From: Octopus vulgaris
Taxonomy: Eukaryota
Assembly (NCBI GenBank): GCA_951406725.2
Contig: OX597833.1
Location: 30,876,001 to 30,940,000, forward strand
Direction: 5' to 3'
DNA length: 64,000 nt
Position numbers and translations under genes: made by a program
In this document: positions 1 through 64,000 of the stretch, in pieces
Layout: every line of letters begins with the position of its first letter
Numbering within the stretch: the stretch's first letter is position 1
Notes under the pieces: generated by a model
Databases searched by the model: none
The model's input: the letters and a program-made list of their open reading frames with translations, nothing else
Told to the model about the DNA's origin: nothing

Positions 1-533
1 TATGAGTAAAGGCAATATATAAAATGAAATGAGATATACAGTAATAGTAAAAGATAAAGAGATATAGTAAAAAATTTCAAATATAATATACAAATAAATC
101 AAACTGACAGTTGTTAGTGAGGACATCATACCTCATTTAATTTATAGCCATAAAGGCAGGTATAAATGAGGCATTAACAGGATACCCCACGGCCTCTTCA
201 GAGAATTAAATTAAATTTGTTATAATAGTGAAAAATATTATATAATCATATACATATAAATATAAAAATATAAAAATGTAAAATATAAAAATTTATATTA
301 TCATAATGCTACACTTATATAATATAATACACATTTGTACAAAAAGGAAGGTAAACAGAACAAAATAAAACAAAATATATAACAGTGTATATATTAATAT
401 TAATAGTACCGATATTACATATTTGGCTAATAGTTTTTTTTATAAAAAGGCTAACACATATGGAGATGAAAAATAATAATTAAATCTGGTACAGTTCATA
501 AAGTTAAAGCTATAAAAGTTAATAAAAATTACT

Positions 534-568
<35 letters not shown>

Positions 569-691
569 TAATAAAATAGATACAGTTAAAGTTAAGCACC
601 AAGTCCATCCTTTCAAGATCGAAATAACTATAGTTATTTCGATCTTGAAAGGATGGACTTGGTGCTAACTTAACTGTATCTATTTTTATTA

Positions 692-743
<52 letters not shown>

Positions 744-1293
744 AGTAATTTTTATTAACTTTTATAGCTTTAGAATTTTATGAACTGTACCACGGATTTA
801 ATTATTATTTTTCATCTCCATATGTGTTAGCCTTTTTTTTATAAAAACTATTAGCCAAATATGTATAATATCGGTACTTATTAATATTAATATATACACT
901 GTTATATATTTTGTTTTATTTTGTTCTGTTTACCTTCCTTTTTGTACAAATGTGTATTATATTATATAAGTGTAGCATTATGATGTATAAGTTTTTATAT
1001 TTTACATTTTTATATTTTTATATTTATATGTATATGATTATATAATATTTTTCACTATTATAACAAATTTAATTTAATTCTCTGAAGAGGCCGTGGGGCA
1101 TCCTTGTTAATGCCTCATTTATACCTGCCTTTATGGCTTATAGGTTAAATGAGGTATGACTGTCCTCACTGCCGAAACAGCTGTCAGTTTTGATTTATTT
1201 GTATATTATATTTGAAATTTTTTACTTATATCTCTTTATCTTTTTACTATTACTGTATATCTCATTTCATTTTATATATTGCCTTTACTCATA
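1..1293. repeat. Spacerless palindrome centred at 630/631, left arm running off the window
   Basis: Centre reads gaaataacta|tagttatttc; the window start tatgagtaaaggcaat is the reverse complement of attgcctttactcata near 1278-1293. The left arm carries many small deletions relative to the right arm. Confidence 0.95.
1079..1188 (+). ncRNA. Hammerhead-ribozyme-like motif with extended stem II
   Basis: CTGAAGA (1082-1088), GGC...GCC closing a long hairpin, then GAAAC-AGCT-GTC. Stem I is weak (about 2 bp). Confidence 0.5.
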
Positions 1294-1384
1294 TGTAATG
1301 GTGTATTAAAGTATGGATTGAGTATCATCGGATAGTTGATGTTTTACTGATTTAAGTATGTTTCTCCATTCTCTAATTTTGTAG

Positions 1385-1390
1385 TATATG

Positions 1391-1428
<38 letters not shown>

Positions 1429-1526
1429 TGTATGTATATATATATGTATATATATATATGTATATATGTATATATATGTATATATGTATATATATGTATA
1501 TATATGTATATATATGTATATATATG

Positions 1527-1557
<31 letters not shown>

Positions 1558-1923
1558 GTTTATATATATATATGTATATATATATATGTTTATATATATA
1601 TATGTATATATATATGTATATATATATATGTTTATATATATATATGTATATATATGTATATATATATATATGTATATATATATATGTATATATATATGTA
1701 TATATATGTATATATATATGTATATATATGTCTATATATATATGCATATAGAAATTCGGGGTGAGTATATATATATGTGTATATATATGTGTATATATAT
1801 ATGTATATATATATATATGTATATATATATGTGTATATATATATGTATATATATATGTGTATATATATATGTATATATATATGTGTATATATATATGTAT
1901 ATATATATATGTATATATATATA
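1385..1923. repeat. (TA)n/(TATG) microsatellite
   Basis: Directly visible. Confidence 0.95.
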
Positions 1924-3083
1924 CTAGTAGTATCGCCCGGCGTTGCTCGGGTTGTAAGGGAAATAACTATATAAGCATTTTTAGAGAGTTATAGCCAAAA
2001 AATAGCAAAAAAATGCATTAAAAATTGAAAAAAAAATTAAGGTAAATTTTTTTTTTAAATCGTTGACACATCGTAGATATTTTTAGAGAGTTACTTCCCT
2101 TATATAAAAGCAAAAAAAATGCATTCAAATGGAAAAATATGATGGTAAATTTTTTTTAAATCGTAGACTCATCGTAGACGCGCGCTAATACCCAGAATCA
2201 CGACTATAAGATACCCGCTTTTGGTTAAACTGCACTGCAAAATGTGGGAGTAGTTACGAATCTAAATCGAAGGGGACAGACACACAACTTCACTCTTATA
2301 TAAAGATGCTTATTTTTTTTCAGTCATAGAGTTAGATTTATGAAGGTCTTCAGTAGAAAATCCTTCGAATTCTGACTCACTGCTTGATATAATGAAATTC
2401 GTATCCATTTTTTGTCAGAATTACAAATTTTAAAAACACAATAGGAACAAATTTCGGAAAAAAATCTCCCATAATTCACGGAATTAAAATTACACTTCGA
2501 TTTTTGTACAAAACTGTATTTGAAGTGTTTATGAAGTATAATACGTGTTTTCACGAATGTACTAAAGAGATTTACTCTGATATTCTCATTTAAATATGAA
2601 TAGGTAAATTCGGTCGGTTTGGTAACGAAAGGGTTTATATAAGTGTCGTCTGTTTATACATAAACACTGTTTCATACTTTCAGTTTAGTCTTGCTCAAAT
2701 CACTCTGTCGCTAATTTACTCTCTTCCAAGAACATTTTCACTCACTGTTATCTGTTAGCTTCCCATACATTTTACTCATGTATCTATCAGCGTGATAGAC
2801 AGAAACAAATATTACATTTACTTTCATTTTATTCGTCGCACACTGTGTGTGTGCGTTTGCGTGTGGTGTAAACCAGACTAAGAAAAGCATTTGACACACA
2901 CACCAGAATGTGAGTTTTCTGTAAATTTTGCTTAATTGGAGTTTAAATTTTAAAAACTGGACCTGGCATGACGCGATACATTGTACTCTCAAAAATGCTA
3001 GGTAAATTGTAATTGAAGAAATCCTATATTGTAGATTTGTATAACTCCCAAAGGGAGGCAGATAAAATCTGCCTTTTATAATA

Positions 3084-3086
<3 letters not shown>
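1924..3086 (-). mobile_element. Non-autonomous composite Helitron
   Basis: Minus-strand 5' TC end (tcttattataaaaggcag) and 3' hairpin cccgagcaacgccggg followed by CTAG, inserted between A and T. A second 5'-type end lies near 2306. A close relative is at 43080-44645. Confidence 0.85.
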
Positions 3087-3118
<32 letters not shown>

Positions 3119-3200
3119 GGTCCCGGGTTGAGTCGGGGTTAACCACAGTAAATAAGGTACTCAATACATAGCAGAGTAAATTAATTTATTATATAGAAGG

Positions 3201-3251
3201 AGCTTCTACAGGACTAGAACTGTTTCATTCAAAAGAAATCATCAGGAAGCT
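3201..3251 (-). ncRNA. Type I hammerhead ribozyme motif
   Basis: Reverse complement reads agcttc-CTGATGA-tttc tttt gaat-GAAAC-ag ttctagtc ct-GTA-gaagct. Stem I 6 bp, stem III 4 bp, U.U mismatch at the base of stem II. Confidence 0.7.
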
Positions 3252-3596
3252 AGTAGACAAGAGTTGTTTTGGCATTTATACATTTAGGCAGGTTTAAATG
3301 GGTGGTGGTGGGGGACTTTTTTGGGGGTAGGCATGGCGCAAAACTGTCATTATTAGGGGAGTGGTCAAAGGAATCGGTGGTAAAGTAGATAAAAGAACAA
3401 ATAAAAGAATTAAAAAATAAATAGAAAAATAGAGTTTTAGGTAAGTAAGGAGACTCTCACTTGTACATCTACATATATATATATATACACATATCTACAC
3501 CCACATATTCACATATATCAATACATATACATACATACCCACATATACACACACACATATATATATATATATACATACATACACATACATATACAC

Positions 3597-6134
3597 AGCA
3601 CGGAGGCCAGTCGATGCGGTACTGGCTACGGTCACGCTCGGATGGTTTTCTTATGTGCCACCAATACTGGTACCACAAGGATACAAATTCCATCGATGTT
3701 CATCTATTTTGATTTGGTTTGATTTGATTTGAATTGATTTGATTTGATTGATTTTCACTTGCCTCAACAGGTCTTCACAAGTGTCACAAGAAGGAAGGTA
3801 TGCACAGGTGGACTGACTACGTCCCAGGTAGGGGCCACGGGTTATGGCTTCACTAGTCTTGCCGGGTCTTCTCACGCACAGCATACTTCCATAGGTCTCG
3901 GTCTATAGTCATTTCCATGGTGAGACCTAACGTTCGAAAGTCGTGCTTCACCACCTCGTCCCAGGTTTTCCTGGGTCTACCTCTTCCACGGGTTCCCTCA
4001 ACTGCTAGGGATTGGCACTTTCTCACATACCTATCTTCATCCATTCTCGCCACATGACCATACCAGCGCAATCGTCTCTCTTGCACACCACAACTGATGC
4101 TTCTTAAGTACAACATTTCTCTCAAGGTACTAACGCTCTGTCGAGTAAGTACACTGACATTACACATCCATCGGAGCATACTGGCTTCATTCCTCACGAG
4201 CTTACGCATGTCCTCAGCAGTCACGGCCCATGTTTCACTGCCATGTAGCATGGCTGTTCATACACATGCATCATACAGTCTGCCTTTTACTCTGAGCGAG
4301 AGGCCTTTAGTCACCAGCAGAGGTAAGAGCTCCCTAAACTTTGCCCAGGCTATTCTTATTCTAGCAGTTACACTTTCAGCGCACCCACCCCCACTACTGA
4401 CTTGGTCACCTAGATAATGGAAGCTATCAACTACTTCTAGTTTTTCCCCCTGGAAAGTGACGGAAGTTGTTTTCTGCAGATTTTCGGAGGTCAATGCTCC
4501 CGAGCATCTGCCACATACAAAAACTATCTTCCCAGTTAGCCTACCTTTGACATTGCTGCACCTCTTATGTGTCCATAGCTTACACTGGGTACATCTTATA
4601 GAGTTTCCACCTACACCTTTTCTACAGATCGAGCAGGGCCATCATCCTGAGGATATTTGTGGATTGTCTACCTTTCTACTTATTAGTACTTTGGTTTTAG
4701 CTAGGTTGACTCTAAGGCCCCTCGATTCTAAACCCTCCTTCCACACCTGGAACTTCTCCTCCAGTTCTGATAGTGACTCAGCAATTAGAGCGAGGTCGTC
4801 AGCATAGAGGAGCTCCCAGGGGCAACCTGTCTTGAATTCCTCCACAATTGCCTGGAGGACTATGATAAATAGGAGGGGGCTGAGTACTGAACCCTGGTGG
4901 ACCCCAACCTCTACTTTGAATTCTTCTGTGTACATGTTGCCAACCCTAACCTTACTTACGGCATCTCTGTACATGGCTTGCACAGCCCTCACCAGCCATT
5001 CATCTATCCCTAGTTTCCTCATTGACCACCAGATGAGGGATCGGGGGACCCTATCAAAGGCTTTCTCCATGTCAACGAAAGCCAGGTACAGGGGCTTATC
5101 TTTGGCTAGGTATTTCTCCTGCAGCTGCCTTACCAGGAATATAGCATCAGTGGTGCTTTTCCCTGGCACGAACCCAAACTGCATCTCATCTAAACTAACT
5201 CTCTCTCTAATTAGTTGGGCTATGACCCTCTCCGTAACCTTCATTACCTGATCCAACAGCTTGATACCTCTGTAATTATTTGTATCTAGGGCATCACCTT
5301 TACCTTTGTAGCAGTTGACTAGTATGCTGCTACACCAGTTATTGGGTATGACTCCTTCGTGTATCACCTGGTTGACTATGCGGGTGACTAGGTTATAGCC
5401 GACACTGCCAGATATTTTGAGCATCTCTGCAGTGATTCCTGATGGGCCTGGGGCTTTCCCTGTCTTCATGCTTCTAATTGCCTTAGCTACCACGGAACTG
5501 TCAACTCGGATAGCTGGTCCCTCTGTTGGGTCAACATTCGGCAGACTCTCTTTATCCCGTTCATTTTCTTTATTCAGCAACCTTTCATAGCGGCATCTCC
5601 AAACCTCTCTCTTTGCATCCTCATTTAGCGCAAGTGAACCATCATCCATGTGAACACACTTCTCTCCTACCACATCACGATTCTCTCTCACACACTGTCT
5701 TGCAACACGAAATACCTCAAGTCTTTCATCCTCACGGCTCAAAACATTGGCAAATTTTTTCTTATCCGCTTCCCCTCTGGCGAAATAAACCTGTCTCCTA
5801 ACTTCCCTTTTGGCTGTCTGATACAATTCCCTGCTACCACCGTTCTTCCAGTCCTTCCAAGCCTGTCTCTTTTGTCTAATAGCCCTGTCAACCACGGTGT
5901 TCCACCACCATGTTACTCTGGGTCGAGATGGTACTTTGCTCCATCCACAGATCTGTTCAGTAGCTGTCAGCAGATTGTCTCGTAGGAATCTCCAGTTGTC
6001 TTCCACATTAAGTGAAGCTATATCCCCTTCTATTTCGTCAAAGGCTTCGAGTAGTATGTCTCTAAATCTCTGTCCATTTGCAGGATCCTTAAGCTTCTTC
6101 TGGCAACCATTTAGCTCTGATCCTGATGTCGCTA
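3597..6134 (-). mobile_element. RTE-clade LINE, 5'-truncated and inactivated
   Basis: RT motifs [29 protein letters not shown] and C-terminal LRWYGHV and RGRPRKTW. Premature TGA codons at about 4642 and 4258. Confidence 0.95.
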
Positions 6135-6135
6135 A

Positions 6136-6184
<49 letters not shown>

Positions 6185-6193
6185 GTATATATA

Positions 6194-6224
<31 letters not shown>

Positions 6225-6225
6225 G

Positions 6226-6284
<59 letters not shown>

Positions 6285-6595
6285 GTATATATATATGTAT
6301 ATATATGTATATATATATATATGTATATATATATGTATATATATATGTATATATATATGTATATATATATGTATATATATATGTATATATATATGTATGT
6401 ATATATATATGTATGTATATATATATGTATGTATATATGTATGTATGTATATATATATGTATATATATATGTATGTATATATATATGTATGTATATATAT
6501 ATGTATGTATATATATATGTATATATATATATATGTGTATATACATATGTATATACACACATCCATATATATATATACATCCATATATATACATG
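6135..6595. repeat. (TA)n-type microsatellite
   Basis: Directly visible. Confidence 0.95.
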
Positions 6596-6690
6596 TAAAT
6601 TTAAAATAATAAGGGTGAAAAATTAAATATTAATTTGATTTATATGAATTGAAAACCAGTGGTGTAGCATATAAGACCATTGCGGATCTT

Positions 6691-7000
6691 CTAGCAAAAT
6701 GGATGTCCACTGTTAATGGTTCATTCCTGTTATATAATAGTTCCACTTTTAAACTGAAAGCATCTGACATTACAATAGAGAGATGTTTTTGTTTCACTTT
6801 TAACACGTAATACTGAAATTGTGGAGAAGATATGATATTGCTGTGGGTTCGCCCTAGGCAAGAAGTTAAAAAAACTTTTTGCCCATGACACTACATCGAC
6901 CCTAAGTAAGGCGTGTGTAAAATGTGAGTGAAATTGGTTGTATAGTTCTCAAGTTTTAGGGATTTACACAGACAGACAGACACACATTCTCAGTTATATA
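6691..7000 (-). mobile_element. Short non-autonomous Helitron of the 52341-54891 family
   Basis: Reverse complement matches 52350-52450 and 53360-53570; CTAG at 6691-6694. Confidence 0.65.
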
Positions 7001-7198
7001 TATATATATATATTAATATGTAAAGTCATTGATACTCATGAGAGATAATAATGTTAGTGGCCACAAGCTTAAAACCATATAAGCAAAATTAATAGATATA
7101 TATAGGAGTCAAATATACTTTTTGTGGCTTCAGAGTATTTTTGACTCCTATCTTTAGCAAAGCTAGTGCTTCACAGTGCCCTTGTCTTTGCACGGATT

Positions 7199-7249
7199 TT
7201 TGTCAGTGAACAGGTCACGGTCTTAAAGCGACGAAAATATTTTGACAAA
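7199..7249 (+). ncRNA. Minimal hammerhead-like motif with G3:C8 core, in a Penelope-pLTR-like repeat (about 7190-7385)
   Basis: tttgtca-GTGAACA-g-gtcac..gcgac-GAAA-atat-TT-tgacaaa; 7 bp stem I. Confidence 0.55.
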
Positions 7250-7380
7250 TTAAACTTAAATGTTGAAGTGAATCGAACGGCTTTTGTGTGTTTCTTAAAT
7301 GGCTTACAAACACCTTCCACACTGCAATTGTTTTTTTTCAGCACACGATCTCAGATCAAATCACTTGCTATGCAGGAACA

Positions 7381-7417
<37 letters not shown>

Positions 7418-8743
7418 CACACACACACACATAATAAGTGTGTATATACACACACACACACACACATACACATATATATGCATATATATATATATATCAT
7501 ATATATATCATATTATTTATCATCGTTGGGTAAACATATATCATTAAGATAGTTAGGGACAAGAAGAATAAAGATCAGATGATTGATACCATAGGAAATA
7601 GCTAATACTTTAGATATTGGTCAGATAGAGTTTCAAGACTATAGGCACAGGGACAAATTAGTGAAGTTTTATAGTAATACAGAGAAACAAAACATAATCA
7701 ATAACTTTCTATATCTCATTTTATATGAAATAAGTTAGTTAAATTTTTAAAAGATTGGTGTGAACAATGGATCAATAATTTTTGTTTATTAATAAGTTCC
7801 AGACATACACTTTAGATTTCTAGTGCCTCCATGCAACACAAAGTAAAACTTTATAAGGAAGTGTGGTATGTATAATCAACCACATAATAGAGTAATTAAT
7901 ATTTCTGTTAAGTGTCCAAATGAATTTTGCAAATGATGTATTATGTAATTTGTGTTTGTTATGTGATTATTCCTTCTGGATTTGAATTTTGACACTGCTG
8001 TACTAATATAATAGTATACTTTATCAGGTGTTTGAATGGAATAGTTATGTGCTAAGTTTGCTCTGAGATGCTAGTTATTAAATGGGCTCTTATATTGGTT
8101 GTTACACTTACATATACTTTTATGTTTATTAACTAGTATCTTATTAATTGTATTATTAGTAAAATTATTTTTAAGAGAAAACACTGAATCAGTAGTAATA
8201 TTTATGTCAGACCAAGATGTATTGTTAACAAAGGAGCTGAAGTCAGACCTACCACTTGAATAATTAGAATCAACAGTGGATCCATCATACATAAAATGGA
8301 TATCCATACAGTCTCCATTGCTCAAATTCCACACATTGTTTTTTCATGATTCTTGTAGGAATGCTGAAATGTTGCAATATCAAAGTTAACCCAGTGAACT
8401 TTTGACAAAAAGTACTTTTTAATACTTTTTTATATGTTAACCAGAAGAGGTAAAGCAATGCCTCTAGCCTTTCAGGCCTCTCCCAGATTTGTGAGATTGA
8501 TATGACTGAAATCTGTGGGTCAGTTTCAGCAAGAAACATTTTAGAGAAAGAAATATGTCTTCTTTTTTGCATCTTTCTCATTCTCGCATTTTGCTCATCC
8601 TCCTTCTTTCTGTCTCTCCACCATTTTCTTCCCTCATACTGTAAATAAAATTCTAGTCTCTTCTCATTATCAAACTCACACATATCTTGCAAATCCACTT
8701 TTTGATTAATTTTATTGTTATGTTATGTTGTGTTGCATTGCAG

Positions 8744-8818
8744 GGCATTGAACTGGTGTTGGAGTTGATTGACTATTATTCCTTAAGAGTGGTACAGGCC
8801 TATATGAAACACATTCAG
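8744..8818 (+). CDS. OPLAH: 5-oxoprolinase exon (GIELVLELIDYYSLRVVQAYMKHIQ)
   Basis: cag|...|gtaag boundaries; matches the OPLAH segment GIQLVGELIxxYGLxVVQAYMxHIQ; phase 0 join to the exon at 36727. Confidence 0.92.
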
Positions 8819-8964
8819 GTAAGAGTATTTTTTTTTATCTGTACTGTTTTCTGTTGACTTCTCAGTGTACAAAAAGTAGTCAGGACCATCTCCTTGTAAA
8901 CTTGTTATCTATCCCTATTACAGATTAACTTATGATTTTAAAAATTCTTGTGCATGTAACGTCA

Positions 8965-9410
8965 TCATTCTCCCTCATTATTTAATGTCTGTCATGCTTG
9001 CATGGATCAAGTGGAATTTTTGGAGGCAGAATTTCTATGGTAGAATTACCCCTCTTGTTGGCAACCCTCAACTGTTTCCAAGCAGAGTAATATTTCCCCA
9101 TGCCCAGACAAATTTTTCATGGAAGACTGGAAGCAAACAACTTCACTTGTATAACGAAGATGCTCATTTACAACCATCATGTGATGTCTAGACAAGGGCA
9201 TATACAAACACACACATACACACATGCATGCATACATACATGTATGTATGTATGTATACATGCAACAGACTTCCATTTACTTCTACGAAATCCAATCACT
9301 GGGCTTTGTTTAGCCCAGGGCTTCAGTAGAAGAGGCTTACTCAAGGTGCAACACAGTGGGACTGAGCTCAAGACCACTTAGTTTAGAAGCAAACTTCTTG
9401 ACCATACTTA
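8965..9410 (-). mobile_element. Degenerate tRNA-headed SINE with RTE-like tail
   Basis: Reverse-complement similarity to 48540-48975 and 35618-35872. Confidence 0.6.
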
Positions 9411-9602
9411 TGTGTGTGTGTGTGTGTGTGTTGATGTTTGTGTGCATCTGATATATTAAAAAGAACATTAAATGTGTAGTCCTTTGGAAGTTATGCTTTG
9501 AATATTGAATCAAACAATCTTGTTACTACAATGGAATTGATTCTCCTTGAGCATTTAATGTGCATTTGTGTATGTACAAATCACTCAGTTTCATATATAT
9601 AT

Positions 9603-10961
9603 CATCATCATCATCATCATCATCGTTTAACGTCCGTTTTCCGCGCTAGCACGGGTTGGACGGTTCGACCGGGGTCTGGGAAGCCAGGGGCCGCTCCAGG
9701 CTCCAGTCTGATTCTGGCAGAGTTTCTACGGCTGGATGCCCTTCCTAACGCCAACCACTCCGTGAGTGGATTGGGTGCTTTTTACGTGCCACCTGCACAG
9801 GGGCCGGGGGTCCGGCATCGGTCACGATCGGTTCGAGCTTTTAACGTGCCAGGGACACGGGGGCAACGGGATGCGGGGTAGAGTTGAGTTGGGGGGGGTC
9901 CAGCTGAGAAAGGTTTCACCAGTGAAAAGAGAGGGAGAGATAGTAAAGGGGTGCAGGTAATATAGGGGAGCACCAGTGGGGAAGGTTGGGGGAGGAGGAA
10001 CGATGGCAGGAAGGGTTGGTGAAGGTTCGTAAGAAATATAAACGTAGGATGTGTATATATATATATGGGTAGGTGTGGGGAAGGTTGGGTGGGTAAGGAG
10101 GAACGATGGCAGGAAGGGTTGGTGCAGGTTCGTAAGAAATAAAAACGTAGGATATTACGAGGCATGGAGGGGACTGGAAGGAGATAGTAGGATTGAGGCA
10201 GTGTCAGATTCAAAACAGGAGGAAGCGTAAGATCAGAGGGCGGTTGATGAGCTGAGACGCTAGCAGCTTGTCTTTTCTCAGTGAAAGCATATGAGGAGAA
10301 GGGGTAGGAAGGGGTGGTGGGGGAGGAGGAGGGAGTATCCGGTGTAGATGGTGAGAACAGTGTTCACCGGTATTGGTGGTATTGGCGGTGGGGGGGGGGT
10401 ATTGGTGGGGGGTGGGTATTGGTGGTGGGGGGGGGGTATTGGTGGGGGGGGTGGTGGTATTGGTGGTGGGGGTGGTATTGGTGGTGGGGGTGGTATTGGT
10501 GGTGGGGGTGGGAGGGCGGGCGCACCGCGCAATGGGAGAAGATGAGATTTTTAGGCGGCAGAAAGAAAGACAGGATTTGAGATGGAATGCTTTGCGATCG
10601 TGTGCATAAGTTTCTATGAGTGGAAGTTGGGAAAAGATGGGTTAGAGAATTTAGCGACAGAAAGAAAGACCAAATTTGAGACGAGATGTTTTTGCGAAGT
10701 TTTTGTGAATGAAAGTTTATATGCTTCAGCTAGCATTTGAGACGAAAGACAACGATAACGCCAATATATGGGGAAACAATAATAATAAGAAGGCTTGATG
10801 GTGATGATGATACTTGCAAAAACAATGAAAAGAAGGAACAGGACTTAGCTGATATTTTTCATCCTGCGTATTGGCTAAGCCTGTGGAAGCGAGTGAAGGC
10901 GAGATATATATACAGAGAGAGAGAGAGACAGTGATAACAGAGGGAGAAACCGACACCACAT

Positions 10962-11012
<51 letters not shown>

Positions 11013-11488
11013 GAGATAACAGAGGGACAAAACGACACCGCGCAATGGGAGAAGATGAGATTTTTAGGCGGCAGAAAGAAAGACAGGATTTGAGATGGAA
11101 TGCTTTGCGATCGTGTGCATAAGTTTCTATGAGTGGAAGTTGGGAAAAGATGGGTTAGAGAATTTAGCGACAGAAAGAAAGACCAAATTTGAGACGAGAT
11201 GTTTTTGCGAAGTTTTTGTGAATGAAAGTTTATATGCTTCAGCTAGCATTTGAGACGAAAGACAACGATAACGCCAATATATGGGGAAACAATAATAATA
11301 AGAAGGCTTGATGGTGATGATGATACTTGCAAAAACAATGAAAAGAAGGAACAGGACTTAGCTGATATTTTTCATCCTGCGTATTGGCTAAGCCTGTGGA
11401 AGCGAGTGAAGGCGAGATATATATACAGAGAGAGAGAGAGACAGTGATAACAGAGGGAGAAACCGACACCACATAGCGAGAGAGAGAG

Positions 11489-11535
<47 letters not shown>

Positions 11536-12011
11536 GTGATAACAGAGGGACAAAACGACACCGCGCAATGGGAGAAGATGAGATTTTTAGGCGGCAGAAA
11601 GAAAGACAGGATTTGAGATGGAATGCTTTGCGATCGTGTGCATAAGTTTCTATGAGTGGAAGTTGGGAAAAGATGGGTTAGAGAATTTAGCGACAGAAAG
11701 AAAGACCAAATTTGAGACGAGATGTTTTTGCGAAGTTTTTGTGAATGAAAGTTTATATGCTTCAGCTAGCATTTGAGACGAAAGACAACGATAACGCCAA
11801 TATATGGGGAAACAATAATAATAAGAAGGCTTGATGGTGATGATGATACTTGCAAAAACAATGAAAAGAAGGAACAGGACTTAGCTGATATTTTTCATCC
11901 TGCGTATTGGCTAAGCCTGTGGAAGCGAGTGAAGGCGAGATATATATACAGAGAGAGAGAGAGACAGTGATAACAGAGGGAGAAACCGACACCACATAGC
12001 GAGAGAGAGAG

Positions 12012-12052
<41 letters not shown>

Positions 12053-12514
12053 GTGATAACAGAGGGACAAAACGACACCGCGCAATGGGAGAAGATGAGA
12101 TTTTTAGGCGGCAGAAAGAAAGACAGGATTTGAGATGGAATGCTTTGCGATCGTGTGCATAAGTTTCTATGAGTGGAAGTTGGGAAAAGATGGGTTAGAG
12201 AATTTAGCGACAGAAAGAAAGACCAAATTTGAGACGAGATGTTTTTGCGAAGTTTTTGTGAATGAAAGTTTATATGCTTCAGCTAGCATTTGAGACGAAA
12301 GACAACGATAACGCCAATATATGGGGAAACAATAATAATAAGAAGGCTTGATGGTGATGATGATACTTGCAAAAACAATGAAAAGAAGGAACAGGACTTA
12401 GCTGATATTTTTCATCCTGCGTATTGGCTAAGCCTGTGGAAGCGAGTGAAGGCGAGATATATATACAGAGAGAGAGAGAGACAGTGATAACAGAGGGAGA
12501 AACCGACACCACAT

Positions 12515-12561
<47 letters not shown>

Positions 12562-13038
12562 GTGATAACAGAGGGACAAAACGACACCGCGCAATGGGAG
12601 AAGATGAGATTTTTAGGCGGCAGAAAGAAAGACAGGATTTGAGATGGAATGCTTTGCGATCGTGTGCATAAGTTTCTATGAGTGGAAGTTGGGAAAAGAT
12701 GGGTTAGAGAATTTAGCGACAGAAAGAAAGACCAAATTTGAGACGAGATGTTTTTGCGAAGTTTTTGTGAATGAAAGTTTATATGCTTCAGCTAGCATTT
12801 GAGACGAAAGACAACGATAACGCCAATATATGGGGAAACAATAATAATAAGAAGGCTTGATGGTGATGATGATACTTGCAAAAACAATGAAAAGAAGGAA
12901 CAGGACTTAGCTGATATTTTTCATCCTGCGTATTGGCTAAGCCTGTGGAAGCGAGTGAAGGCGAGATATATATACAGAGAGAGAGAGAGACAGTGATAAC
13001 AGAGGGAGAAAACCGACACCACATAGCGAGAGAGAGAG

Positions 13039-13081
<43 letters not shown>

Positions 13082-13553
13082 GTGATAACAGAGGGACAAA
13101 ACGACACCGCGCAATGGGAGAAGATGAGATTTTTAGGCGGCAGAAAGAAAGACAGGATTTGAGATGGAATGCTTTGCGATCGTGTGCATAAGTTTCTATG
13201 AGTGGAAGTTGGGAAAAGATGGGTTAGAGAATTTAGCGACAGAAAGAAAGACCAAATTTGAGACGAGATGTTTTTGCGAAGTTTTTGTGAATGAAAGTTT
13301 ATATGCTTCAGCTAGCATTTGAGACGAAAGACAACGATAACGCCAATATATGGGGAAACAATAATAATAAGAAGGCTTGATGGTGATGATGATACTTGCA
13401 AAAACAATGAAAAGAAGGAACAGGACTTAGCTGATATTTTTCATCCTGCGTATTGGCTAAGCCTGTGGAAGCGAGTGAAGGCGAGATATATATACAGAGA
13501 GAGAGAGAGACAGTGATAACAGAGGGAGAAACCGACACCACATAGCGAGAGAG

Positions 13554-13592
<39 letters not shown>

Positions 13593-14063
13593 GTGATAAC
13601 AGAGGGACAAAACGACACCGCGCAATGGGAGAAGATGAGATTTTTAGGCGGCAGAAAGAAAGACAGGATTTGAGATGGAATGCTTTGCGATCGTGTGCAT
13701 AAGTTTCTATGAGTGGAAGTTGGGAAAAGATGGGTTAGAGAATTTAGCGACAGAAAGAAAGACCAAATTTGAGACGAGATGTTTTTGCGAAGTTTTTGTG
13801 AATGAAAGTTTATATGCTTCAGCTAGCATTTGAGACGAAAGACAACGATAACGCCAATATATGGGGAAACAATAATAATAAGAAGGCTTGATGGTGATGA
13901 TGATACTTGCAAAAACAATGAAAAGAAGGAACAGGACTTAGCTGATATTTTTCATCCTGCGTATTGGCTAAGCCTGTGGAAGCGAGTGAAGGCGAGATAT
14001 ATATACAGAGAGAGAGAGAGACAGTGATAACAGAGGGAGAAAACCGACACCACATAGCGAGAG

Positions 14064-14098
<35 letters not shown>

Positions 14099-14574
14099 GT
14101 GATAACAGAGGGACAAAACGACACCGCGCAATGGGAGAAGATGAGATTTTTAGGCGGCAGAAAGAAAGACAGGATTTGAGATGGAATGCTTTGCGATCGT
14201 GTGCATAAGTTTCTATGAGTGGAAGTTGGGAAAAGATGGGTTAGAGAATTTAGCGACAGAAAGAAAGACCAAATTTGAGACGAGATGTTTTTGCGAAGTT
14301 TTTGTGAATGAAAGTTTATATGCTTCAGCTAGCATTTGAGACGAAAGACAACGATAACGCCAATATATGGGGAAACAATAATAATAAGAAGGCTTGATGG
14401 TGATGATGATACTTGCAAAAACAATGAAAAGAAGGAACAGGACTTAGCTGATATTTTTCATCCTGCGTATTGGCTAAGCCTGTGGAAGCGAGTGAAGGCG
14501 AGATATATATACAGAGAGAGAGAGAGACAGTGATAACAGAGGGAGAAACCGACACCACATAGCGAGAGAGAGAG

Positions 14575-14615
<41 letters not shown>

Positions 14616-15080
14616 ATAGTGATAACAGAGGGACAAAACGACACCGCGCAATGGGAGAAGATGAGATTTTTAGGCGGCAGAAAGAAAGACAGGATTTGAG
14701 ATGGAATGCTTTGCGATCGTGTGCATAAGTTTCTATGAGTGGAAGTTGGGAAAAGATGGGTTAGAGAATTTAGCGACAGAAAGAAAGACCAAATTTGAGA
14801 CGAGATGTTTTTGCGAAGTTTTTGTGAATGAAAGTTTATATGCTTCAGCTAGCATTTGAGACGAAAGACAACGATAACGCCAATATATGGGGAAACAATA
14901 ATAATAAGAAGGCTTGATGGTGATGATGATACTTGCAAAAACAATGAAAAGAAGGAACAGGACTTAGCTGATATTTTTCATCCTGCGTATTGGCTAAGCC
15001 TGTGGAAGCGAGTGAAGGCGAGATATATATACAGAGAGAGAGAGAGACAGTGATAACAGAGGGAGAAACCGACACCACAT

Positions 15081-15125
<45 letters not shown>

Positions 15126-15587
15126 GTGATAACAGAGGGACAAAACGACACCGCGCAATGGGAGAAGATGAGATTTTTAGGCGGCAGAAAGAAAGACAGG
15201 ATTTGAGATGGAATGCTTTGCGATCGTGTGCATAAGTTTCTATGAGTGGAAGTTGGGAAAAGATGGGTTAGAGAATTTAGCGACAGAAAGAAAGACCAAA
15301 TTTGAGACGAGATGTTTTTGCGAAGTTTTTGTGAATGAAAGTTTATATGCTTCAGCTAGCATTTGAGACGAAAGACAACGATAACGCCAATATATGGGGA
15401 AACAATAATAATAAGAAGGCTTGATGGTGATGATGATACTTGCAAAAACAATGAAAAGAAGGAACAGGACTTAGCTGATATTTTTCATCCTGCGTATTGG
15501 CTAAGCCTGTGGAAGCGAGTGAAGGCGAGATATATATACAGAGAGAGAGAGAGACAGTGATAACAGAGGGAGAAACCGACACCACAT

Positions 15588-15634
<47 letters not shown>

Positions 15635-16110
15635 GTGATAACAGAGGGACAAAACGACACCGCGCAATGGGAGAAGATGAGATTTTTAGGCGGCAGAAAG
15701 AAAGACAGGATTTGAGATGGAATGCTTTGCGATCGTGTGCATAAGTTTCTATGAGTGGAAGTTGGGAAAAGATGGGTTAGAGAATTTAGCGACAGAAAGA
15801 AAGACCAAATTTGAGACGAGATGTTTTTGCGAAGTTTTTGTGAATGAAAGTTTATATGCTTCAGCTAGCATTTGAGACGAAAGACAACGATAACGCCAAT
15901 ATATGGGGAAACAATAATAATAAGAAGGCTTGATGGTGATGATGATACTTGCAAAAACAATGAAAAGAAGGAACAGGACTTAGCTGATATTTTTCATCCT
16001 GCGTATTGGCTAAGCCTGTGGAAGCGAGTGAAGGCGAGATATATATACAGAGAGAGAGAGAGACAGTGATAACAGAGGGAGAAACCGACACCACATAGCG
16101 AGAGAGAGAG

Positions 16111-16147
<37 letters not shown>

Positions 16148-16610
16148 GTGATAACAGAGGGACAAAACGACACCGCGCAATGGGAGAAGATGAGATTTTT
16201 AGGCGGCAGAAAGAAAGACAGGATTTGAGATGGAATGCTTTGCGATCGTGTGCATAAGTTTCTATGAGTGGAAGTTGGGAAAAGATGGGTTAGAGAATTT
16301 AGCGACAGAAAGAAAGACCAAATTTGAGACGAGATGTTTTTGCGAAGTTTTTGTGAATGAAAGTTTATATGCTTCAGCTAGCATTTGAGACGAAAGACAA
16401 CGATAACGCCAATATATGGGGAAACAATAATAATAAGAAGGCTTGATGGTGATGATGATACTTGCAAAAACAATGAAAAGAAGGAACAGGACTTAGCTGA
16501 TATTTTTCATCCTGCGTATTGGCTAAGCCTGTGGAAGCGAGTGAAGGCGAGATATATATACAGAGAGAGAGAGAGACAGTGATAACAGAGGGAGAAAACC
16601 GACACCACAT

Positions 16611-16667
<57 letters not shown>

Positions 16668-17538
16668 GTGATAACAGAGGGAGAAACCGACACCACATAG
16701 CGAGAGAGAGAGAGCGAGAGAGAGAGAGAGAGAGAGAGAGACATAGTGATAACAGAGGGACAAAACGACACCGCGCAATGGGAGAAGATGAGATTTTTAG
16801 GCGGCAGAAAGAAAGACAGGATTTGAGATGGAATGCTTTGCGATCGTGTGCATAAGTTTCTATGAGTGGAAGTTGGGAAAAGATGGGTTAGAGAATTTAG
16901 CGACAGAAAGAAAGACCAAATTTGAGACGAGATGTTTTTGCGAAGTTTTTGTGAATGAAAGTTTATATGCTTCAGCTAGCATTTGAGACGAAAGACAACG
17001 ATAACGCCAATATATGGGGAAACAATAATAATAAGAAGGCTTGATGGTGATGATGATACTTGCAAAAACAATGAAAAGAAGGAACAGGACTTAGCTGATA
17101 TTTTTCATCCTGCGTATTGGCTAAGCCTGTGGAAGCGAGTGAAGGCGAGATATATATACAGAGAGAGAGAGAGACAGTGATAACAGAGGGAGAAACCGAC
17201 ACCACATAGCGAGAGAGAGAGAGCGAGAGAGAGAGAGAGAGACATAGTGATAACAGAGGGACAAAACGACACCGCGCAATGGGAGAAGATGAGATTTTTA
17301 GGCGGCAGAAAGAAAGACAGGATTTGAGATGGAATGCTTTGCGATCGTGTGCATAAGTTTCTATGAGTGGAAGTTGGGAAAAGATGGGTTAGAGAATTTA
17401 GCGACAGAAAGAAAGACCAAATTTGAGACGAGATGTTTTTGCGAAGTTTTTGTGAATGAAAGTTTATATGCTTCAGCTAGCATTTGAGACGAAAGACAAC
17501 GATAACGCCAATATATGGGGAAACAATAATAATAAGAA
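9603..17538 (-). mobile_element. Non-autonomous RTE derivative: 3' UTR fused to 5' UTR plus tandem monomer array, no ORF
   Basis: (CAT)n tail and 3' end (9603-9860) match 34730-34947. Segment 9879-10535 matches the 5' UTR at 30752-31222. Both ends lie in (TA)n. Confidence 0.75.
10524..17538. repeat. Tandem array of ~510 bp units, 13 full copies plus one partial
   Basis: An identical 65 aa ORF recurs at 10737, 11250 and so on to 16983, spaced 506-523 bp, with one 598 bp unit carrying an internal duplication. Variation is almost entirely in (GA)n length. Confidence 0.97.
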
Positions 17539-18726
17539 TATATATATATATGTGTGTGTGTGTGTATGTATGTATGTATAATTGAAAAAATTGGATGAAC
17601 AAGAAGGGTTATGGTTGGATATTAATTTTTTAATTACTACAATTGTTTCCATGCAACATAGTTCTCCAGATGTACAGATACTTGATTATGCAACTGTTTC
17701 CCCACATTATGAGATCTAGCTGTGTTTCCTCAGGTGATATATAAATATCGTCTCCATAAGTTTATGATCCTTGGCTTCAAGAACATCCTCTCTGTCTGTC
17801 ATGGCCTGAATTTAGTAGTAGTCACTAAGATTATCAGTGTGTGTTGTTGCTAAAGGGTCATTGGAAAACTGTTTTGAATGTGTAGGTGTAGGTGATGGTG
17901 ATTCTAGCACTGTTAATGTAGTTGCTATTTTAAAGAGATTGGCATTTTATTTCTTTGTACTGCTGATTTGCTCTTCATAGTAGGTTACACATGCAATTGT
18001 CCTTAGCTGACCTTTAAGATTCAATGCTCAGACACATATACACGTGCACACTCACACACATACATATATATATATACACATGTGAATGTACATATGTGTG
18101 TGTCCAAGCCTTGATTCTTAAAGAAGATAACCACTCTGAAATGCTTGTACCTCACAGTCTAGATAGGTGGTGCTGGAAACTGATTTAATTTAGGTATATT
18201 TACATTTGTCTACAGCGAAAAATTTTCCCCCATGACAAAACAGTGAAGGACTTGTTTACAAGTTGAAACGTACCACAACCATATGTGAACTGGTAATAAC
18301 ATTGTGTTAATATATGTATACATACATGCATACACACATACATATATATCTATACTCACTCACACATACTCATATATATAATGAATACTTATAAATATAT
18401 ATGCACATATATACATGTACATGCACACACACACACATATCTGAATATACATGCATACAGCTATACATACATATAAACACACACATACACAATCATAGAT
18501 ATGTATATATATACACACACACGTATAAATATATGTACATACATACACATACATAGATATGTGTATATTTATGTAAATAAAATAGAATGAAGTATTTAAT
18601 AGACATGTATAAATGTGGATCAAATAAATAAATAAGGAAATGGGTGTAAAGTTTATGCATCTATATGTGCATATACATATAAACATACATATATACACAT
18701 ACTCATGCATTTACAAATATATATAT

Positions 18727-18851
18727 ACAAGGCTTTGGTCGGCCCGAGGCTATAGTAGAAGACACTGGCCCAGGTGCCACGCAGTGGGACTGAACCCGAA
18801 ACCATGTGGTTGGTAAGCAAGCTACTTACCACACAGCCACTCCTGCACCTA
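18727..18851 (-). mobile_element. tRNA-headed SINE, 5' part
   Basis: Reverse complement shows A-box-like TGGCTGTGTGG and B-box-like GGTTCAGTCC. Confidence 0.75.
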
Positions 18852-18957
18852 TATATATATATATATATATATGTATGCATATGTGCAAATTTGTATGTTT
18901 TGTTTTATGTATGTATTCTCATTCATAGAACTACATATAGTAGACATGCTCATATAT

Positions 18958-19062
18958 ATATTTCTTTACTACCCACAAGGGGCTACACACAGAGGGGACA
19001 AACAAGGACAGACAAAGGGATTAAGTCAATTATATCGACCCCAATGCGTAACTGGTACTTAA
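18958..19062 (-). mobile_element. SINE 3' fragment of the second family
   Basis: Reverse complement of about 19288-19390. Confidence 0.65.
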
Positions 19063-19155
19063 GAACCAGTTGTGTATCGTGGTGGATGTAAGCGACTACG
19101 CTCTTCCCCTACAACTTCGGGCCCTGTGCCTGTAGCAGAAAAGGTTATCTTTATT

Positions 19156-19392
19156 GGGAGGTGAGCTGGCAGAAACGTTAGCATGCTGGGCGAAATGCCT
19201 AGCAGTATTTCGTCTGCCGTTATGTTCTGAGTTCAAATTCCGCTGAGGTCGACTTTGCCTTTCATCCTTTCGGGGGTCGATTAATAAAGTACCAGTTACG
19301 CACTGGGGTCGTTGTAATCGACTTAATCCCTTTGTCTGTCCTTGCTTGTCTTCTCTGCGTTTAGCCCACTGTGGACAATAAAGAAATAAATA
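19156..19392 (+). mobile_element. tRNA-headed SINE, second family
   Basis: AGCTGGCAGAA...GAGTTCAAATTCC box-like motifs and core gcctttcatcctttcggggtcgat; further copies at 19731-19915 and 49715-49830. Confidence 0.75.
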
Positions 19393-19730
19393 CCTCTTCT
19401 TCTTCTCCTTCTTCCAATTCTTCTTCTTCTTCTCCTCCTTCTTCCAATTCTTCTTCGTCTTCTTCTTTTCCTTCTTCTTCTCCTCCTCCTCCTCCTTCTT
19501 GTCCTCCTCCTCCTCCTCTTCCTTCTCCTCCTCCTCCTCCTTCTTCTTCTCCTCCTCCTCTTCCTTCTTCTCCTCCTCCTCCTTCTTCTTCTTCTCCTTC
19601 TCTTCTTCTTCTTTTCTTCTTCTTCTTCTTTTTCTTCTTCTTCTTTTTCTTCTTCTTCTTCTTTTTCTTCTTCTTCTTCTTTTTCTTCCTCTTCTCCTCC
19701 TCCTTCTCCTTCTTCTTCGTCTTCTTCTTC
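19393..19730. repeat. (CTT/CCT)n polypyrimidine tract
   Basis: Directly visible, about 340 bp. Confidence 0.95.
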
Positions 19731-20380
19731 GCATGCTGGGCGAAATTCTTAGTGATATTTCACCCGTTGCATTCTGAGTTCAAATTCCGTTGATGTCAAC
19801 TTTGCCTTTCATCCTTTCGGGGGTCAATACAATAAGTACCAGTTACGCAATGGGCTCGATGTAATCGGCTCATCCCCACATCCCCCACCCCAAGCTGCTC
19901 TTGTTGCAAAAATTTGAAATTATCATCATCATCATCATCATTGTTATTATTATCATCATCATCAAGTTGGAAAGCTGGCAGAATCATTAGCATGCCTGAC
20001 GAAATGCTGGTGGTAGTGGTGGTGGTGACGGTGGTGGTGGTGACGGTGGTGGTGGTGACTGCGGTGGTGGTGGTGGTGCTGTGTGGTGTCGATGGTAGTT
20101 TTAGTGGTGGAGGTGGTGGTTGAGGTGGTGGTGATGGGTTGACCTTTATGTCAGGTCAGTCTCCAACCCAAGGGCCACTTTGTATGGAGCACACCCATAT
20201 CAATCTCTCTCTCCTTCTTCCCCGGCTCTCTCCCCCTCTCACCCCTCCATCCCTCACTTATACTCTATACATTCTCTATGCATTCACACACACCCGTACA
20301 CACACACATTGAAACAGAAATACATATACCTAATATATTCATATACGCGTATATATATACATATGTATATATACATATGC

Positions 20381-20432
<52 letters not shown>

Positions 20433-20586
20433 GTATATATAGATTTATACATATGTATACATGTGTTTGTTTATATTATACATACACATCATGTATCGCT
20501 CTTTCTCTCTCTCATACTCTATCTATATACACATACATACATACATGCATACATATATACACACACACACACACATATATATATAT

Positions 20587-20624
<38 letters not shown>

Positions 20625-20686
20625 ACATACATATATATATATATACATACATATATATATATATACACACATACATATATATATAT

Positions 20687-20741
<55 letters not shown>

Positions 20742-20757
20742 CATATATATATATACA

Positions 20758-21984
20758 CTAGCAGAATTGCCCGGCGTTGCTCGGGGCTGAATTGCTTGAA
20801 AGTACTGTTAATGATTGCACTGAATTATGATGATTCTTCAGGCAAATATTGATATAAGCTTACGGTGAGAGATAAGGACTTAACGATCAAACGTGTGCCA
20901 TTGCATTGTTTTGGGGGAACCAAATTTCTAATGAGCATCATAGGGGCACCAACTTTAAGTTTGAGAAAGTGTGGTGGTAGTCCGGGGTGCTCAAAGGAAT
21001 TGAGTACCTCTATTGGATAGTTGATGACGTCCTCTGGATCAGGAGTTGTATCGATAGACTGATATACATAGACTTCCCCAGGAATGAGTTTTAGCATTTC
21101 ATCATTAATATGGTGAACAGTTTTATTCCTCGGGGCCAGTATAGCCTTTTTGCCAATCCAATCCATATTCTGATAATTAGCTTGTAGATCTGGGAACACT
21201 GCATCTCTGAGATCAGAAGGCGTCTTAACAATGGTACAAATGGAATCGATGGCAATATTACCATTTTCATCCCCTGGTATTTTGCCTTCGCCAAGTGCAA
21301 GGAGGGTGTGAGGAAATGCTGCTGATGTGATATTACGTCGCATATGAGCACGCATATTGGTGTGAAGTTTGAGAGTTACTTCCGTTTATTTTTTAAAATA
21401 TGCATTAAAATGGAAAAAAATGATGGTAAATTATTTGTAAAATCATAGACTCATCGTAGACGCGCGCTAATACCCAGAAGGGCTCGATATGAATGACGAC
21501 TATAAGATACCCGGTTTTGGTTAAACTGCATCGCAAAATGTGGGAGTAGTTAGGAATCTAAATCGGAGTAGACAGACACACAACCTTTCTTTTATATATA
21601 AATATTTTCGTCCTAAAAAACTTTGTATAGAGTGAATGGTTACCTCTATGGAAATATATACACACACGTTATACATACATGTGTGCATAGATGAATATAT
21701 AAATACATTTATATATCTATATACACTTTTGGGCGATCTCTGTGCTACTTAGAGATAACTTTAGATCTTATTTTCGTCCTAAAAGACTTTGTGCGGAGTG
21801 AATGGTTATGTGTATGGAAATATATACACACACATTATACATACATCTGTGTATAGATGAATATATAAATACATTTAAATATCTATATACACTTTTGGGC
21901 GATTTTTCTGCTACTTGGATATAGGTCTTATATTCGTCCTAAAAATCTTTCCTGTCACACACTCACGCACACACACACACGCAC

Positions 21985-22022
<38 letters not shown>

Positions 22023-22639
22023 ACACGCACGGTAGTGAAATGTTACCTCTATGGAAATATATACACACACATTATACATACATCTGTGTATAGATGAATA
22101 TATAAATACATTTAAATATCTATATACACTTTTGGTCGATCTTTCTGCTACTTGGATATAGGTCTTATATTCGTCGTAAAAAACTTTCCTGTCACACACT
22201 CACGCACACGCACACACACACACACACGCACCCTCACACACACACACACACACGCGCACACACACACACGCACGTTAGCTTACAATTTTATTTATATATT
22301 TGCGTGTCTATGTGTGTAAAGTGGAAGTGGGAGGCAGAGTGAAAGAATCACTCACTACAGAAAGTGAATTACTTTCATTTTATTCGTTACACACTGTGTG
22401 TGTGCGTTTGCATGTGCTGTATCCCACACTAAGAGAAGCATTTGACTCATACACCACAATGTGAGTTTTCTCTAAATTTTGCTTAATTGGGGTTGAAATT
22501 TTAAAAAGTGGACCTGTCACGACCCGATGCATTCTACTCTTAAAAATGCTAGGTAAATTGTAATTGAAGAAATCCTATATTGTAGATTTCTATAAGATAC
22601 AAAGGGAGGCAGATAAAATCTGCCTTTTATAATAAGAGA
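20758..22639 (-). mobile_element. Composite Helitron with PIF1 helicase fragment (about 20860-21375)
   Basis: 5' TC end, 3' hairpin plus CTAG. Peptide motifs AILAPRN, GLPPHFLKLKVGAPMMLIRNL, CNGTRL. Confidence 0.9.
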
Positions 22640-22689
22640 TATATACACTCATATGTGCATATACATACATACATATATGCATATATACG

Positions 22690-23460
22690 CACCTATAAAA
22701 GGATATGAAATAAGGGATGTAGAAATAAGAATTTCGGTATGTGAAGGGAGTGGGTGAATTATATGAAATGGACCTGCAATTGATAAATTTGGTGAGTTAA
22801 GTAAAATAAGAAACAACAGTAAAATATCTCTTATTGTCAGACAGGATGTTAACTGTTCTCTGGTATAGAAGTATGTAAAAGCCATGATGCAAAGTTCAGG
22901 AGTGAGTGGTGTGTAAACATCTCCTACAACAGTGGATTGTAGATGCATTGGCATTCAAAAATGTTGTCCAAACTGCATTGTGAAAAGGAGAAAGTGGGTT
23001 TCAAACTCTGGAAGATGTGAGGTAGCATGAGGTATAACAAGTGTATGCAAATAAAATACTTTATAGATTGTAGAGCTTGTAAACACACACACACATGCAT
23101 ATATGCATGTATATAAAATATACATGTGCACATACATATACATGCGTACATACATGCACATACACACATGTATATACACACCTATAAAAATTATGAAATA
23201 AGGGGTGTAGAAATAAGAAAAAGATGCAGAAATTTGACATGTAAAGGGAGTGGACTGAATTACATGGAATGAATCTAAAGTAGATAAATCAGGGGAGTTA
23301 AGTAAAATAATATATAACAGTCAATTGTCTCTTATTGACAAATGGGATGTTAGAATGTTCTCTGGTTTAGAAATAAGCCATGATATCCAAACTGTGTTGC
23401 GAGAAAGAGAAAGTGGGTTTCAACTGTTGAAGATATGAGGTATCATGGCATATAGCAACT
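22690..23460. repeat. Diverged ~490 bp direct duplication (pLTR-like) next to a Penelope fragment
   Basis: cacctataaaa..atgaaataaggg.tgtagaaataagaa occurs at about 22690 and 23180, with collinear downstream similarity. Confidence 0.7.
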
Positions 23461-23579
23461 GTAACAAAGGTCAGGCCCTGTATATGTGGATACTAGTAAA
23501 AAAAATATATAGTGCTGGTACAGATGATGGTTTATTGGTGAGGCAATGGGTTGACATATGAACATCCCAGGGATAGTTG

Positions 23580-24180
23580 AAGGAATATTAGATTGTTAAC
23601 TCGCTGGTAGCTTGAAAAATTTTAGAAGGAAATCAACTCCCACTTGGAGTTTAATAGTTTGAGTGGTAGAGTAAAGGTGTTAAATTTTTCTGCTAAGCAG
23701 AGTTGGCACTTGCTACTGATGGAACATGCTGGAGCTGATTCTATGATAGTCCAATTAATGCTATAGTTAGCTTCTTTGTTTCTTAAACTCCAAATATAAA
23801 TTGAGAAAGTTGTTGCAGATTATTTGTCTTCATGTTTGAAGGTATTTGTATGTTGAATATACTTCAATTTGAAAGTGTTCTCAGTAAGACCTATTTTGTA
23901 TTTTTGCTGTCACTATTAGTAGCTGAAACTTCAGAGCAATAAACATTTTTTTAAGGCATTTACTGTAAAGAGAGCATGCACTGTTTTTAAGATGGTTGCA
24001 TTGAAGTAAGGGTTCATTAGTAGTGGGTGGATTTAGTTTTTTTTCTATTCTAGCTAAAGAAGAGGCAAAATTGTCTATGCAGCTGTAACTAACTTTCATT
24101 AATAACCTTATGAAACTTGTGGCTGCTAGGAAAATATTTGCTTACTAAGTTCAGGAAGGTTCTGTCAGTATTCTGTTGTG
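23580..24180 (-). mobile_element. Penelope-like element GIY-YIG region, decayed
   Basis: KVSYSC, IYIWSLRNK, INWTIIE, CQLCLAEK, LLNSKWELIS with stops and frameshifts. Confidence 0.75.
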
Positions 24181-25214
24181 GTAGATGAAGCCTTGCTTGA
24201 AAGGGTTGAACAATAGCTAAGCACAAACACTTGTGCATTTTCAGTAGAACTTGTTCCTTCACAAAGCACTATCAATCATGGCCTCCATAAGCTTGGCTTT
24301 GCAAACCGATGCTATCAAGAAACTTTTCATGTACTGACCAGTGACCAGGCTCAACTATATATGAACATTTACAAACAACTACTAGCAAATTCTTGAGATT
24401 CCCATTTTTGAACTGAATTGTAACTGGGGATGAAAAATGGATCTATTTTTGTAATCCCAATAAGAGAAACCAATGGCTTCATTCTAGCCAAGCTTCAGAA
24501 CCTTTGCCAAACAAGGGTGATTTGAACAGAAGGCCATGTTGTGTGTTTGGTGGTCCAGCGCACACTGCCACTATGACCAAGAGTGAACTTGAGGGTGGTG
24601 GAAGTATTGCCTCCTCATCCTGCCTACAGTCCAGACCTTGCACCATCAGATTAACACCTTTTCCAAGCCATGGCTTGATTCCTGCACAGATGAAGGTTCA
24701 ACAATGAGGTTGAGGTTGAAAATGGGTGCAGAGAGGTTTTTTTGTGGGGGGGGGGTCTAAACCAGCCAAATGGTATGTGTAGAATTGAGATTCTGGTACA
24801 ATGATGACACAAACAATACAATATGATGAGATAGATTTTGATGATTACATGGTTTTTATATGTAATTTGTTTGAGCAATTAGTAGATACTACTGTGAATT
24901 TTTGAAAATATTTAAATGTAATTTTCTTGGAGAGCATCCAAAATGAAACATTGATATCTCATTTGTGAAATTCAGCTGAATATTTTAAGAAATATGACAA
25001 TTTGAATGGTCAATGAATTGGCCAAAATTTTGCCTAATTTGCCTAATTAGGCAAGTAGCTATATTTGTGATGTCGTATCTTTGAAACTGAGGTGATAATC
25101 AGCTTCAAATTAATAGTAACCATGATATAGTAGTTGCCTATTTTCTTCAGGTTCTTAGAAAGAAAACTTGGGGAGTGGGGGCAGTGTTTTAAATATTTAT
25201 GTAAAGCCATTAGA

Positions 25215-25345
25215 TTGTTAACATGTTGGAAGCTTGAAGAATTTTAGAAGGGACTTCCTTACGTGGGGACATGAGGAAATCAAGTCCCATTTAGAATTTA
25301 ACAGTTTGAGTGGTTGAGTAAGGGTGTTACATGCAACAACAGTCA
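25215..25345 (-). mobile_element. Penelope-like C-terminal fragment
   Basis: LLNSKWDLISSCPHVRK; similar to 23590-23680. Confidence 0.6.
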
Positions 25346-25381
25346 ATTTTGCAGTGTTTTCAGACCTAGTTAAATCTAAAA

Positions 25382-25592
25382 CTACAAGCCACACCAACTT
25401 GAGCTTTAGCACATTTATACTAAGTAAGGAGGTAAATAAATCCTGCAATTTTGGGATATGACACCATTTCAATAAAATTTTAATAGACTATTAAAATTTT
25501 ATTGAAATGGTGTCATATCCCAAAATTGCAGGATTTATTTACCTCCTTACTTAGTATAAATATGCTAAAGCACAAGTTGGTGTGGCTTGTAG
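25382..25592. repeat. Palindrome, 105 bp arms, 1 nt loop at 25487
   Basis: ctacaagccacacc...taatag-a-ctatta...ggtgtggcttgtag. Confidence 0.95.
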
Positions 25593-27935
25593 CTATAAAT
25601 GGCAAAATTTCATATCAAGATGTCACTTAAGTTGGATTTTCTATTTAGATAAAGATTATTATTTTTTTTTTTGCATTAGTCTTGGAAATGAAAAAATTTT
25701 GGAAAATTTACAATTCCTCCCTCTCTCCCTTTCTCTCTCTATCTCTTTATTTATTTTCCAGACCAATTTTCAACAGTTTTGTTTGCACCACACACTTAAA
25801 AATGATGGGAGAAACCTTTTCGAAAAAAAAAAAAGAAAAGAAAAAAATTTGGAAATATTTTAAAATATAGAGATGTGTAATTTAAGGGAGATTTAACTAT
25901 TGTTTCTATCTCATCCCAAAACCATCTGATACCTTCCTTAGAATTGCATGTAGACCTAGATTACAAAACAAACGAAATGTGAAAATTAATACCTTGTTTT
26001 AAGCATTAAAAATGTAAAATAAAGGCTTTAACATCTGTAAATCTGTAACTTACAGCAAACTTGTTAGCTAGGGAGAAGAGAGAAAAAAAACTCAAAATTA
26101 ATATGTAAACACTAACTGTATTCAAAATCAGAAAAAAAAATCACATCTGGCTTTGTGCAATGAATATAATCTTTACTGGTGGAATTTGACCAATATTTCT
26201 TGAAGAAAAACTAAATTTGTATGTACAAGAATATCCGCTAGATTTACCTAATAGCCCTCCATATGTTAAAATAGCAAGAGAGAAAAAAACAACATTCTCA
26301 GTTTAATACATTTTTTGTAAAAATTTATGTTTACTTAGTAATTAGTTTGCCCATTTCTTGAAAACCTGGCTCAATTGCAATACTTGAAGTCTTGGATTTG
26401 TGTTCTGTTAGACCTCTTGCCACACACAAATACATTAGTTTGGCAAGTAGGATCAATATACCACCCTCTTTAGTGACTTTGTGCTTCTTCGCCATATCAC
26501 AACCAGAAATATCAACAACCATATAGAATTCGTGAGAAATTTTTTTTCATCTTGAAGAAAATACGTCCTTTTTTAAGTGAAAATTAACAATGAAATTTTA
26601 ACTTTTATATTTCGTAACAATTATCTGACCTAAACCATCAATTTTTTTGTCAAAATAAAGCAAAACGCTTCTTCTTCATGACAGTATGATTTTAACACAA
26701 CTTGAGTTATGGTACTCAAGTGCATTAAACTAGAATGTGGGCTACTCTTCAGCAGTTACAAAAAAATGGGACAAACTTTGTAAATGCATGGAAATACCAG
26801 AGTGTTTGAGGGACCCTGACATGATATGTAACTGAAGGATTTTAATTAAAACTATATAAGAAGAAGGTTCACATCCATAACTTTCAAATGATATATAATT
26901 TTCCTTGGAAAATGAAAATGAAGCAAAAAGTGTAATTTTTTCAGGGTCAAACTCCATTGTACAGTGTTCTGTAGTGGTACCTACTATTAATACTTTTGAC
27001 TCAATCTGATGTGTGTGTGTGCTTGCAATTAGAGTTTAGCCTCAAGTCAACTCTTAAAGACCTATGATCAAGCACATTACAACCATGACCATCCAAGTAT
27101 TATTTACCGTGTCTTTTCCATGTCTAAAGCAGTGGAAGTGTTTAACGGAGAATTAACTGGCTCCTATATGTAGCATATCAAGCAACTATATAGAGACATC
27201 TTCATTACTTATACACACACACACACACACATATCATTCAACTACAGTAGTAGTTGAATAATATTCTTAAGGCTGCAATTTACTCACATGCAGCATCTTT
27301 CAGAGCTTTTCGTTAATTCAGTTCTTAACCAAATTGAAAACTGTTAACATTTTTGAAGATGACTAGTCCCTAGCTACATTTTGGCATAAAATAAATTGAG
27401 ATTTGATCCAGTAGAAAAAAGTTTACATCAAAATTTGTAGCAATGTTATAGGAGAGTAAGTAATACCACCAATCAAGTTTAGATCTAAATAACTTTTTTT
27501 ATTTTTAAAGTAAAATATATTTATCTTAGCTTCAATGATTCATAGTTTTGGTTCCATGCAACAAAACTTTGTATCAGAAAAGTTGTATCATAAAAAAAGA
27601 TATAAGTAAGACAAAAAATTGGATTTAAGTATAACTAAAAAAACAAACTATATTTTAATTAAGCTTAAATAATAGAGCTCAATTCAAGGAATTTCATGGT
27701 ATCGATCTCATATAATGAAGTTTTAAAAGAAAAACGTTATGAGTGTTTTTTTCTGAAATCTGAGGGTGATAATATACTTCTATACTTTTTTATGAATATA
27801 GTTCTATAAGAAGACTTTTAATATATGTCATTGGCATGATTGAGGTAAGGAAAAAATTATAAATGACACTGCTAATTGGTACATTTGACACATTATTAAT
27901 TAGCGTAATAGCATAGCCTGGGAAAAACATGGGTG

Positions 27936-28716
27936 ACATAGAAAAATGCAAGCAAGAGAAATAATATTCTTAAGATTATAAACCTAGAAAATTACAGGAC
28001 AAGTTATTACACTTGGAAAAGTTCAGAACAACTTATTATATTTCTTGTAAAGTATAGAACAAGAAAATTTTTACTTAAAATATTGCAGCTAAGGATAATA
28101 TTTCAATATTAAAAATTATTTTACTTTAATTTACAAAGTAACATATAATTAAAAAAGGTAGCATCATTTTGTTAAAATATTGACACTAGAATACTTAAAA
28201 AATGAGAGCTGGAAGTACTAGTATGGCTAAAGTTTTATGCAAAGTAGAATAGTGTATATGGTAGGCAAATTCATTATGTAAAAAATAGGCATTGGATCCA
28301 AGACTATAAATGTGAAAACTTGACAATAATTCAAGCAAATTTTACTGTGAATTTGTTGTTATAGTTAGATTCTATTGCAATATATAACTAATTTTTGTAT
28401 TATTCTATTTATTGTACTAACTAATTATGTACTACTATTATTTTTTTACAACCTGTTTTCAAATTCCTAATTATTAATTAATAATTAAAACAATGAAGTT
28501 TTTAAAGTGCAAAAAATATTTTTATTGAGTTATTTTTCATTTTTAATAGAAGTAACAAGTAATAACAGATAGAAGCAATAACTTGTAATTAAATTTTTAG
28601 TTTTAATAAAAGCTAATATTTTCTAAATCTAAATATTTTATTTGAAATTTTATCCTTAGCTGCAATATTTTAAGTAAGAATTCTGAGTTCGGTTCCAGGC
28701 AGTGATCTGAATGATG

Positions 28717-28747
<31 letters not shown>

Positions 28748-29051
28748 CAACAACAACAACAATAATAACAACATCGAAAAACACCTTAGGAATGAGAACC
28801 CAGGTTCGAAATTTCCCCAAGACACCTGATGAAGGCTAGAGGGCATATCAGCTGAAATGTTGTGTTAACAACAAAGAAGATGAGGACAAATATCTGTCAA
28901 ATGTAAATAATGTAAATAAAATTTTCTTGTTCTGTACTTTACCATATGTAATAAGTTGACCTGAACTTTTCCAAGTGTAATAACTTGTCCTCTAATTTTC
29001 CAGGTTTATAATCTTAAGAATATTATTTCTCTTGCTCACATTTTTCCATGT
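27936..29051. repeat. Long imperfect inverted repeat (27936-28106 versus 28641-29051), right arm interrupted by an insertion
   Basis: agcaagagaaataatattcttaagattataaacc versus ggtttataatcttaagaatattatttctcttgct. Confidence 0.85.
28821..28866 (+). ncRNA. Minimal Penelope-type hammerhead motif, CpG-decayed
   Basis: gacac-CTGATGA-a-ggct..agct-GAAA-tg-TT-gtgtt. Confidence 0.6.
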
Positions 29052-29252
29052 GTATATATATATATATATTCGCATTTAATGACACTTATAGTTTTCCTTT
29101 TTGGTGAAGCTTTGCAAACTGCTGTCTACATTAATTTTATATATATAGATATATATAAATAATTAAGATTCAGTTGAATTAGATACTTACATTGAAGCGC
29201 CAAGTTAATGCGGTATTATCCGTACAACTCAAAGTAAGGTGAATAAAATCAA

Positions 29253-29803
29253 ATTAAAATAAGCAACAGGATATCAAGAGGTGATGCAGTATGACTGATT
29301 CAATAAATAAATAGAATGTTTTAATCAGTTAGACACATTAATATAATTTTACTCAAATTCTCTAATAGAGCAAGAAGAGGGAGAAAGTCCATGTTGCTAC
29401 TAATGTGACTTAGAATATATTACACTTCTAAGAACTGTATGAAGTTTGTTAGGGCCATAGCTTGTAAAGGATTGTGGTTCACTTTTATTAGCATCTTGCC
29501 CCTTTAAAGGGGCACAATCATTTACAAGCTATGACCCTTACAAACTTCATACAGTTCTTAGAGGTGTAGTATATTCTGAGTCACATTAATAGTAACATGG
29601 ACTTTCTCCCTCTTCTTGCTCTATTAGAGAATTTGAGTAAAATTATATTAATATGTCTAACTGATTAAAACATTCTATTTATTGATGCAACTGAGGATAG
29701 CCCTGTATTTAAACTGATGTAATGATTGCATTTTTCAATTAAATGGAGCCGCTTGAAACGGTCATACTGCAACACCTCTTAATATCCTGTTGCTTATTTT
29801 AAT
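29253..29803. repeat. Inverted repeat (29253-29476 versus 29513-29803)
   Basis: tagagcaagaagagggagaaagtccatg versus catggactttctccctcttcttgctcta. The right arm has an extra CTGAGGA...GAAACGGTC segment. Confidence 0.9.
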
Positions 29804-29960
29804 ATATACATATATAAATATATATATAAATTTAAATTTAACAATTAAGGATAACCTCTTAATAAGGAATCTTAACAAGAAATTATCAGGTAGATAGCGT
29901 GAAAAACCTCATAAGAGAAAAATTTCGAAAATAATTCTTTCTTATTGAACATATTAATTT

Positions 29961-32900
29961 CTGATGTTCACAGCAAGTCAATATTTTTTTCTCTCCCTAT
30001 CTTCCGTATCTCGCACAACTTACATACATTTGCCGCTAATCGTTTTTAAATGTTTGAACTTATACACTAACGAGCTTGCCTTCCCTATCTTATTCTTTCT
30101 CTACGAAATTTAATCCCTTAAGATACCCTCTATCTTTCTCTACGAAGTTTAATTCGATCTTCGCCACACTTTCCCTATCTTTATCTTTCTCTACGAAGTT
30201 TAATTCGATCTTCGCCACGCTTTCCCTATCTTTATCTTTCTCTACGAAGTTTAATTCGATCTTCGCCACACTTTCCCTATCTTTATCTTTCTCTACGAAG
30301 TTTAATCCGATCTTCGCCATTCGCGGTATCTTCTTCTTCTTCAAAAACGAAATCGCCATTACCATTCCCAAATTCAAACTTCCTTCTTCCCCAAATCAGA
30401 GACTTCCGGTCAATCCATCTAAAGGCACCTGGTCCCTCCCACCCCTATCATTCTTCCTGATCACTGATGTTCACAGCAAGTCAATATTTTTTTCTCTCCC
30501 TATCTCGCACAACTTACATACATTTGCCGCTAATCATTTTTAAATGTTTGAACTTATACACTAACGAGCTTGCCTTCCCTATCTTATTCTTTCTCTACGA
30601 AATTTAATCCCTTAAGGTACCCTCTATCTTTCTCTACGAAGTTTAATTCGATCTTCGCCATGCTTTCCCTATCTTTATCTTTCTCTACGAAGTTTAATTC
30701 GATCTTCGCCACGCTTTCCCTATCTTTCTCTACGAAGTTTAATCCGATCTTCGCCATTCGCGGTACTCCCGCCCTTTCCCACCCCCACCACCAATACCGG
30801 TGAACACTGTTCACACCATCTACACCGGATATTCCCTCCTCCCTCCTCCCCCACCACCATCACGTGTCTCTCCCTCCTACCCCTCCTCCTCACATGCTTT
30901 CACTGTGTACTACACCTCCCCCCACCAAGACAAGCAGCTAGCGCCATAGCTCATCAACCGCCCCACTGATCTTACGTTCCTCCTGTTTTGAATCTGTCAC
31001 CGCCTCAACCGGCTATCTCCTTCCAGTCCCCCCCCTCGTGATATCCTACGTTTTTATCTCTTACGAACCTGTTCCAACCCCTCCCTGTCATCATTCCTCC
31101 TTACCCCAACCTTCCCCGCTGGTGCTTCCCTATATTACCTGCACCCCCCCCACTTTCTCTCCCTCTCTTCTCACTGGTGGAACCTTTCTCAGCTGGACCC
31201 CCCCCCCCCCAACTCAACTCTAGAATATCTGTGTTTTTCCTCCTTCCTACACTGCCTAATTACGTTACTCAGTGACGATAACGCTTGCTTAGAATGCTAA
31301 TTTCAATAATTTCAGCCTTTCTGCCACATCTACATCATCAATGACCTTAACGCTTATGCCTACAACACTGCTAACACCAGCTCCTGCCCACGGCAGGTCC
31401 ACAATCTTAACATGCCTACAATGCTTGAATGTTGTCAGGTCGGAAGAGAGATCAGAAGAAAAATGCCACGGAAACCATCACCACCACAACAACCCTCTTC
31501 TTCTCAGGCACTGAATTGCCCCCCTCCCCCCCACATCTCCTTCCCAGTTTTCAGAGTTGGCACTATCAATATTGGTACATTGAAAGGCAGGTCTAGTGAG
31601 ATTGTAGAGATGCTTGAGAGAAGACAGGTTGATGTATGCTGCATACAAGAGGTAAGACGGAGAGGTGCTTCAGCTAGGGTCCTCACAGGCAAGGCACTTA
31701 AGTACAAACTCTTCTGGCAAGGTAACATGGAAGGTGTAGGGGGTGTAGGCATTCTCCTTGCGGAGAAATGGGTTGTCAGGGTTTGCGATAGAGTACTCAA
31801 GCTCAGGTTGGTCCTACAGAGTGGTACAGCTACGATTATCTCCGCCTATGCCCCACAAGCGGGACTACCAAATGATTTGTGGGTGGAGATTTTAATGGGC
31901 ATGTTGGGCGGGAATCGGGTATCTTCACTGGGGTACACGGTGGCCATGGTATTGGCACCAGAAATGATGAGGGAACTAGACTGCTGGAATTCTGTGATGC
32001 ATGTAACCTTTCAATCTGCAACACTAACTTCAAGAAGCCTGACTGCCACCTTATAACCTATCAGTCAGGAGACTCCGCTAGCCAAATAGACTTCATCCTC
32101 ACCAGACAGCGGGATGCAGGGTCACTCTTGAATACAAAGACCCTCCCGGGTGAAGAATGTATCCCTCAGCATAGACTAATCATCAGTGACTTTAAGCTTG
32201 AGGCCAGAAGGACTCCAAGAAACAAACCAATCCAGAAAAGAAGGATTTGGAGGCTAAAGAACCCTTCACATGGTCAGAAATTTAGGGACATACTCATCAA
32301 GAAATTTGATGAGAGGGAGGAGGAGCTCCAGACGTCAGACATAGAAGGTAGCTGGGAATTCCTACAGGACAGCTTGCTGAGTGCCACAGACCGAGTCTGT
32401 GGATGGTGCAAAGTCCCTTCCAGACCTAGAGTTACATGGTGGTGGAATAGTGCAGTAGATAAAGCCATTAGTGCAAAGAGACGGGCCTGGAAAGCCTGGA
32501 GGGATGGGGGCAGCAGGGAACTGTACCAGGCAGCCAAAAGGGAGGCTGGGCGGCAGGTATACATAGCCAAAGATGTAGCAGAAAAGAAGAAGTTTGCCAA
32601 TGTCCAGCGACGTGAGGACCAAAGAGCTGAGGTATTTCGGATTGCCAGACAGTGTGTCAGAGAAAATAGTGATGTTACAGGAGAGAAATGTGTCCGCGTG
32701 GATGATGGGGCACTTGCTTTTACTGTTAGTGAAAAGAAAGAGGCTTGGAGAAGCCATTACGAAAGACTGCTGAACGAGGAGAATGAATGGGAGGAGGAGA
32801 GCCTGCCAAATGTTGACCCAGTAGAGGGACCAGCTACCCGAATAGACAGCTCCCTTGTAGATAAGGCAATTAAGGATATGAAACCAGGCAAAGCCCCCGG

Positions 32901-34947
32901 CCCATCAGGAATCACTGCTGAGATGCTTAAAACAGCTGCCTATGTGGGCTATGGCATAGTCACCCGCATTGTAAACCAGGTAGTTCACAATGGAGTCATA
33001 CCCAATGACTGGCGTAGCAGCACCATAGTCAACTGCTACAAGGGTAAGGGTGATGCTCTAGATAGAAATAATTACAGGGGTATCAAACTGTTGGACCAGG
33101 TGATGAAGGTCACAGAGAGGGTCATAACCCATCTCATTAGGGAGAGAATTTGCTTAGATGAAATGCAGTTCGGTTTTGTGCCAGGTAGAAGCACCACTGA
33201 TGCTATATTCCTGGTCCGACAACTGCAGAAGTACCTAGCTAAAGATAAACCCCTCTACATAGCCTTTGTGGACTTGGAGAAAGCCTTTGACAGTGTTCCC
33301 CGTTCCCTTATCTGGTGGTCGATGCGGAAACTGGAGATTGACGAATGGCTAATAAGGGCTGTACAGGCTCTATACAGAGAGGCTGCCAGCAAGGTTAGGA
33401 TTGGCAACGAATATAGTGAAGAATTCCGGGTAGAAGTAGGTGTGCACCAGGGCTCAGCCCTCAGTCCCCTTCTATTCATCATAGTCCTCCAGGCAATAAC
33501 AGAGGAATTCAAAACAGGATGCCCCTGGGAGCTCCTCTATGCTGATGACCTGGCTCTCATAGCAGAATCACTACCGGAACTAGAAAAGAAATTTCGGGTG
33601 TGTAAGCAAGGGTTAGAATCAAAGGGCCTTAGAGTAAATGTAGCAAAGACCAAAGTAATAGTAAGCAGCAAGGCGTACTCAGCACACACCCCCTCGGGTA
33701 GGTGGCCCTGCTCAATCTGTAGGAAAGGTGCAGGTAGAAACTCCATAAGATGCACCCAATGTAAGCTATGGACGCACAAGAGGTGCAGCAACATTAAAGG
33801 GAAATTAACAGATAAGATAGCTTTCATGTGCGGCAGATGCACAGGGACAATAGACACCACAGACACTCAGAAAACAGATTCCATCACACTCCAGGGAGAG
33901 AAACTAGAAGTAGTTGATAGTTTCCGCTACCTGGGTGACCAAGTTAGTAGCGGAGGTGGATGCACAGAGAGTATCACCACTAGAATACGAATAGCCTGGG
34001 CAAAGTTCAGAAAGCTCCTACCCCTACTGGCGAAAAAGGGTCTCTCCCTCAGAGCGAAAGGTAGACTATGATGCATGTGTGCGAACTGCCATGCTTCACG
34101 GTAATGAAACATGGGCTATAACTGCAGAGGACATGCGTAGACTTGAAAGAAATGAAGCTAGCATGATCCGCTGGATGTGTAATGTCAGTGTGCACGCACG
34201 ACAGAGTGTAAGCATCCTGAGAGAAATGCTGGATATAAGAAGCATCAGATGTGGTGTGCAAGAGCAACGCTTGCGATGGTATGGTCATGTGCTGCGGATG
34301 GATGAGGAGAGATGTGTGAAGAAGTGCCACTCCCAAACAGTTGAAGGTATCAGGGGGAGAGGTAGACCCAGGAAGACATGGGATGAGGCAGTCAAGCATG
34401 ACCTCAGAGCATTGGGCCTCACTGAGGCAATGGCGAAGGACCGAGATCTCTGGAGATATGCTGTGACTGCAAAGACCCGGGCTGCTTCCTGCATCAGTTC
34501 CGCATAGCCCCTGCCCATTCAAAGTACCCCGGATCCCAGATTGTCCCGCTGTGCTTGAGGAGACCTGTTGAGTCAAGTACATGAACACTCCGAACACCCC
34601 TCCCCACTGGTGCTCCCCTATATTTCTGCACCCTCCCCCCCACATAAAAAGCACCATCCGAACGTGGCCGATGCCAGCACCGCCCCGACTGGCTTCTGTG
34701 CAGGTGGCACATAAAAAGCACCAACCGACCGTGGCCGATGCCAGACCCCTCTGGCACCTGTGCAGGTGGCACGTAAAAAGCACCCACTACACTCGCGGAG
34801 TGGTTGGTGTTAGGAAGGGCATCCAGCTGTAGAAACACTACCAGACCAGACTGGAGCCTGGGGCAGCCCCTGGCTCCCCAGACCCCGGTCGAAACCATCC
34901 AACCCGTGCTAGCGCGGAAAACGGACGTTAAACGATGATGATGATGA
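29961..34947 (+). mobile_element. Near full-length RTE LINE (APE endonuclease plus RT), disabled
   Basis: GTINIGTL, CIQEVR, SAYAPQ, GGDFNGHVG, QIDFIL, YADD, LRWYGHV. Deletion with frameshift near 31875, frameshift near 34068, (GAT)n tail, tandem monomers at 29961-30765. Confidence 0.95.
31412..34507 (+). pseudogene. Disrupted RTE polyprotein ORF
   Basis: ORF pieces 31412-, 31879-34071 and 34079-34507 lie in different frames. Confidence 0.9.
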
Positions 34948-35065
34948 GGGCATTATTATACATACATGCCTCACGCTAAGAGGGACATCAGTCATTTCTA
35001 CCAAAAAATTTTACTAATCATACCGAATGCAACTTTTCAAAGCAAGACATTTAAAAAATGAATTT

Positions 35066-35129
35066 AGTCTTGTATCACCTGTGATTTCGTACTTACCGCA
35101 GAATTGCGACCATACTCATCAGCAAGACT
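35066..35129 (-). ncRNA. Type I hammerhead ribozyme, apparently intact
   Basis: Reverse complement reads agtcttg-CTGATGA-gtat ggt cgca attc tgcg gtaa gtac-GAAA-tcac ag gtga-TA-caagact. Stem I 7 bp, G-C base of stem II, AUA cleavage triplet. Confidence 0.85.
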
Positions 35130-35527
35130 GATTCTGAATATATCATAAATAAACGACCTGTACCGTCGAAGTCGAACAGCCATCTGCTCTCTTCCAACGA
35201 AGCACATGGAGAAGTTTACATATTATACATCCGGTAAATGGCGGGCTTCTTCGAATTGCATTTCGGGTAGGAAAATTTTTTTGGGAATAAATTTAAATTT
35301 AACAATTAAGGATAACCTCTTAATAAGGAATCTTAACAAGAAATTATCAGGTAGATAGCGTGAAAAACCTCGTAAGAGAAAAATTTCGAAAATAGTTCTT
35401 TCTTATTGAACATATTAATTTATATATAGAGGGCATTATTATACATACATGCCTCACGCTAAGAGGGACATCAGTCATTTCTACCATATATATATATATA
35501 TATATATAAAATAATATGTTACATTAC

Positions 35528-35617
35528 TCAATAGTCAAGATAAAACTGTGAGTTTCAGATGCCAAAGTGGAAATTAACTTCGGCATCTGAAACTCAGAGT
35601 TTTATCTTGACTATTGA
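35528..35617. repeat. Hairpin inverted repeat, ~40 bp arms
   Basis: tcaatagtcaagataaaact..gagtttcagatgcc versus ggcatctgaaactc..agttttatcttgactattga. Confidence 0.9.
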
Positions 35618-35872
35618 CGCAAACACACCAGCATCGGTTGTCAAGCAATGCTCGGGGGACAGACACAGACACACAAACACACACACATACATACATATAA
35701 ACATATATACGACAGGCTTCTTTCAGTTTCCGTCTACCAAATCCACTCACAAGGCATTGGTCGGCCCGGGGCTATAGCAGAAGACACTTGCCCAAGATGC
35801 CACGCAGTGGGACTGAACCCGGAACCATGTGGTTGGTTAGCAAGCTACTTACCACACAGCCACTCCTGCGCC
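35618..35872 (-). mobile_element. tRNA-headed SINE
   Basis: A/B-box-like head on the minus strand; same family as 18727-18851 and 46945-47078. Confidence 0.8.
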
Positions 35873-36058
35873 TATATATATATAATGATAAATCTCAGAG
35901 CGAGTTATAAACAGTAGCAGCAACACATCGTGACGTATATTTGCCATTTGAATATGGCTAACCCCTAAGTGTGGATGCTACTGTAGTTTGTAGCCCCAGG
36001 AGGACACCTCCTCCAGCTGGCTATAGACACACTTTCTGTGCCCTATATATATATATAT

Positions 36059-36154
36059 GGTGTGCTATGTGAATTTATGGAAAGGTATCCCATAGAACTT
36101 AACAAATTTGTTGAGTTCTATGGGATACCTTTCCATAAATTCACATAACACACC
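36059..36154. repeat. Spacerless palindrome, 48 bp arms
   Basis: Centre aacaaa|tttgtt at 36106/36107. Confidence 0.92.
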
Positions 36155-36726
36155 ACATACAAGTATTATTTTCATATCTACCATCAAAATATGAAGAATC
36201 TTTATTAGAAATCAGTTTTTGGAATCCTCCAAAATAAAAAAGAAGAAATATAATTCAACCTTTTCACACACACACATACACATATATACTTGGAAATTGA
36301 TGTGACGCATTCAATTAAATAATAAATAATATATATATAAATTATTTATTATACACACCATATCATCTTAAAAAAGGGCACATCGAATAATGTAGTCCTA
36401 GATACACTATGTCTGGTAAAAAAAATGGTTGCAACTGAGATACTTTTGATCGAAGGTTTCTTGTATCAGTGCTGTTCTCTAGGTTAAACAATCACAGTAT
36501 GTACTTTTTTTAAAATATTCATCCAGAAAGGAACTTGAAAGAGTTGCAAATAGTCCTTTATTGATCAAAGTGAGTGGTGTATGATAGAATTGAATTAACC
36601 AGACCAAATGCTAAGCAACAACTAGTGCTATTAGATATCTTCTAACTGCTATTAGATGTCTTCTTAACTTTTTTGTTTTCTCCTTTATTTAAATTCCATT
36701 TGTGTGTGTTCTGCTTCCTCTTACAG

Positions 36727-36873
36727 AAAAATGCTGAAATTGCTGTCAGTGATATGCTTCATTCTATTGCCAAAGAGACAAGAAAACGTACTGGAAGCAC
36801 TCAGCTGTTTGCTGAGGACTTTATGGATGATGGGTCATGTATTCGACTGCGAGTTAATATAAATGAGAGCAAG
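36727..36873 (+). CDS. OPLAH: 5-oxoprolinase exon (KNAEIAVSDML...EDFMDDGSCIRLRVNINESK)
   Basis: ttacag|...|gtttgt boundaries; NAExAV and MDDGS motifs. Confidence 0.95.
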
Positions 36874-38131
36874 GTTTGTTATAATTTTGTTGCAGTGATG
36901 TGAACATAATATATGTTCACATCAGTGGTTCTCGATTGGGGTCCATATAAGATTTTGTTAAAATTCATGTGCAATAAATTACTTCTACTTCTACAATATG
37001 CAAAATATTAAAATTTTTTTAATATCATTCCTAATAGCTATTATAAAAATATAGTGGGACTTTTTTATATACATTGAATGCCTATGAAGGTCCAGTAATG
37101 TAAAATAGGAATCAAAGGAGTCCATAGGCAAAAAGTGGTTGAGAAGCACTGATCTACATAATTTTTACATTCATTTTCTCCATGTTGACATGGGCTAGAC
37201 AACTGTTACTGCTTCTCAAGATACAGCTTATGGAATCCATGTATCTTCTGTAGTTCATTTTTCTTTATTTTGGTTTAATTTTCTACAATTGGATAGCTTT
37301 TCTATCACTAGCTACTTTATATTGTGGACTAGGTGATGCATTTTATTGGACTGATGGCATTGGATAATTACTTTTCTCTCCAGTACACAAGTCCTTGGTT
37401 TCAATGGCTGCTTCACAGTTTCATAATCATTAACACCTTTTAACCAGCATGGATTAACCATTAAACAATATAAGTATGTGCTTAAGGCATTGAGTGGATG
37501 AGAGAGCTAGTTTAGTTATCCAATGCTGGACTTCATGGGTACAAATGGTAAATTATAGTGTTTTTGTTGGGCTTTTTTACCTTTTAAGCATTGAAAATTT
37601 ACATTTTTTTTTTTACTGTTAGTTTTGTCAGTTACACCAATAATTCCCAAGCAAATTTTGACACAGAACCCATTGTACCATTTTCCAAAATTACTGAATA
37701 CCAATATCTTAAAAATGATTTCCACCACCACCAACTTAATTTCAGTAAAACATTTAATAAAAAGAAAATTGTTTTAATGTGGAAATTAACCCATATGAAA
37801 ATAAAACCACAATTAATTTTTGAAAATGGAGAATAGCATTTATTTTATAAAGTATATGTTTATTAAGTTTTATTAAAAGACACCTTATTTTGTGGAATCC
37901 TAGATTATTTTTCATGGAGCCCCAGGATTCCTCAAAAACTACTTTGAAAGTCACTGAATTGGACAGTGGAAGAGTTGAAGAGTTGGGCTGTGTTTAGGCC
38001 ATCAGCTGGTCTTAATCTAGCTCTTCTTATGATCAAGGGCTGATTACAATTGAATATTAATTGTCACAATTTATTATCATCATCCATACCCTAAATATTG
38101 AAACATTCTTAGAAATGTGTGTTTATTTCAG

Positions 38132-38266
38132 GGGACAGCAGTATTTGACTTCACTGGCACAACACACCAGGTACATGGCAACTGTAATGCTCCCCGGGCC
38201 ATAACACTATCAGCACTCATCTACTGTCTCCGCTGTATGGTTGGTCATAACATTCCATTGAATCAG
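38132..38266 (+). CDS. OPLAH: 5-oxoprolinase exon ([10 protein letters not shown]...[27 protein letters not shown])
   Basis: tttcag|...|gtaagg boundaries; conserved hydantoinase B-type sequence. Confidence 0.97.
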
Positions 38267-38827
38267 GTAAGGAAACAATTCTATAAAGAAACAACAGCTA
38301 AGGGGTATGTCCTGTTAACCCCCTTTTTTAAAGGCTTCTTTTTGTTATTATATGAGCATTTTTTAGAACCATAAATCTATCCTCAAATACTGTTCACACC
38401 CTATATTTACTTTGTTCATGGTATTTTTATGTTTTTATTTAGCACTTTTTATGCATGTATGTATCTGTGTGCGTTTATATGAGTATATATGTCTCTATAA
38501 AAATGTGTATATGCTGTGTGTGGACATGTGTGTGTGTGTGTACACTATGCTTGTATAATAAATACATGTGTGACTGTATCAGTATGTAGATTTGCTGGCA
38601 TGTATGTTTGCACTTAAGTTTTATGGCACCATTTCACTCCAAAATGATCACCAAAACAATTTCTTTACTCTTGATCTACTTAATTCTCCTTTCCCCCTTT
38701 TTTTATATACACATATGTGTATGTGCATGTATGTATGAATATATGTGCATGGATACATATGTATGTGTTTTTTTGTTTCTGTGTGTGTGTATATGTGTAT
38801 AAATATATGTGTGTGCATGTTTATGTG

Positions 38828-38858
<31 letters not shown>

Positions 38859-39059
38859 GTGTGTATGCATGTTTATATAGGTGTATGTTTGTAGTTAAAT
38901 TGCCTTACTTACACAATAGACAACAAACTCTAAAATGTCAGTTTCAAAACTGCATTTAAGTGAGAAACTCCTGTCAGAGTCACCTTTTGTAAACACCTAA
39001 TATCCTATAGACATCTAATTATTAAAGTAGAAAAATTATCAGAAAAGCCATTTCTATTC

Positions 39060-39320
39060 ATATTTTCATGTGTGTATAGGTAGCGTTTGTGTATAGGTAG
39101 TCTTGCCAAACATGTCTGGCATTTAAAAGAAAATGATACTCGTCCTTTCAATATCAGCTGGTTGATCTTTGAGAAAACCACACCATATATGCACAGAGCA
39201 TATAGATGCCTTATGAGATGCAACTTGTTCTTGACCAAAAAACTTTTTATGCTGTTCCAGGATAAATATGCATTGAACCAAAGACAGGAGCTTTTGAATT
39301 CCTGTAGACAGGTATAAATT
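39060..39320 (+). mobile_element. Penelope-like GIY-YIG C-terminal fragment
   Basis: SLAKHVWHLKE..NISW..CNL..LNQRQELLNSCR. Confidence 0.65.
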
Positions 39321-39564
39321 GTTGTCTGATAAAATACCATATAGATGATAATAATAATATTTAACTTTCGCATTTGATTTTGTCTTTACCACCTAAAGGC
39401 AGGCATCATTTTGTATAATCTTGCCGTTACTTGTTACATTTTTCAACCTTCAAGAAAACCTTTGACTGTTTACTAACTGTTCCTTTTAAATGCACCTTTT
39501 TGAGTCATTTGATTGTTACAGTGCAATTTAGCCCATTATGAAGTTGGTGGGTTCCCTCTGACAA

Positions 39565-40095
39565 ATATCAAGGAGTGATGTTTGTAGAGGCCACAGCCCA
39601 TGGAGAATTATCCCATAGATTTAGGAAAGCTCTGAAGGAGACCAGACTCAACATTAAGATTGCTGAAAGGCCAGGAAACTCTTTCAGATCACAACTATGT
39701 AGGATGTACCCCTTTGAGAATACCATATGCACTAATGATAACTTAATGGTATGTAGGATTAACCCTGGCATTAACTGTAGAACTAGAAATGTAGTCTACA
39801 GCATAAGATGCATAGGTGCTTCTAAAGACATGAACATGACATACATAGGGGAGACATCTAGGAGCATTATGGAAAAACTAAATGAACATTTGAGACTATA
39901 TGACAACAAAAATCAGTCCTCCATATTCTACAGTGAGAGGAAGTAGAACAGTCTATAATTGCTGGAGGCAGCCTGGGTCAACTTGACATCTGCATTTTAT
40001 CCAAGCACCCAAAGGACCTAACCCTCAGACAAATACAGAAGTAAGTCCTCATAAATGAAACATCCCCAGTTCTAAATAGTAAATATACATAAGAA
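39565..40095 (+). mobile_element. Penelope-like GIY-YIG endonuclease fragment
   Basis: CRTRNVVYSIRC..TYIGETSRS..NEH. Confidence 0.8.
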
Positions 40096-41382
40096 GTGAT
40101 CATACCCCATACCCACAGTTTATATTTATATACAGATAGAATATTTAGTGGGCTGTTATGTAGATGTATGTGTGTGTATATGCACATGTATGTAGGCAAA
40201 TGGATATGAATGTAAACAGATAGACATACAGACGGGTAGGTACATAGGTTATATAAAGAGACAAGCACACATACTCACACACATAAGCAAATGAAGACTG
40301 AAACACATGACCATACACACACACTTCACTTCACATAAGGAGACACACATCCATACATACAGACACAGTACATAGTTACAAAAGCCCATATACACACACA
40401 CACACACTCAAATATGCACACACAAGGAGACAGAGATACACACACGCACATATACAAACACACATACATACATAAAAACACATAAACACAAACACATGAA
40501 TATGCAGAATACATACAAAAAGGTTGCAAGGCACAATGAAAATTTTAGGAAAAATAAATAAGTAAATGAGTGGAAATCAAACTGGTGTGTGTATTAAATA
40601 ATAAGGCACTAAAAGAGAATGACTCTCCCCAGAGACAACAAAATATGCTTCAACACACAAGCTCACATAAAGAATCTTGCAAACCAAATCCAAAAACGAA
40701 ATACATACACACACACAGATGCCCATTTTTCCACCCTGAAGACAGGGGCCAGTCTTACGATAATGTTTATATGCATCCACCACTGGTTGCATATCAATGA
40801 TCTTTTGCATACTCCATCTCCCAACTTTTCAACTATTAGGTAATTCCAGAAACAGCTGTGAGACCATGATGTCACCTCTTAGTTTTTTTGTATTTCTTGT
40901 ACTCCGTGTAAATTTGTTCTGTAAATATATGAATATCTATATGCTTATACACGAATGTTCATCTTCTGAATATTTTCAGTTTTTGTTTCTCTCTATATAT
41001 ATCCCTGTATATTAAGATGTACATATGTATGTATATTTCATATTTTATATATCAAGCCCAAGTGTGTTTTCTATCCACTCATTGTAGACTACAAATAAAA
41101 TATTTGTCAATCATTCTAATCATCTTGTTATCTATATAGCTCTTTGTCTATCTTTCAATCTTTCCATTTTCTCTCTCTCACCCTCTCTTTCTCTCTCTCT
41201 CTCTCAGTTTGTAAATTCTGTTACGTTTGTATACCATTATGGGCAAAGACCTTCATTATAGAAAATTGTTTTTAATCTTTACTAGCAGAGATACCTGACG
41301 TTGCCCGGTTACATTCAATAGAAGAATTAGATTTTTCTGTTATATATATATATATGGATACACACACACACAAATATATGTA

Positions 41383-41890
41383 TCTCTTATTATAAAAGGC
41401 AGATTTTATCTGCCTCCCTTTGGGAGTTATACAAATCTACAATATAGGATTTCTTCAATTACAATTTACCTTGCATTTTTAAGAGTACAATGCATCGCGT
41501 CATGCCAGGTCCAGTTTTTAAAATTTAAACTCCAGTTAAGCAAAATTTACAGAAAACTCACATTCTGGTGTGTGTGTCAAATGCTTTTCTTAGTCTGGTT
41601 TACAGCACACGCAAACGCACACACACAGTGGGCAACGAATAAAATGAAAGTAATTGACTTACTGTAGTGAGTGATTCTTTCACTCTGCCTCCCACTTCCT
41701 CTTTCCACACAGACACGCAAATATATAAATAAAATTGTAAGCTAACGTGCATGTGTGTGAGTGGGTGTGTGTGGGTGTGCGCGTGTTTGTGTGTGTGAGG
41801 GTGCGTGTGTGTGTGCGTGTGCGTGAGTGTGTGTGACAGGAAAGTTTTTTTACGACGAATATAACACCTATATCCAAGTAGTAGAAAGAT
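41383..41890 (+). mobile_element. Helitron 5' portion
   Basis: tctcttattataaaaggcag start; reverse complement of about 22140-22639. Confidence 0.8.
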
Positions 41891-42368
41891 AAGACAGTAA
41901 GGTGTGATTTGAGGGAGATTTGGCTGCTATTTCTACCATGTCTAGCTGCCATGTAGGGGTCTCCCTCATAGGCTCATACATACATATATACATAGATAAG
42001 ACAGTAAGGTGTGATTTGGGGGAAATTTGGCTGCTATTTCTACCAGGTCTAGCTGCCATGTAGGGGTCTCCCTCATAGGCTCATACATACATATATACAT
42101 AGATAAGACAGTAAGGTGTGATTTGGGGGAAATTTGGCTGCTATTTCTACCAGGTCTAGCTGCCATGTAGGGGTCTCCCTCATAGGCTCATACATACATA
42201 TATACATAGATAAGACAGTAAGGTGTGATTTGGGGGAAATTTGGCTGCTATTTCTACCAGGTCTAGCTACCATGTAGAGGTCCCCCTCATTGGCTCATAT
42301 ATATATACATACATAAGACAGTAAGGTGTGATTTGAGGGAGATTTGGCTGCTGTTTCTACCAGGTCTG
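41888..42368. repeat. 107 bp tandem repeat, about 4.5 copies
   Basis: Unit ataagacagtaaggtgtgattt...ggctcatacatacat; ORFs recur at 107 bp spacing. Confidence 0.95.
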
Positions 42369-42730
42369 TTAGGCCTTCTCATGTAAACTCAAGCTTTCTC
42401 ATGCCTTCAACATATGACCAAAGCAGAGAATGTATTCTTTTATTCTTCTGCTTTTTCCAGCCATTGGTCTGTGGCCATGCTGGGGCAATGCCTTGAAGAA
42501 TTGTAGTTTAATGAATCAACTCCAGTTTTATTTTTGTAAGCATTGTACTTATTCTATGTTTCCTTTGTCAAACCACTAGGTGACAGGGATGTAAACAAAC
42601 CAACATTCATTGTCAAGCAGTGGTGGAGGACAATCACAAGCACAGACACGCACACACACACACATACATGCATACACATATACACACATACATACATACA
42701 TACATATATATATATGTGTGTATATATATA

Positions 42731-42989
42731 TTGCAGCGTGGAAGGTGTTTGTAAGCCATTTAAGAAACACACAAAAACCGTTACATTCACTTTAACATTT
42801 AAATTTAATTTGCCAAAATATTTTCGTCGCTTTCAGACCGCGACCTGTTCACTGACAAAAATATCGTGCTAACAGGTCGCGGTCTCAAAGCGACGAAAAT
42901 ATTTTCACAAATTAAATTTAAATGTTGAAGTGAATCTAACGGTTTTTGTGTGTTTCTTAAATGGCTTATAAACACCTTCAACGCTGCAA
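42731..42989. repeat. Inverted pair of pLTR-like repeats (42731-42849 versus 42871-42989)
   Basis: ttgcagcg.gaaggtgttt versus aaacaccttc.acgctgcaa; same family as 7190-7385. Confidence 0.9.
42809..42859 (-). ncRNA. Second G3:C8 hammerhead-like motif
   Basis: Reverse complement reads tttgtca-GTGAACA-g-gtcgc ggtctgaaa gcgac-GAAA-atat-TT-tggcaaa. Confidence 0.6.
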
Positions 42990-43079
42990 CTGTTTTCGTT
43001 CCAGCACACGATCTCAGATCAAGTCACTTGCTATGCAAGTACATCTCTGTAACTATATATATATTCATTTATATATATA

Positions 43080-44645
43080 CTAGCAGTATCGCCCGGCGTT
43101 GCTCGGGTTTGTAAGGGAAATAACTATATAAGCATTTTTAGAGAGTTATAGCCAAAAAATAGCCAAAAAATGCATTAAAAATTGAAAAAAAATTAAGGTA
43201 AATTTTTTTTAAATCGTTGACACATCGTAGATATTTTTAGAGAGTTACTTCCCTTATATAAAAGCGAAAAAAATGCATTAAAATGGAAAAATATGATGGT
43301 AAATTTTTTTTAAATCGTAGACTCATCGTAAACGCACGCTAATACCCAGAAGGGCTCGATATGAATCACGACTATAAGATACCCGCTTTTGGTTAAACTG
43401 CACCGCAAAATGTGGGAGTAGTTAGGAATCTAAATCATAGGAGACAGACACACAACTTCACTCTTATATAAAGATGCTTTTTTTTTTTCAGTCATAGAGT
43501 TAGATTTATGAAGGTCTTCAGTAGAAAATCCTTCGAATTCTGACTCGCTGCTTGATATAATGAAATTCGTATCCATTTTTTGTCAGAATTACAAATTTTG
43601 AAAACACAATAGGAACAAATTTCGGAAAAAAATCTCCCATAATTCACGGAATTAAAATTACACTTCGATTTTTGTACAAAACTGTAGTTGAAGTGTTTAC
43701 GAAGTATAATACGTGTTTTCACGAATGTACTAAAGAGATTTGCTCTGATATTCTCATTTAAATATGAATAGGTAAATTCGGGCGGCTTGGTAACTATATA
43801 TAAGTGTCGTCTGTTTATACATAAACACTGTTTCATACTGCAATTATATATACATATATCTATATATAATATTATATAATAAAATATATACAGAGTAAAA
43901 TAAAAAGCAATTTACCTTTTCTGTCCGTCCGTGTGTCTTTGCAAATGTGTTGGAATGATAAGTGAGTTGAGTTTTGGCGCCTTTTTTACTAATAACAAAC
44001 ACACACGTGTTTGTATGTAGTTGTATGTGTATGTAGTTGTATGTAGTTGTATATGTATGTGTATGCGTGTGTGTGAGGAATGACACACACACACTCACGC
44101 ACGCACACATGTACATCAATGCTTTCGGAGTGATAGGTTAAAATATTGAGTTTTCTCGAATTTTGTCTTAATTGGTGGTAAAATTGAAAGAAATTTTTTA
44201 TGGCATCACCCACTGAAGTACTCTGAAAAATCTTAGTTAAATTCTAATTGAAGAAATTGTGTGAGGAGTAAATGGTTATGTATTTATTTGTTTCTGTTTG
44301 CTGTGTTTTTTTATTTTTTGAGTAGTGGTTAAAATACTTTCAGTTTAGTCTTCCTCAAATCACTCTGTCGCTATTTACTTTCATTTTATTCGTTGCCCAC
44401 TGTGTGCGTGCGTTTGCGTGTGGTGTAAACCAGACTAAGAAAAGCATGTGACACACACACCAGAATGTGAGTTTTCTGTAAATTTTGCTTAATTGGAGTT
44501 TAAATTTTAAAAACTGGACCTGGCATGACGCGATGCATTGTACTCTTAAAAATGCTAGGTAAATTGTAATTGAAGAAATCCTATATTGTAGATTTGTATA
44601 ACTCCCAAAGGGAGGCAGATAAAATCTGCCTTTTATAATAAGAGA
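43080..44645 (-). mobile_element. Non-autonomous composite Helitron
   Basis: Same termini and body as 1924-3086 with an additional internal segment. Confidence 0.85.
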
Positions 44646-44723
44646 TATATATATGTATATTGGTAAAAACAGTAAGATAACAAAAGAAAGAAAGAGACCT
44701 CAATATTATGTAAATAGAGGAAA

Positions 44724-45118
44724 TCTTTATATATAAAAGTGAGGTTGTGTGTCTGTCTCCTACGATTTAGATTCCTAACTACTCCCACATTTTGCGGTGC
44801 AGTTTAACCAAAACCGGGTATCTTATAGTCGTGATTCATATCGAGACCGTCTGGGTATTAGCGCGCGTCTACGATGAGTCTACGATTTAAAAAAAAAATT
44901 TACCATCAATTTTTCCCATTTTTAATCCATTTTTGACATATATAAGGAAGTAACTCTCTAAAATTTATTATTAAATCTCAGAACGTAAAAAGCTACAGTA
45001 ACACCCCTCCCCCTTTGTGGTTAGCCATATTGAGATGGCTATTATACTTTACATCTCTAAAAATGCTTATATAATTATTTCCCTTACAAACCCGAGCAAC
45101 GCCGGGCGATACTGCTAG
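44724..45118 (+). mobile_element. Short (~395 bp) non-autonomous Helitron
   Basis: a|TCTTTATATATAAAAG...cccgagcaacgccgggcgatactgCTAG|t. Confidence 0.88.
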
Positions 45119-45199
45119 TATTAATATAAATACATGAAAGTACATGAAGTTTGTTAAAAAAAAGGGGATCATGTATATACCTCCTGGCTGTTGAGATTA

Positions 45200-46905
45200 T
45201 AACACCTCGTTGTAAACAATGTTTCTTGTTTTTCCTTGTGGAGCATATACAAAAAGGTTTCTTTTGGTTCCTACTCTTGAGCAGCAAACATACAGTTGCC
45301 TATGCGAGAAGCAGGGCTCTTTCAAGAGAAGACCAGCTACAGAGTGGGTTTGACCCTGAGATTTGTTAATGGACATGGCAAAGCTGATACGAAGGGGGAT
45401 TGCAGTCTTCTGAATGTAAATGAAATTTCTGCTCCTGATGGAGTAAGAGGAAATCTTGGAATGAAGACGTCATCACCTTTTCCACATCCAGAAAGAATGA
45501 TCGCCTCGATAACGTGTGATATCATTTTCTTTATCACCAGTCGTGTTCCATTGCAAAGTCTTGGTGGTCCCAGATTGCGGAGTAGCATTACAGGAGTTCC
45601 AACTTTAAGTGGTAATATGTGTGGAGGTAGTCCAGGAGGCTCCAGTGAATTGAGAAATTCAGGAGGATAGTTCACAACTTCATTTATATCTGGAATTGTA
45701 TCAACAGACTTGTAAGTGTGTATAGTGCCGGGAAGAGAATGCATTAGCTGTTGATTACTTTTGTTAACAGCGACGTTTTTTGGAGCTAATATTGCTCTTT
45801 CACACAGCCAATTGTGATTTTGGTAGTTTTATGTGAAGTTGGGAAAGACTTTGTTTTTGAGGTCATCTACAGAATTAACAACAGAGGAAAATGACCACAC
45901 TTCCATTTGTCCTGCAGCATCAAGAGGCATCTTGCCTTCACCAAGTGTCAAAAGGTCCTGTGCAAACTTTGTGGACATTTTGTCGCCGTGTAGCTGAGCT
46001 CTCATGTTAGTGGTGAGACTAAAGATTGTAACATGATGCCACAGGGTAGAGGACTTTAGGCATGCTTGAACTTCATCAGCTCTAGTGCCTTTCGGAATGA
46101 CAGGAAGCATTTGCCTGAAATCACCTGACAACAGAAGCGTTACACCTACCATTGGAGCCTGACAGTCTCGGATGTCTTTCAGGGCTCTATCTAATGCTTC
46201 CAAAGCTCCCTTGTGAGCCATAGTGCACTCATCCCAGACAATTAGATGACACATTTTAAGTACTTGTCCCTGATCTGAGCTTTTGTTGATGTTGCATGAA
46301 GGCATTTCGGATGCTGCTAAATTGAGAGGGAGTTTAAAAGTTGAGTGTGCTGTCCTGCCACCAGGTAACAAAGTAGCTGCAATGCCAGTGGAGGCTACAG
46401 CTACTGCAATGTCCTGATGCTACCTAACTTCTGCAAGGAGAAGCTTTGTAATAAATGTTTTTCCTGTCCCTCCAGGAGCATCGAGGAAGAAGATTCGTCC
46501 CTCGCGTTGGCGTACACTGTTAAGAATAGTTCTGTAGGCCTGCAGCTGGTCCGGAAGTAATTTAGGCTCATTTTCAACAATGTACTTTGAAAGCGCTTGA
46601 GTGTCGTAGGTTGTTTCACGAATGACAACAGTGGGAAGGCTATTTGACCCTGACCTGAATGCTTGTGGCAGGCCATACGTCGACAATTCATTTCCACCCA
46701 GTTTAGCAATTCTGTCTTCAACGTCAATGAGTGTTTTGTTATAGATTTCATTGCTGATACCCTCCATGTCAGGATAGAGTAGTTGAGCTTGGCGCTGAAA
46801 CGGACAATGTTTTTGAGATTCCGGTTCGAATGTAAGGCAGGTTTGAAAGTGTTCCCAACAGTTATTAGTTGTAGTGATAGAGTGTTTATGCCGAATATGT
46901 ACGTA
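45200..46905 (-). pseudogene. Helitron RepHel PIF1 helicase domain, disrupted
   Basis: FFLDAPGGTGKTF (Walker A), [33 protein letters not shown]; several frameshifts. Confidence 0.92.
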
Positions 46906-46944
46906 TGCATGTATATATATGTATGTATGCCTGTATATATGTAC

Positions 46945-47078
46945 AAAATCCACTGAGAAGGCTTTTGTTGGTCTGAAGCTACAGCAGAAGACACATGCCA
47001 AGTTACCACACAGTGGGACTGAACCCAGGACCATGTGTTTGCAACGTAGTTTGTTACCACACAGCCACACCTGCCCCT
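46945..47078 (-). mobile_element. tRNA-headed SINE fragment
   Basis: cagtgggactgaacccaggaccatgtg...ttaccacacagccac. Confidence 0.7.
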
Positions 47079-47656
47079 ATGTGTGTGTGTGTGTATGCGT
47101 ATGTGTGTATGGGTAGATATATTATGCATGTATATATGTGTACATATTACATGTACATCTATATATATACATCTACACCTAAAATACAAAATACAAAGTT
47201 ATATCTTGATATCGCTAGTGATAACAATACTCAAAATATATAACAGACTGGAATTGTAGGCCCGTCTCTTGCAATTTTGATCAATTTTTATATTTTAGAA
47301 TTGTATTAAAAAGGAACATGGGAACAGGCAGAGAAAATCTGCCTTTTATCATAAGAGATAGGAGCACTGAGTATATAGTTCTGTTTTCTAACATATGACC
47401 TTACTCAGTCATCAGTACTTCTGTTTCTATTACAAGCTTATCTGATTTCAAGAAGTGATTTTTGCCAATGCATAATAATGCTAATTTTCTCATTAGTTTG
47501 TCAGTTTCTGCTTCTCAAGATGTCTGCTTATCTATATGTCTTTCTATCTTTACCTAAATAGATGGCTTGCCTGCTCATCAGTGTGATAAGCTATCATTAA
47601 CTCATGTTATTTTAAAACCCATATGATATTTTACAAATTGTTTAATACCATTACAG

Positions 47657-47806
47657 GGCTGCCTGGTACCAGTGAAGACAATCATACCCAAAGGTAGTAT
47701 TCTTGACCCATCAGAAACAGCTGCAGTTGTTGGTGGTAATGTCCTCACCTCCCAGAGAATTGTAGATGTCATTCTAAAAGCTTTTCAAATATGTGCTGCT
47801 TCTCAG
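47657..47806 (+). CDS. OPLAH: 5-oxoprolinase exon ([50 protein letters not shown])
   Basis: ttacag|...|gtaact boundaries; [13 protein letters not shown] motif. Confidence 0.97.
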
Positions 47807-48373
47807 GTAACTGCAATCATATGTATTGTGTTAAATTAGTGGTTTTTGTTTTTATAGTGTAGTGTAGCTGTTGTTTGTACACTGCCACTGTTATTTCTAC
47901 ACTATTGTTATACTTCTGTTTCTATGCTGTTATACTACTGTTTCTAAACTGAGTACTACTATTTCTACAGTAGTACTGGTGTTTCTACACTGTGTATTGC
48001 TGTTTCTACACTACTGCTGCTATGCTGTGTATACTGCTGTTTCTATAACTTTATATATTTTTCCTTCACTCATATGCTGCTTACACTGCCATGTGTGTTT
48101 CTACACTCATCTACTGCAGTTTTTACACTGTCAGTTGCTGTTATAGCTACATTGTTGTTTCCTGCCAGTCATCTACTGCATGACTGGTATTTGTACTGTT
48201 TGTACACTGCAGTATACTATTGTTTCTCCACTTGTAAATATTGGTGCTGTTTATAAACTTTTGTATTCAGTTACACAACAAAACAACTTTGCTTCATTTG
48301 TTATGAAAAGACTTAACATACCACTTAAAACAGAATCCATTTATTTTTATAAAATGTTTTTAATCCTTTCAAG

Positions 48374-48448
48374 GGTTGTATGAACAACATAACGTTTGGA
48401 AACCAAGACATAGGGTACTACGAAACAATTGCTGGAGGTGCTGGGGCT
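48374..48448 (+). CDS. OPLAH: 5-oxoprolinase exon ([25 protein letters not shown])
   Basis: ttcaag|...|gtgagt boundaries; GCMNN and YYETIAGG motifs. Confidence 0.97.
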
Positions 48449-48539
48449 GTGAGTAATTTAAAATCTCAAGATTGTTTTGCCTTGTTCTTTACTCATTTTG
48501 TTCCACTTTTTCTGCTCTGTTAATATTTTAAACATTTTT

Positions 48540-48978
48540 TAGGTGCAAGCATAGCTGTGTGGTTAAGAAGTTTACTTCCCAACCATATGATTTTAGGTTC
48601 AGTCCTTCTGTGTGACACCTTGGACACAAGTATTTTATTATAGCCCTAAGTCAACCAGTCTTGTGAGTGAGTTTGGTGAACTGAAACTTAAATAAACTCA
48701 TTATATATGTTTGTGTGTGCATGTGCACACACACATTCATGTGTGTATGAGTGTGAGTACCCTTTTCTAGATACACATGATGGTTATAAATGAGCATCAT
48801 CATCATACAAGTGAGATTTTCCATTTCTAGTTTTCCATGAAAACACATCCAGTTATGGGAAAATATTACTTCGCTTGAAAACATGTGAGGGTTGGTAGCA
48901 GGAAGGGCATCCAGACAAAAAAATCTGCCTCAAACAAATTTCATGGAAAAGTGGACATCAAATGATGCTGATGACGAT
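48540..48978 (+). mobile_element. tRNA-headed SINE with RTE-derived 3' tail
   Basis: Head tagctgtgtgg..ggttcagtcc; tail ggaagggcatccag...gtggacatcaaatgatgctgatg. Confidence 0.7.
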
Positions 48979-50186
48979 TCTTATTAGCATTGTTTCTCTG
49001 TACTAGAATATGACTATGAAGGTTTCAGATAATCTGGTATGTTGAATATTGCACACTTAATTTTGTTTCTAACAAACAACTATTTTTTTTTTCTATATTT
49101 ATGTTGTTTAGCCTCTACTCGGCTCGGTTTCAACACATTCCAGCTGTGACCATGTAAATCTTTTTTCTTTCAATCATACATAGTATCTCTGGTACTACAT
49201 TATCCAATATGTTCTCATATGTTTTTAAGATAGGCATAATTTAAAAGATATTTGGCTGCCATTTTTTGTTGATAGAGTTACCTCATAAAGGCACCCTCAT
49301 ACTTGATTACTTATGCTGTTTTGTGGGTCAGAAGAGTAAATTAAATAGAAGTATTGTTAATGATAATAAAGGTAGGTTTACTAATTGCAAAAACTTGTTG
49401 ATGAATAAGTTCTTTTTCCTTGGTGATTAAAAATGTCATCATACCTGTCAATCTTTTATCATTCCTAGTTTTCCTCCACTCTCTCCCTTTTGCATAATTC
49501 TTAAGCAAGAATAGTTACCACATGTGTTAATTACTCCCATCCCTTGCTCTGATAAATGTTTTATTTTTGTGAATTCAAGTTACAGGATTGTAAATACAAG
49601 ACTGTTTTGCAGTTGACTTGAGGCTTCTTGTATAGATATATTTCTAGGCATGTGTTGCAAGAAATTATCTAGAAATTATATTATATTTTTCTATATCTAC
49701 TACCATCGGTAGAATTATTAGAGCATTAGACAAAATTCTTTGCAATATTAATTACAACTTCTGAGTTCAAATTCCACTGAGATAACTTTTCCTTTCATCT
49801 TCCTTGGTCAGTAAAATAAAGCACTTGTCCCAGATAGTATGTCAATAGAATTGTTAAATGGACAAATATTTTGCAGTATTTGATCTGTGACAATACTGGT
49901 GACACATGTGACAATACAGGTGATACATGTGACAAAACTGGTGCCAAACAGTACTGGCCTTTACCTTTCACTTTGATTATATTGGTGGCATATGTAAATA
50001 CATGATCAACCCTGACAAGTAGAATAAATTTTTCCAATATTGCAGCAGGCAATCAAATATACGGTAGTTTTTCCAGATTTGTTGGTAATTAAGTTAGTAA
50101 CGAATGAATAATGACAGAGATAGATAATTATGTCATGAATATTTACTAAAACATTGAGTGTAACTAAATGTACCTTTTGAACTTAC

Positions 50187-50356
50187 TCCAGACAGTGCAT
50201 CTATGACAACATCACCCAATACATTCTACTCCATTTAAAATGGTGTGGTTGAGGGACATTTGGCTACTTACTTAAGTAGCCAAATGTCCCTCAACCACAC
50301 CATTTTAAATGGAGTAGAATGTATTGGGTGATGTTGTCATAGATGCACTGTCTGGA
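50187..50356. repeat. Near-perfect palindrome, 84 bp arms, 2 nt loop
   Basis: tccagacagtgcat...gctactta-ct-taagtagc...atgcactgtctgga. Confidence 0.95.
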
Positions 50357-51286
50357 AAAAGAAAAAATTTGGGATAATTGTGGCCAGAACATCTTTGATC
50401 ATAGATCTGATCCATTAGAGCTGACCTGGGCTGAAGGCAGTGCCAATATTGTGTGAGGAGCCTCTAAAAATTTTAACCAAGTCATCCTTATACCACACCT
50501 TACCATCTGAAAAAGGAGAAAGGACCCATTGGCTAATGCAGTCATCAAATCAGTTTACAAGAAGATGGAATGATCACAACTGGAATGCTTGACTGGCATT
50601 GACTGAGTGCTAAATGACGACAACAAGCATTTAAGGAAAATGTTTTTTGATACTATTGGACATAACTATGCAATTCAGGGAAGGAGTGGTGATGTATTGA
50701 ACTTCATTCTCATAAAATTAAATTTTATTCTTAACTAGAGAAAAAAGTAAAAATTTAAGTGGCAGTTTGTTAGCAACTTCAAAAAAGAAAAAAAGGAGTT
50801 GGGGTATAATTTCAAAAAATTAAGTATTAGTTTCACAAAAAAATTTAATCATTATATGTAGGTATATAGGACCATAACATTTCTGGAAGTACTGCTTCCA
50901 ATTTCCTTAAGAGGTTTTCAATATCTTTAGATACATAATCTAAAGTTCTGGAGTGGCTTGTTCTTGGAATAAAGGAGGAATTAGTGAATAAATGAAATGT
51001 ATTTGGCTTTTCACCAATGTGTGCTTGTGTGAATGGAGGAGACATAGACTCTACAAGCTCCATGGCCTTCTTTTCTAGCAGGTCAAGCAACCATTTAGAA
51101 CTTTCTTGTTATCTTGTAGTGCTCTCTTATTAGCTTATGATGCTTCCTCATTAGCTCTTGACTGTCCTGTTTGTTTGTGAAGCAACATAGATAGCATTAA
51201 ACTAACAGCTTAATCATTCAACTGCCCAACAACAAAAGTTGCTTAATAAAATTCTTTGTTCATATTACATTGATTATATTGTTTAG

Positions 51287-51369
51287 GGTCCAGGCTGGAA
51301 TGGTCGAAGTGGAATCCACACCCATATGACTAACACAAGGATTACTGATCCAGAGATTCTAGAACGTAG
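51287..51369 (+). CDS. OPLAH: 5-oxoprolinase exon (GPGWNGRSGIHTHMTNTRITDPEILER)
   Basis: tttag|...|gtaagc boundaries; HMTNTRITDPE motif; ends in phase 2, matching the next exon. Confidence 0.97.
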
Positions 51370-52340
51370 GTAAGCCATATGTCAGTTTTTTAATCTTTTA
51401 TTCCAAGAGGGAAAGACAATGCTCGTGACCCTTTATTTTTTCTGGACTTGCAAGACTGGTTGGTATTGTTTTATATGAATTAAAGCCCTTTGCACCCTAT
51501 GGAGCATTGACCATCAACTACTTTTCTTAACTATTCTTGACTTTAGGTTGTCTTCACTTGCATCCCTGCTTTTTCCTTGAAGCTTCCATTTGGATTTTGC
51601 TGCACCACATCATATGTATCCTTGAAGGAATGCCTTCCTTTTCCCAGGTTGTGTTGGTTTTGAATTGTCATTGATGCTTCTTTAACTTTGCTTTTTTCTA
51701 AGTAGGGGTATTAATTTTATGCAAACCCATTTTTACCTCTGGCAAGAGGTGGTCCATATTAGTCTGGTTTCTTTTGTTTAATCTGTCCAGGGAGGCCCTA
51801 CCAGGAATTTCACTCCATTGGTATAACTCCCAAGATCATTAAAGCACATGAGCTATGATACCACAACAAAAATGAGACATTTTGGTGGCAGATTAGCTGG
51901 AGCAGGTGAGTTATTCTGAAATCAGAGACCTTACCTGAATGTTTGTGACAGAGTGCTAAAAGCATCCAAGGAGAAGCTGATGGTGTTAAACAGAGTGATG
52001 GATTTAAGTCTAGCACTCAAGAACTCAGAACACAAAGAGACAGAACAAATACTGCAAGGTATTTCCCAAGATGCTCTAACAATTGTACAAATCCACTACT
52101 TTATTTTAATCAATTCTGATAGGATTGATTAAAATAAGTTGACCCTAGCAGAATTTGAACTGGAAAAAAGTCCTGCAGAACTTTAGCAGCTCTACCAATT
52201 TGGTTCCATCCATTCTTTTTCAATCCTCTAACCTTAACATATATTTAATAAATCCTCCAACATATTTGGTAACCCTCCTACAAATCTGGTAATCTTCCAA
52301 CGGATCTGATAACCCATACAGATTTGCTAACACTCCAACA

Positions 52341-54891
52341 TCTCTATATATATAAAACTGAGAATGTGTGTTTGTCTGTGTGTTTCCCTAAAACTTGAGA
52401 ATTACTCAACCAATTTCATTCAAATTTTACACATGCTTTACTTAGGGTCCGGGGAGTGTCATCGGCAAAAAAAATTTTTAACTTTTTGCCTAGGGTGAGC
52501 CCACAGAAATATCATATTGTTGCGCCACCGCCACTCAGGACCCTAGGCCTTTCGATTCCACCACGGGCCCTAAGTCGCGACAACAACGCTCAGCAAACTG
52601 GAAATCCACCACGGAAGCGGGGGAAGGCGGCGACGACGCAGCCAGAAACCAACACAACAACAAAGAAAGAGACATAGCAGGCGCAGGTTGCGTAATTTAA
52701 CAATTTTTTTCAAAACAAAATCAAAACATTCCAAAACAAAGGTTGACAAATAATATACAGAGTTCGAAAAACAATCAAATGCATTTAAACATAATACAGA
52801 GTTCGAAAAACACAAATCATTCAACATTTGACTCAATACAAAGTTCAAAATCAACAGTCTCCAAGTTCTCTTTTTTTTCTTCCTTTTCTTTTCTTTTGAA
52901 AATAGCCCACAACACGTTTTTTTTTCCTCATTTCTTTCTCCTTCTTTTTCAGACATTTAAACATCGAAATTCAAAACACAAATAAACACATTACCGCATG
53001 TTCCTTGCCTGCAACACTCCCTGAATCATCACAAAAACTCCCACTATATCAGACCGAGTTCAAAATGTCTCTCACTGTCATTTTCCTTACTTACTTCTTC
53101 TCGCTTGTCATCTCTCACATTCACTGTCTGTCTTTCTCCAGACCACGCTTGTCATTTTTGTCATTGCTTCTTGCCGACTCCACCATCTCCATCTCACTCC
53201 CTTATCCACTCCGCTCACACTTCTGGCTAGCTGGCTGTCCCGCGCCGACTGACCAACTAACTTAATGTCACTCGTATATATAACGTTGTCACAGCATTTT
53301 TATTTTTAACTTTTTGCCTAGGGCGAGCCCACAGCAATATCATATCTTCTCCACTACAATTCCCTAAAACTTGAGAACTACACAACCAATTTCATTCAAA
53401 TTTTACACATGCCTTACTTAGGGTCCATGTAGTTTCATGGGCAAAAAAATGTTCAACTTCTTGCCTAGGGCGAGCCCATAGCAATATCATATCTTCTCCA
53501 CTATTTCAGTATTACGTGTTAAAAGTGAAACAAAAACATTTCTCTATTTTATGTCAGATACTTTCACTTTAACAATAAAAATTAGAGATAATAGTGACAA
53601 TTGAATTATATGTAGTAAGTAATAATTAAAATCAAACTAAAATATAATATAATCGTAACATAACAAAAGTAAAAATAGCAATTGGTATAAAATTGCATCA
53701 ATGACTTGAACTTGAATAAGTGGTTTCACATGAATGGAAATAAATTAAAAATAAAATTAGCGTGCAGAAATGGAATAGTCCAGATGGAGGTGTGCACATA
53801 CCGACATACCGTTTATCCCGGCTTTTACATTAGATTATCTGCTAATTAGCTAGCATTAAGTATCTATATGAAGTTTGGCTGTATGTAATGTCTGTTTTCT
53901 CGAACAGCCGCTTCTACTGAGTACTGCTGTTGGTTTATTTCTAATACATAAAAGACTATAGCTTCAACTGCGTACTGCTTTTTGATTCACCGTAAGGTTT
54001 GTTGTTATTGTTATTACTGTTTAACTATTGTTATCACATTTATTGGTTCCTCGCTGTTGTGCTGCATTTGTTAAATAATTGTAAACTGTAACCTTCTCCC
54101 TTTGGAAGAAGGAGCTTTGGTTATTGTTTAAAAATTGAATTGTGTCCCTGTTTGGGGAAATTGACAATATTTTCACTGTTTACACGGAAGCATTTTTGTT
54201 AGAATGCCTTCGATAGAAGAAAGTCCAAAAATGAATTTCGCTGCAGCTGTCGGCGGGCTGAACTCATTAAAATTAAAATGGAAGAAATACAAACCTATTT
54301 TGGATTGATCACCAACAAAGACGGTAAATCTAGGATAACACCACCAAACGAAATAAAAAATGAAATTAAAGAAAAAACTATTGTCTATAAAGTATACAAT
54401 GTAAAGAAAAAAAAAAGATTTGAATACCTGGAGGAAAGCACCATTGAAAAGTGTCTTGGTGCGACTATGAAAGATATCTAACCAGAGGCGGTAAATTCGC
54501 CACAATAGAAGCAAAGTTCGAGTCAACAGAGTGTGCAAGGGAGTACTCGACTCGAACCTTGCAAAGTGGAAATATTTAATTTTTACCTTTATATCTGGGA
54601 CGTAGGACGTCCTGGATAAAAATTTAAAATGTCCCCCCAGAAGTAGAGGTAGGCTGGATTGTAGCCACACTTCTATACAAGAGGGAGGACAAGATACAAT
54701 TGATCGAAATTGCAAGAGACGGGCCTACAATTCCAGTCTGTTATATATTTTGAGTATTATTATCACTAGCGATATCAAGATATAACTTTGTATTTTATAT
54801 GTAGATGTATATATATAGATGTACATGTAATTTGTACACATATATACATGCACTAGCACTATGACCCGGCAACGACGGGTCATAATGCTAG
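52341..54891 (+). mobile_element. 2.55 kb non-autonomous Helitron with captured segments
   Basis: a|TCTCTATATAT start; atgacccg-gcaacga-cgggtcat hairpin, then CTAG|t. It interrupts a minisatellite. Confidence 0.85.
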
Positions 54892-55290
54892 TATCTACTA
54901 ATCCTCTAACACATCAACTAACCTTCAACCTATCTGTTAACCCTCCAACATGTTTACTAACCTTCCAACATGTCTACTAACCATCTAACTTATCTAGCAT
55001 AACTACTGATCCAATAACAGATCTGTTACCCCCACCCCACACTACCCCATATATCTATCAACTCTCCAACATATCTACTAACCCTCTATTATATCTAATA
55101 ACCATCCAGTATACCTACTAAACCTCCAGCATAGCTACTACCCCACTAGCAGGTTTGCTAACCTCCCCAACAGATCTACCAACCCAACATATTTACTAAT
55201 CCTCTAACATATCAACTAATCCTCTAACATACTGGATTTAATTCTCCAGTACATGGCAAATCTATTCATTCTCCAACATATATCAACATC
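54892..55290. repeat. Diverged ~19 bp minisatellite (ctccaacatatctactaac), continuing 52220-52340
   Basis: Visible on both sides of the Helitron. Confidence 0.75.
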
Positions 55291-56383
55291 ACATCTGCTT
55301 TTCCTTTCTGGCATGAGTTGGACAGATGCTCTTCCTATGTCAATCCTTTTAGGCCTATTTTCAACATGCAGGAATATGGTTTACCTATTCTAAAAACCAG
55401 TATACGCATATACCTTTCAACATATATCCTCCAGTATACAGTATCTGTTAATCCTCCTACATGCCTGATTCTGTATTAATTTGTCTTTATTTACACACTC
55501 TGTCTTACCTTAATTCCTAATTACTTTAAAATGATATAGGTTTAACATTAAAGTGATACTTAGAAAAAGCATGAAATTTAAATTTAGATAACTTTAAAAA
55601 CAGAGTTAGTATGTTAGCTTGAAAGGTGGTCGTGGGCAAGTTGGTATCAAAAAGGTTATTGTAGCTTCAGACTGGCCAGCTTAGCAATATGGTCTTAACA
55701 ACTGTATCAACATACTTCACACTCCCTTGTCAACAGTCCTTTACTTACTAGATGTTGTGTAACAACTTGACTTCATATGGTAATGGTTGTTGGAACTTAC
55801 AACCCTTGGTAAACAAAAAACAGCTTCATTTGACTTGCTGATGTATGTAAAAAGGATATGATCATTTACTCTATATGGTGGAATATAAGATTATTTTTTC
55901 CCCAAACAATTACATCAAGGTTGTTGGGCTTGCATTCGATGAAAGTTTTTTGGTTGGAATGTTCCCCCGGTTTTCTTTGTGTTGGAAGATATTAATGTAT
56001 TCAATATCAGAAAAATTTATCTCAAGCCAGCCTTTATTCTGGATGTGTGTGTGTGTTTTTCATGTAGTTGCTGGCTCAATGACAGTACATACACCAACTT
56101 CTGCACAAGGCCTTTAACATCTCTTATGCTGACCATATATCAAACAAGTCACTATATGGATCTTTAGCACCTGTCAGCCAGACAATCAAACATCATCGTT
56201 GTCGTCATCATTTAATGTCCATGTTGCATGCTGGCATGGGTTGCATTCTTTGACAGTAACTGCTGTATCCAAGGACTGTATTGACTACAATGTCTGCTTT
56301 GGCATGCTTTTTATGGCTGGAAGCCCTTCCTAATGTCAACAAAAACAGCTAATATTCACCGGACACTGTGAATTGTATTATAT

Positions 56384-56992
56384 ACATATTAGAGGGAAAC
56401 CACTATGTGGACACCCTTATGCTAGAAATAGATCCGCTATGGTCTTACTACCAAGAAATGTTCTGAATTTTACTGAGCCTTCAGTTTTTTTATATGCTAG
56501 ACCACTGGTGTGAAATCGATGTTAATTAAATTAATATCTAATTTCTCACCCTCATTTTAAATTTAAATTAATACATTCTCTAACCGGCAAAGGCCACTGC
56601 AGTAAAGTATTATCTGCAGCATCAGTTTTTCCGGTAATTTAGCGCACCAAAACGAGGACATTTGAAATAGTAACCACGAGTGTAATGGGTAGGACTGTTT
56701 TACAAGTTTGACTTTGTGCGGACGTCCTAGTATGCAGACCTGCAAATTATATTCATCTGGACGGTCGCACCGATGATCTATGGACATTTATGTAAGTAAA
56801 ATTACATAATATGTTAATAGTGAAACATGTATGTGAATAATCCATATTTTTATTGCTTTTTCTTTTGTCTTGCTCAATTACGCTTTGGTTGTTTTGCTAA
56901 ATTTTTATTGAGAACATTTCTTAGTGGTAAGACCATAGCGGATCTATTTCTAGCATAAGGGTGTCTACATAGTGGTTTCCCTCTAATATATA
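56384..56992. repeat. ~600 bp element with ~85 bp terminal inverted arms
   Basis: attagagggaaaccactatgt..gctagaaatagatccgctatggtcttac versus its reverse complement at 56907-56990. Confidence 0.85.
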
Positions 56993-57012
56993 TATATATA
57001 TACACACACACG

Positions 57013-58517
57013 AACACATAAGAGGTGCAGCAATATCAAAGGGAGGCTAACTGGGAAGATAGTTTTTGTATGTGGCAAATGCTCAGGTGCTATAAACACT
57101 GAAAATGCGCTGAGACCAACTTCCGCCACATTCCAGGGAGGAAAACTAGAAGTAGTTGATAGCTTCTGTTACCTAGGGGACCAAGTCAGTAGCGGGAGTG
57201 GATGCTCTGAAAGTGTAGCTGCTAGAATAAGAATAGCCTGAGCAAAGTTCAGAGAGCTCCTATCTCTGCTGGTGACAAAGGGCCTCTCGCTCTGAGTAAA
57301 AGGTAGACTGTATGACGAATGTGTACGAACAGCCATGCTACATGGCAGGGAAACATGGGCCATGACTGCTGAGGACATGCATAAGCTTGCAAGGAATGAA
57401 GCCGGTATGCTCCGCTAGATGTGTAACGTCAGTGTGCATACACGACACAGTTTAAGTGCCCTTAGAGAAAAGTTGGGTTTAAGAAGCATCAGATGTGGCA
57501 TGCATTAGAGACTACTGTGCTGGTATAGTCATGTGTTGCGAGTGAATGAGGACAGTTGTGTGAAAAAATGCCACAACCTAAAAGTTGAGGGAATCTGTGG
57601 AAGACATAGACCCAGGAAAACCTGGTATGAGATAGTGAAGCATGACTTTTGAACATTGGGCTTTACAGAGGCAATGACTAGTGACCAAGACCTTTGGAGA
57701 TATGCTGTGCTTGAGAAGATCTGACAAGCCAAGTGAGACCATAGCCCATGGCCTATGCCAGTGGGTATAACCATCCCACTTATGGATACCCCTCATCCAT
57801 TGGACAATAAACTTTACTTCTGAAGACCTATTGAGGCTAGTGAAATGAAAATCAAAATTGCTGACATGGCCGATGACAGTACCGCCTGATTGGCCCTTGT
57901 GCCAGTGGAATGTTAAAAGCACATGCGAACATGGGGCATAACCAGCCCACTTATGAGTACCCCTCATTCATCGGAGAATGAACTTTGCTTGCGAAGACCT
58001 ATTGAGGCAAGTGTAAACAAATTAAAATTGCTGATGTGGCCAATGACAGTACCACTTGATTGGCACTCATGCCAGTGGAATGTTAACAGCACATCCGAGT
58101 TGATCATTGCCAGGTCCATGGATTGGCTCCCGTGCCGGTGACACATGTAAAGCACCATTCAAGCATAATTGTTGCTGGCGTAGCCTTACCGGCACATGTG
58201 CCTGTGGCATGTGAAAAACAACATTTGATCATGGTCGTTGCCAGTGCCGCCGGACTGGCTCCTGTGCAGGTAGCACATAAAAACATCTTTTGAGCATGGT
58301 CGTTGCCAGAACCGCTTGACTGGCCCTCATGCCGGTGGCACGTAAAAGCACCCACTACACTCTCAGAGTGATTGGATTTAGGAAGGGCATCCAGCTGTAG
58401 AAACTCTGCCAGATCAGATTAATCCTGGTGCAGCCTCTAGCTCACCAGACCTCAGTCAAACCGTCCAACCCATGCCAGCATGGAGAGCAGACGTTAAACG
58501 ATGATGATGATGATGAT
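57013..58517 (+). mobile_element. 5'-truncated decayed RTE LINE
   Basis: KLEVVDSF.YLGDQVS region with multiple stops, repeated 3' UTR, (GAT)n tail. Confidence 0.92.
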
Positions 58518-58557
58518 ACATATTTATATATATAATTCTTGTTCCACTTGATTTCAG

Positions 58558-58718
58558 ATATCCTGTTGTATTACAGAACTTTTCTTTAAGTCCTGGGACT
58601 GGAGGAGCTGGAAAATTCAGAGGTGGCGATGGCATCACAAGAGAACTTTTATTCCGCAAAGACATTCAGGTGTCAGTTCTGACTGAAAGGCGAGTTTACC
58701 ACCCCTATGGACTGAAAG
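58558..58718 (+). CDS. OPLAH: 5-oxoprolinase exon ([10 protein letters not shown]...[12 protein letters not shown]...[15 protein letters not shown])
   Basis: tttcag|...|gtttgt boundaries; 161 nt with phases compatible on both sides. Confidence 0.97.
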
Positions 58719-59454
58719 GTTTGTAACTTTTTATTAAGTTCGATAGACAGTCAGTTCAGATCCTGTTACATTGAATCTCCTCAAATGAACATCAGGACTG
58801 ACTTGGGGTTAAATAACATCATTACTTTGCTAACATGTTGAACTTTAGAAATGAGCAATGGAAATCTGATTGACTTCATCATCATTTTTCATTTTTGCCT
58901 TAATGTCCAATGTTTCTATGCTAGAATAGGTTGGACAAGATTTTGAGGAAGTTGGCTTATATCTTGTTTGTCATCAAGTCTTTGTTGTTTCCTAAAGTGC
59001 TTACACCCCTCTTCTTTCACTCAGTGAACCACAGACCAGCCATACCTGTTTGCATGGCAGGCATATAACTATTGACATTACCTATGCATTAAATAATGTG
59101 ATCTTGTGTACACTGTTTCAATAACACACAGGATTGTCATGGCTATAACATCTTTGGTCATAGGTCTGCCCAATCATTTGGTCTTTATCACAAGACTGAT
59201 GCACTGCCTATAGTTGCTCGACTTGCTAGAATTAACAACTAAATCTCCCTCAAATTATATTTGACCCCCTAAAAAAGAGAGGTCTGCATTCCATAATAAA
59301 CTCCTAAAATAAACACGGTGTCTGTTAAAAAAAATGACCAGATGATCGTGGCCAGAATGCCCTGCTCAGTCAGGGATGTTACATAGGTGTAAACAATTTT
59401 TATTTTTAGCAAGTTTCTTTCTTTCAATGTTAATTATTGCATATCTCATTACAG

Positions 59455-59552
59455 GAGGTCAGCCAGGTCAGCGAGGAAGTAACTTATTGTTTTATAAAGA
59501 TGGTCGAGTTGTAAATCTTGGTGGCAAGACATCTGTCCATGTGACAGCAGGA
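59455..59552 (+). CDS. OPLAH: 5-oxoprolinase exon ([33 protein letters not shown])
   Basis: ttacag|...|gtaagt boundaries; VNLGGKTSV motif. The final TPGGGG-containing exon was not seen in the window. Confidence 0.95.
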
Positions 59553-59674
59553 GTAAGTCATATGTTTTTAGTTTGTTTTAGCTATGCTGGACCACCACTT
59601 TTAGAACTTATTGTTCTTTTTTGTGTGTGTGTGTGTGTGTGTGCTTGTATATCCCTAGTGGGGAAGCTAGTGTT

Positions 59675-61655
59675 CATCATCATCATCGTTTAACATCCGC
59701 TTTCCATGCTAGCATGGGTTGGACGATTTGACTGAGGGCTGGCGAACCAGATGGCTGCATCAGGCTTCAACCTTGATCTGGCAGAGTTTCTACAGCTGGA
59801 TGCCCTTCCTAATGCCAACCACTCCGAGAGTGTAGTGGGTGCTTTTACATGCCACTGGCACGGGGCCAGTCAGGTGGTACTGGCAACGACCTCGCTCGAA
59901 TCATTTACACATGCCACCGGCACAGGTGCCAGTAAGGTGATGCCTGTAACATCACGCTCGACTGGTGTCTTTTATGTGCCACCAGCACGGAGGCCAGATA
60001 GCCGCTCTGGCAACAATCATGCTCGGATGGTGCTCTTAATACCCTACTAGCACGGGGCTCAAGTGCCAGTTAGGCAACGCTGGTAATGATCACACTCAAA
60101 TGGTGCCTTTTAAGTGCCACTGGCACGGAAGCTGGTTAGCCACTCTGTCAGTGATCACACTCGTATGGTGCTATTTGCACCCTGCTAGCACGGACGCCAG
60201 TCATTGAATTTCATTTTGATTTCACTTGTGTCAACAGATCTTCGCAAGCAGCGTTTTAGTGTCCAAAGAAGGAAAAGGTACACATAAGTGTGCTGATTAC
60301 GCCCCTGGCATAGGCCACAAGATTATGGTCTTATTTGGCTGGTCGAGTCTTCTCACGCACGGCATATTTCCAAAAGTCTCAGTCACTAGTCATTTCCTTG
60401 GTAGGGCCTAAAGTTCAAAGGTTGTGCTTCACCACTTCATCCCCGGTCTTCCTGGGTCTACCTCTTCCACAGGTTCCCTCAACCGCTAGGGTGTGGCACT
60501 TTTTCACACAGCTATCCTCATCCATTCTCGTCACATGACCATACCAGTGCAGTCATCTCTTTTGCACACTACATCTGATGCTTCTTAGGTCCAACATTTC
60601 TCTCAAGGTACTTACACTCTGTCGAGTATGCACACTGACATTACACATCCATCAGATCATACTGGCTTCATTCCTTGCGAACTTACGCATGTCCTCAGCA
60701 GTCACAGCCCATGTTTCACTGCCATGTAGCATGGCTGTTCGTACATATGCGTCATACAGTCTACCTTATACTCTGAGTGAGAGGCCCTTTGTCACCAGCA
60801 GAGGTAAGAGCTCTCTGAACTTTGCCCAAGCTATTCTTATTCTAGCAGCTACACTTTCAGTGCACCCTCCCCCGCTACTGACTTGGTCACCTAGGTAACG
60901 GAAGCTATCAACTACTTCTAGTTTTCCTCCCTGGAATGTGGCGGAAGTTGTTCTCTGCGCATTTTCAGTGTTTGTTGCTCCCGAGCATTTGCCACATACA
61001 AAAACTATCTTCCCAGTTCGCCTTCCTTTGATATTACTGCACCTCTTATGTATCCATAGCTTACACTGGGTACATCTTATAGAGTTTCTACCTATACCTC
61101 TACTACAGTTCGAGCAGAGCCATCTACCTGAAGTGATTTGTGGTTTACCTGCCTTCCTACTCTGCATTGGTTTTAGCTAGGTTGACTCTAAGGCCCTTCG
61201 ATTCTAATACTTGTTTCCACACTTGAAACTTCTCCTCTAGTTCTGATAGTGACTCAGCAAATAGAGCAAGGTCATCAGCATAGAGGAGCTCCCAGGGGCA
61301 TCCTGTCTTGAATTTCTCTGTTATTGCCTGGAGGACTATGATAAATAGGAGGGGGCTGAGGACTGAACCCTAGTGGACCCCTACGTCTACCCTGAATTCT
61401 TCAGTGTACTTGTTGCCAACCCTCACCTTACTGACAGCATCCCTGTACATGGCTTGCACAGCTCTCGCTAACCATTCGTCTATCCCTAGTTTCCTCAGTG
61501 ACCGCCAGATAAGGGATCAGGGAACCCTGTCAAAGGCTTTCTCCATGGCAACAAAAGCCAGGTACAGGGGCTTATCTTTGGCTAGGTATTTCTCCTGCAG
61601 CTGTTTCACCAGAAATATAGCATCAGTAGTACTTTTCCCTGGCACGAACCCAAAA
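59675..61655 (-). mobile_element. 5'-truncated RTE LINE
   Basis: (CAT)n tail, RT YADD region, Cys/His finger and C-terminus, with stops. Confidence 0.93.
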
Positions 61656-61745
61656 TGAATTCCTCAATTACAATTCAAATCTAAAATGTTGGGACTATCA
61701 TGATAAACAGAAACTAACTAGAAATGTTGTATATACTGAAGTTGT

Positions 61746-63400
61746 CATCATCATCGTTTAACGTCCATTTCCATGCTGGCATGGGTTGGACTGTTTGACT
61801 GGGGTCTGGGAAGCCAGGAGGCTGCACCAGGCCCCAATCTGGTCTGGCAGTGTTTCTACAGCTGGATGCACTTCCTAACGCCAACCACTCCGACAGTGTA
61901 GTGGGTGCTTTTTACATGCCACTGGTACGGGCCAGAGGAACTGGAATCAACCACAATCAGATGGTGCATTTTACGTGCCAATGGCACGGAAGCCAGTCAA
62001 AGCAGCAGACATCAGCCACATTTGGATGGTGTTTTTTACGTGCTACCGGCACGGGGCTCACAACTATAATTTCCATTTGATTTGATGTTGATGTACTTGA
62101 CTCAATAGGTCTCCTCACGCATGGCATGTCACCCTACGATCCAAGGTACTTTTGAGTGGGCTGGTTATGCGGCACACGTGTAGGTTGCTGCTGTGGACTC
62201 ACTTTATTTGCTGGGTCTTCTCAGTTACAGCATACCTCCAGAGGTCTCGATCTTTTGACATTGACTCTGTGAGGCCCAATGTTCGAAGGTCATGTTTCGC
62301 CACCTCATCCCATGTCTTCCTGGGTCTCCCTCTACTCTGGATTCCTTCCACTGTTTGGGAGTGACACTTCTTCACATAGCTCTCCTCATCCATCCTCAGT
62401 ACATGACCATACCAACACAAATGTCTCTCTTGCACGACACATCTGATGCTTCTTATGTCTAACATTTTTCTCAGGGTGCTTACGCTCTGTCATGTGTGCA
62501 CACTGACATTACACATCCAGCGGATCATGTTAGCTTAATTTCTTTCAAGCCTACGCATGTCTTTAGCAGTCACGGCCCATGTTTCACTGCTGTGAAGCAT
62601 GGCAGTTCGCACACATACATCATACAACCTACTTTTCACTCTGAGTGAGAGGCCCTTTGTCACCAGTAGGGGTAGAAGCTTTCTGAATTTTACCCAGGCT
62701 ATTCTTATTCTAGTGGTAATACTCTGAGCATCCACCCCCACTACAGACTTGGTCACCTAGGTAGCGGAAGCTATCAACTACTTCTAGGTTCTTCCCCTGG
62801 TATGTGATGGAGTCTGTTTTCTGAATATCTGTGGTAGGCAGAGATAATTCTAGCTGTGCTATTCTGCAGGACTAGCCTGAGCTTAAGCACTCTATTGCAT
62901 ACCCTGACAACCTCTATGACCTTATCCACTCATTTCTCCACAAGGAGTATGCCTACACCCCCTACTCCATCCATGTTACCTTGCCAGAAGACTATACCTA
63001 TGTGCCTTGCCTGTGAGGACCCTAGCTGAAGCTCCTCTCCATCTTACCTCTTGTATGCAGCATACACCAACCCGTCTCCTTTCAAGCATCTCTACAATCT
63101 CACTAGACCTACCTTTCAGTGTGGCTACATTGACAGTGCCAACTCTGAGAACTGGGAAGGGAATGTGGGGTGAGGCTTAGCAAGGAGAGATGTTATTCAG
63201 CGCCTGAAAAGAAGAGGGGGTTGTCATGTTTGCATTTTAGGCATGCTTCACCTGTTCTCACTTCTGACCTGACAACATTCAAGCGTGTTAAGATTGTTGC
63301 CTCTACTGGAGGTAGTAGCAGGTGTTAGTGGCATTGTAATCATAAGCATTATGGTCTTCGAATAATGTAAATTTAAGTGGTGTAGCAAAATATGGATATT
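61746..63400 (-). mobile_element. Internally deleted RTE LINE lacking the RT core
   Basis: Tail at 61746; C-terminal coding region to about 62835 joined to the endonuclease N-terminus (62840-63150), which is homologous to 31530-31840. Confidence 0.85.
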
Positions 63401-63898
63401 CCAATGTTAGATTAGGTAGGGAGTCAGCTAAAACTGGCTGCGTTTGTCAAGGAAGAGGGGGATTGCAGGTATGATGGTGGGTACCACCAGCTGGAGAGGG
63501 TTCAGACAGAGAGAGAAGAAACAAGCTCATCCCTACATACACACAAGAGCACTCACACACAGGAACAAGCACACATGGACAGCCGAATAGCTTTCTCCAT
63601 CACTTGATAAGGCCAAAGAAAATTCCTGGGTAGTTGATGGCATGTTTCTAGTTGGAACAAAAACAAAATGAAAGATAGCCATCAAGTGATGGAGAAAGCT
63701 ATTCGGCTGTCCATGTGTGCTTGTTCCTGTGTGTGAGTGCTCTTGTGTGTATGTAGGGATGAGCTTGTTTCTTCTCTCTCTGTCTGAACCCTCTCCTGCC
63801 GTTGGTACCCACCATCATACCAGCAATCCCCCTCTTCCTTGACAAACGCAGCCAGTTTTAGCTGACTCCCTACCTAATCTAACATTGGAATATCCATA
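63391..63898. repeat. Inverted repeat, ~218 bp arms, 72 bp spacer
   Basis: tatggatattccaatg...catcacttgat versus atcaagtgatg...cattggaatatccata. Confidence 0.95.
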
Positions 63899-64000
63899 GG
63901 CAGGGAACAGCACCAGTGAGGAGAAGAAATTGAAAGAAGAGACATCTGGTAATGGTGGTGACAGATTTCTGGACAGAACGAAATGTAAGATAGCCAACTA

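What the first reader, a model, noticed from the sequence alone, without database searches (positions are those of the whole stretch)
7199..7249. Hammerhead family with swapped catalytic-core pair G3:C8
Seen: complete type I geometry (7 bp stem I, stem II, GAAA, palindromic AAATATTT stem III), but the core is GTGAACA rather than CTGANGA, identically in a second copy at 42809-42859 (-). Known: C3 and G8 form a tertiary Watson-Crick pair, and compensatory swaps can partly rescue activity. Inference: a family-fixed natural compensatory variant, invisible to CUGANGA searches, with an extra nucleotide after A9 and a UUU site. Whether it has been described before cannot be judged from here.
Basis: partly seen in the sequence, partly recalled or inferred. 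Interest (0 to 1): 0.8.

Follow-up and report, generated by a model that had tools for sequence, protein, structure and literature searches.

The report
Swapped-core hammerhead in octopus-like Penelope element
Thousands of copies of a jumping gene in this animal genome carry a hammerhead-shaped RNA whose two paired core letters have swapped places (C-G to G-C); it likely still cuts itself slowly in pairs, but cutting has not been shown.

Summary
Confirmed and extended. 7199-7249 is a minimal type I hammerhead layout with core GUGAACA (G3:C8), an extra G after A9, a palindromic AAUAUU stem III and U17. It lies in a ~195-bp solo pseudo-LTR of a Penelope-like retrotransposon (PLE). G000 holds 6,840 G3:C8 matches and 1,736 canonical C3:G8 matches on the same stem II scaffold, but only 347 G-G/C-C. 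In copies picked without regard to the core, 70 of 73 are G3:C8 and none C3:G8. A full-length 4.3-kb parent (RT plus GIY-YIG) carries the motif in both pLTRs. An older, diverged subfamily keeps G3:C8 while N7, loop II and stem III changed. Against strong catalysis: only 1 of 95 copies ends at the predicted cut, folding predicts a G3·U17 trap, and a young sister family (3,565 matches) has A9C. The window's second copy is a passenger in another repeat, not independent support. Natural U3-A8 and engineered G3-C8 are published; I found no natural G3-C8 report in eight searches, but key papers were not held. The scan noted G3-C8 before in phages and protist PLEs. Verdict: new variant of a known kind; cleavage untested.

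The parts
7190..7384 (+). Solo pseudo-LTR copy of a Penelope-like element (5' leader with hammerhead plus first codons of the ORF/tail)
   Evidence: 95-97% identical to the best dispersed copies; same sequence forms both pLTRs of full-length element L324
7199..7249 (+). Minimal type I hammerhead motif, G3:C8 variant
   Evidence: covariation across families
7206..7212 (+). Core box G3 U4 G5 A6 A7 C8 A9 (C3:G8 swapped to G3:C8)
   Evidence: sequence; 70 of 73 unbiased copies G3:C8
7213..7213 (+). Extra G between A9 and G10.1
   Evidence: sequence; 67 of 73 copies; shared with canonical sisters
7214..7232 (+). Stem II (5 bp, G10.1-C11.1; A7217·C7229 mismatch in this copy) and 9-nt loop
7233..7242 (+). 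G12 A13 A14, palindromic stem III AATATT (7236-7241, predicted dimer helix), U17; predicted cut between 7242 and 7243
   Evidence: sequence; U17 in 73 of 73 copies; duplex energy
7299..7384 (+). Start of the PLE ORF (ATG 7299) and the optional 'tail'; frameshifted in this copy
   Evidence: 5' pLTR of L174 runs on into the ORF; homologous to the L120 ORF start
42730..42872 (-). Second copy, tail-less inverted arm, with intact motif at 42809-42859
   Evidence: junction and flanks shared with 7 other loci
42871..43064 (+). Third copy, tail-bearing arm of the same insertion, 5'-truncated inside the core
   Evidence: (blastn)

Best explanation
This is the hammerhead motif in the pseudo-LTR of a Penelope-like retrotransposon lineage in which the core pair is G3:C8 instead of C3:G8, and it likely remains a slow, dimer-dependent and probably protein-assisted self-cleaver. 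Shown: the motif sits in both pLTRs of a 4.3-kb RT/GIY-YIG element and in thousands of solo pLTR copies, of which the window holds three; canonical sister lineages exist in the same genome. Inferred: transcription starts about 58 nt upstream of the cut site. A full-length transcript carries two motifs whose AAUAUU palindromes would pair into one shared stem III, allowing cleavage after U17 and release of unit-length RNA. Single motifs stay uncut, which would explain why solo copies were reverse-transcribed with the motif intact. Also inferred: the swap was kept by selection for the 3:8 tertiary pair, and U17 in place of C17 would weaken the G3-C17 mispair.
For: 3:8 counts on one scaffold: G-C 6,840, C-G 1,736, G-G plus C-C 347 (minus 36 and 37), of 9,848 with any 3/8 letters. 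Unbiased sample: 70 of 73 G3:C8, 73 of 73 U17. An older subfamily has core GTGACCA, another loop II and a 4-nt AATT stem III. A core-blind search gave G3:C8 49, C3:G8 15, other 36 of the 100 rows listed of 103, counted by eye. A tree on sequence 3' of GAAA needs one change of the label. Hand-picked family representatives show double-sided changes in stems I, II, III and at 3:8. Parent: 14 of 14 long-ORF loci carry the motif ~1 kb behind the GIY-YIG end; Pfam GIY-YIG hit; two motifs 4,261 bp apart in L324. 43 of 95 5' ends fall at -55 to -64, and 13 of 23 copies ending there have an extra G, as a copied cap would give. Contigs of four further coded organisms hold the element, with no other letter at 3% or more over 7206-7216 (X20 had only 4 contigs). 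Engineered C3G/G8C partly rescues a PLE hammerhead (PMC11167929).
Against: No cleavage data. Only 1 of 95 copies ends exactly at the predicted cut, 5 within 6 nt. A young sister family with intact 1,310-aa ORFs has A9C, 3,565 matches, so a non-consensus core does not stop amplification. In Anolis PAc, dead ribozyme mutants insert normally in vitro (PMC11167929). G3·U17 is predicted to extend stem I (P 0.41-0.67), and the dimer helix is only -0.2 kcal/mol. The swap is one event on a weakly supported branch (47/80), so the large counts are not independent. Representatives were chosen by me. Some of the extra Gs may be junction microhomology.
Confidence: 0.62

Rival explanations
1. A catalytically dead or negligible hammerhead fold kept as an RNA structure, for example a binding or folding signal for the PLE protein; the 3:8 pair matters for shape, not cutting.
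For: Copies derive from uncut RNA. A9C is fixed in a successful sister family. Predicted G3·U17 trap and weak dimer helix. Cleavage is dispensable for PAc insertion in vitro (PMC11167929); minimal PLE hammerheads cleave poorly (PMC4209133).
Against: The 3:8 pair is described as forming in the active conformation (PMC3884650 passages). U4, G5, A6, A9, G12-A15.1 and U16.1 stay fixed in old and young G3:C8 subfamilies while N7, loop II and flanks changed.
Confidence: 0.27
2. Neutral drift: a dead ribozyme picked up two substitutions that happen to be complementary, and the master copy was amplified regardless.
For: Single origin on the tree. Two transversions need an unpaired intermediate. A9C shows that the core can drift.
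Against: Of about 13 invariant core positions, exactly 3 and 8 changed, and complementarily: roughly 0.4% by my estimate (1/78 x 1/3). The rest of the core survived long flank divergence between old and young subfamilies.
Confidence: 0.06
3. The core letters are constrained at DNA level as part of the PLE internal promoter (about +23 to +35 from the inferred start) rather than as a ribozyme.
For: The motif lies just downstream of the inferred start site; Penelope has an internal promoter in the pLTR (PMC8557442 passages).
Against: Stem covariation, a palindromic stem III and a free N7 are RNA-structure signatures.
Confidence: 0.05

Closest known systems
Minimal type I hammerheads in PLE pseudo-LTRs (Cervera & de la Pena 2014, PMC4209133; main text parts 1-2 of 4 and supplement file 2 parts 1-2 of 3 read)
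   Same: Location in pLTRs, type I layout, extra nucleotide between 9 and 10.1, G10.1-C11.1, short palindromic stem III, many solo and inverted copies
   Different: Core GUGANCA; none of the Fig. S3 representatives has G3-C8. The extra base is G (their consensus is H, with one G example). Stem I is 7 bp.
Natural U3-A8 hammerheads (Perreault 2011, PMC3088659, section 8 and passages read; S. mansoni family Sm3, Cervera 2014)
   Same: Natural covariation of the 3:8 Watson-Crick pair
   Different: U3-A8 keeps pyrimidine-3/purine-8 (two transitions); G3-C8 inverts it (two transversions)
Engineered C3G/G8C mutant of the Anolis PAc PLE hammerhead (Frangieh 2024, PMC11167929, parts 1-2 of 4 read)
   Same: Same pair in a PLE hammerhead, partial rescue; tail from two RT start sites in the ORF start; uncut RNA as template
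   Different: Engineered, Poseidon clade; here natural, fixed, and upstream of the ORF start
EN+ PLEs of Neptune/Nematis type (Craig 2021, PMC8557442, passages read)
   Same: RT plus C-terminal GIY-YIG, C-x3-C-x2-C linker, pLTRs, inverted 5'-truncated copy, tail, (TA)n neighbours
   Different: Clade not placed by phylogeny here; hammerhead core non-canonical

Membership tests
Hammerhead ribozyme, minimal type I (PLE) | Three-way junction with stems I, II and palindromic III | tested here: met
   covariation
Hammerhead ribozyme, minimal type I (PLE) | Literal CUGANGA consensus | tested here: not met
   GUGAACA; 0 of 73 copies C3:G8
Hammerhead ribozyme, minimal type I (PLE) | Watson-Crick complementarity at 3:8 | tested here: met
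Hammerhead ribozyme, minimal type I (PLE) | U4 G5 A6 A9, GAAA, G10.1-C11.1, A15.1-U16.1, H17 | tested here: met
   sequence
Hammerhead ribozyme, minimal type I (PLE) | Rfam hammerhead model match | tested here: inconclusive
   No hammerhead hit at E<=10 for the 42809 copy or among the 150 listed of 212 window hits; canonical sisters L064, L108, L055 are missed too
Hammerhead ribozyme, minimal type I (PLE) | Self-cleavage after N17 | not testable with these tools
   No assay possible; copy ends show no peak at the site
Penelope-like element (EN+) | Single ORF with RT and C-terminal GIY-YIG | tested here: met
   L163 1,025 aa; GIY-YIG PF01541; RT motifs by regex; Pfam RVT_1 not hit
Penelope-like element (EN+) | Direct pLTRs, inverted 5'-truncated copy, optional tail | tested here: met
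   L324
Neptune/Nematis PLE clades | Zn-finger-like RT-EN linker and phylogenetic placement | tested here: inconclusive
   C-x3-C-x2-C present; no tree with reference PLEs
Non-LTR retrozyme | Short head-to-tail tandem units without a coding parent | tested here: not met
   No same-strand neighbour within 1 kb among the 100 listed of 9,143 places; coding parent exists

The most novel reading that the evidence does not exclude
An undescribed natural, active G3:C8 hammerhead in an animal: a PLE lineage crossed an inactive intermediate, fixed the inverted pair together with U17, and kept it through old and young subfamilies. This would show that PLE hammerheads are selected for catalysis even though insertion uses uncut RNA, and that CUGANGA-based censuses miss whole families, including PLEs reported to lack hammerheads.
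Probability: 0.45. Interest if true: 0.68.

Novelty: new variant of a known kind. Interest (0 to 1): 0.52.

Why it matters
The role of hammerheads in Penelope-like elements is open: they are nearly universal, cleave poorly, and are dispensable for insertion in vitro. One genome here offers three related lineages (C3:G8, G3:C8, A9C), with full-length or near-full-length elements seen for the G3:C8 and A9C lineages, so the question of selection for catalysis becomes directly testable. It also shows that descriptors fixed on CUGANGA miss at least 6,840 motifs in a single animal genome.

Tried and rejected
Rfam gave no hammerhead hit for the variant or for canonical sisters, so it is uninformative. 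The long ORFs in the window are LINE-type (RVT_1, PHD, endonuclease) or PIF1 fragments, not the parent. Same-strand pairs at L031 and L046 were not full-length elements. A Pfam accession recalled for a PLE domain was not in the library. The L120 ORF had no Pfam hit and the L163 ORF no PDB hit. No RNA holder listed on record, so expression was not assessed; contigs cannot show RNA ends. Monomer/dimer cofolding did not yield the active dimer as the minimum-energy structure. Family binning was crude (some rows misassigned, 19 of 219 unbinned), so I rely for counts. Rejected: chance motif; retrozyme; the second window copy as independent evidence. Not held and not read: Lunse 2016/2017, Przybilski & Hammann 2007, and three ids recalled for Hammann 2012, Seehafer 2011 and Nelson & Uhlenbeck 2008. 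Supplement file 1 of PMC4209133 was not searchable.

Full report
Observation. The motif is present as described: stem I 7199-7205/7243-7249, core GTGAACA 7206-7212, extra G, stem II, GAAA, palindromic AATATT, U17. A loose G3:C8 pattern hits only the two reported places, against 0.03 expected. The 7199 copy is slightly decayed (A·C in stem II; folding z -0.57), while a young relative gives z -3.4. A third, core-truncated copy at 42871-43064(+) forms an inverted pair with the second. That junction and its flanks recur at 7 other loci, so the second copy travelled inside another repeat and would tend to form a long hairpin; it is not independent evidence.

The host element. G000 is 2.8 Gb. The best named relative of the parent protein is an Octopus vulgaris RT-domain protein at 56% identity, so the genome is likely an octopus (inference). 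The motif lies in a ~200-bp dispersed repeat (9,143 exact core 13-mers versus 49 control; 10,742 matches to a downstream 17-mer). Copies often carry an inverted 5'-truncated partner that lacks the last ~45 nt, and some show target duplications by eye. These are PLE hallmarks (PMC8557442 passages). Two of the first 30 loci extended upstream into a GIY-YIG C-terminus. Searching with that protein found a young family: 14 of 14 long-ORF loci carry the GTGAACA motif about 1 kb behind the ORF. L163 has 1,025 open codons with RT motifs, a C-x3-C-x2-C linker and a Pfam GIY-YIG hit. L324 is a full-length element with the motif in both pLTRs, 4,261 bp apart, and its 5' pLTR runs on into the ORF. The window copies are therefore solo pLTRs: the 5' leader plus up to ~30 codons.

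Is the swap real covariation? On one scaffold (TGANNA-GGTC..GACGAAA, 9,848 matches), G3:C8 has 6,840, C3:G8 1,736, and G-G plus C-C 347 (by subtraction). The C3:G8 copies are homologous sister PLE families sharing stem II and the ORF-start tail; the L120 sister ORF is 54% identical to L163. To avoid circularity I took the first 100 matches to a 17-mer downstream of the motif. 95 were recovered as distinct copies and 73 span the core: 70 are G3:C8, none C3:G8, all U17. An older, much diverged subfamily has core GTGACCA, a different loop II, a 4-nt AATT stem III and U17. A core-blind pattern gave 49 G3:C8, 15 C3:G8 and 36 others, mostly one change away, among 100 listed of 103, counted by eye. 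A tree of 60 rows built only on sequence 3' of GAAA (12 sampled per bin, restricted to G-C or C-G cores) needs one label change against 20 for shuffles, with weak support of 47/80. So this is one swap, kept through old and young subfamilies while the free position N7 changed. Hand-picked representatives show double-sided changes at 3:8 and in stems I, II and III (biased by my choice and by relatedness). Contigs from four other coded organisms hold the element without core variants at 3% or more.

How it likely works. 43 of 95 5' ends cluster 55-64 nt upstream of the predicted cut. 13 of 23 copies ending there have a G where the parent has a pyrimidine (p 4e-5 against 18% G; two rows are duplicates and some Gs may be microhomology). 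I infer a capped transcript starting there, copied to its end from RT start sites in the ORF start, as shown for PAc (PMC11167929). Only 1 of 95 copies ends at the cut, so templates were mostly uncut. This fits a ribozyme that needs a partner: the published model has two motifs of one transcript pairing through the palindrome (PMC4209133; PMC6765202 section 11). Engineered C3G/G8C partly restores activity in a PLE hammerhead that needs the element's protein (PMC11167929). G3-C8 is reported to work better without C17 (PMC3884650 passage, data not shown there); here the G3 lineage has U17, while most A9 canonical sisters have C17. Steps not shown: transcription, dimer formation, cleavage.

Against. 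A young sister family with intact ORFs has A9C (3,565 matches), so deviation from consensus does not stop amplification; it also has U17, so U17 is not unique to G3. G3·U17 is predicted to extend stem I (P 0.41-0.67), the 6-bp dimer helix is -0.2 kcal/mol, and cofolding did not give the active dimer. No RNA evidence was obtainable. I put a slow but real ribozyme at 0.62, a structural non-cutting role at 0.27, drift at 0.06 and a promoter constraint at 0.05.

Comparison with what is known. It works like, and by position and anatomy belongs with, the minimal PLE hammerheads of Cervera & de la Pena 2014; the literal CUGANGA consensus is not met and cleavage is untested. Natural U3-A8 is published (PMC3088659 section 8; PMC4209133). 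None of the Fig. S3 representatives of PMC4209133 is G3-C8. Searches found no natural G3-C8 report, but Lunse et al. and Przybilski & Hammann 2007 were not held, so prior description cannot be excluded. Other papers seen: PMC6155905 and PMC8495972 (passages), PMC10085705 (passages and section 14: natural A9U is functional), bioRxiv 10.64898/2026.07.22.740005 (part 1 of 5). Earlier notes of this scan list G3-C8 cores in phages and protist PLEs (unchecked). What is particular here is the copy number, the complete parent, the canonical sisters and the two age layers. Verdict: new variant of a known kind, interest 0.52.

Noticed in passing
G000-wide; L119-L130 (e.g. L120:2251-2302 and 6797-6848): Young sister PLE family with intact 1,310-aa ORFs whose hammerhead core reads CTGATGC (A9C) with U17; 3,565 matches.
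   Followed up: partly
window 35067-35128 (-): Canonical type I hammerhead (CTGATGA core, longer stem III); weak Rfam RF00163 match, E 0.27. Host element not identified.
   Followed up: partly
window 28821-28866 (+): Decayed canonical minimal hammerhead of another repeat family; a related copy lies beside L027.
   Followed up: no
window 39548-40723 (+): Old PLE remnant: GIY-YIG end, CA-rich UTR and ORF-start tail, with no hammerhead picked up by the window scan.
   Followed up: partly
window ~42680-43080 and 7 loci on G000:C1 (L256, L260, L298, L299, L303, L304, L307): A larger unidentified repeat carries the same inverted pLTR pair as a passenger.
   Followed up: partly
solo pLTR copies, L237-L323: Excess G just 5' of the common 5' end (13 of 23), as a reverse-transcribed cap would leave.
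   Followed up: partly
window 3827-6600 (-), 31310-34515 (+), 57014-57753, 60323-62728: LINE-type retrotransposon copies with endonuclease, RT and a C-terminal PHD finger.
   Followed up: no
window 45829-46419 (-) and 20825-21385 (-): PIF1 helicase fragments, probably Helitron remnants.
   Followed up: no
window 10379-17569: Tandem array of 14 near-identical units of about 513 bp.
   Followed up: no
window 25417-25557: Near-perfect 139-bp palindrome (spurious miRNA hits).
   Followed up: no
L046:1270-1932 and 7464-8009: 6.2-kb duplication with two uninterrupted deaminase-like ORFs (dCMP deaminase label recalled from the motifs, not searched), each beside a G3:C8 copy.
   Followed up: no

Follow-up and report, generated by a model that had tools for sequence, protein, structure and literature searches.

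A 7-kb tandem array forms the 5′ head of an ORF-less RTE-type retrotransposon and a neighbouring LINE carries a different monomer at the same junction

Results

Features of the locus

The window, i.e. the whole stretch of DNA that was analysed (64,000 nucleotides), contains two elements with tandem 5′ monomers, both located in an intron of approximately 27.9 kb that lies 3′ of a short exon. The features are as follows.

8744..8818, plus strand: likely host exon (5-oxoprolinase), reading in frame into an exon that starts at 36727
9602..9860, minus strand: RTE-type 3′ end with (GAT)n tail, matching LINE 34700-34946
9879..10522, minus strand: 5′ UTR (tether-like segment), matching LINE 30766-31223
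10523..17269, minus strand: 13 complete head monomers, each unit ending in CCCATTGCGCGGTG
16171..16768, minus strand: unit 12 (598 bp), which has a recombinant third sub-repeat
17270..17538, minus strand: 5′-most partial monomer, 269 bp
29961..30328, plus strand: 5′-partial head monomer, 368 bp, with 51 bp sub-repeats, 93.5% identical to the next unit
30329..30765, plus strand: complete head monomer, 437 bp, ending in CGCCATTCGCGGTA, its body unalignable to the array unit
30766..31223, plus strand: 5′ UTR segment common to the array element (by alignment)
31310..34507, plus strand: endonuclease, reverse transcriptase and PHD-like finger in a single frame with two frameshifts
34508..34946, plus strand: LINE 3′ UTR and (GAT)n tail (tail at 34933-34946)
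35287..35486, plus strand: uninterrupted second copy of the two LINE flanks (empty site)

The exon presumably belongs to a 5-oxoprolinase gene, as judged from the in-frame join to the exon at 36727 and a resemblance; it gave no Pfam match in a scan that covered 106 of 235 candidate plus-strand frames.

Tandem array and internal variation

In the assembly, the array occupies 7016 bp (10523-17538, minus strand) and consists of 13 full units and the 269 bp partial unit (13.5 units). The minus strand from 10523 to 17270 contains 14 copies of the terminal motif CCCATTGCGCGGTG (chance expectation, 0), in agreement with a sequence-only reading that had described about 13.5 near-identical units of about 510 bp joined to an RTE 5′ UTR; the start given there, 10524, is corrected to 10523. 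A typical unit is about 513 bp and the full units range from 501 to 598 bp, the successive lengths being 513, 523, 517, 509, 520, 511, 506, 520, 507, 509, 513, 598 and 501 bp. Each monomer contains two internal sub-repeats with a (CT)n tract after each. A core of 425 bp is invariant throughout (0 differences in 5525 bases over 13 of 13 full units). Besides an extra sub-repeat in unit 12, the only differences observed are as follows: unit 1 has one substitution, unit 8 has a 1-base insertion, units 5, 7 and 12 share a TTT/TTTT variant (TTTT in 3 units), and the long (CT)n tract varies in length, with a G interruption in 9 of the 14 tracts. The extra sub-repeat of unit 12 is a sign of unequal exchange or template slip within the array. 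At the 17538 side, the 5′ end of the element adjoins a (CA)n(TA)n tract, and no array unit was found elsewhere in the 64-kb window. Open frames of 150-170 codons over some units hinge on microsatellite length and were taken as chance.

Body of the array-bearing element

The complete element is 7.9 kb long, bipartite and devoid of an ORF, with a body of about 0.9 kb behind the 7 kb head. Its 5′ UTR is identical to LINE 30766-31223 at 376 of 407 aligned bases (92%). Within this UTR, a C-rich 18-mer is expanded at 10375-10511 and 79 bp are duplicated (9976-10050 / 10075-10153). The 3′ end is identical to LINE 34700-34946 at 220 of 243 aligned bases, bears its (GAT)n tail at 9602-9625, and ends in an (AT)n tract. 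These two parts are joined directly and the interior of the partner LINE is absent, so that, as in bipartite non-autonomous RTE elements, only the 5′ and 3′ parts of a partner LINE are present; the fusion reads as the product of an internal deletion. The array had been thought to sit on a LINE, and the carrier is instead this ORF-less 5′ UTR and 3′ end derivative. No monomer sequence was found 3′ of the element, and insertion into a pre-existing array was rejected on this ground. A clean target-site duplication was found neither here nor at LINE 29961-34946; both ends of the array-bearing element lie within (AT)n, so that a duplication would be indistinguishable from the tract.

Neighbouring near-complete LINE

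The head of the LINE at 29961-34946 has 1.8 units of about 437 bp (one full unit and the 368 bp partial unit), and CGCCATTCGCGGTA is present in two copies, at 30315 and 30752. The near full-length RTE does have monomers of its own, as proposed earlier, although the unit measures 437 bp and not about 500 bp. Its frame matched Exo_endo_phos (below the curated cut-off), RVT_1 and PHD in Pfam, and homologues of 1040-1100 aa cover 31532-34465 in three frame segments. From the last LINE monomer to 31310, no ORF of at least 150 codons that could represent a separate ORF1 was found. The element thus has the single apurinic (AP) endonuclease and reverse transcriptase ORF and the microsatellite-like 3′ end of an RTE, and on this architecture we take it to be probably one, the homologues being listed without clade names. 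It has neither the ORF1 and ORF2 nor the poly(A) tail of the L1 clade, and L1 identity was rejected because of the one frame and the (GAT)n tail. RTE elements are described as having a 3′ end in a microsatellite-like repeat in the available text of PMC6007223. Within the 3′ UTR, the stretch 34595-34638 repeats 45 bp of the 5′ UTR. Comparison with the empty site showed no duplication and the replacement of 8 bases by the insertion, which indicates that the monomers, UTR, ORF and tail of the LINE arrived in a single insertion.

Shared junction and two head types

Both elements pass from their respective motifs into the same UTR nucleotide, and both start with a partial unit (269 bp and 368 bp). 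The unit bodies aligned with a score of 29 (shuffle mean, 29.9), and whole-body homology was rejected, since 175 of 300 shuffles scored as well; the last 20-120 bases of both units outscored all or nearly all other same-unit pairs (null fraction 0-0.0007) in a junction-anchored test that was picked once the junction had been seen. The earlier description of two head types with largely different bodies meeting at one 5′ UTR position is thereby upheld. In anatomical terms, the array heads an RTE-type element whose sister, an autonomous LINE, carries a different monomer at the same nucleotide. Head-bearing elements were observed two times only; four other RTE-type fragments in the window are 5′-truncated or interrupted by an inverted repeat, and therefore provide no third head type. 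The CpG observed/expected ratios were 0.96 and 1.46 for the monomers and 0.34 for the ORF of the same LINE; the value was also 0.98 at the element's own 3′ end and at least 0.96 in 8 of 116 background windows. The GC content of the monomers was 40-41%.

Depth in public sequencing runs

Contigs of public runs X1, X2, X4 and X5 were used; contig depth is not a copy number, and statements on exact contigs hold among those listed (32 of 112,245 records). Among these, an exact 152-base monomer contig in X2 had a depth of 5574, exact body contigs 990 (over the deletion junction) and 1674, and the flank contig 14.3. The depths listed for X4 were 462-560 (monomer), 70-83 (body) and 6.56 (flank), and those for X5 were 113-131 (monomer) and 23-33 (body). 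Relative to the single-copy flank, the exact-match depth of the monomer was about 390-fold in X2 and 70-85-fold in X4 among the contigs listed, a difference of about five-fold between the two runs. The monomer:body ratio of the listed contigs was 3.3-5.6 in X2, 5.6-7.9 in X4 and 3.4-5.6 in X5, and the ratios of summed bins were 3.9, 2.5, 3.6 and 4.4 in X1, X2, X4 and X5, respectively. X1 was left out of the exact-contig ratios because a long exact monomer contig was absent among those listed, and its positional depths (3,075 to 368,672) were unusable for this purpose. X5 is RNA by guess; its cover of the element may stem from DNA or from intronic host-gene RNA and was not counted as expression.

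The exact X2 contig over the junction between UTR and 3′ end spans 9823-9957, so that a common deletion junction is shared by a multi-copy family (depth 990 versus 14.3 in X2), and a variant deletion junction (9842 to 9879) was present in three of the four runs among the contigs listed. A loose end in X2 at 10523 matches a variant monomer-monomer junction, and head-to-tail junction variants of the monomer are present in another sample. No contig among those listed bridged the monomer-UTR junction (10522/10523) or the 3′ insertion junction. X1, X2 and X4 left the bins at 9469-9626 almost uncovered, which is uninformative owing to repeat skipping and filtering. In other samples, too, the unit is exactly conserved across the genome, among the contigs listed. 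Both the monomer and the deleted body occur in many, very homogeneous copies, and the monomer is in about 3-8-fold excess, i.e. about 3-8 monomers per exact body copy if all are linked. The depth of the unit over the flank, this excess and the junction variants elsewhere show that the unit is not confined to this locus; they point to a likely young dispersed family with several monomers per copy, and the locus is likely a long-tail member of it, as opposed to a solitary satellite or an artefact of assembly.

Searches for other identities

No Rfam family reached the gathering score in the window, and the region 9550-11600 gave only 6 chance-level matches (E 0.63-5.1). The Rfam scan found no tRNA, 5S or 7SL head, and SINE identity of the bipartite element was rejected on this basis. 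An array of ribozymes or small RNAs (retrozymes, 5′ HDV-like RTE ribozymes) was likewise rejected, as no described ribozyme family was detected and the folding z-scores (-0.49 and +0.97) indicated no unusual fold. In exact-pattern scans, neither the UTR nor the monomer was matched in metagenome contigs, nor was the UTR matched in prokaryote genomes (0 matches in each scan). The literature searched contained no rodent-L1-like monomer architecture for an RTE-type, probably cephalopod, lineage.

Discussion

Our preferred explanation, which we regard as fairly probable, is that the 7 kb array heads a non-autonomous retrotransposon copy of 7.9 kb and that the monomers are putative internal promoters, swapped and expanded as in rodent L1. 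By analogy, the monomers likely serve as swappable, expandable promoters. The layout of rodent L1 is found in both elements, i.e. tandem 5′ units, a tether, a variable unit number (13.5 and 1.8) and a partial first unit. An ancestral 5′ end would have gained different upstream sequences (5′ switching), with the last 20-50 bases kept in both heads; the head would then have undergone tandem duplication, always bounded on its 3′ side by the CGCGGTR motif, and an internal deletion may have given rise to an ORF-less family mobilised in trans by the RTE protein via the intact 3′ end. RNA polymerase II is proposed to initiate within an upstream monomer, so that a new copy would start with a partial unit and retain whole downstream promoters, while unequal exchange or slippage would reset the unit number. 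The present locus would be a long-tail member, whether inserted long or grown after insertion.

The sequence-only reading, an expanded LINE 5′ monomer array, stands insofar as the array heads an RTE-type element and its unit is amplified over the body, and calls for revision insofar as the carrier is internally deleted and non-autonomous. Its wider proposal of exchangeable, amplifiable 5′ monomers in an RTE lineage fits the two non-homologous heads at one nucleotide and the amplified unit, but the unit is family-wide and high-copy; together with the deleted carrier, this makes a "locally expanded satellite" at most part of the story.

Alternatively, a template switch, or insertion at an array edge, might have joined an independent satellite or tandem repeat to the bipartite element, the monomers then being passengers or a read-through promoter. 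We consider this unlikely. The several-fold excess of monomer over body depth would also fit a separate satellite, the two monomer bodies are unrelated, and the linkage of monomer and UTR is readable at two loci only. However, insertion into an array would leave monomers 3′ of the element, where there are none, the fusion would require two unrelated repeats to reach the UTR at one base and to have a terminal motif in common, and the monomer:body ratios of three samples all lie within 3-8.

It is also conceivable, though we give it rather little credence, that the heads of the family have only 1-3 monomers and that the 13.5-unit array grew at the locus after insertion as an incipient satellite. 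The identical core in all 13 units and the recombinant unit 12 indicate recent turnover in the array, and 7.9 kb is long for an RTE-type element (the mean of curated mollusc RTE-BovB consensus sequences is 3583 bp in the available part of PMC10294476). Against this, 3-8 units per exact body copy genome-wide imply that multi-unit heads or other arrays are common, and the exact unit identity in other samples deprives homogeneity of its value as a pointer to local growth; as regards the last few units, such growth is compatible with a promoter head. A short head whose length was inflated by assembly or polishing appears very improbable. Polishing with reads from hundreds of identical copies could yield zero core differences, but the unit-length series shows no repeated block, the shared variants (G interruptions and TTTT) are scattered, and tandem monomer junctions exist in another sample.

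As a tentative extension of the promoter-head interpretation, which we hold as a possibility, a young, still-moving cephalopod RTE lineage may have acquired L1-style promoter arrays independently, with a sequence-fixed swap point at CCATT(G)CGCGGTR; a gene-less "retrotransposing satellite" would thereby seed several kb of about 513 bp units in introns, where the arrays can grow. Rodent L1 is the main known example of tandem promoter monomers combined with head replacement. The occurrence of this design in a different LINE clade and phylum, if true, would suggest a general solution to promoter loss and host silencing, offer a second system for studying the restoration of monomer number, and make reverse transcription a direct route for spreading tandem arrays; repeat libraries that strip tandem repeats would truncate such families, and the likely promoter of active octopus RTE elements would be identified.

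Mouse and rat L1 (A, Tf, Gf) likewise have tandem units connected by a non-repeated tether to the ORF and a partial 5′-most unit, as well as non-homologous heads replaced over time and a few copies of more than 10 units; the L1 monomers are CpG-rich (available portions of PMC9022269 and PMC5381506). Rat L1 monomers are about 650 bp (same portions), and mouse L1 has a distribution like that proposed here, young subfamilies averaging 3-4 monomers, with more than 10 at 7 of 5765 loci (PMC9022269, text available). Unlike rodent L1, the LINE here has one endonuclease-reverse transcriptase frame and a microsatellite tail of RTE type, the host is an invertebrate, the GC content is about 41%, and the long array is on an ORF-less derivative. 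Bov-A, RTESINE1/2, WALLSI3 and MAR4_MD are likewise ORF-less RTE-type fusions of a 5′ UTR and a 3′ end with a microsatellite tail, for which Pol II transcription and mobilisation in trans are presumed; the word "tandem" does not occur in the main text available (PMC5786205). Those elements are short, whereas a 7 kb tandem head precedes the 0.9 kb body here. In Dictyostelium TRE5-A, the A modules are tandemly repeated. In the TRE5-A.1 / TRE5-A.2 system, the A module at the 5′ end acts as a Pol II promoter, and a variant that lacks ORF2 is non-autonomous and mobilised in trans; unlike the element here, TRE5-A has two ORFs and targets tRNA genes, and head replacement was not found in the available text (PMC5633606). 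SolRTE of Nicotiana, an RTE-clade element of a plant host, likewise has non-homologous distal 5′ UTRs on a common body, with variability rising distally, and "tandem", "monomer" and "satellite" are absent from the main text as available (bioRxiv 10.1101/2022.11.04.512097). For octopus RTE-2_OV, likened here by description, the accessible main text reports no monomers and lacks the word "tandem"; it describes a single endonuclease-reverse transcriptase-zinc-finger ORF of about 1100 aa, a microsatellite 3′ end and UTRs of about 600 nt (PMC9115989).

Tandem head units and the element carrying them

A motif search of the window located 14 minus-strand copies of the junction motif between 10523 and 17270 (chance expectation, 0). 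In the window sequence, the array comprised 13 full units of 501-598 bp each and one partial unit (7016 bp in total), and unit comparison revealed a 425-bp core without any difference in 13 of 13 full units. The about 13.5 near-identical units of ~510 bp proposed by the sequence-only reading were thereby recovered as 13 full units and a 269-bp partial unit. The long (CT)n tract varied in length and was interrupted by a G in 9 of its 14 occurrences; three units had a TTT/TTTT variant, unit 1 a single substitution, unit 8 a single-base insertion, and unit 12 an additional recombinant sub-repeat, which shows exchange inside the array. Tandem Repeats Finder did not report the array, solely because its period limit was 500. 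The parts of the array element were as follows.

17270-17538, minus strand: partial unit (269 bp) at the 5′ end of the array
10522-9879, minus strand: 5′ UTR (644 bases), downstream of the array's last unit
9860-9602, minus strand: RTE-type 3′ end with (GAT)n tail, directly after the 5′ UTR

No coding sequence was present between the 5′ UTR and the 3′ end. The two parts matched the partner LINE at 30766-31223 (5′ UTR; 376/407 aligned bases identical) and 34700-34946 (3′ end; 220/243), or at 79-88% identity by BLAST with gaps counted. The proposed attachment of the array to an RTE 5′ UTR held in that the UTR is common to the LINE, but a 3′ end follows and the ORF is absent. Judged by its sequence, the array element is built like the bipartite non-autonomous RTE elements described by Kojima 2018 (PMC5786205), with a 7 kb head in addition. 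(AT)n tracts at both ends masked any target-site duplication.

Comparison with the partner LINE

The partner LINE (29961-34946, plus strand), presumably an RTE from its architecture, contained a single endonuclease-RT-PHD-like frame interrupted by two frameshifts, with relatives of 1040-1100 aa at ~50% identity. Because both flanks recurred without interruption at 35287-35486, its head units, UTR, ORF, and tail represent one insertion, which replaced 8 bases relative to that flank copy. Its head consisted of one 437-bp unit and a 368-bp partial unit (93.5% alike); monomers of its own were thus present as claimed, but the full unit was shorter than ~500 bp.

The unit bodies of the two elements could not be aligned with each other (local score 29 against a mean of 29.9 for shuffles; 175 of 300 shuffles scored as well as the real pair), in agreement with their earlier description as largely different. 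The last 20-120 bases of both unit types aligned, with end-anchored scores exceeding those of every or almost every other pair taken from the two (null fraction 0 to 0.0007) in a test picked after the junction had been seen. The repeat boundary fell on the identical base of the UTR alignment in both elements, confirming that the heads join one 5′ UTR position. The similar ends and common boundary base point to retention of the ancestral 5′ end and exchange of upstream sequence: differing sequence would have been added in each element, and each head would subsequently have been tandemly repeated with its 3′ boundary unchanged, resembling the 5′ switching of tobacco SolRTE (bioRxiv 10.1101/2022.11.04.512097).

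A 45-bp copy of the partner LINE's own 5′ UTR (31107-31151) was found in its 3′ UTR (34595-34638, plus strand), just upstream of the shared 3′ end, with 90% identity to the array element's version and 84% to its own. One possibility is that this autonomous copy acquired its tail from the bipartite family by template switching; alternatively, the UTR common to both elements may be foreign to the ORF. A branch-point and acceptor-like motif lay just upstream of the reading frame (31297-31315, plus strand), and every array unit had a pyrimidine tract ending in CAG (unit 1: 10897-10881); 5′ UTR splicing may occur. Two ~200-bp direct repeats around 283 bp, ending in (AT)n (29826-29960 and 34946-35486), possibly form a small terminal-repeat element, the first being the LINE's insertion site.

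Abundance in sequencing runs

Four of 24 listed public runs were aligned to 8600-10960 at 88% likeness, with assembled contigs throughout. Since contig depth gives no copy number, single exact-match contigs were compared with a contig of the single-copy flank as a rough gauge.

Depths of exact contigs among the matches listed (run: flank; monomer; body; monomer:body ratio)
X2: 14.3; 5574; 990 and 1674; 3.3-5.6
X4 (another species label): 6.56; 462-560; 70-83; 5.6-7.9
X5 (run type guessed): -; 113-131; 23-33; 3.4-5.6

Among the matches listed, an exact X2 body contig across the deletion junction had a depth of 990, and an X4 monomer variant with 10 differences 311. X1 was excluded from exact ratios because a long exact monomer contig was absent among the matches listed; the summed-bin ratio was 2.5-4.4 in all four runs. 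At 10523, at least two X2 contigs stopped matching, the loose end being a variant monomer-monomer junction, and a one-base deletion at 10548, absent from 14/14 array units, was common in X1, X2, and X5. Therefore, the deleted element belongs to a multi-copy family of homogeneous sequence, its monomer is several-fold commoner than its body, and tandem copies exist elsewhere too. A separate satellite formed by the monomers would also fit, the monomer excess being equally consistent with it; neither the monomer-UTR junction nor the insertion junction was bridged among the matches listed (32 of 112,245 records).

The RTE-type 3′ end (9627-9863) was extremely abundant in 4/4 runs (X1: summed depth up to 2e7, flank 50) and is therefore common to very large SINE or LINE families.

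Proposed promoter model and relation to known elements

The head units resemble rodent L1 monomers in where they sit, in their tandem arrangement, in starting with a partial unit, and in having been replaced; on this basis we lean towards predicting that they are promoter monomers. Pyrimidines made up 67-68% of the sense strand in both unit types. Their CpG o/e (0.96 and 1.46) was without depletion, compared with 0.34 for the partner LINE ORF and 0.33 for the background median; the element's 3′ end reached 0.98, and 8 of 116 background windows reached 0.96. A ribozyme or small-RNA-gene array is argued against by the absence of known RNA families within the head units and by folding no better than shuffles. 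Young mouse L1 subfamilies average 3-4 units, with >10 in 7 of 5765 loci (PMC9022269), and rat L1 units are ~650 bp (PMC5381506). The array element may have inserted with 13.5 units, or the array may have grown in place.

Each separate ingredient has a precedent: monomers in rodent L1, head switching in L1 and SolRTE, and bipartite derivatives in RTE. Also described are a promoter module and a non-autonomous variant of TRE5-A (PMC5633606), and satellites derived from transposon UTRs (PMC9659126, where the term 'RTE' does not appear). Tandem 5′ monomers of RTE-type or cephalopod elements were not found among the matches listed in full-text literature searches, nor by term look-up in the papers cited here and in two octopus papers (PMC13282606, PMC9115989); Repbase, Dfam, subscription journals, and supplementary repeat libraries may hold such heads.

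Genomic context

Both elements occupy a single ~27.9-kb intron (8819-36726) of a plus-strand gene that probably encodes 5-oxoprolinase (Hydantoinase_B matches in 5 of 106 frames scanned, exons joining in frame), the array antisense and the partner LINE sense. The setting is interspersed and genic, and not a heterochromatic block. Other features were as follows.

8744-58723, plus strand: scattered exons of the likely 5-oxoprolinase gene, with very large introns full of transposons
1-1293, 25374-25600, 29303-29686, 42731-42989, 50187-50356, 63391-63898: long self-inverted repeats with arms 89-99% alike, which are probably elements of the foldback or miniature inverted-repeat type
20825-21385 and 45337-47198, minus strand: open frames that we take to resemble Helitron/PIF1 helicase fragments
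61745-63372, minus strand: another internally deleted RTE-type copy, its endonuclease start joined to the ORF's last part

One of the self-inverted repeats truncates another RTE-type copy at its 5′ end (~63390).
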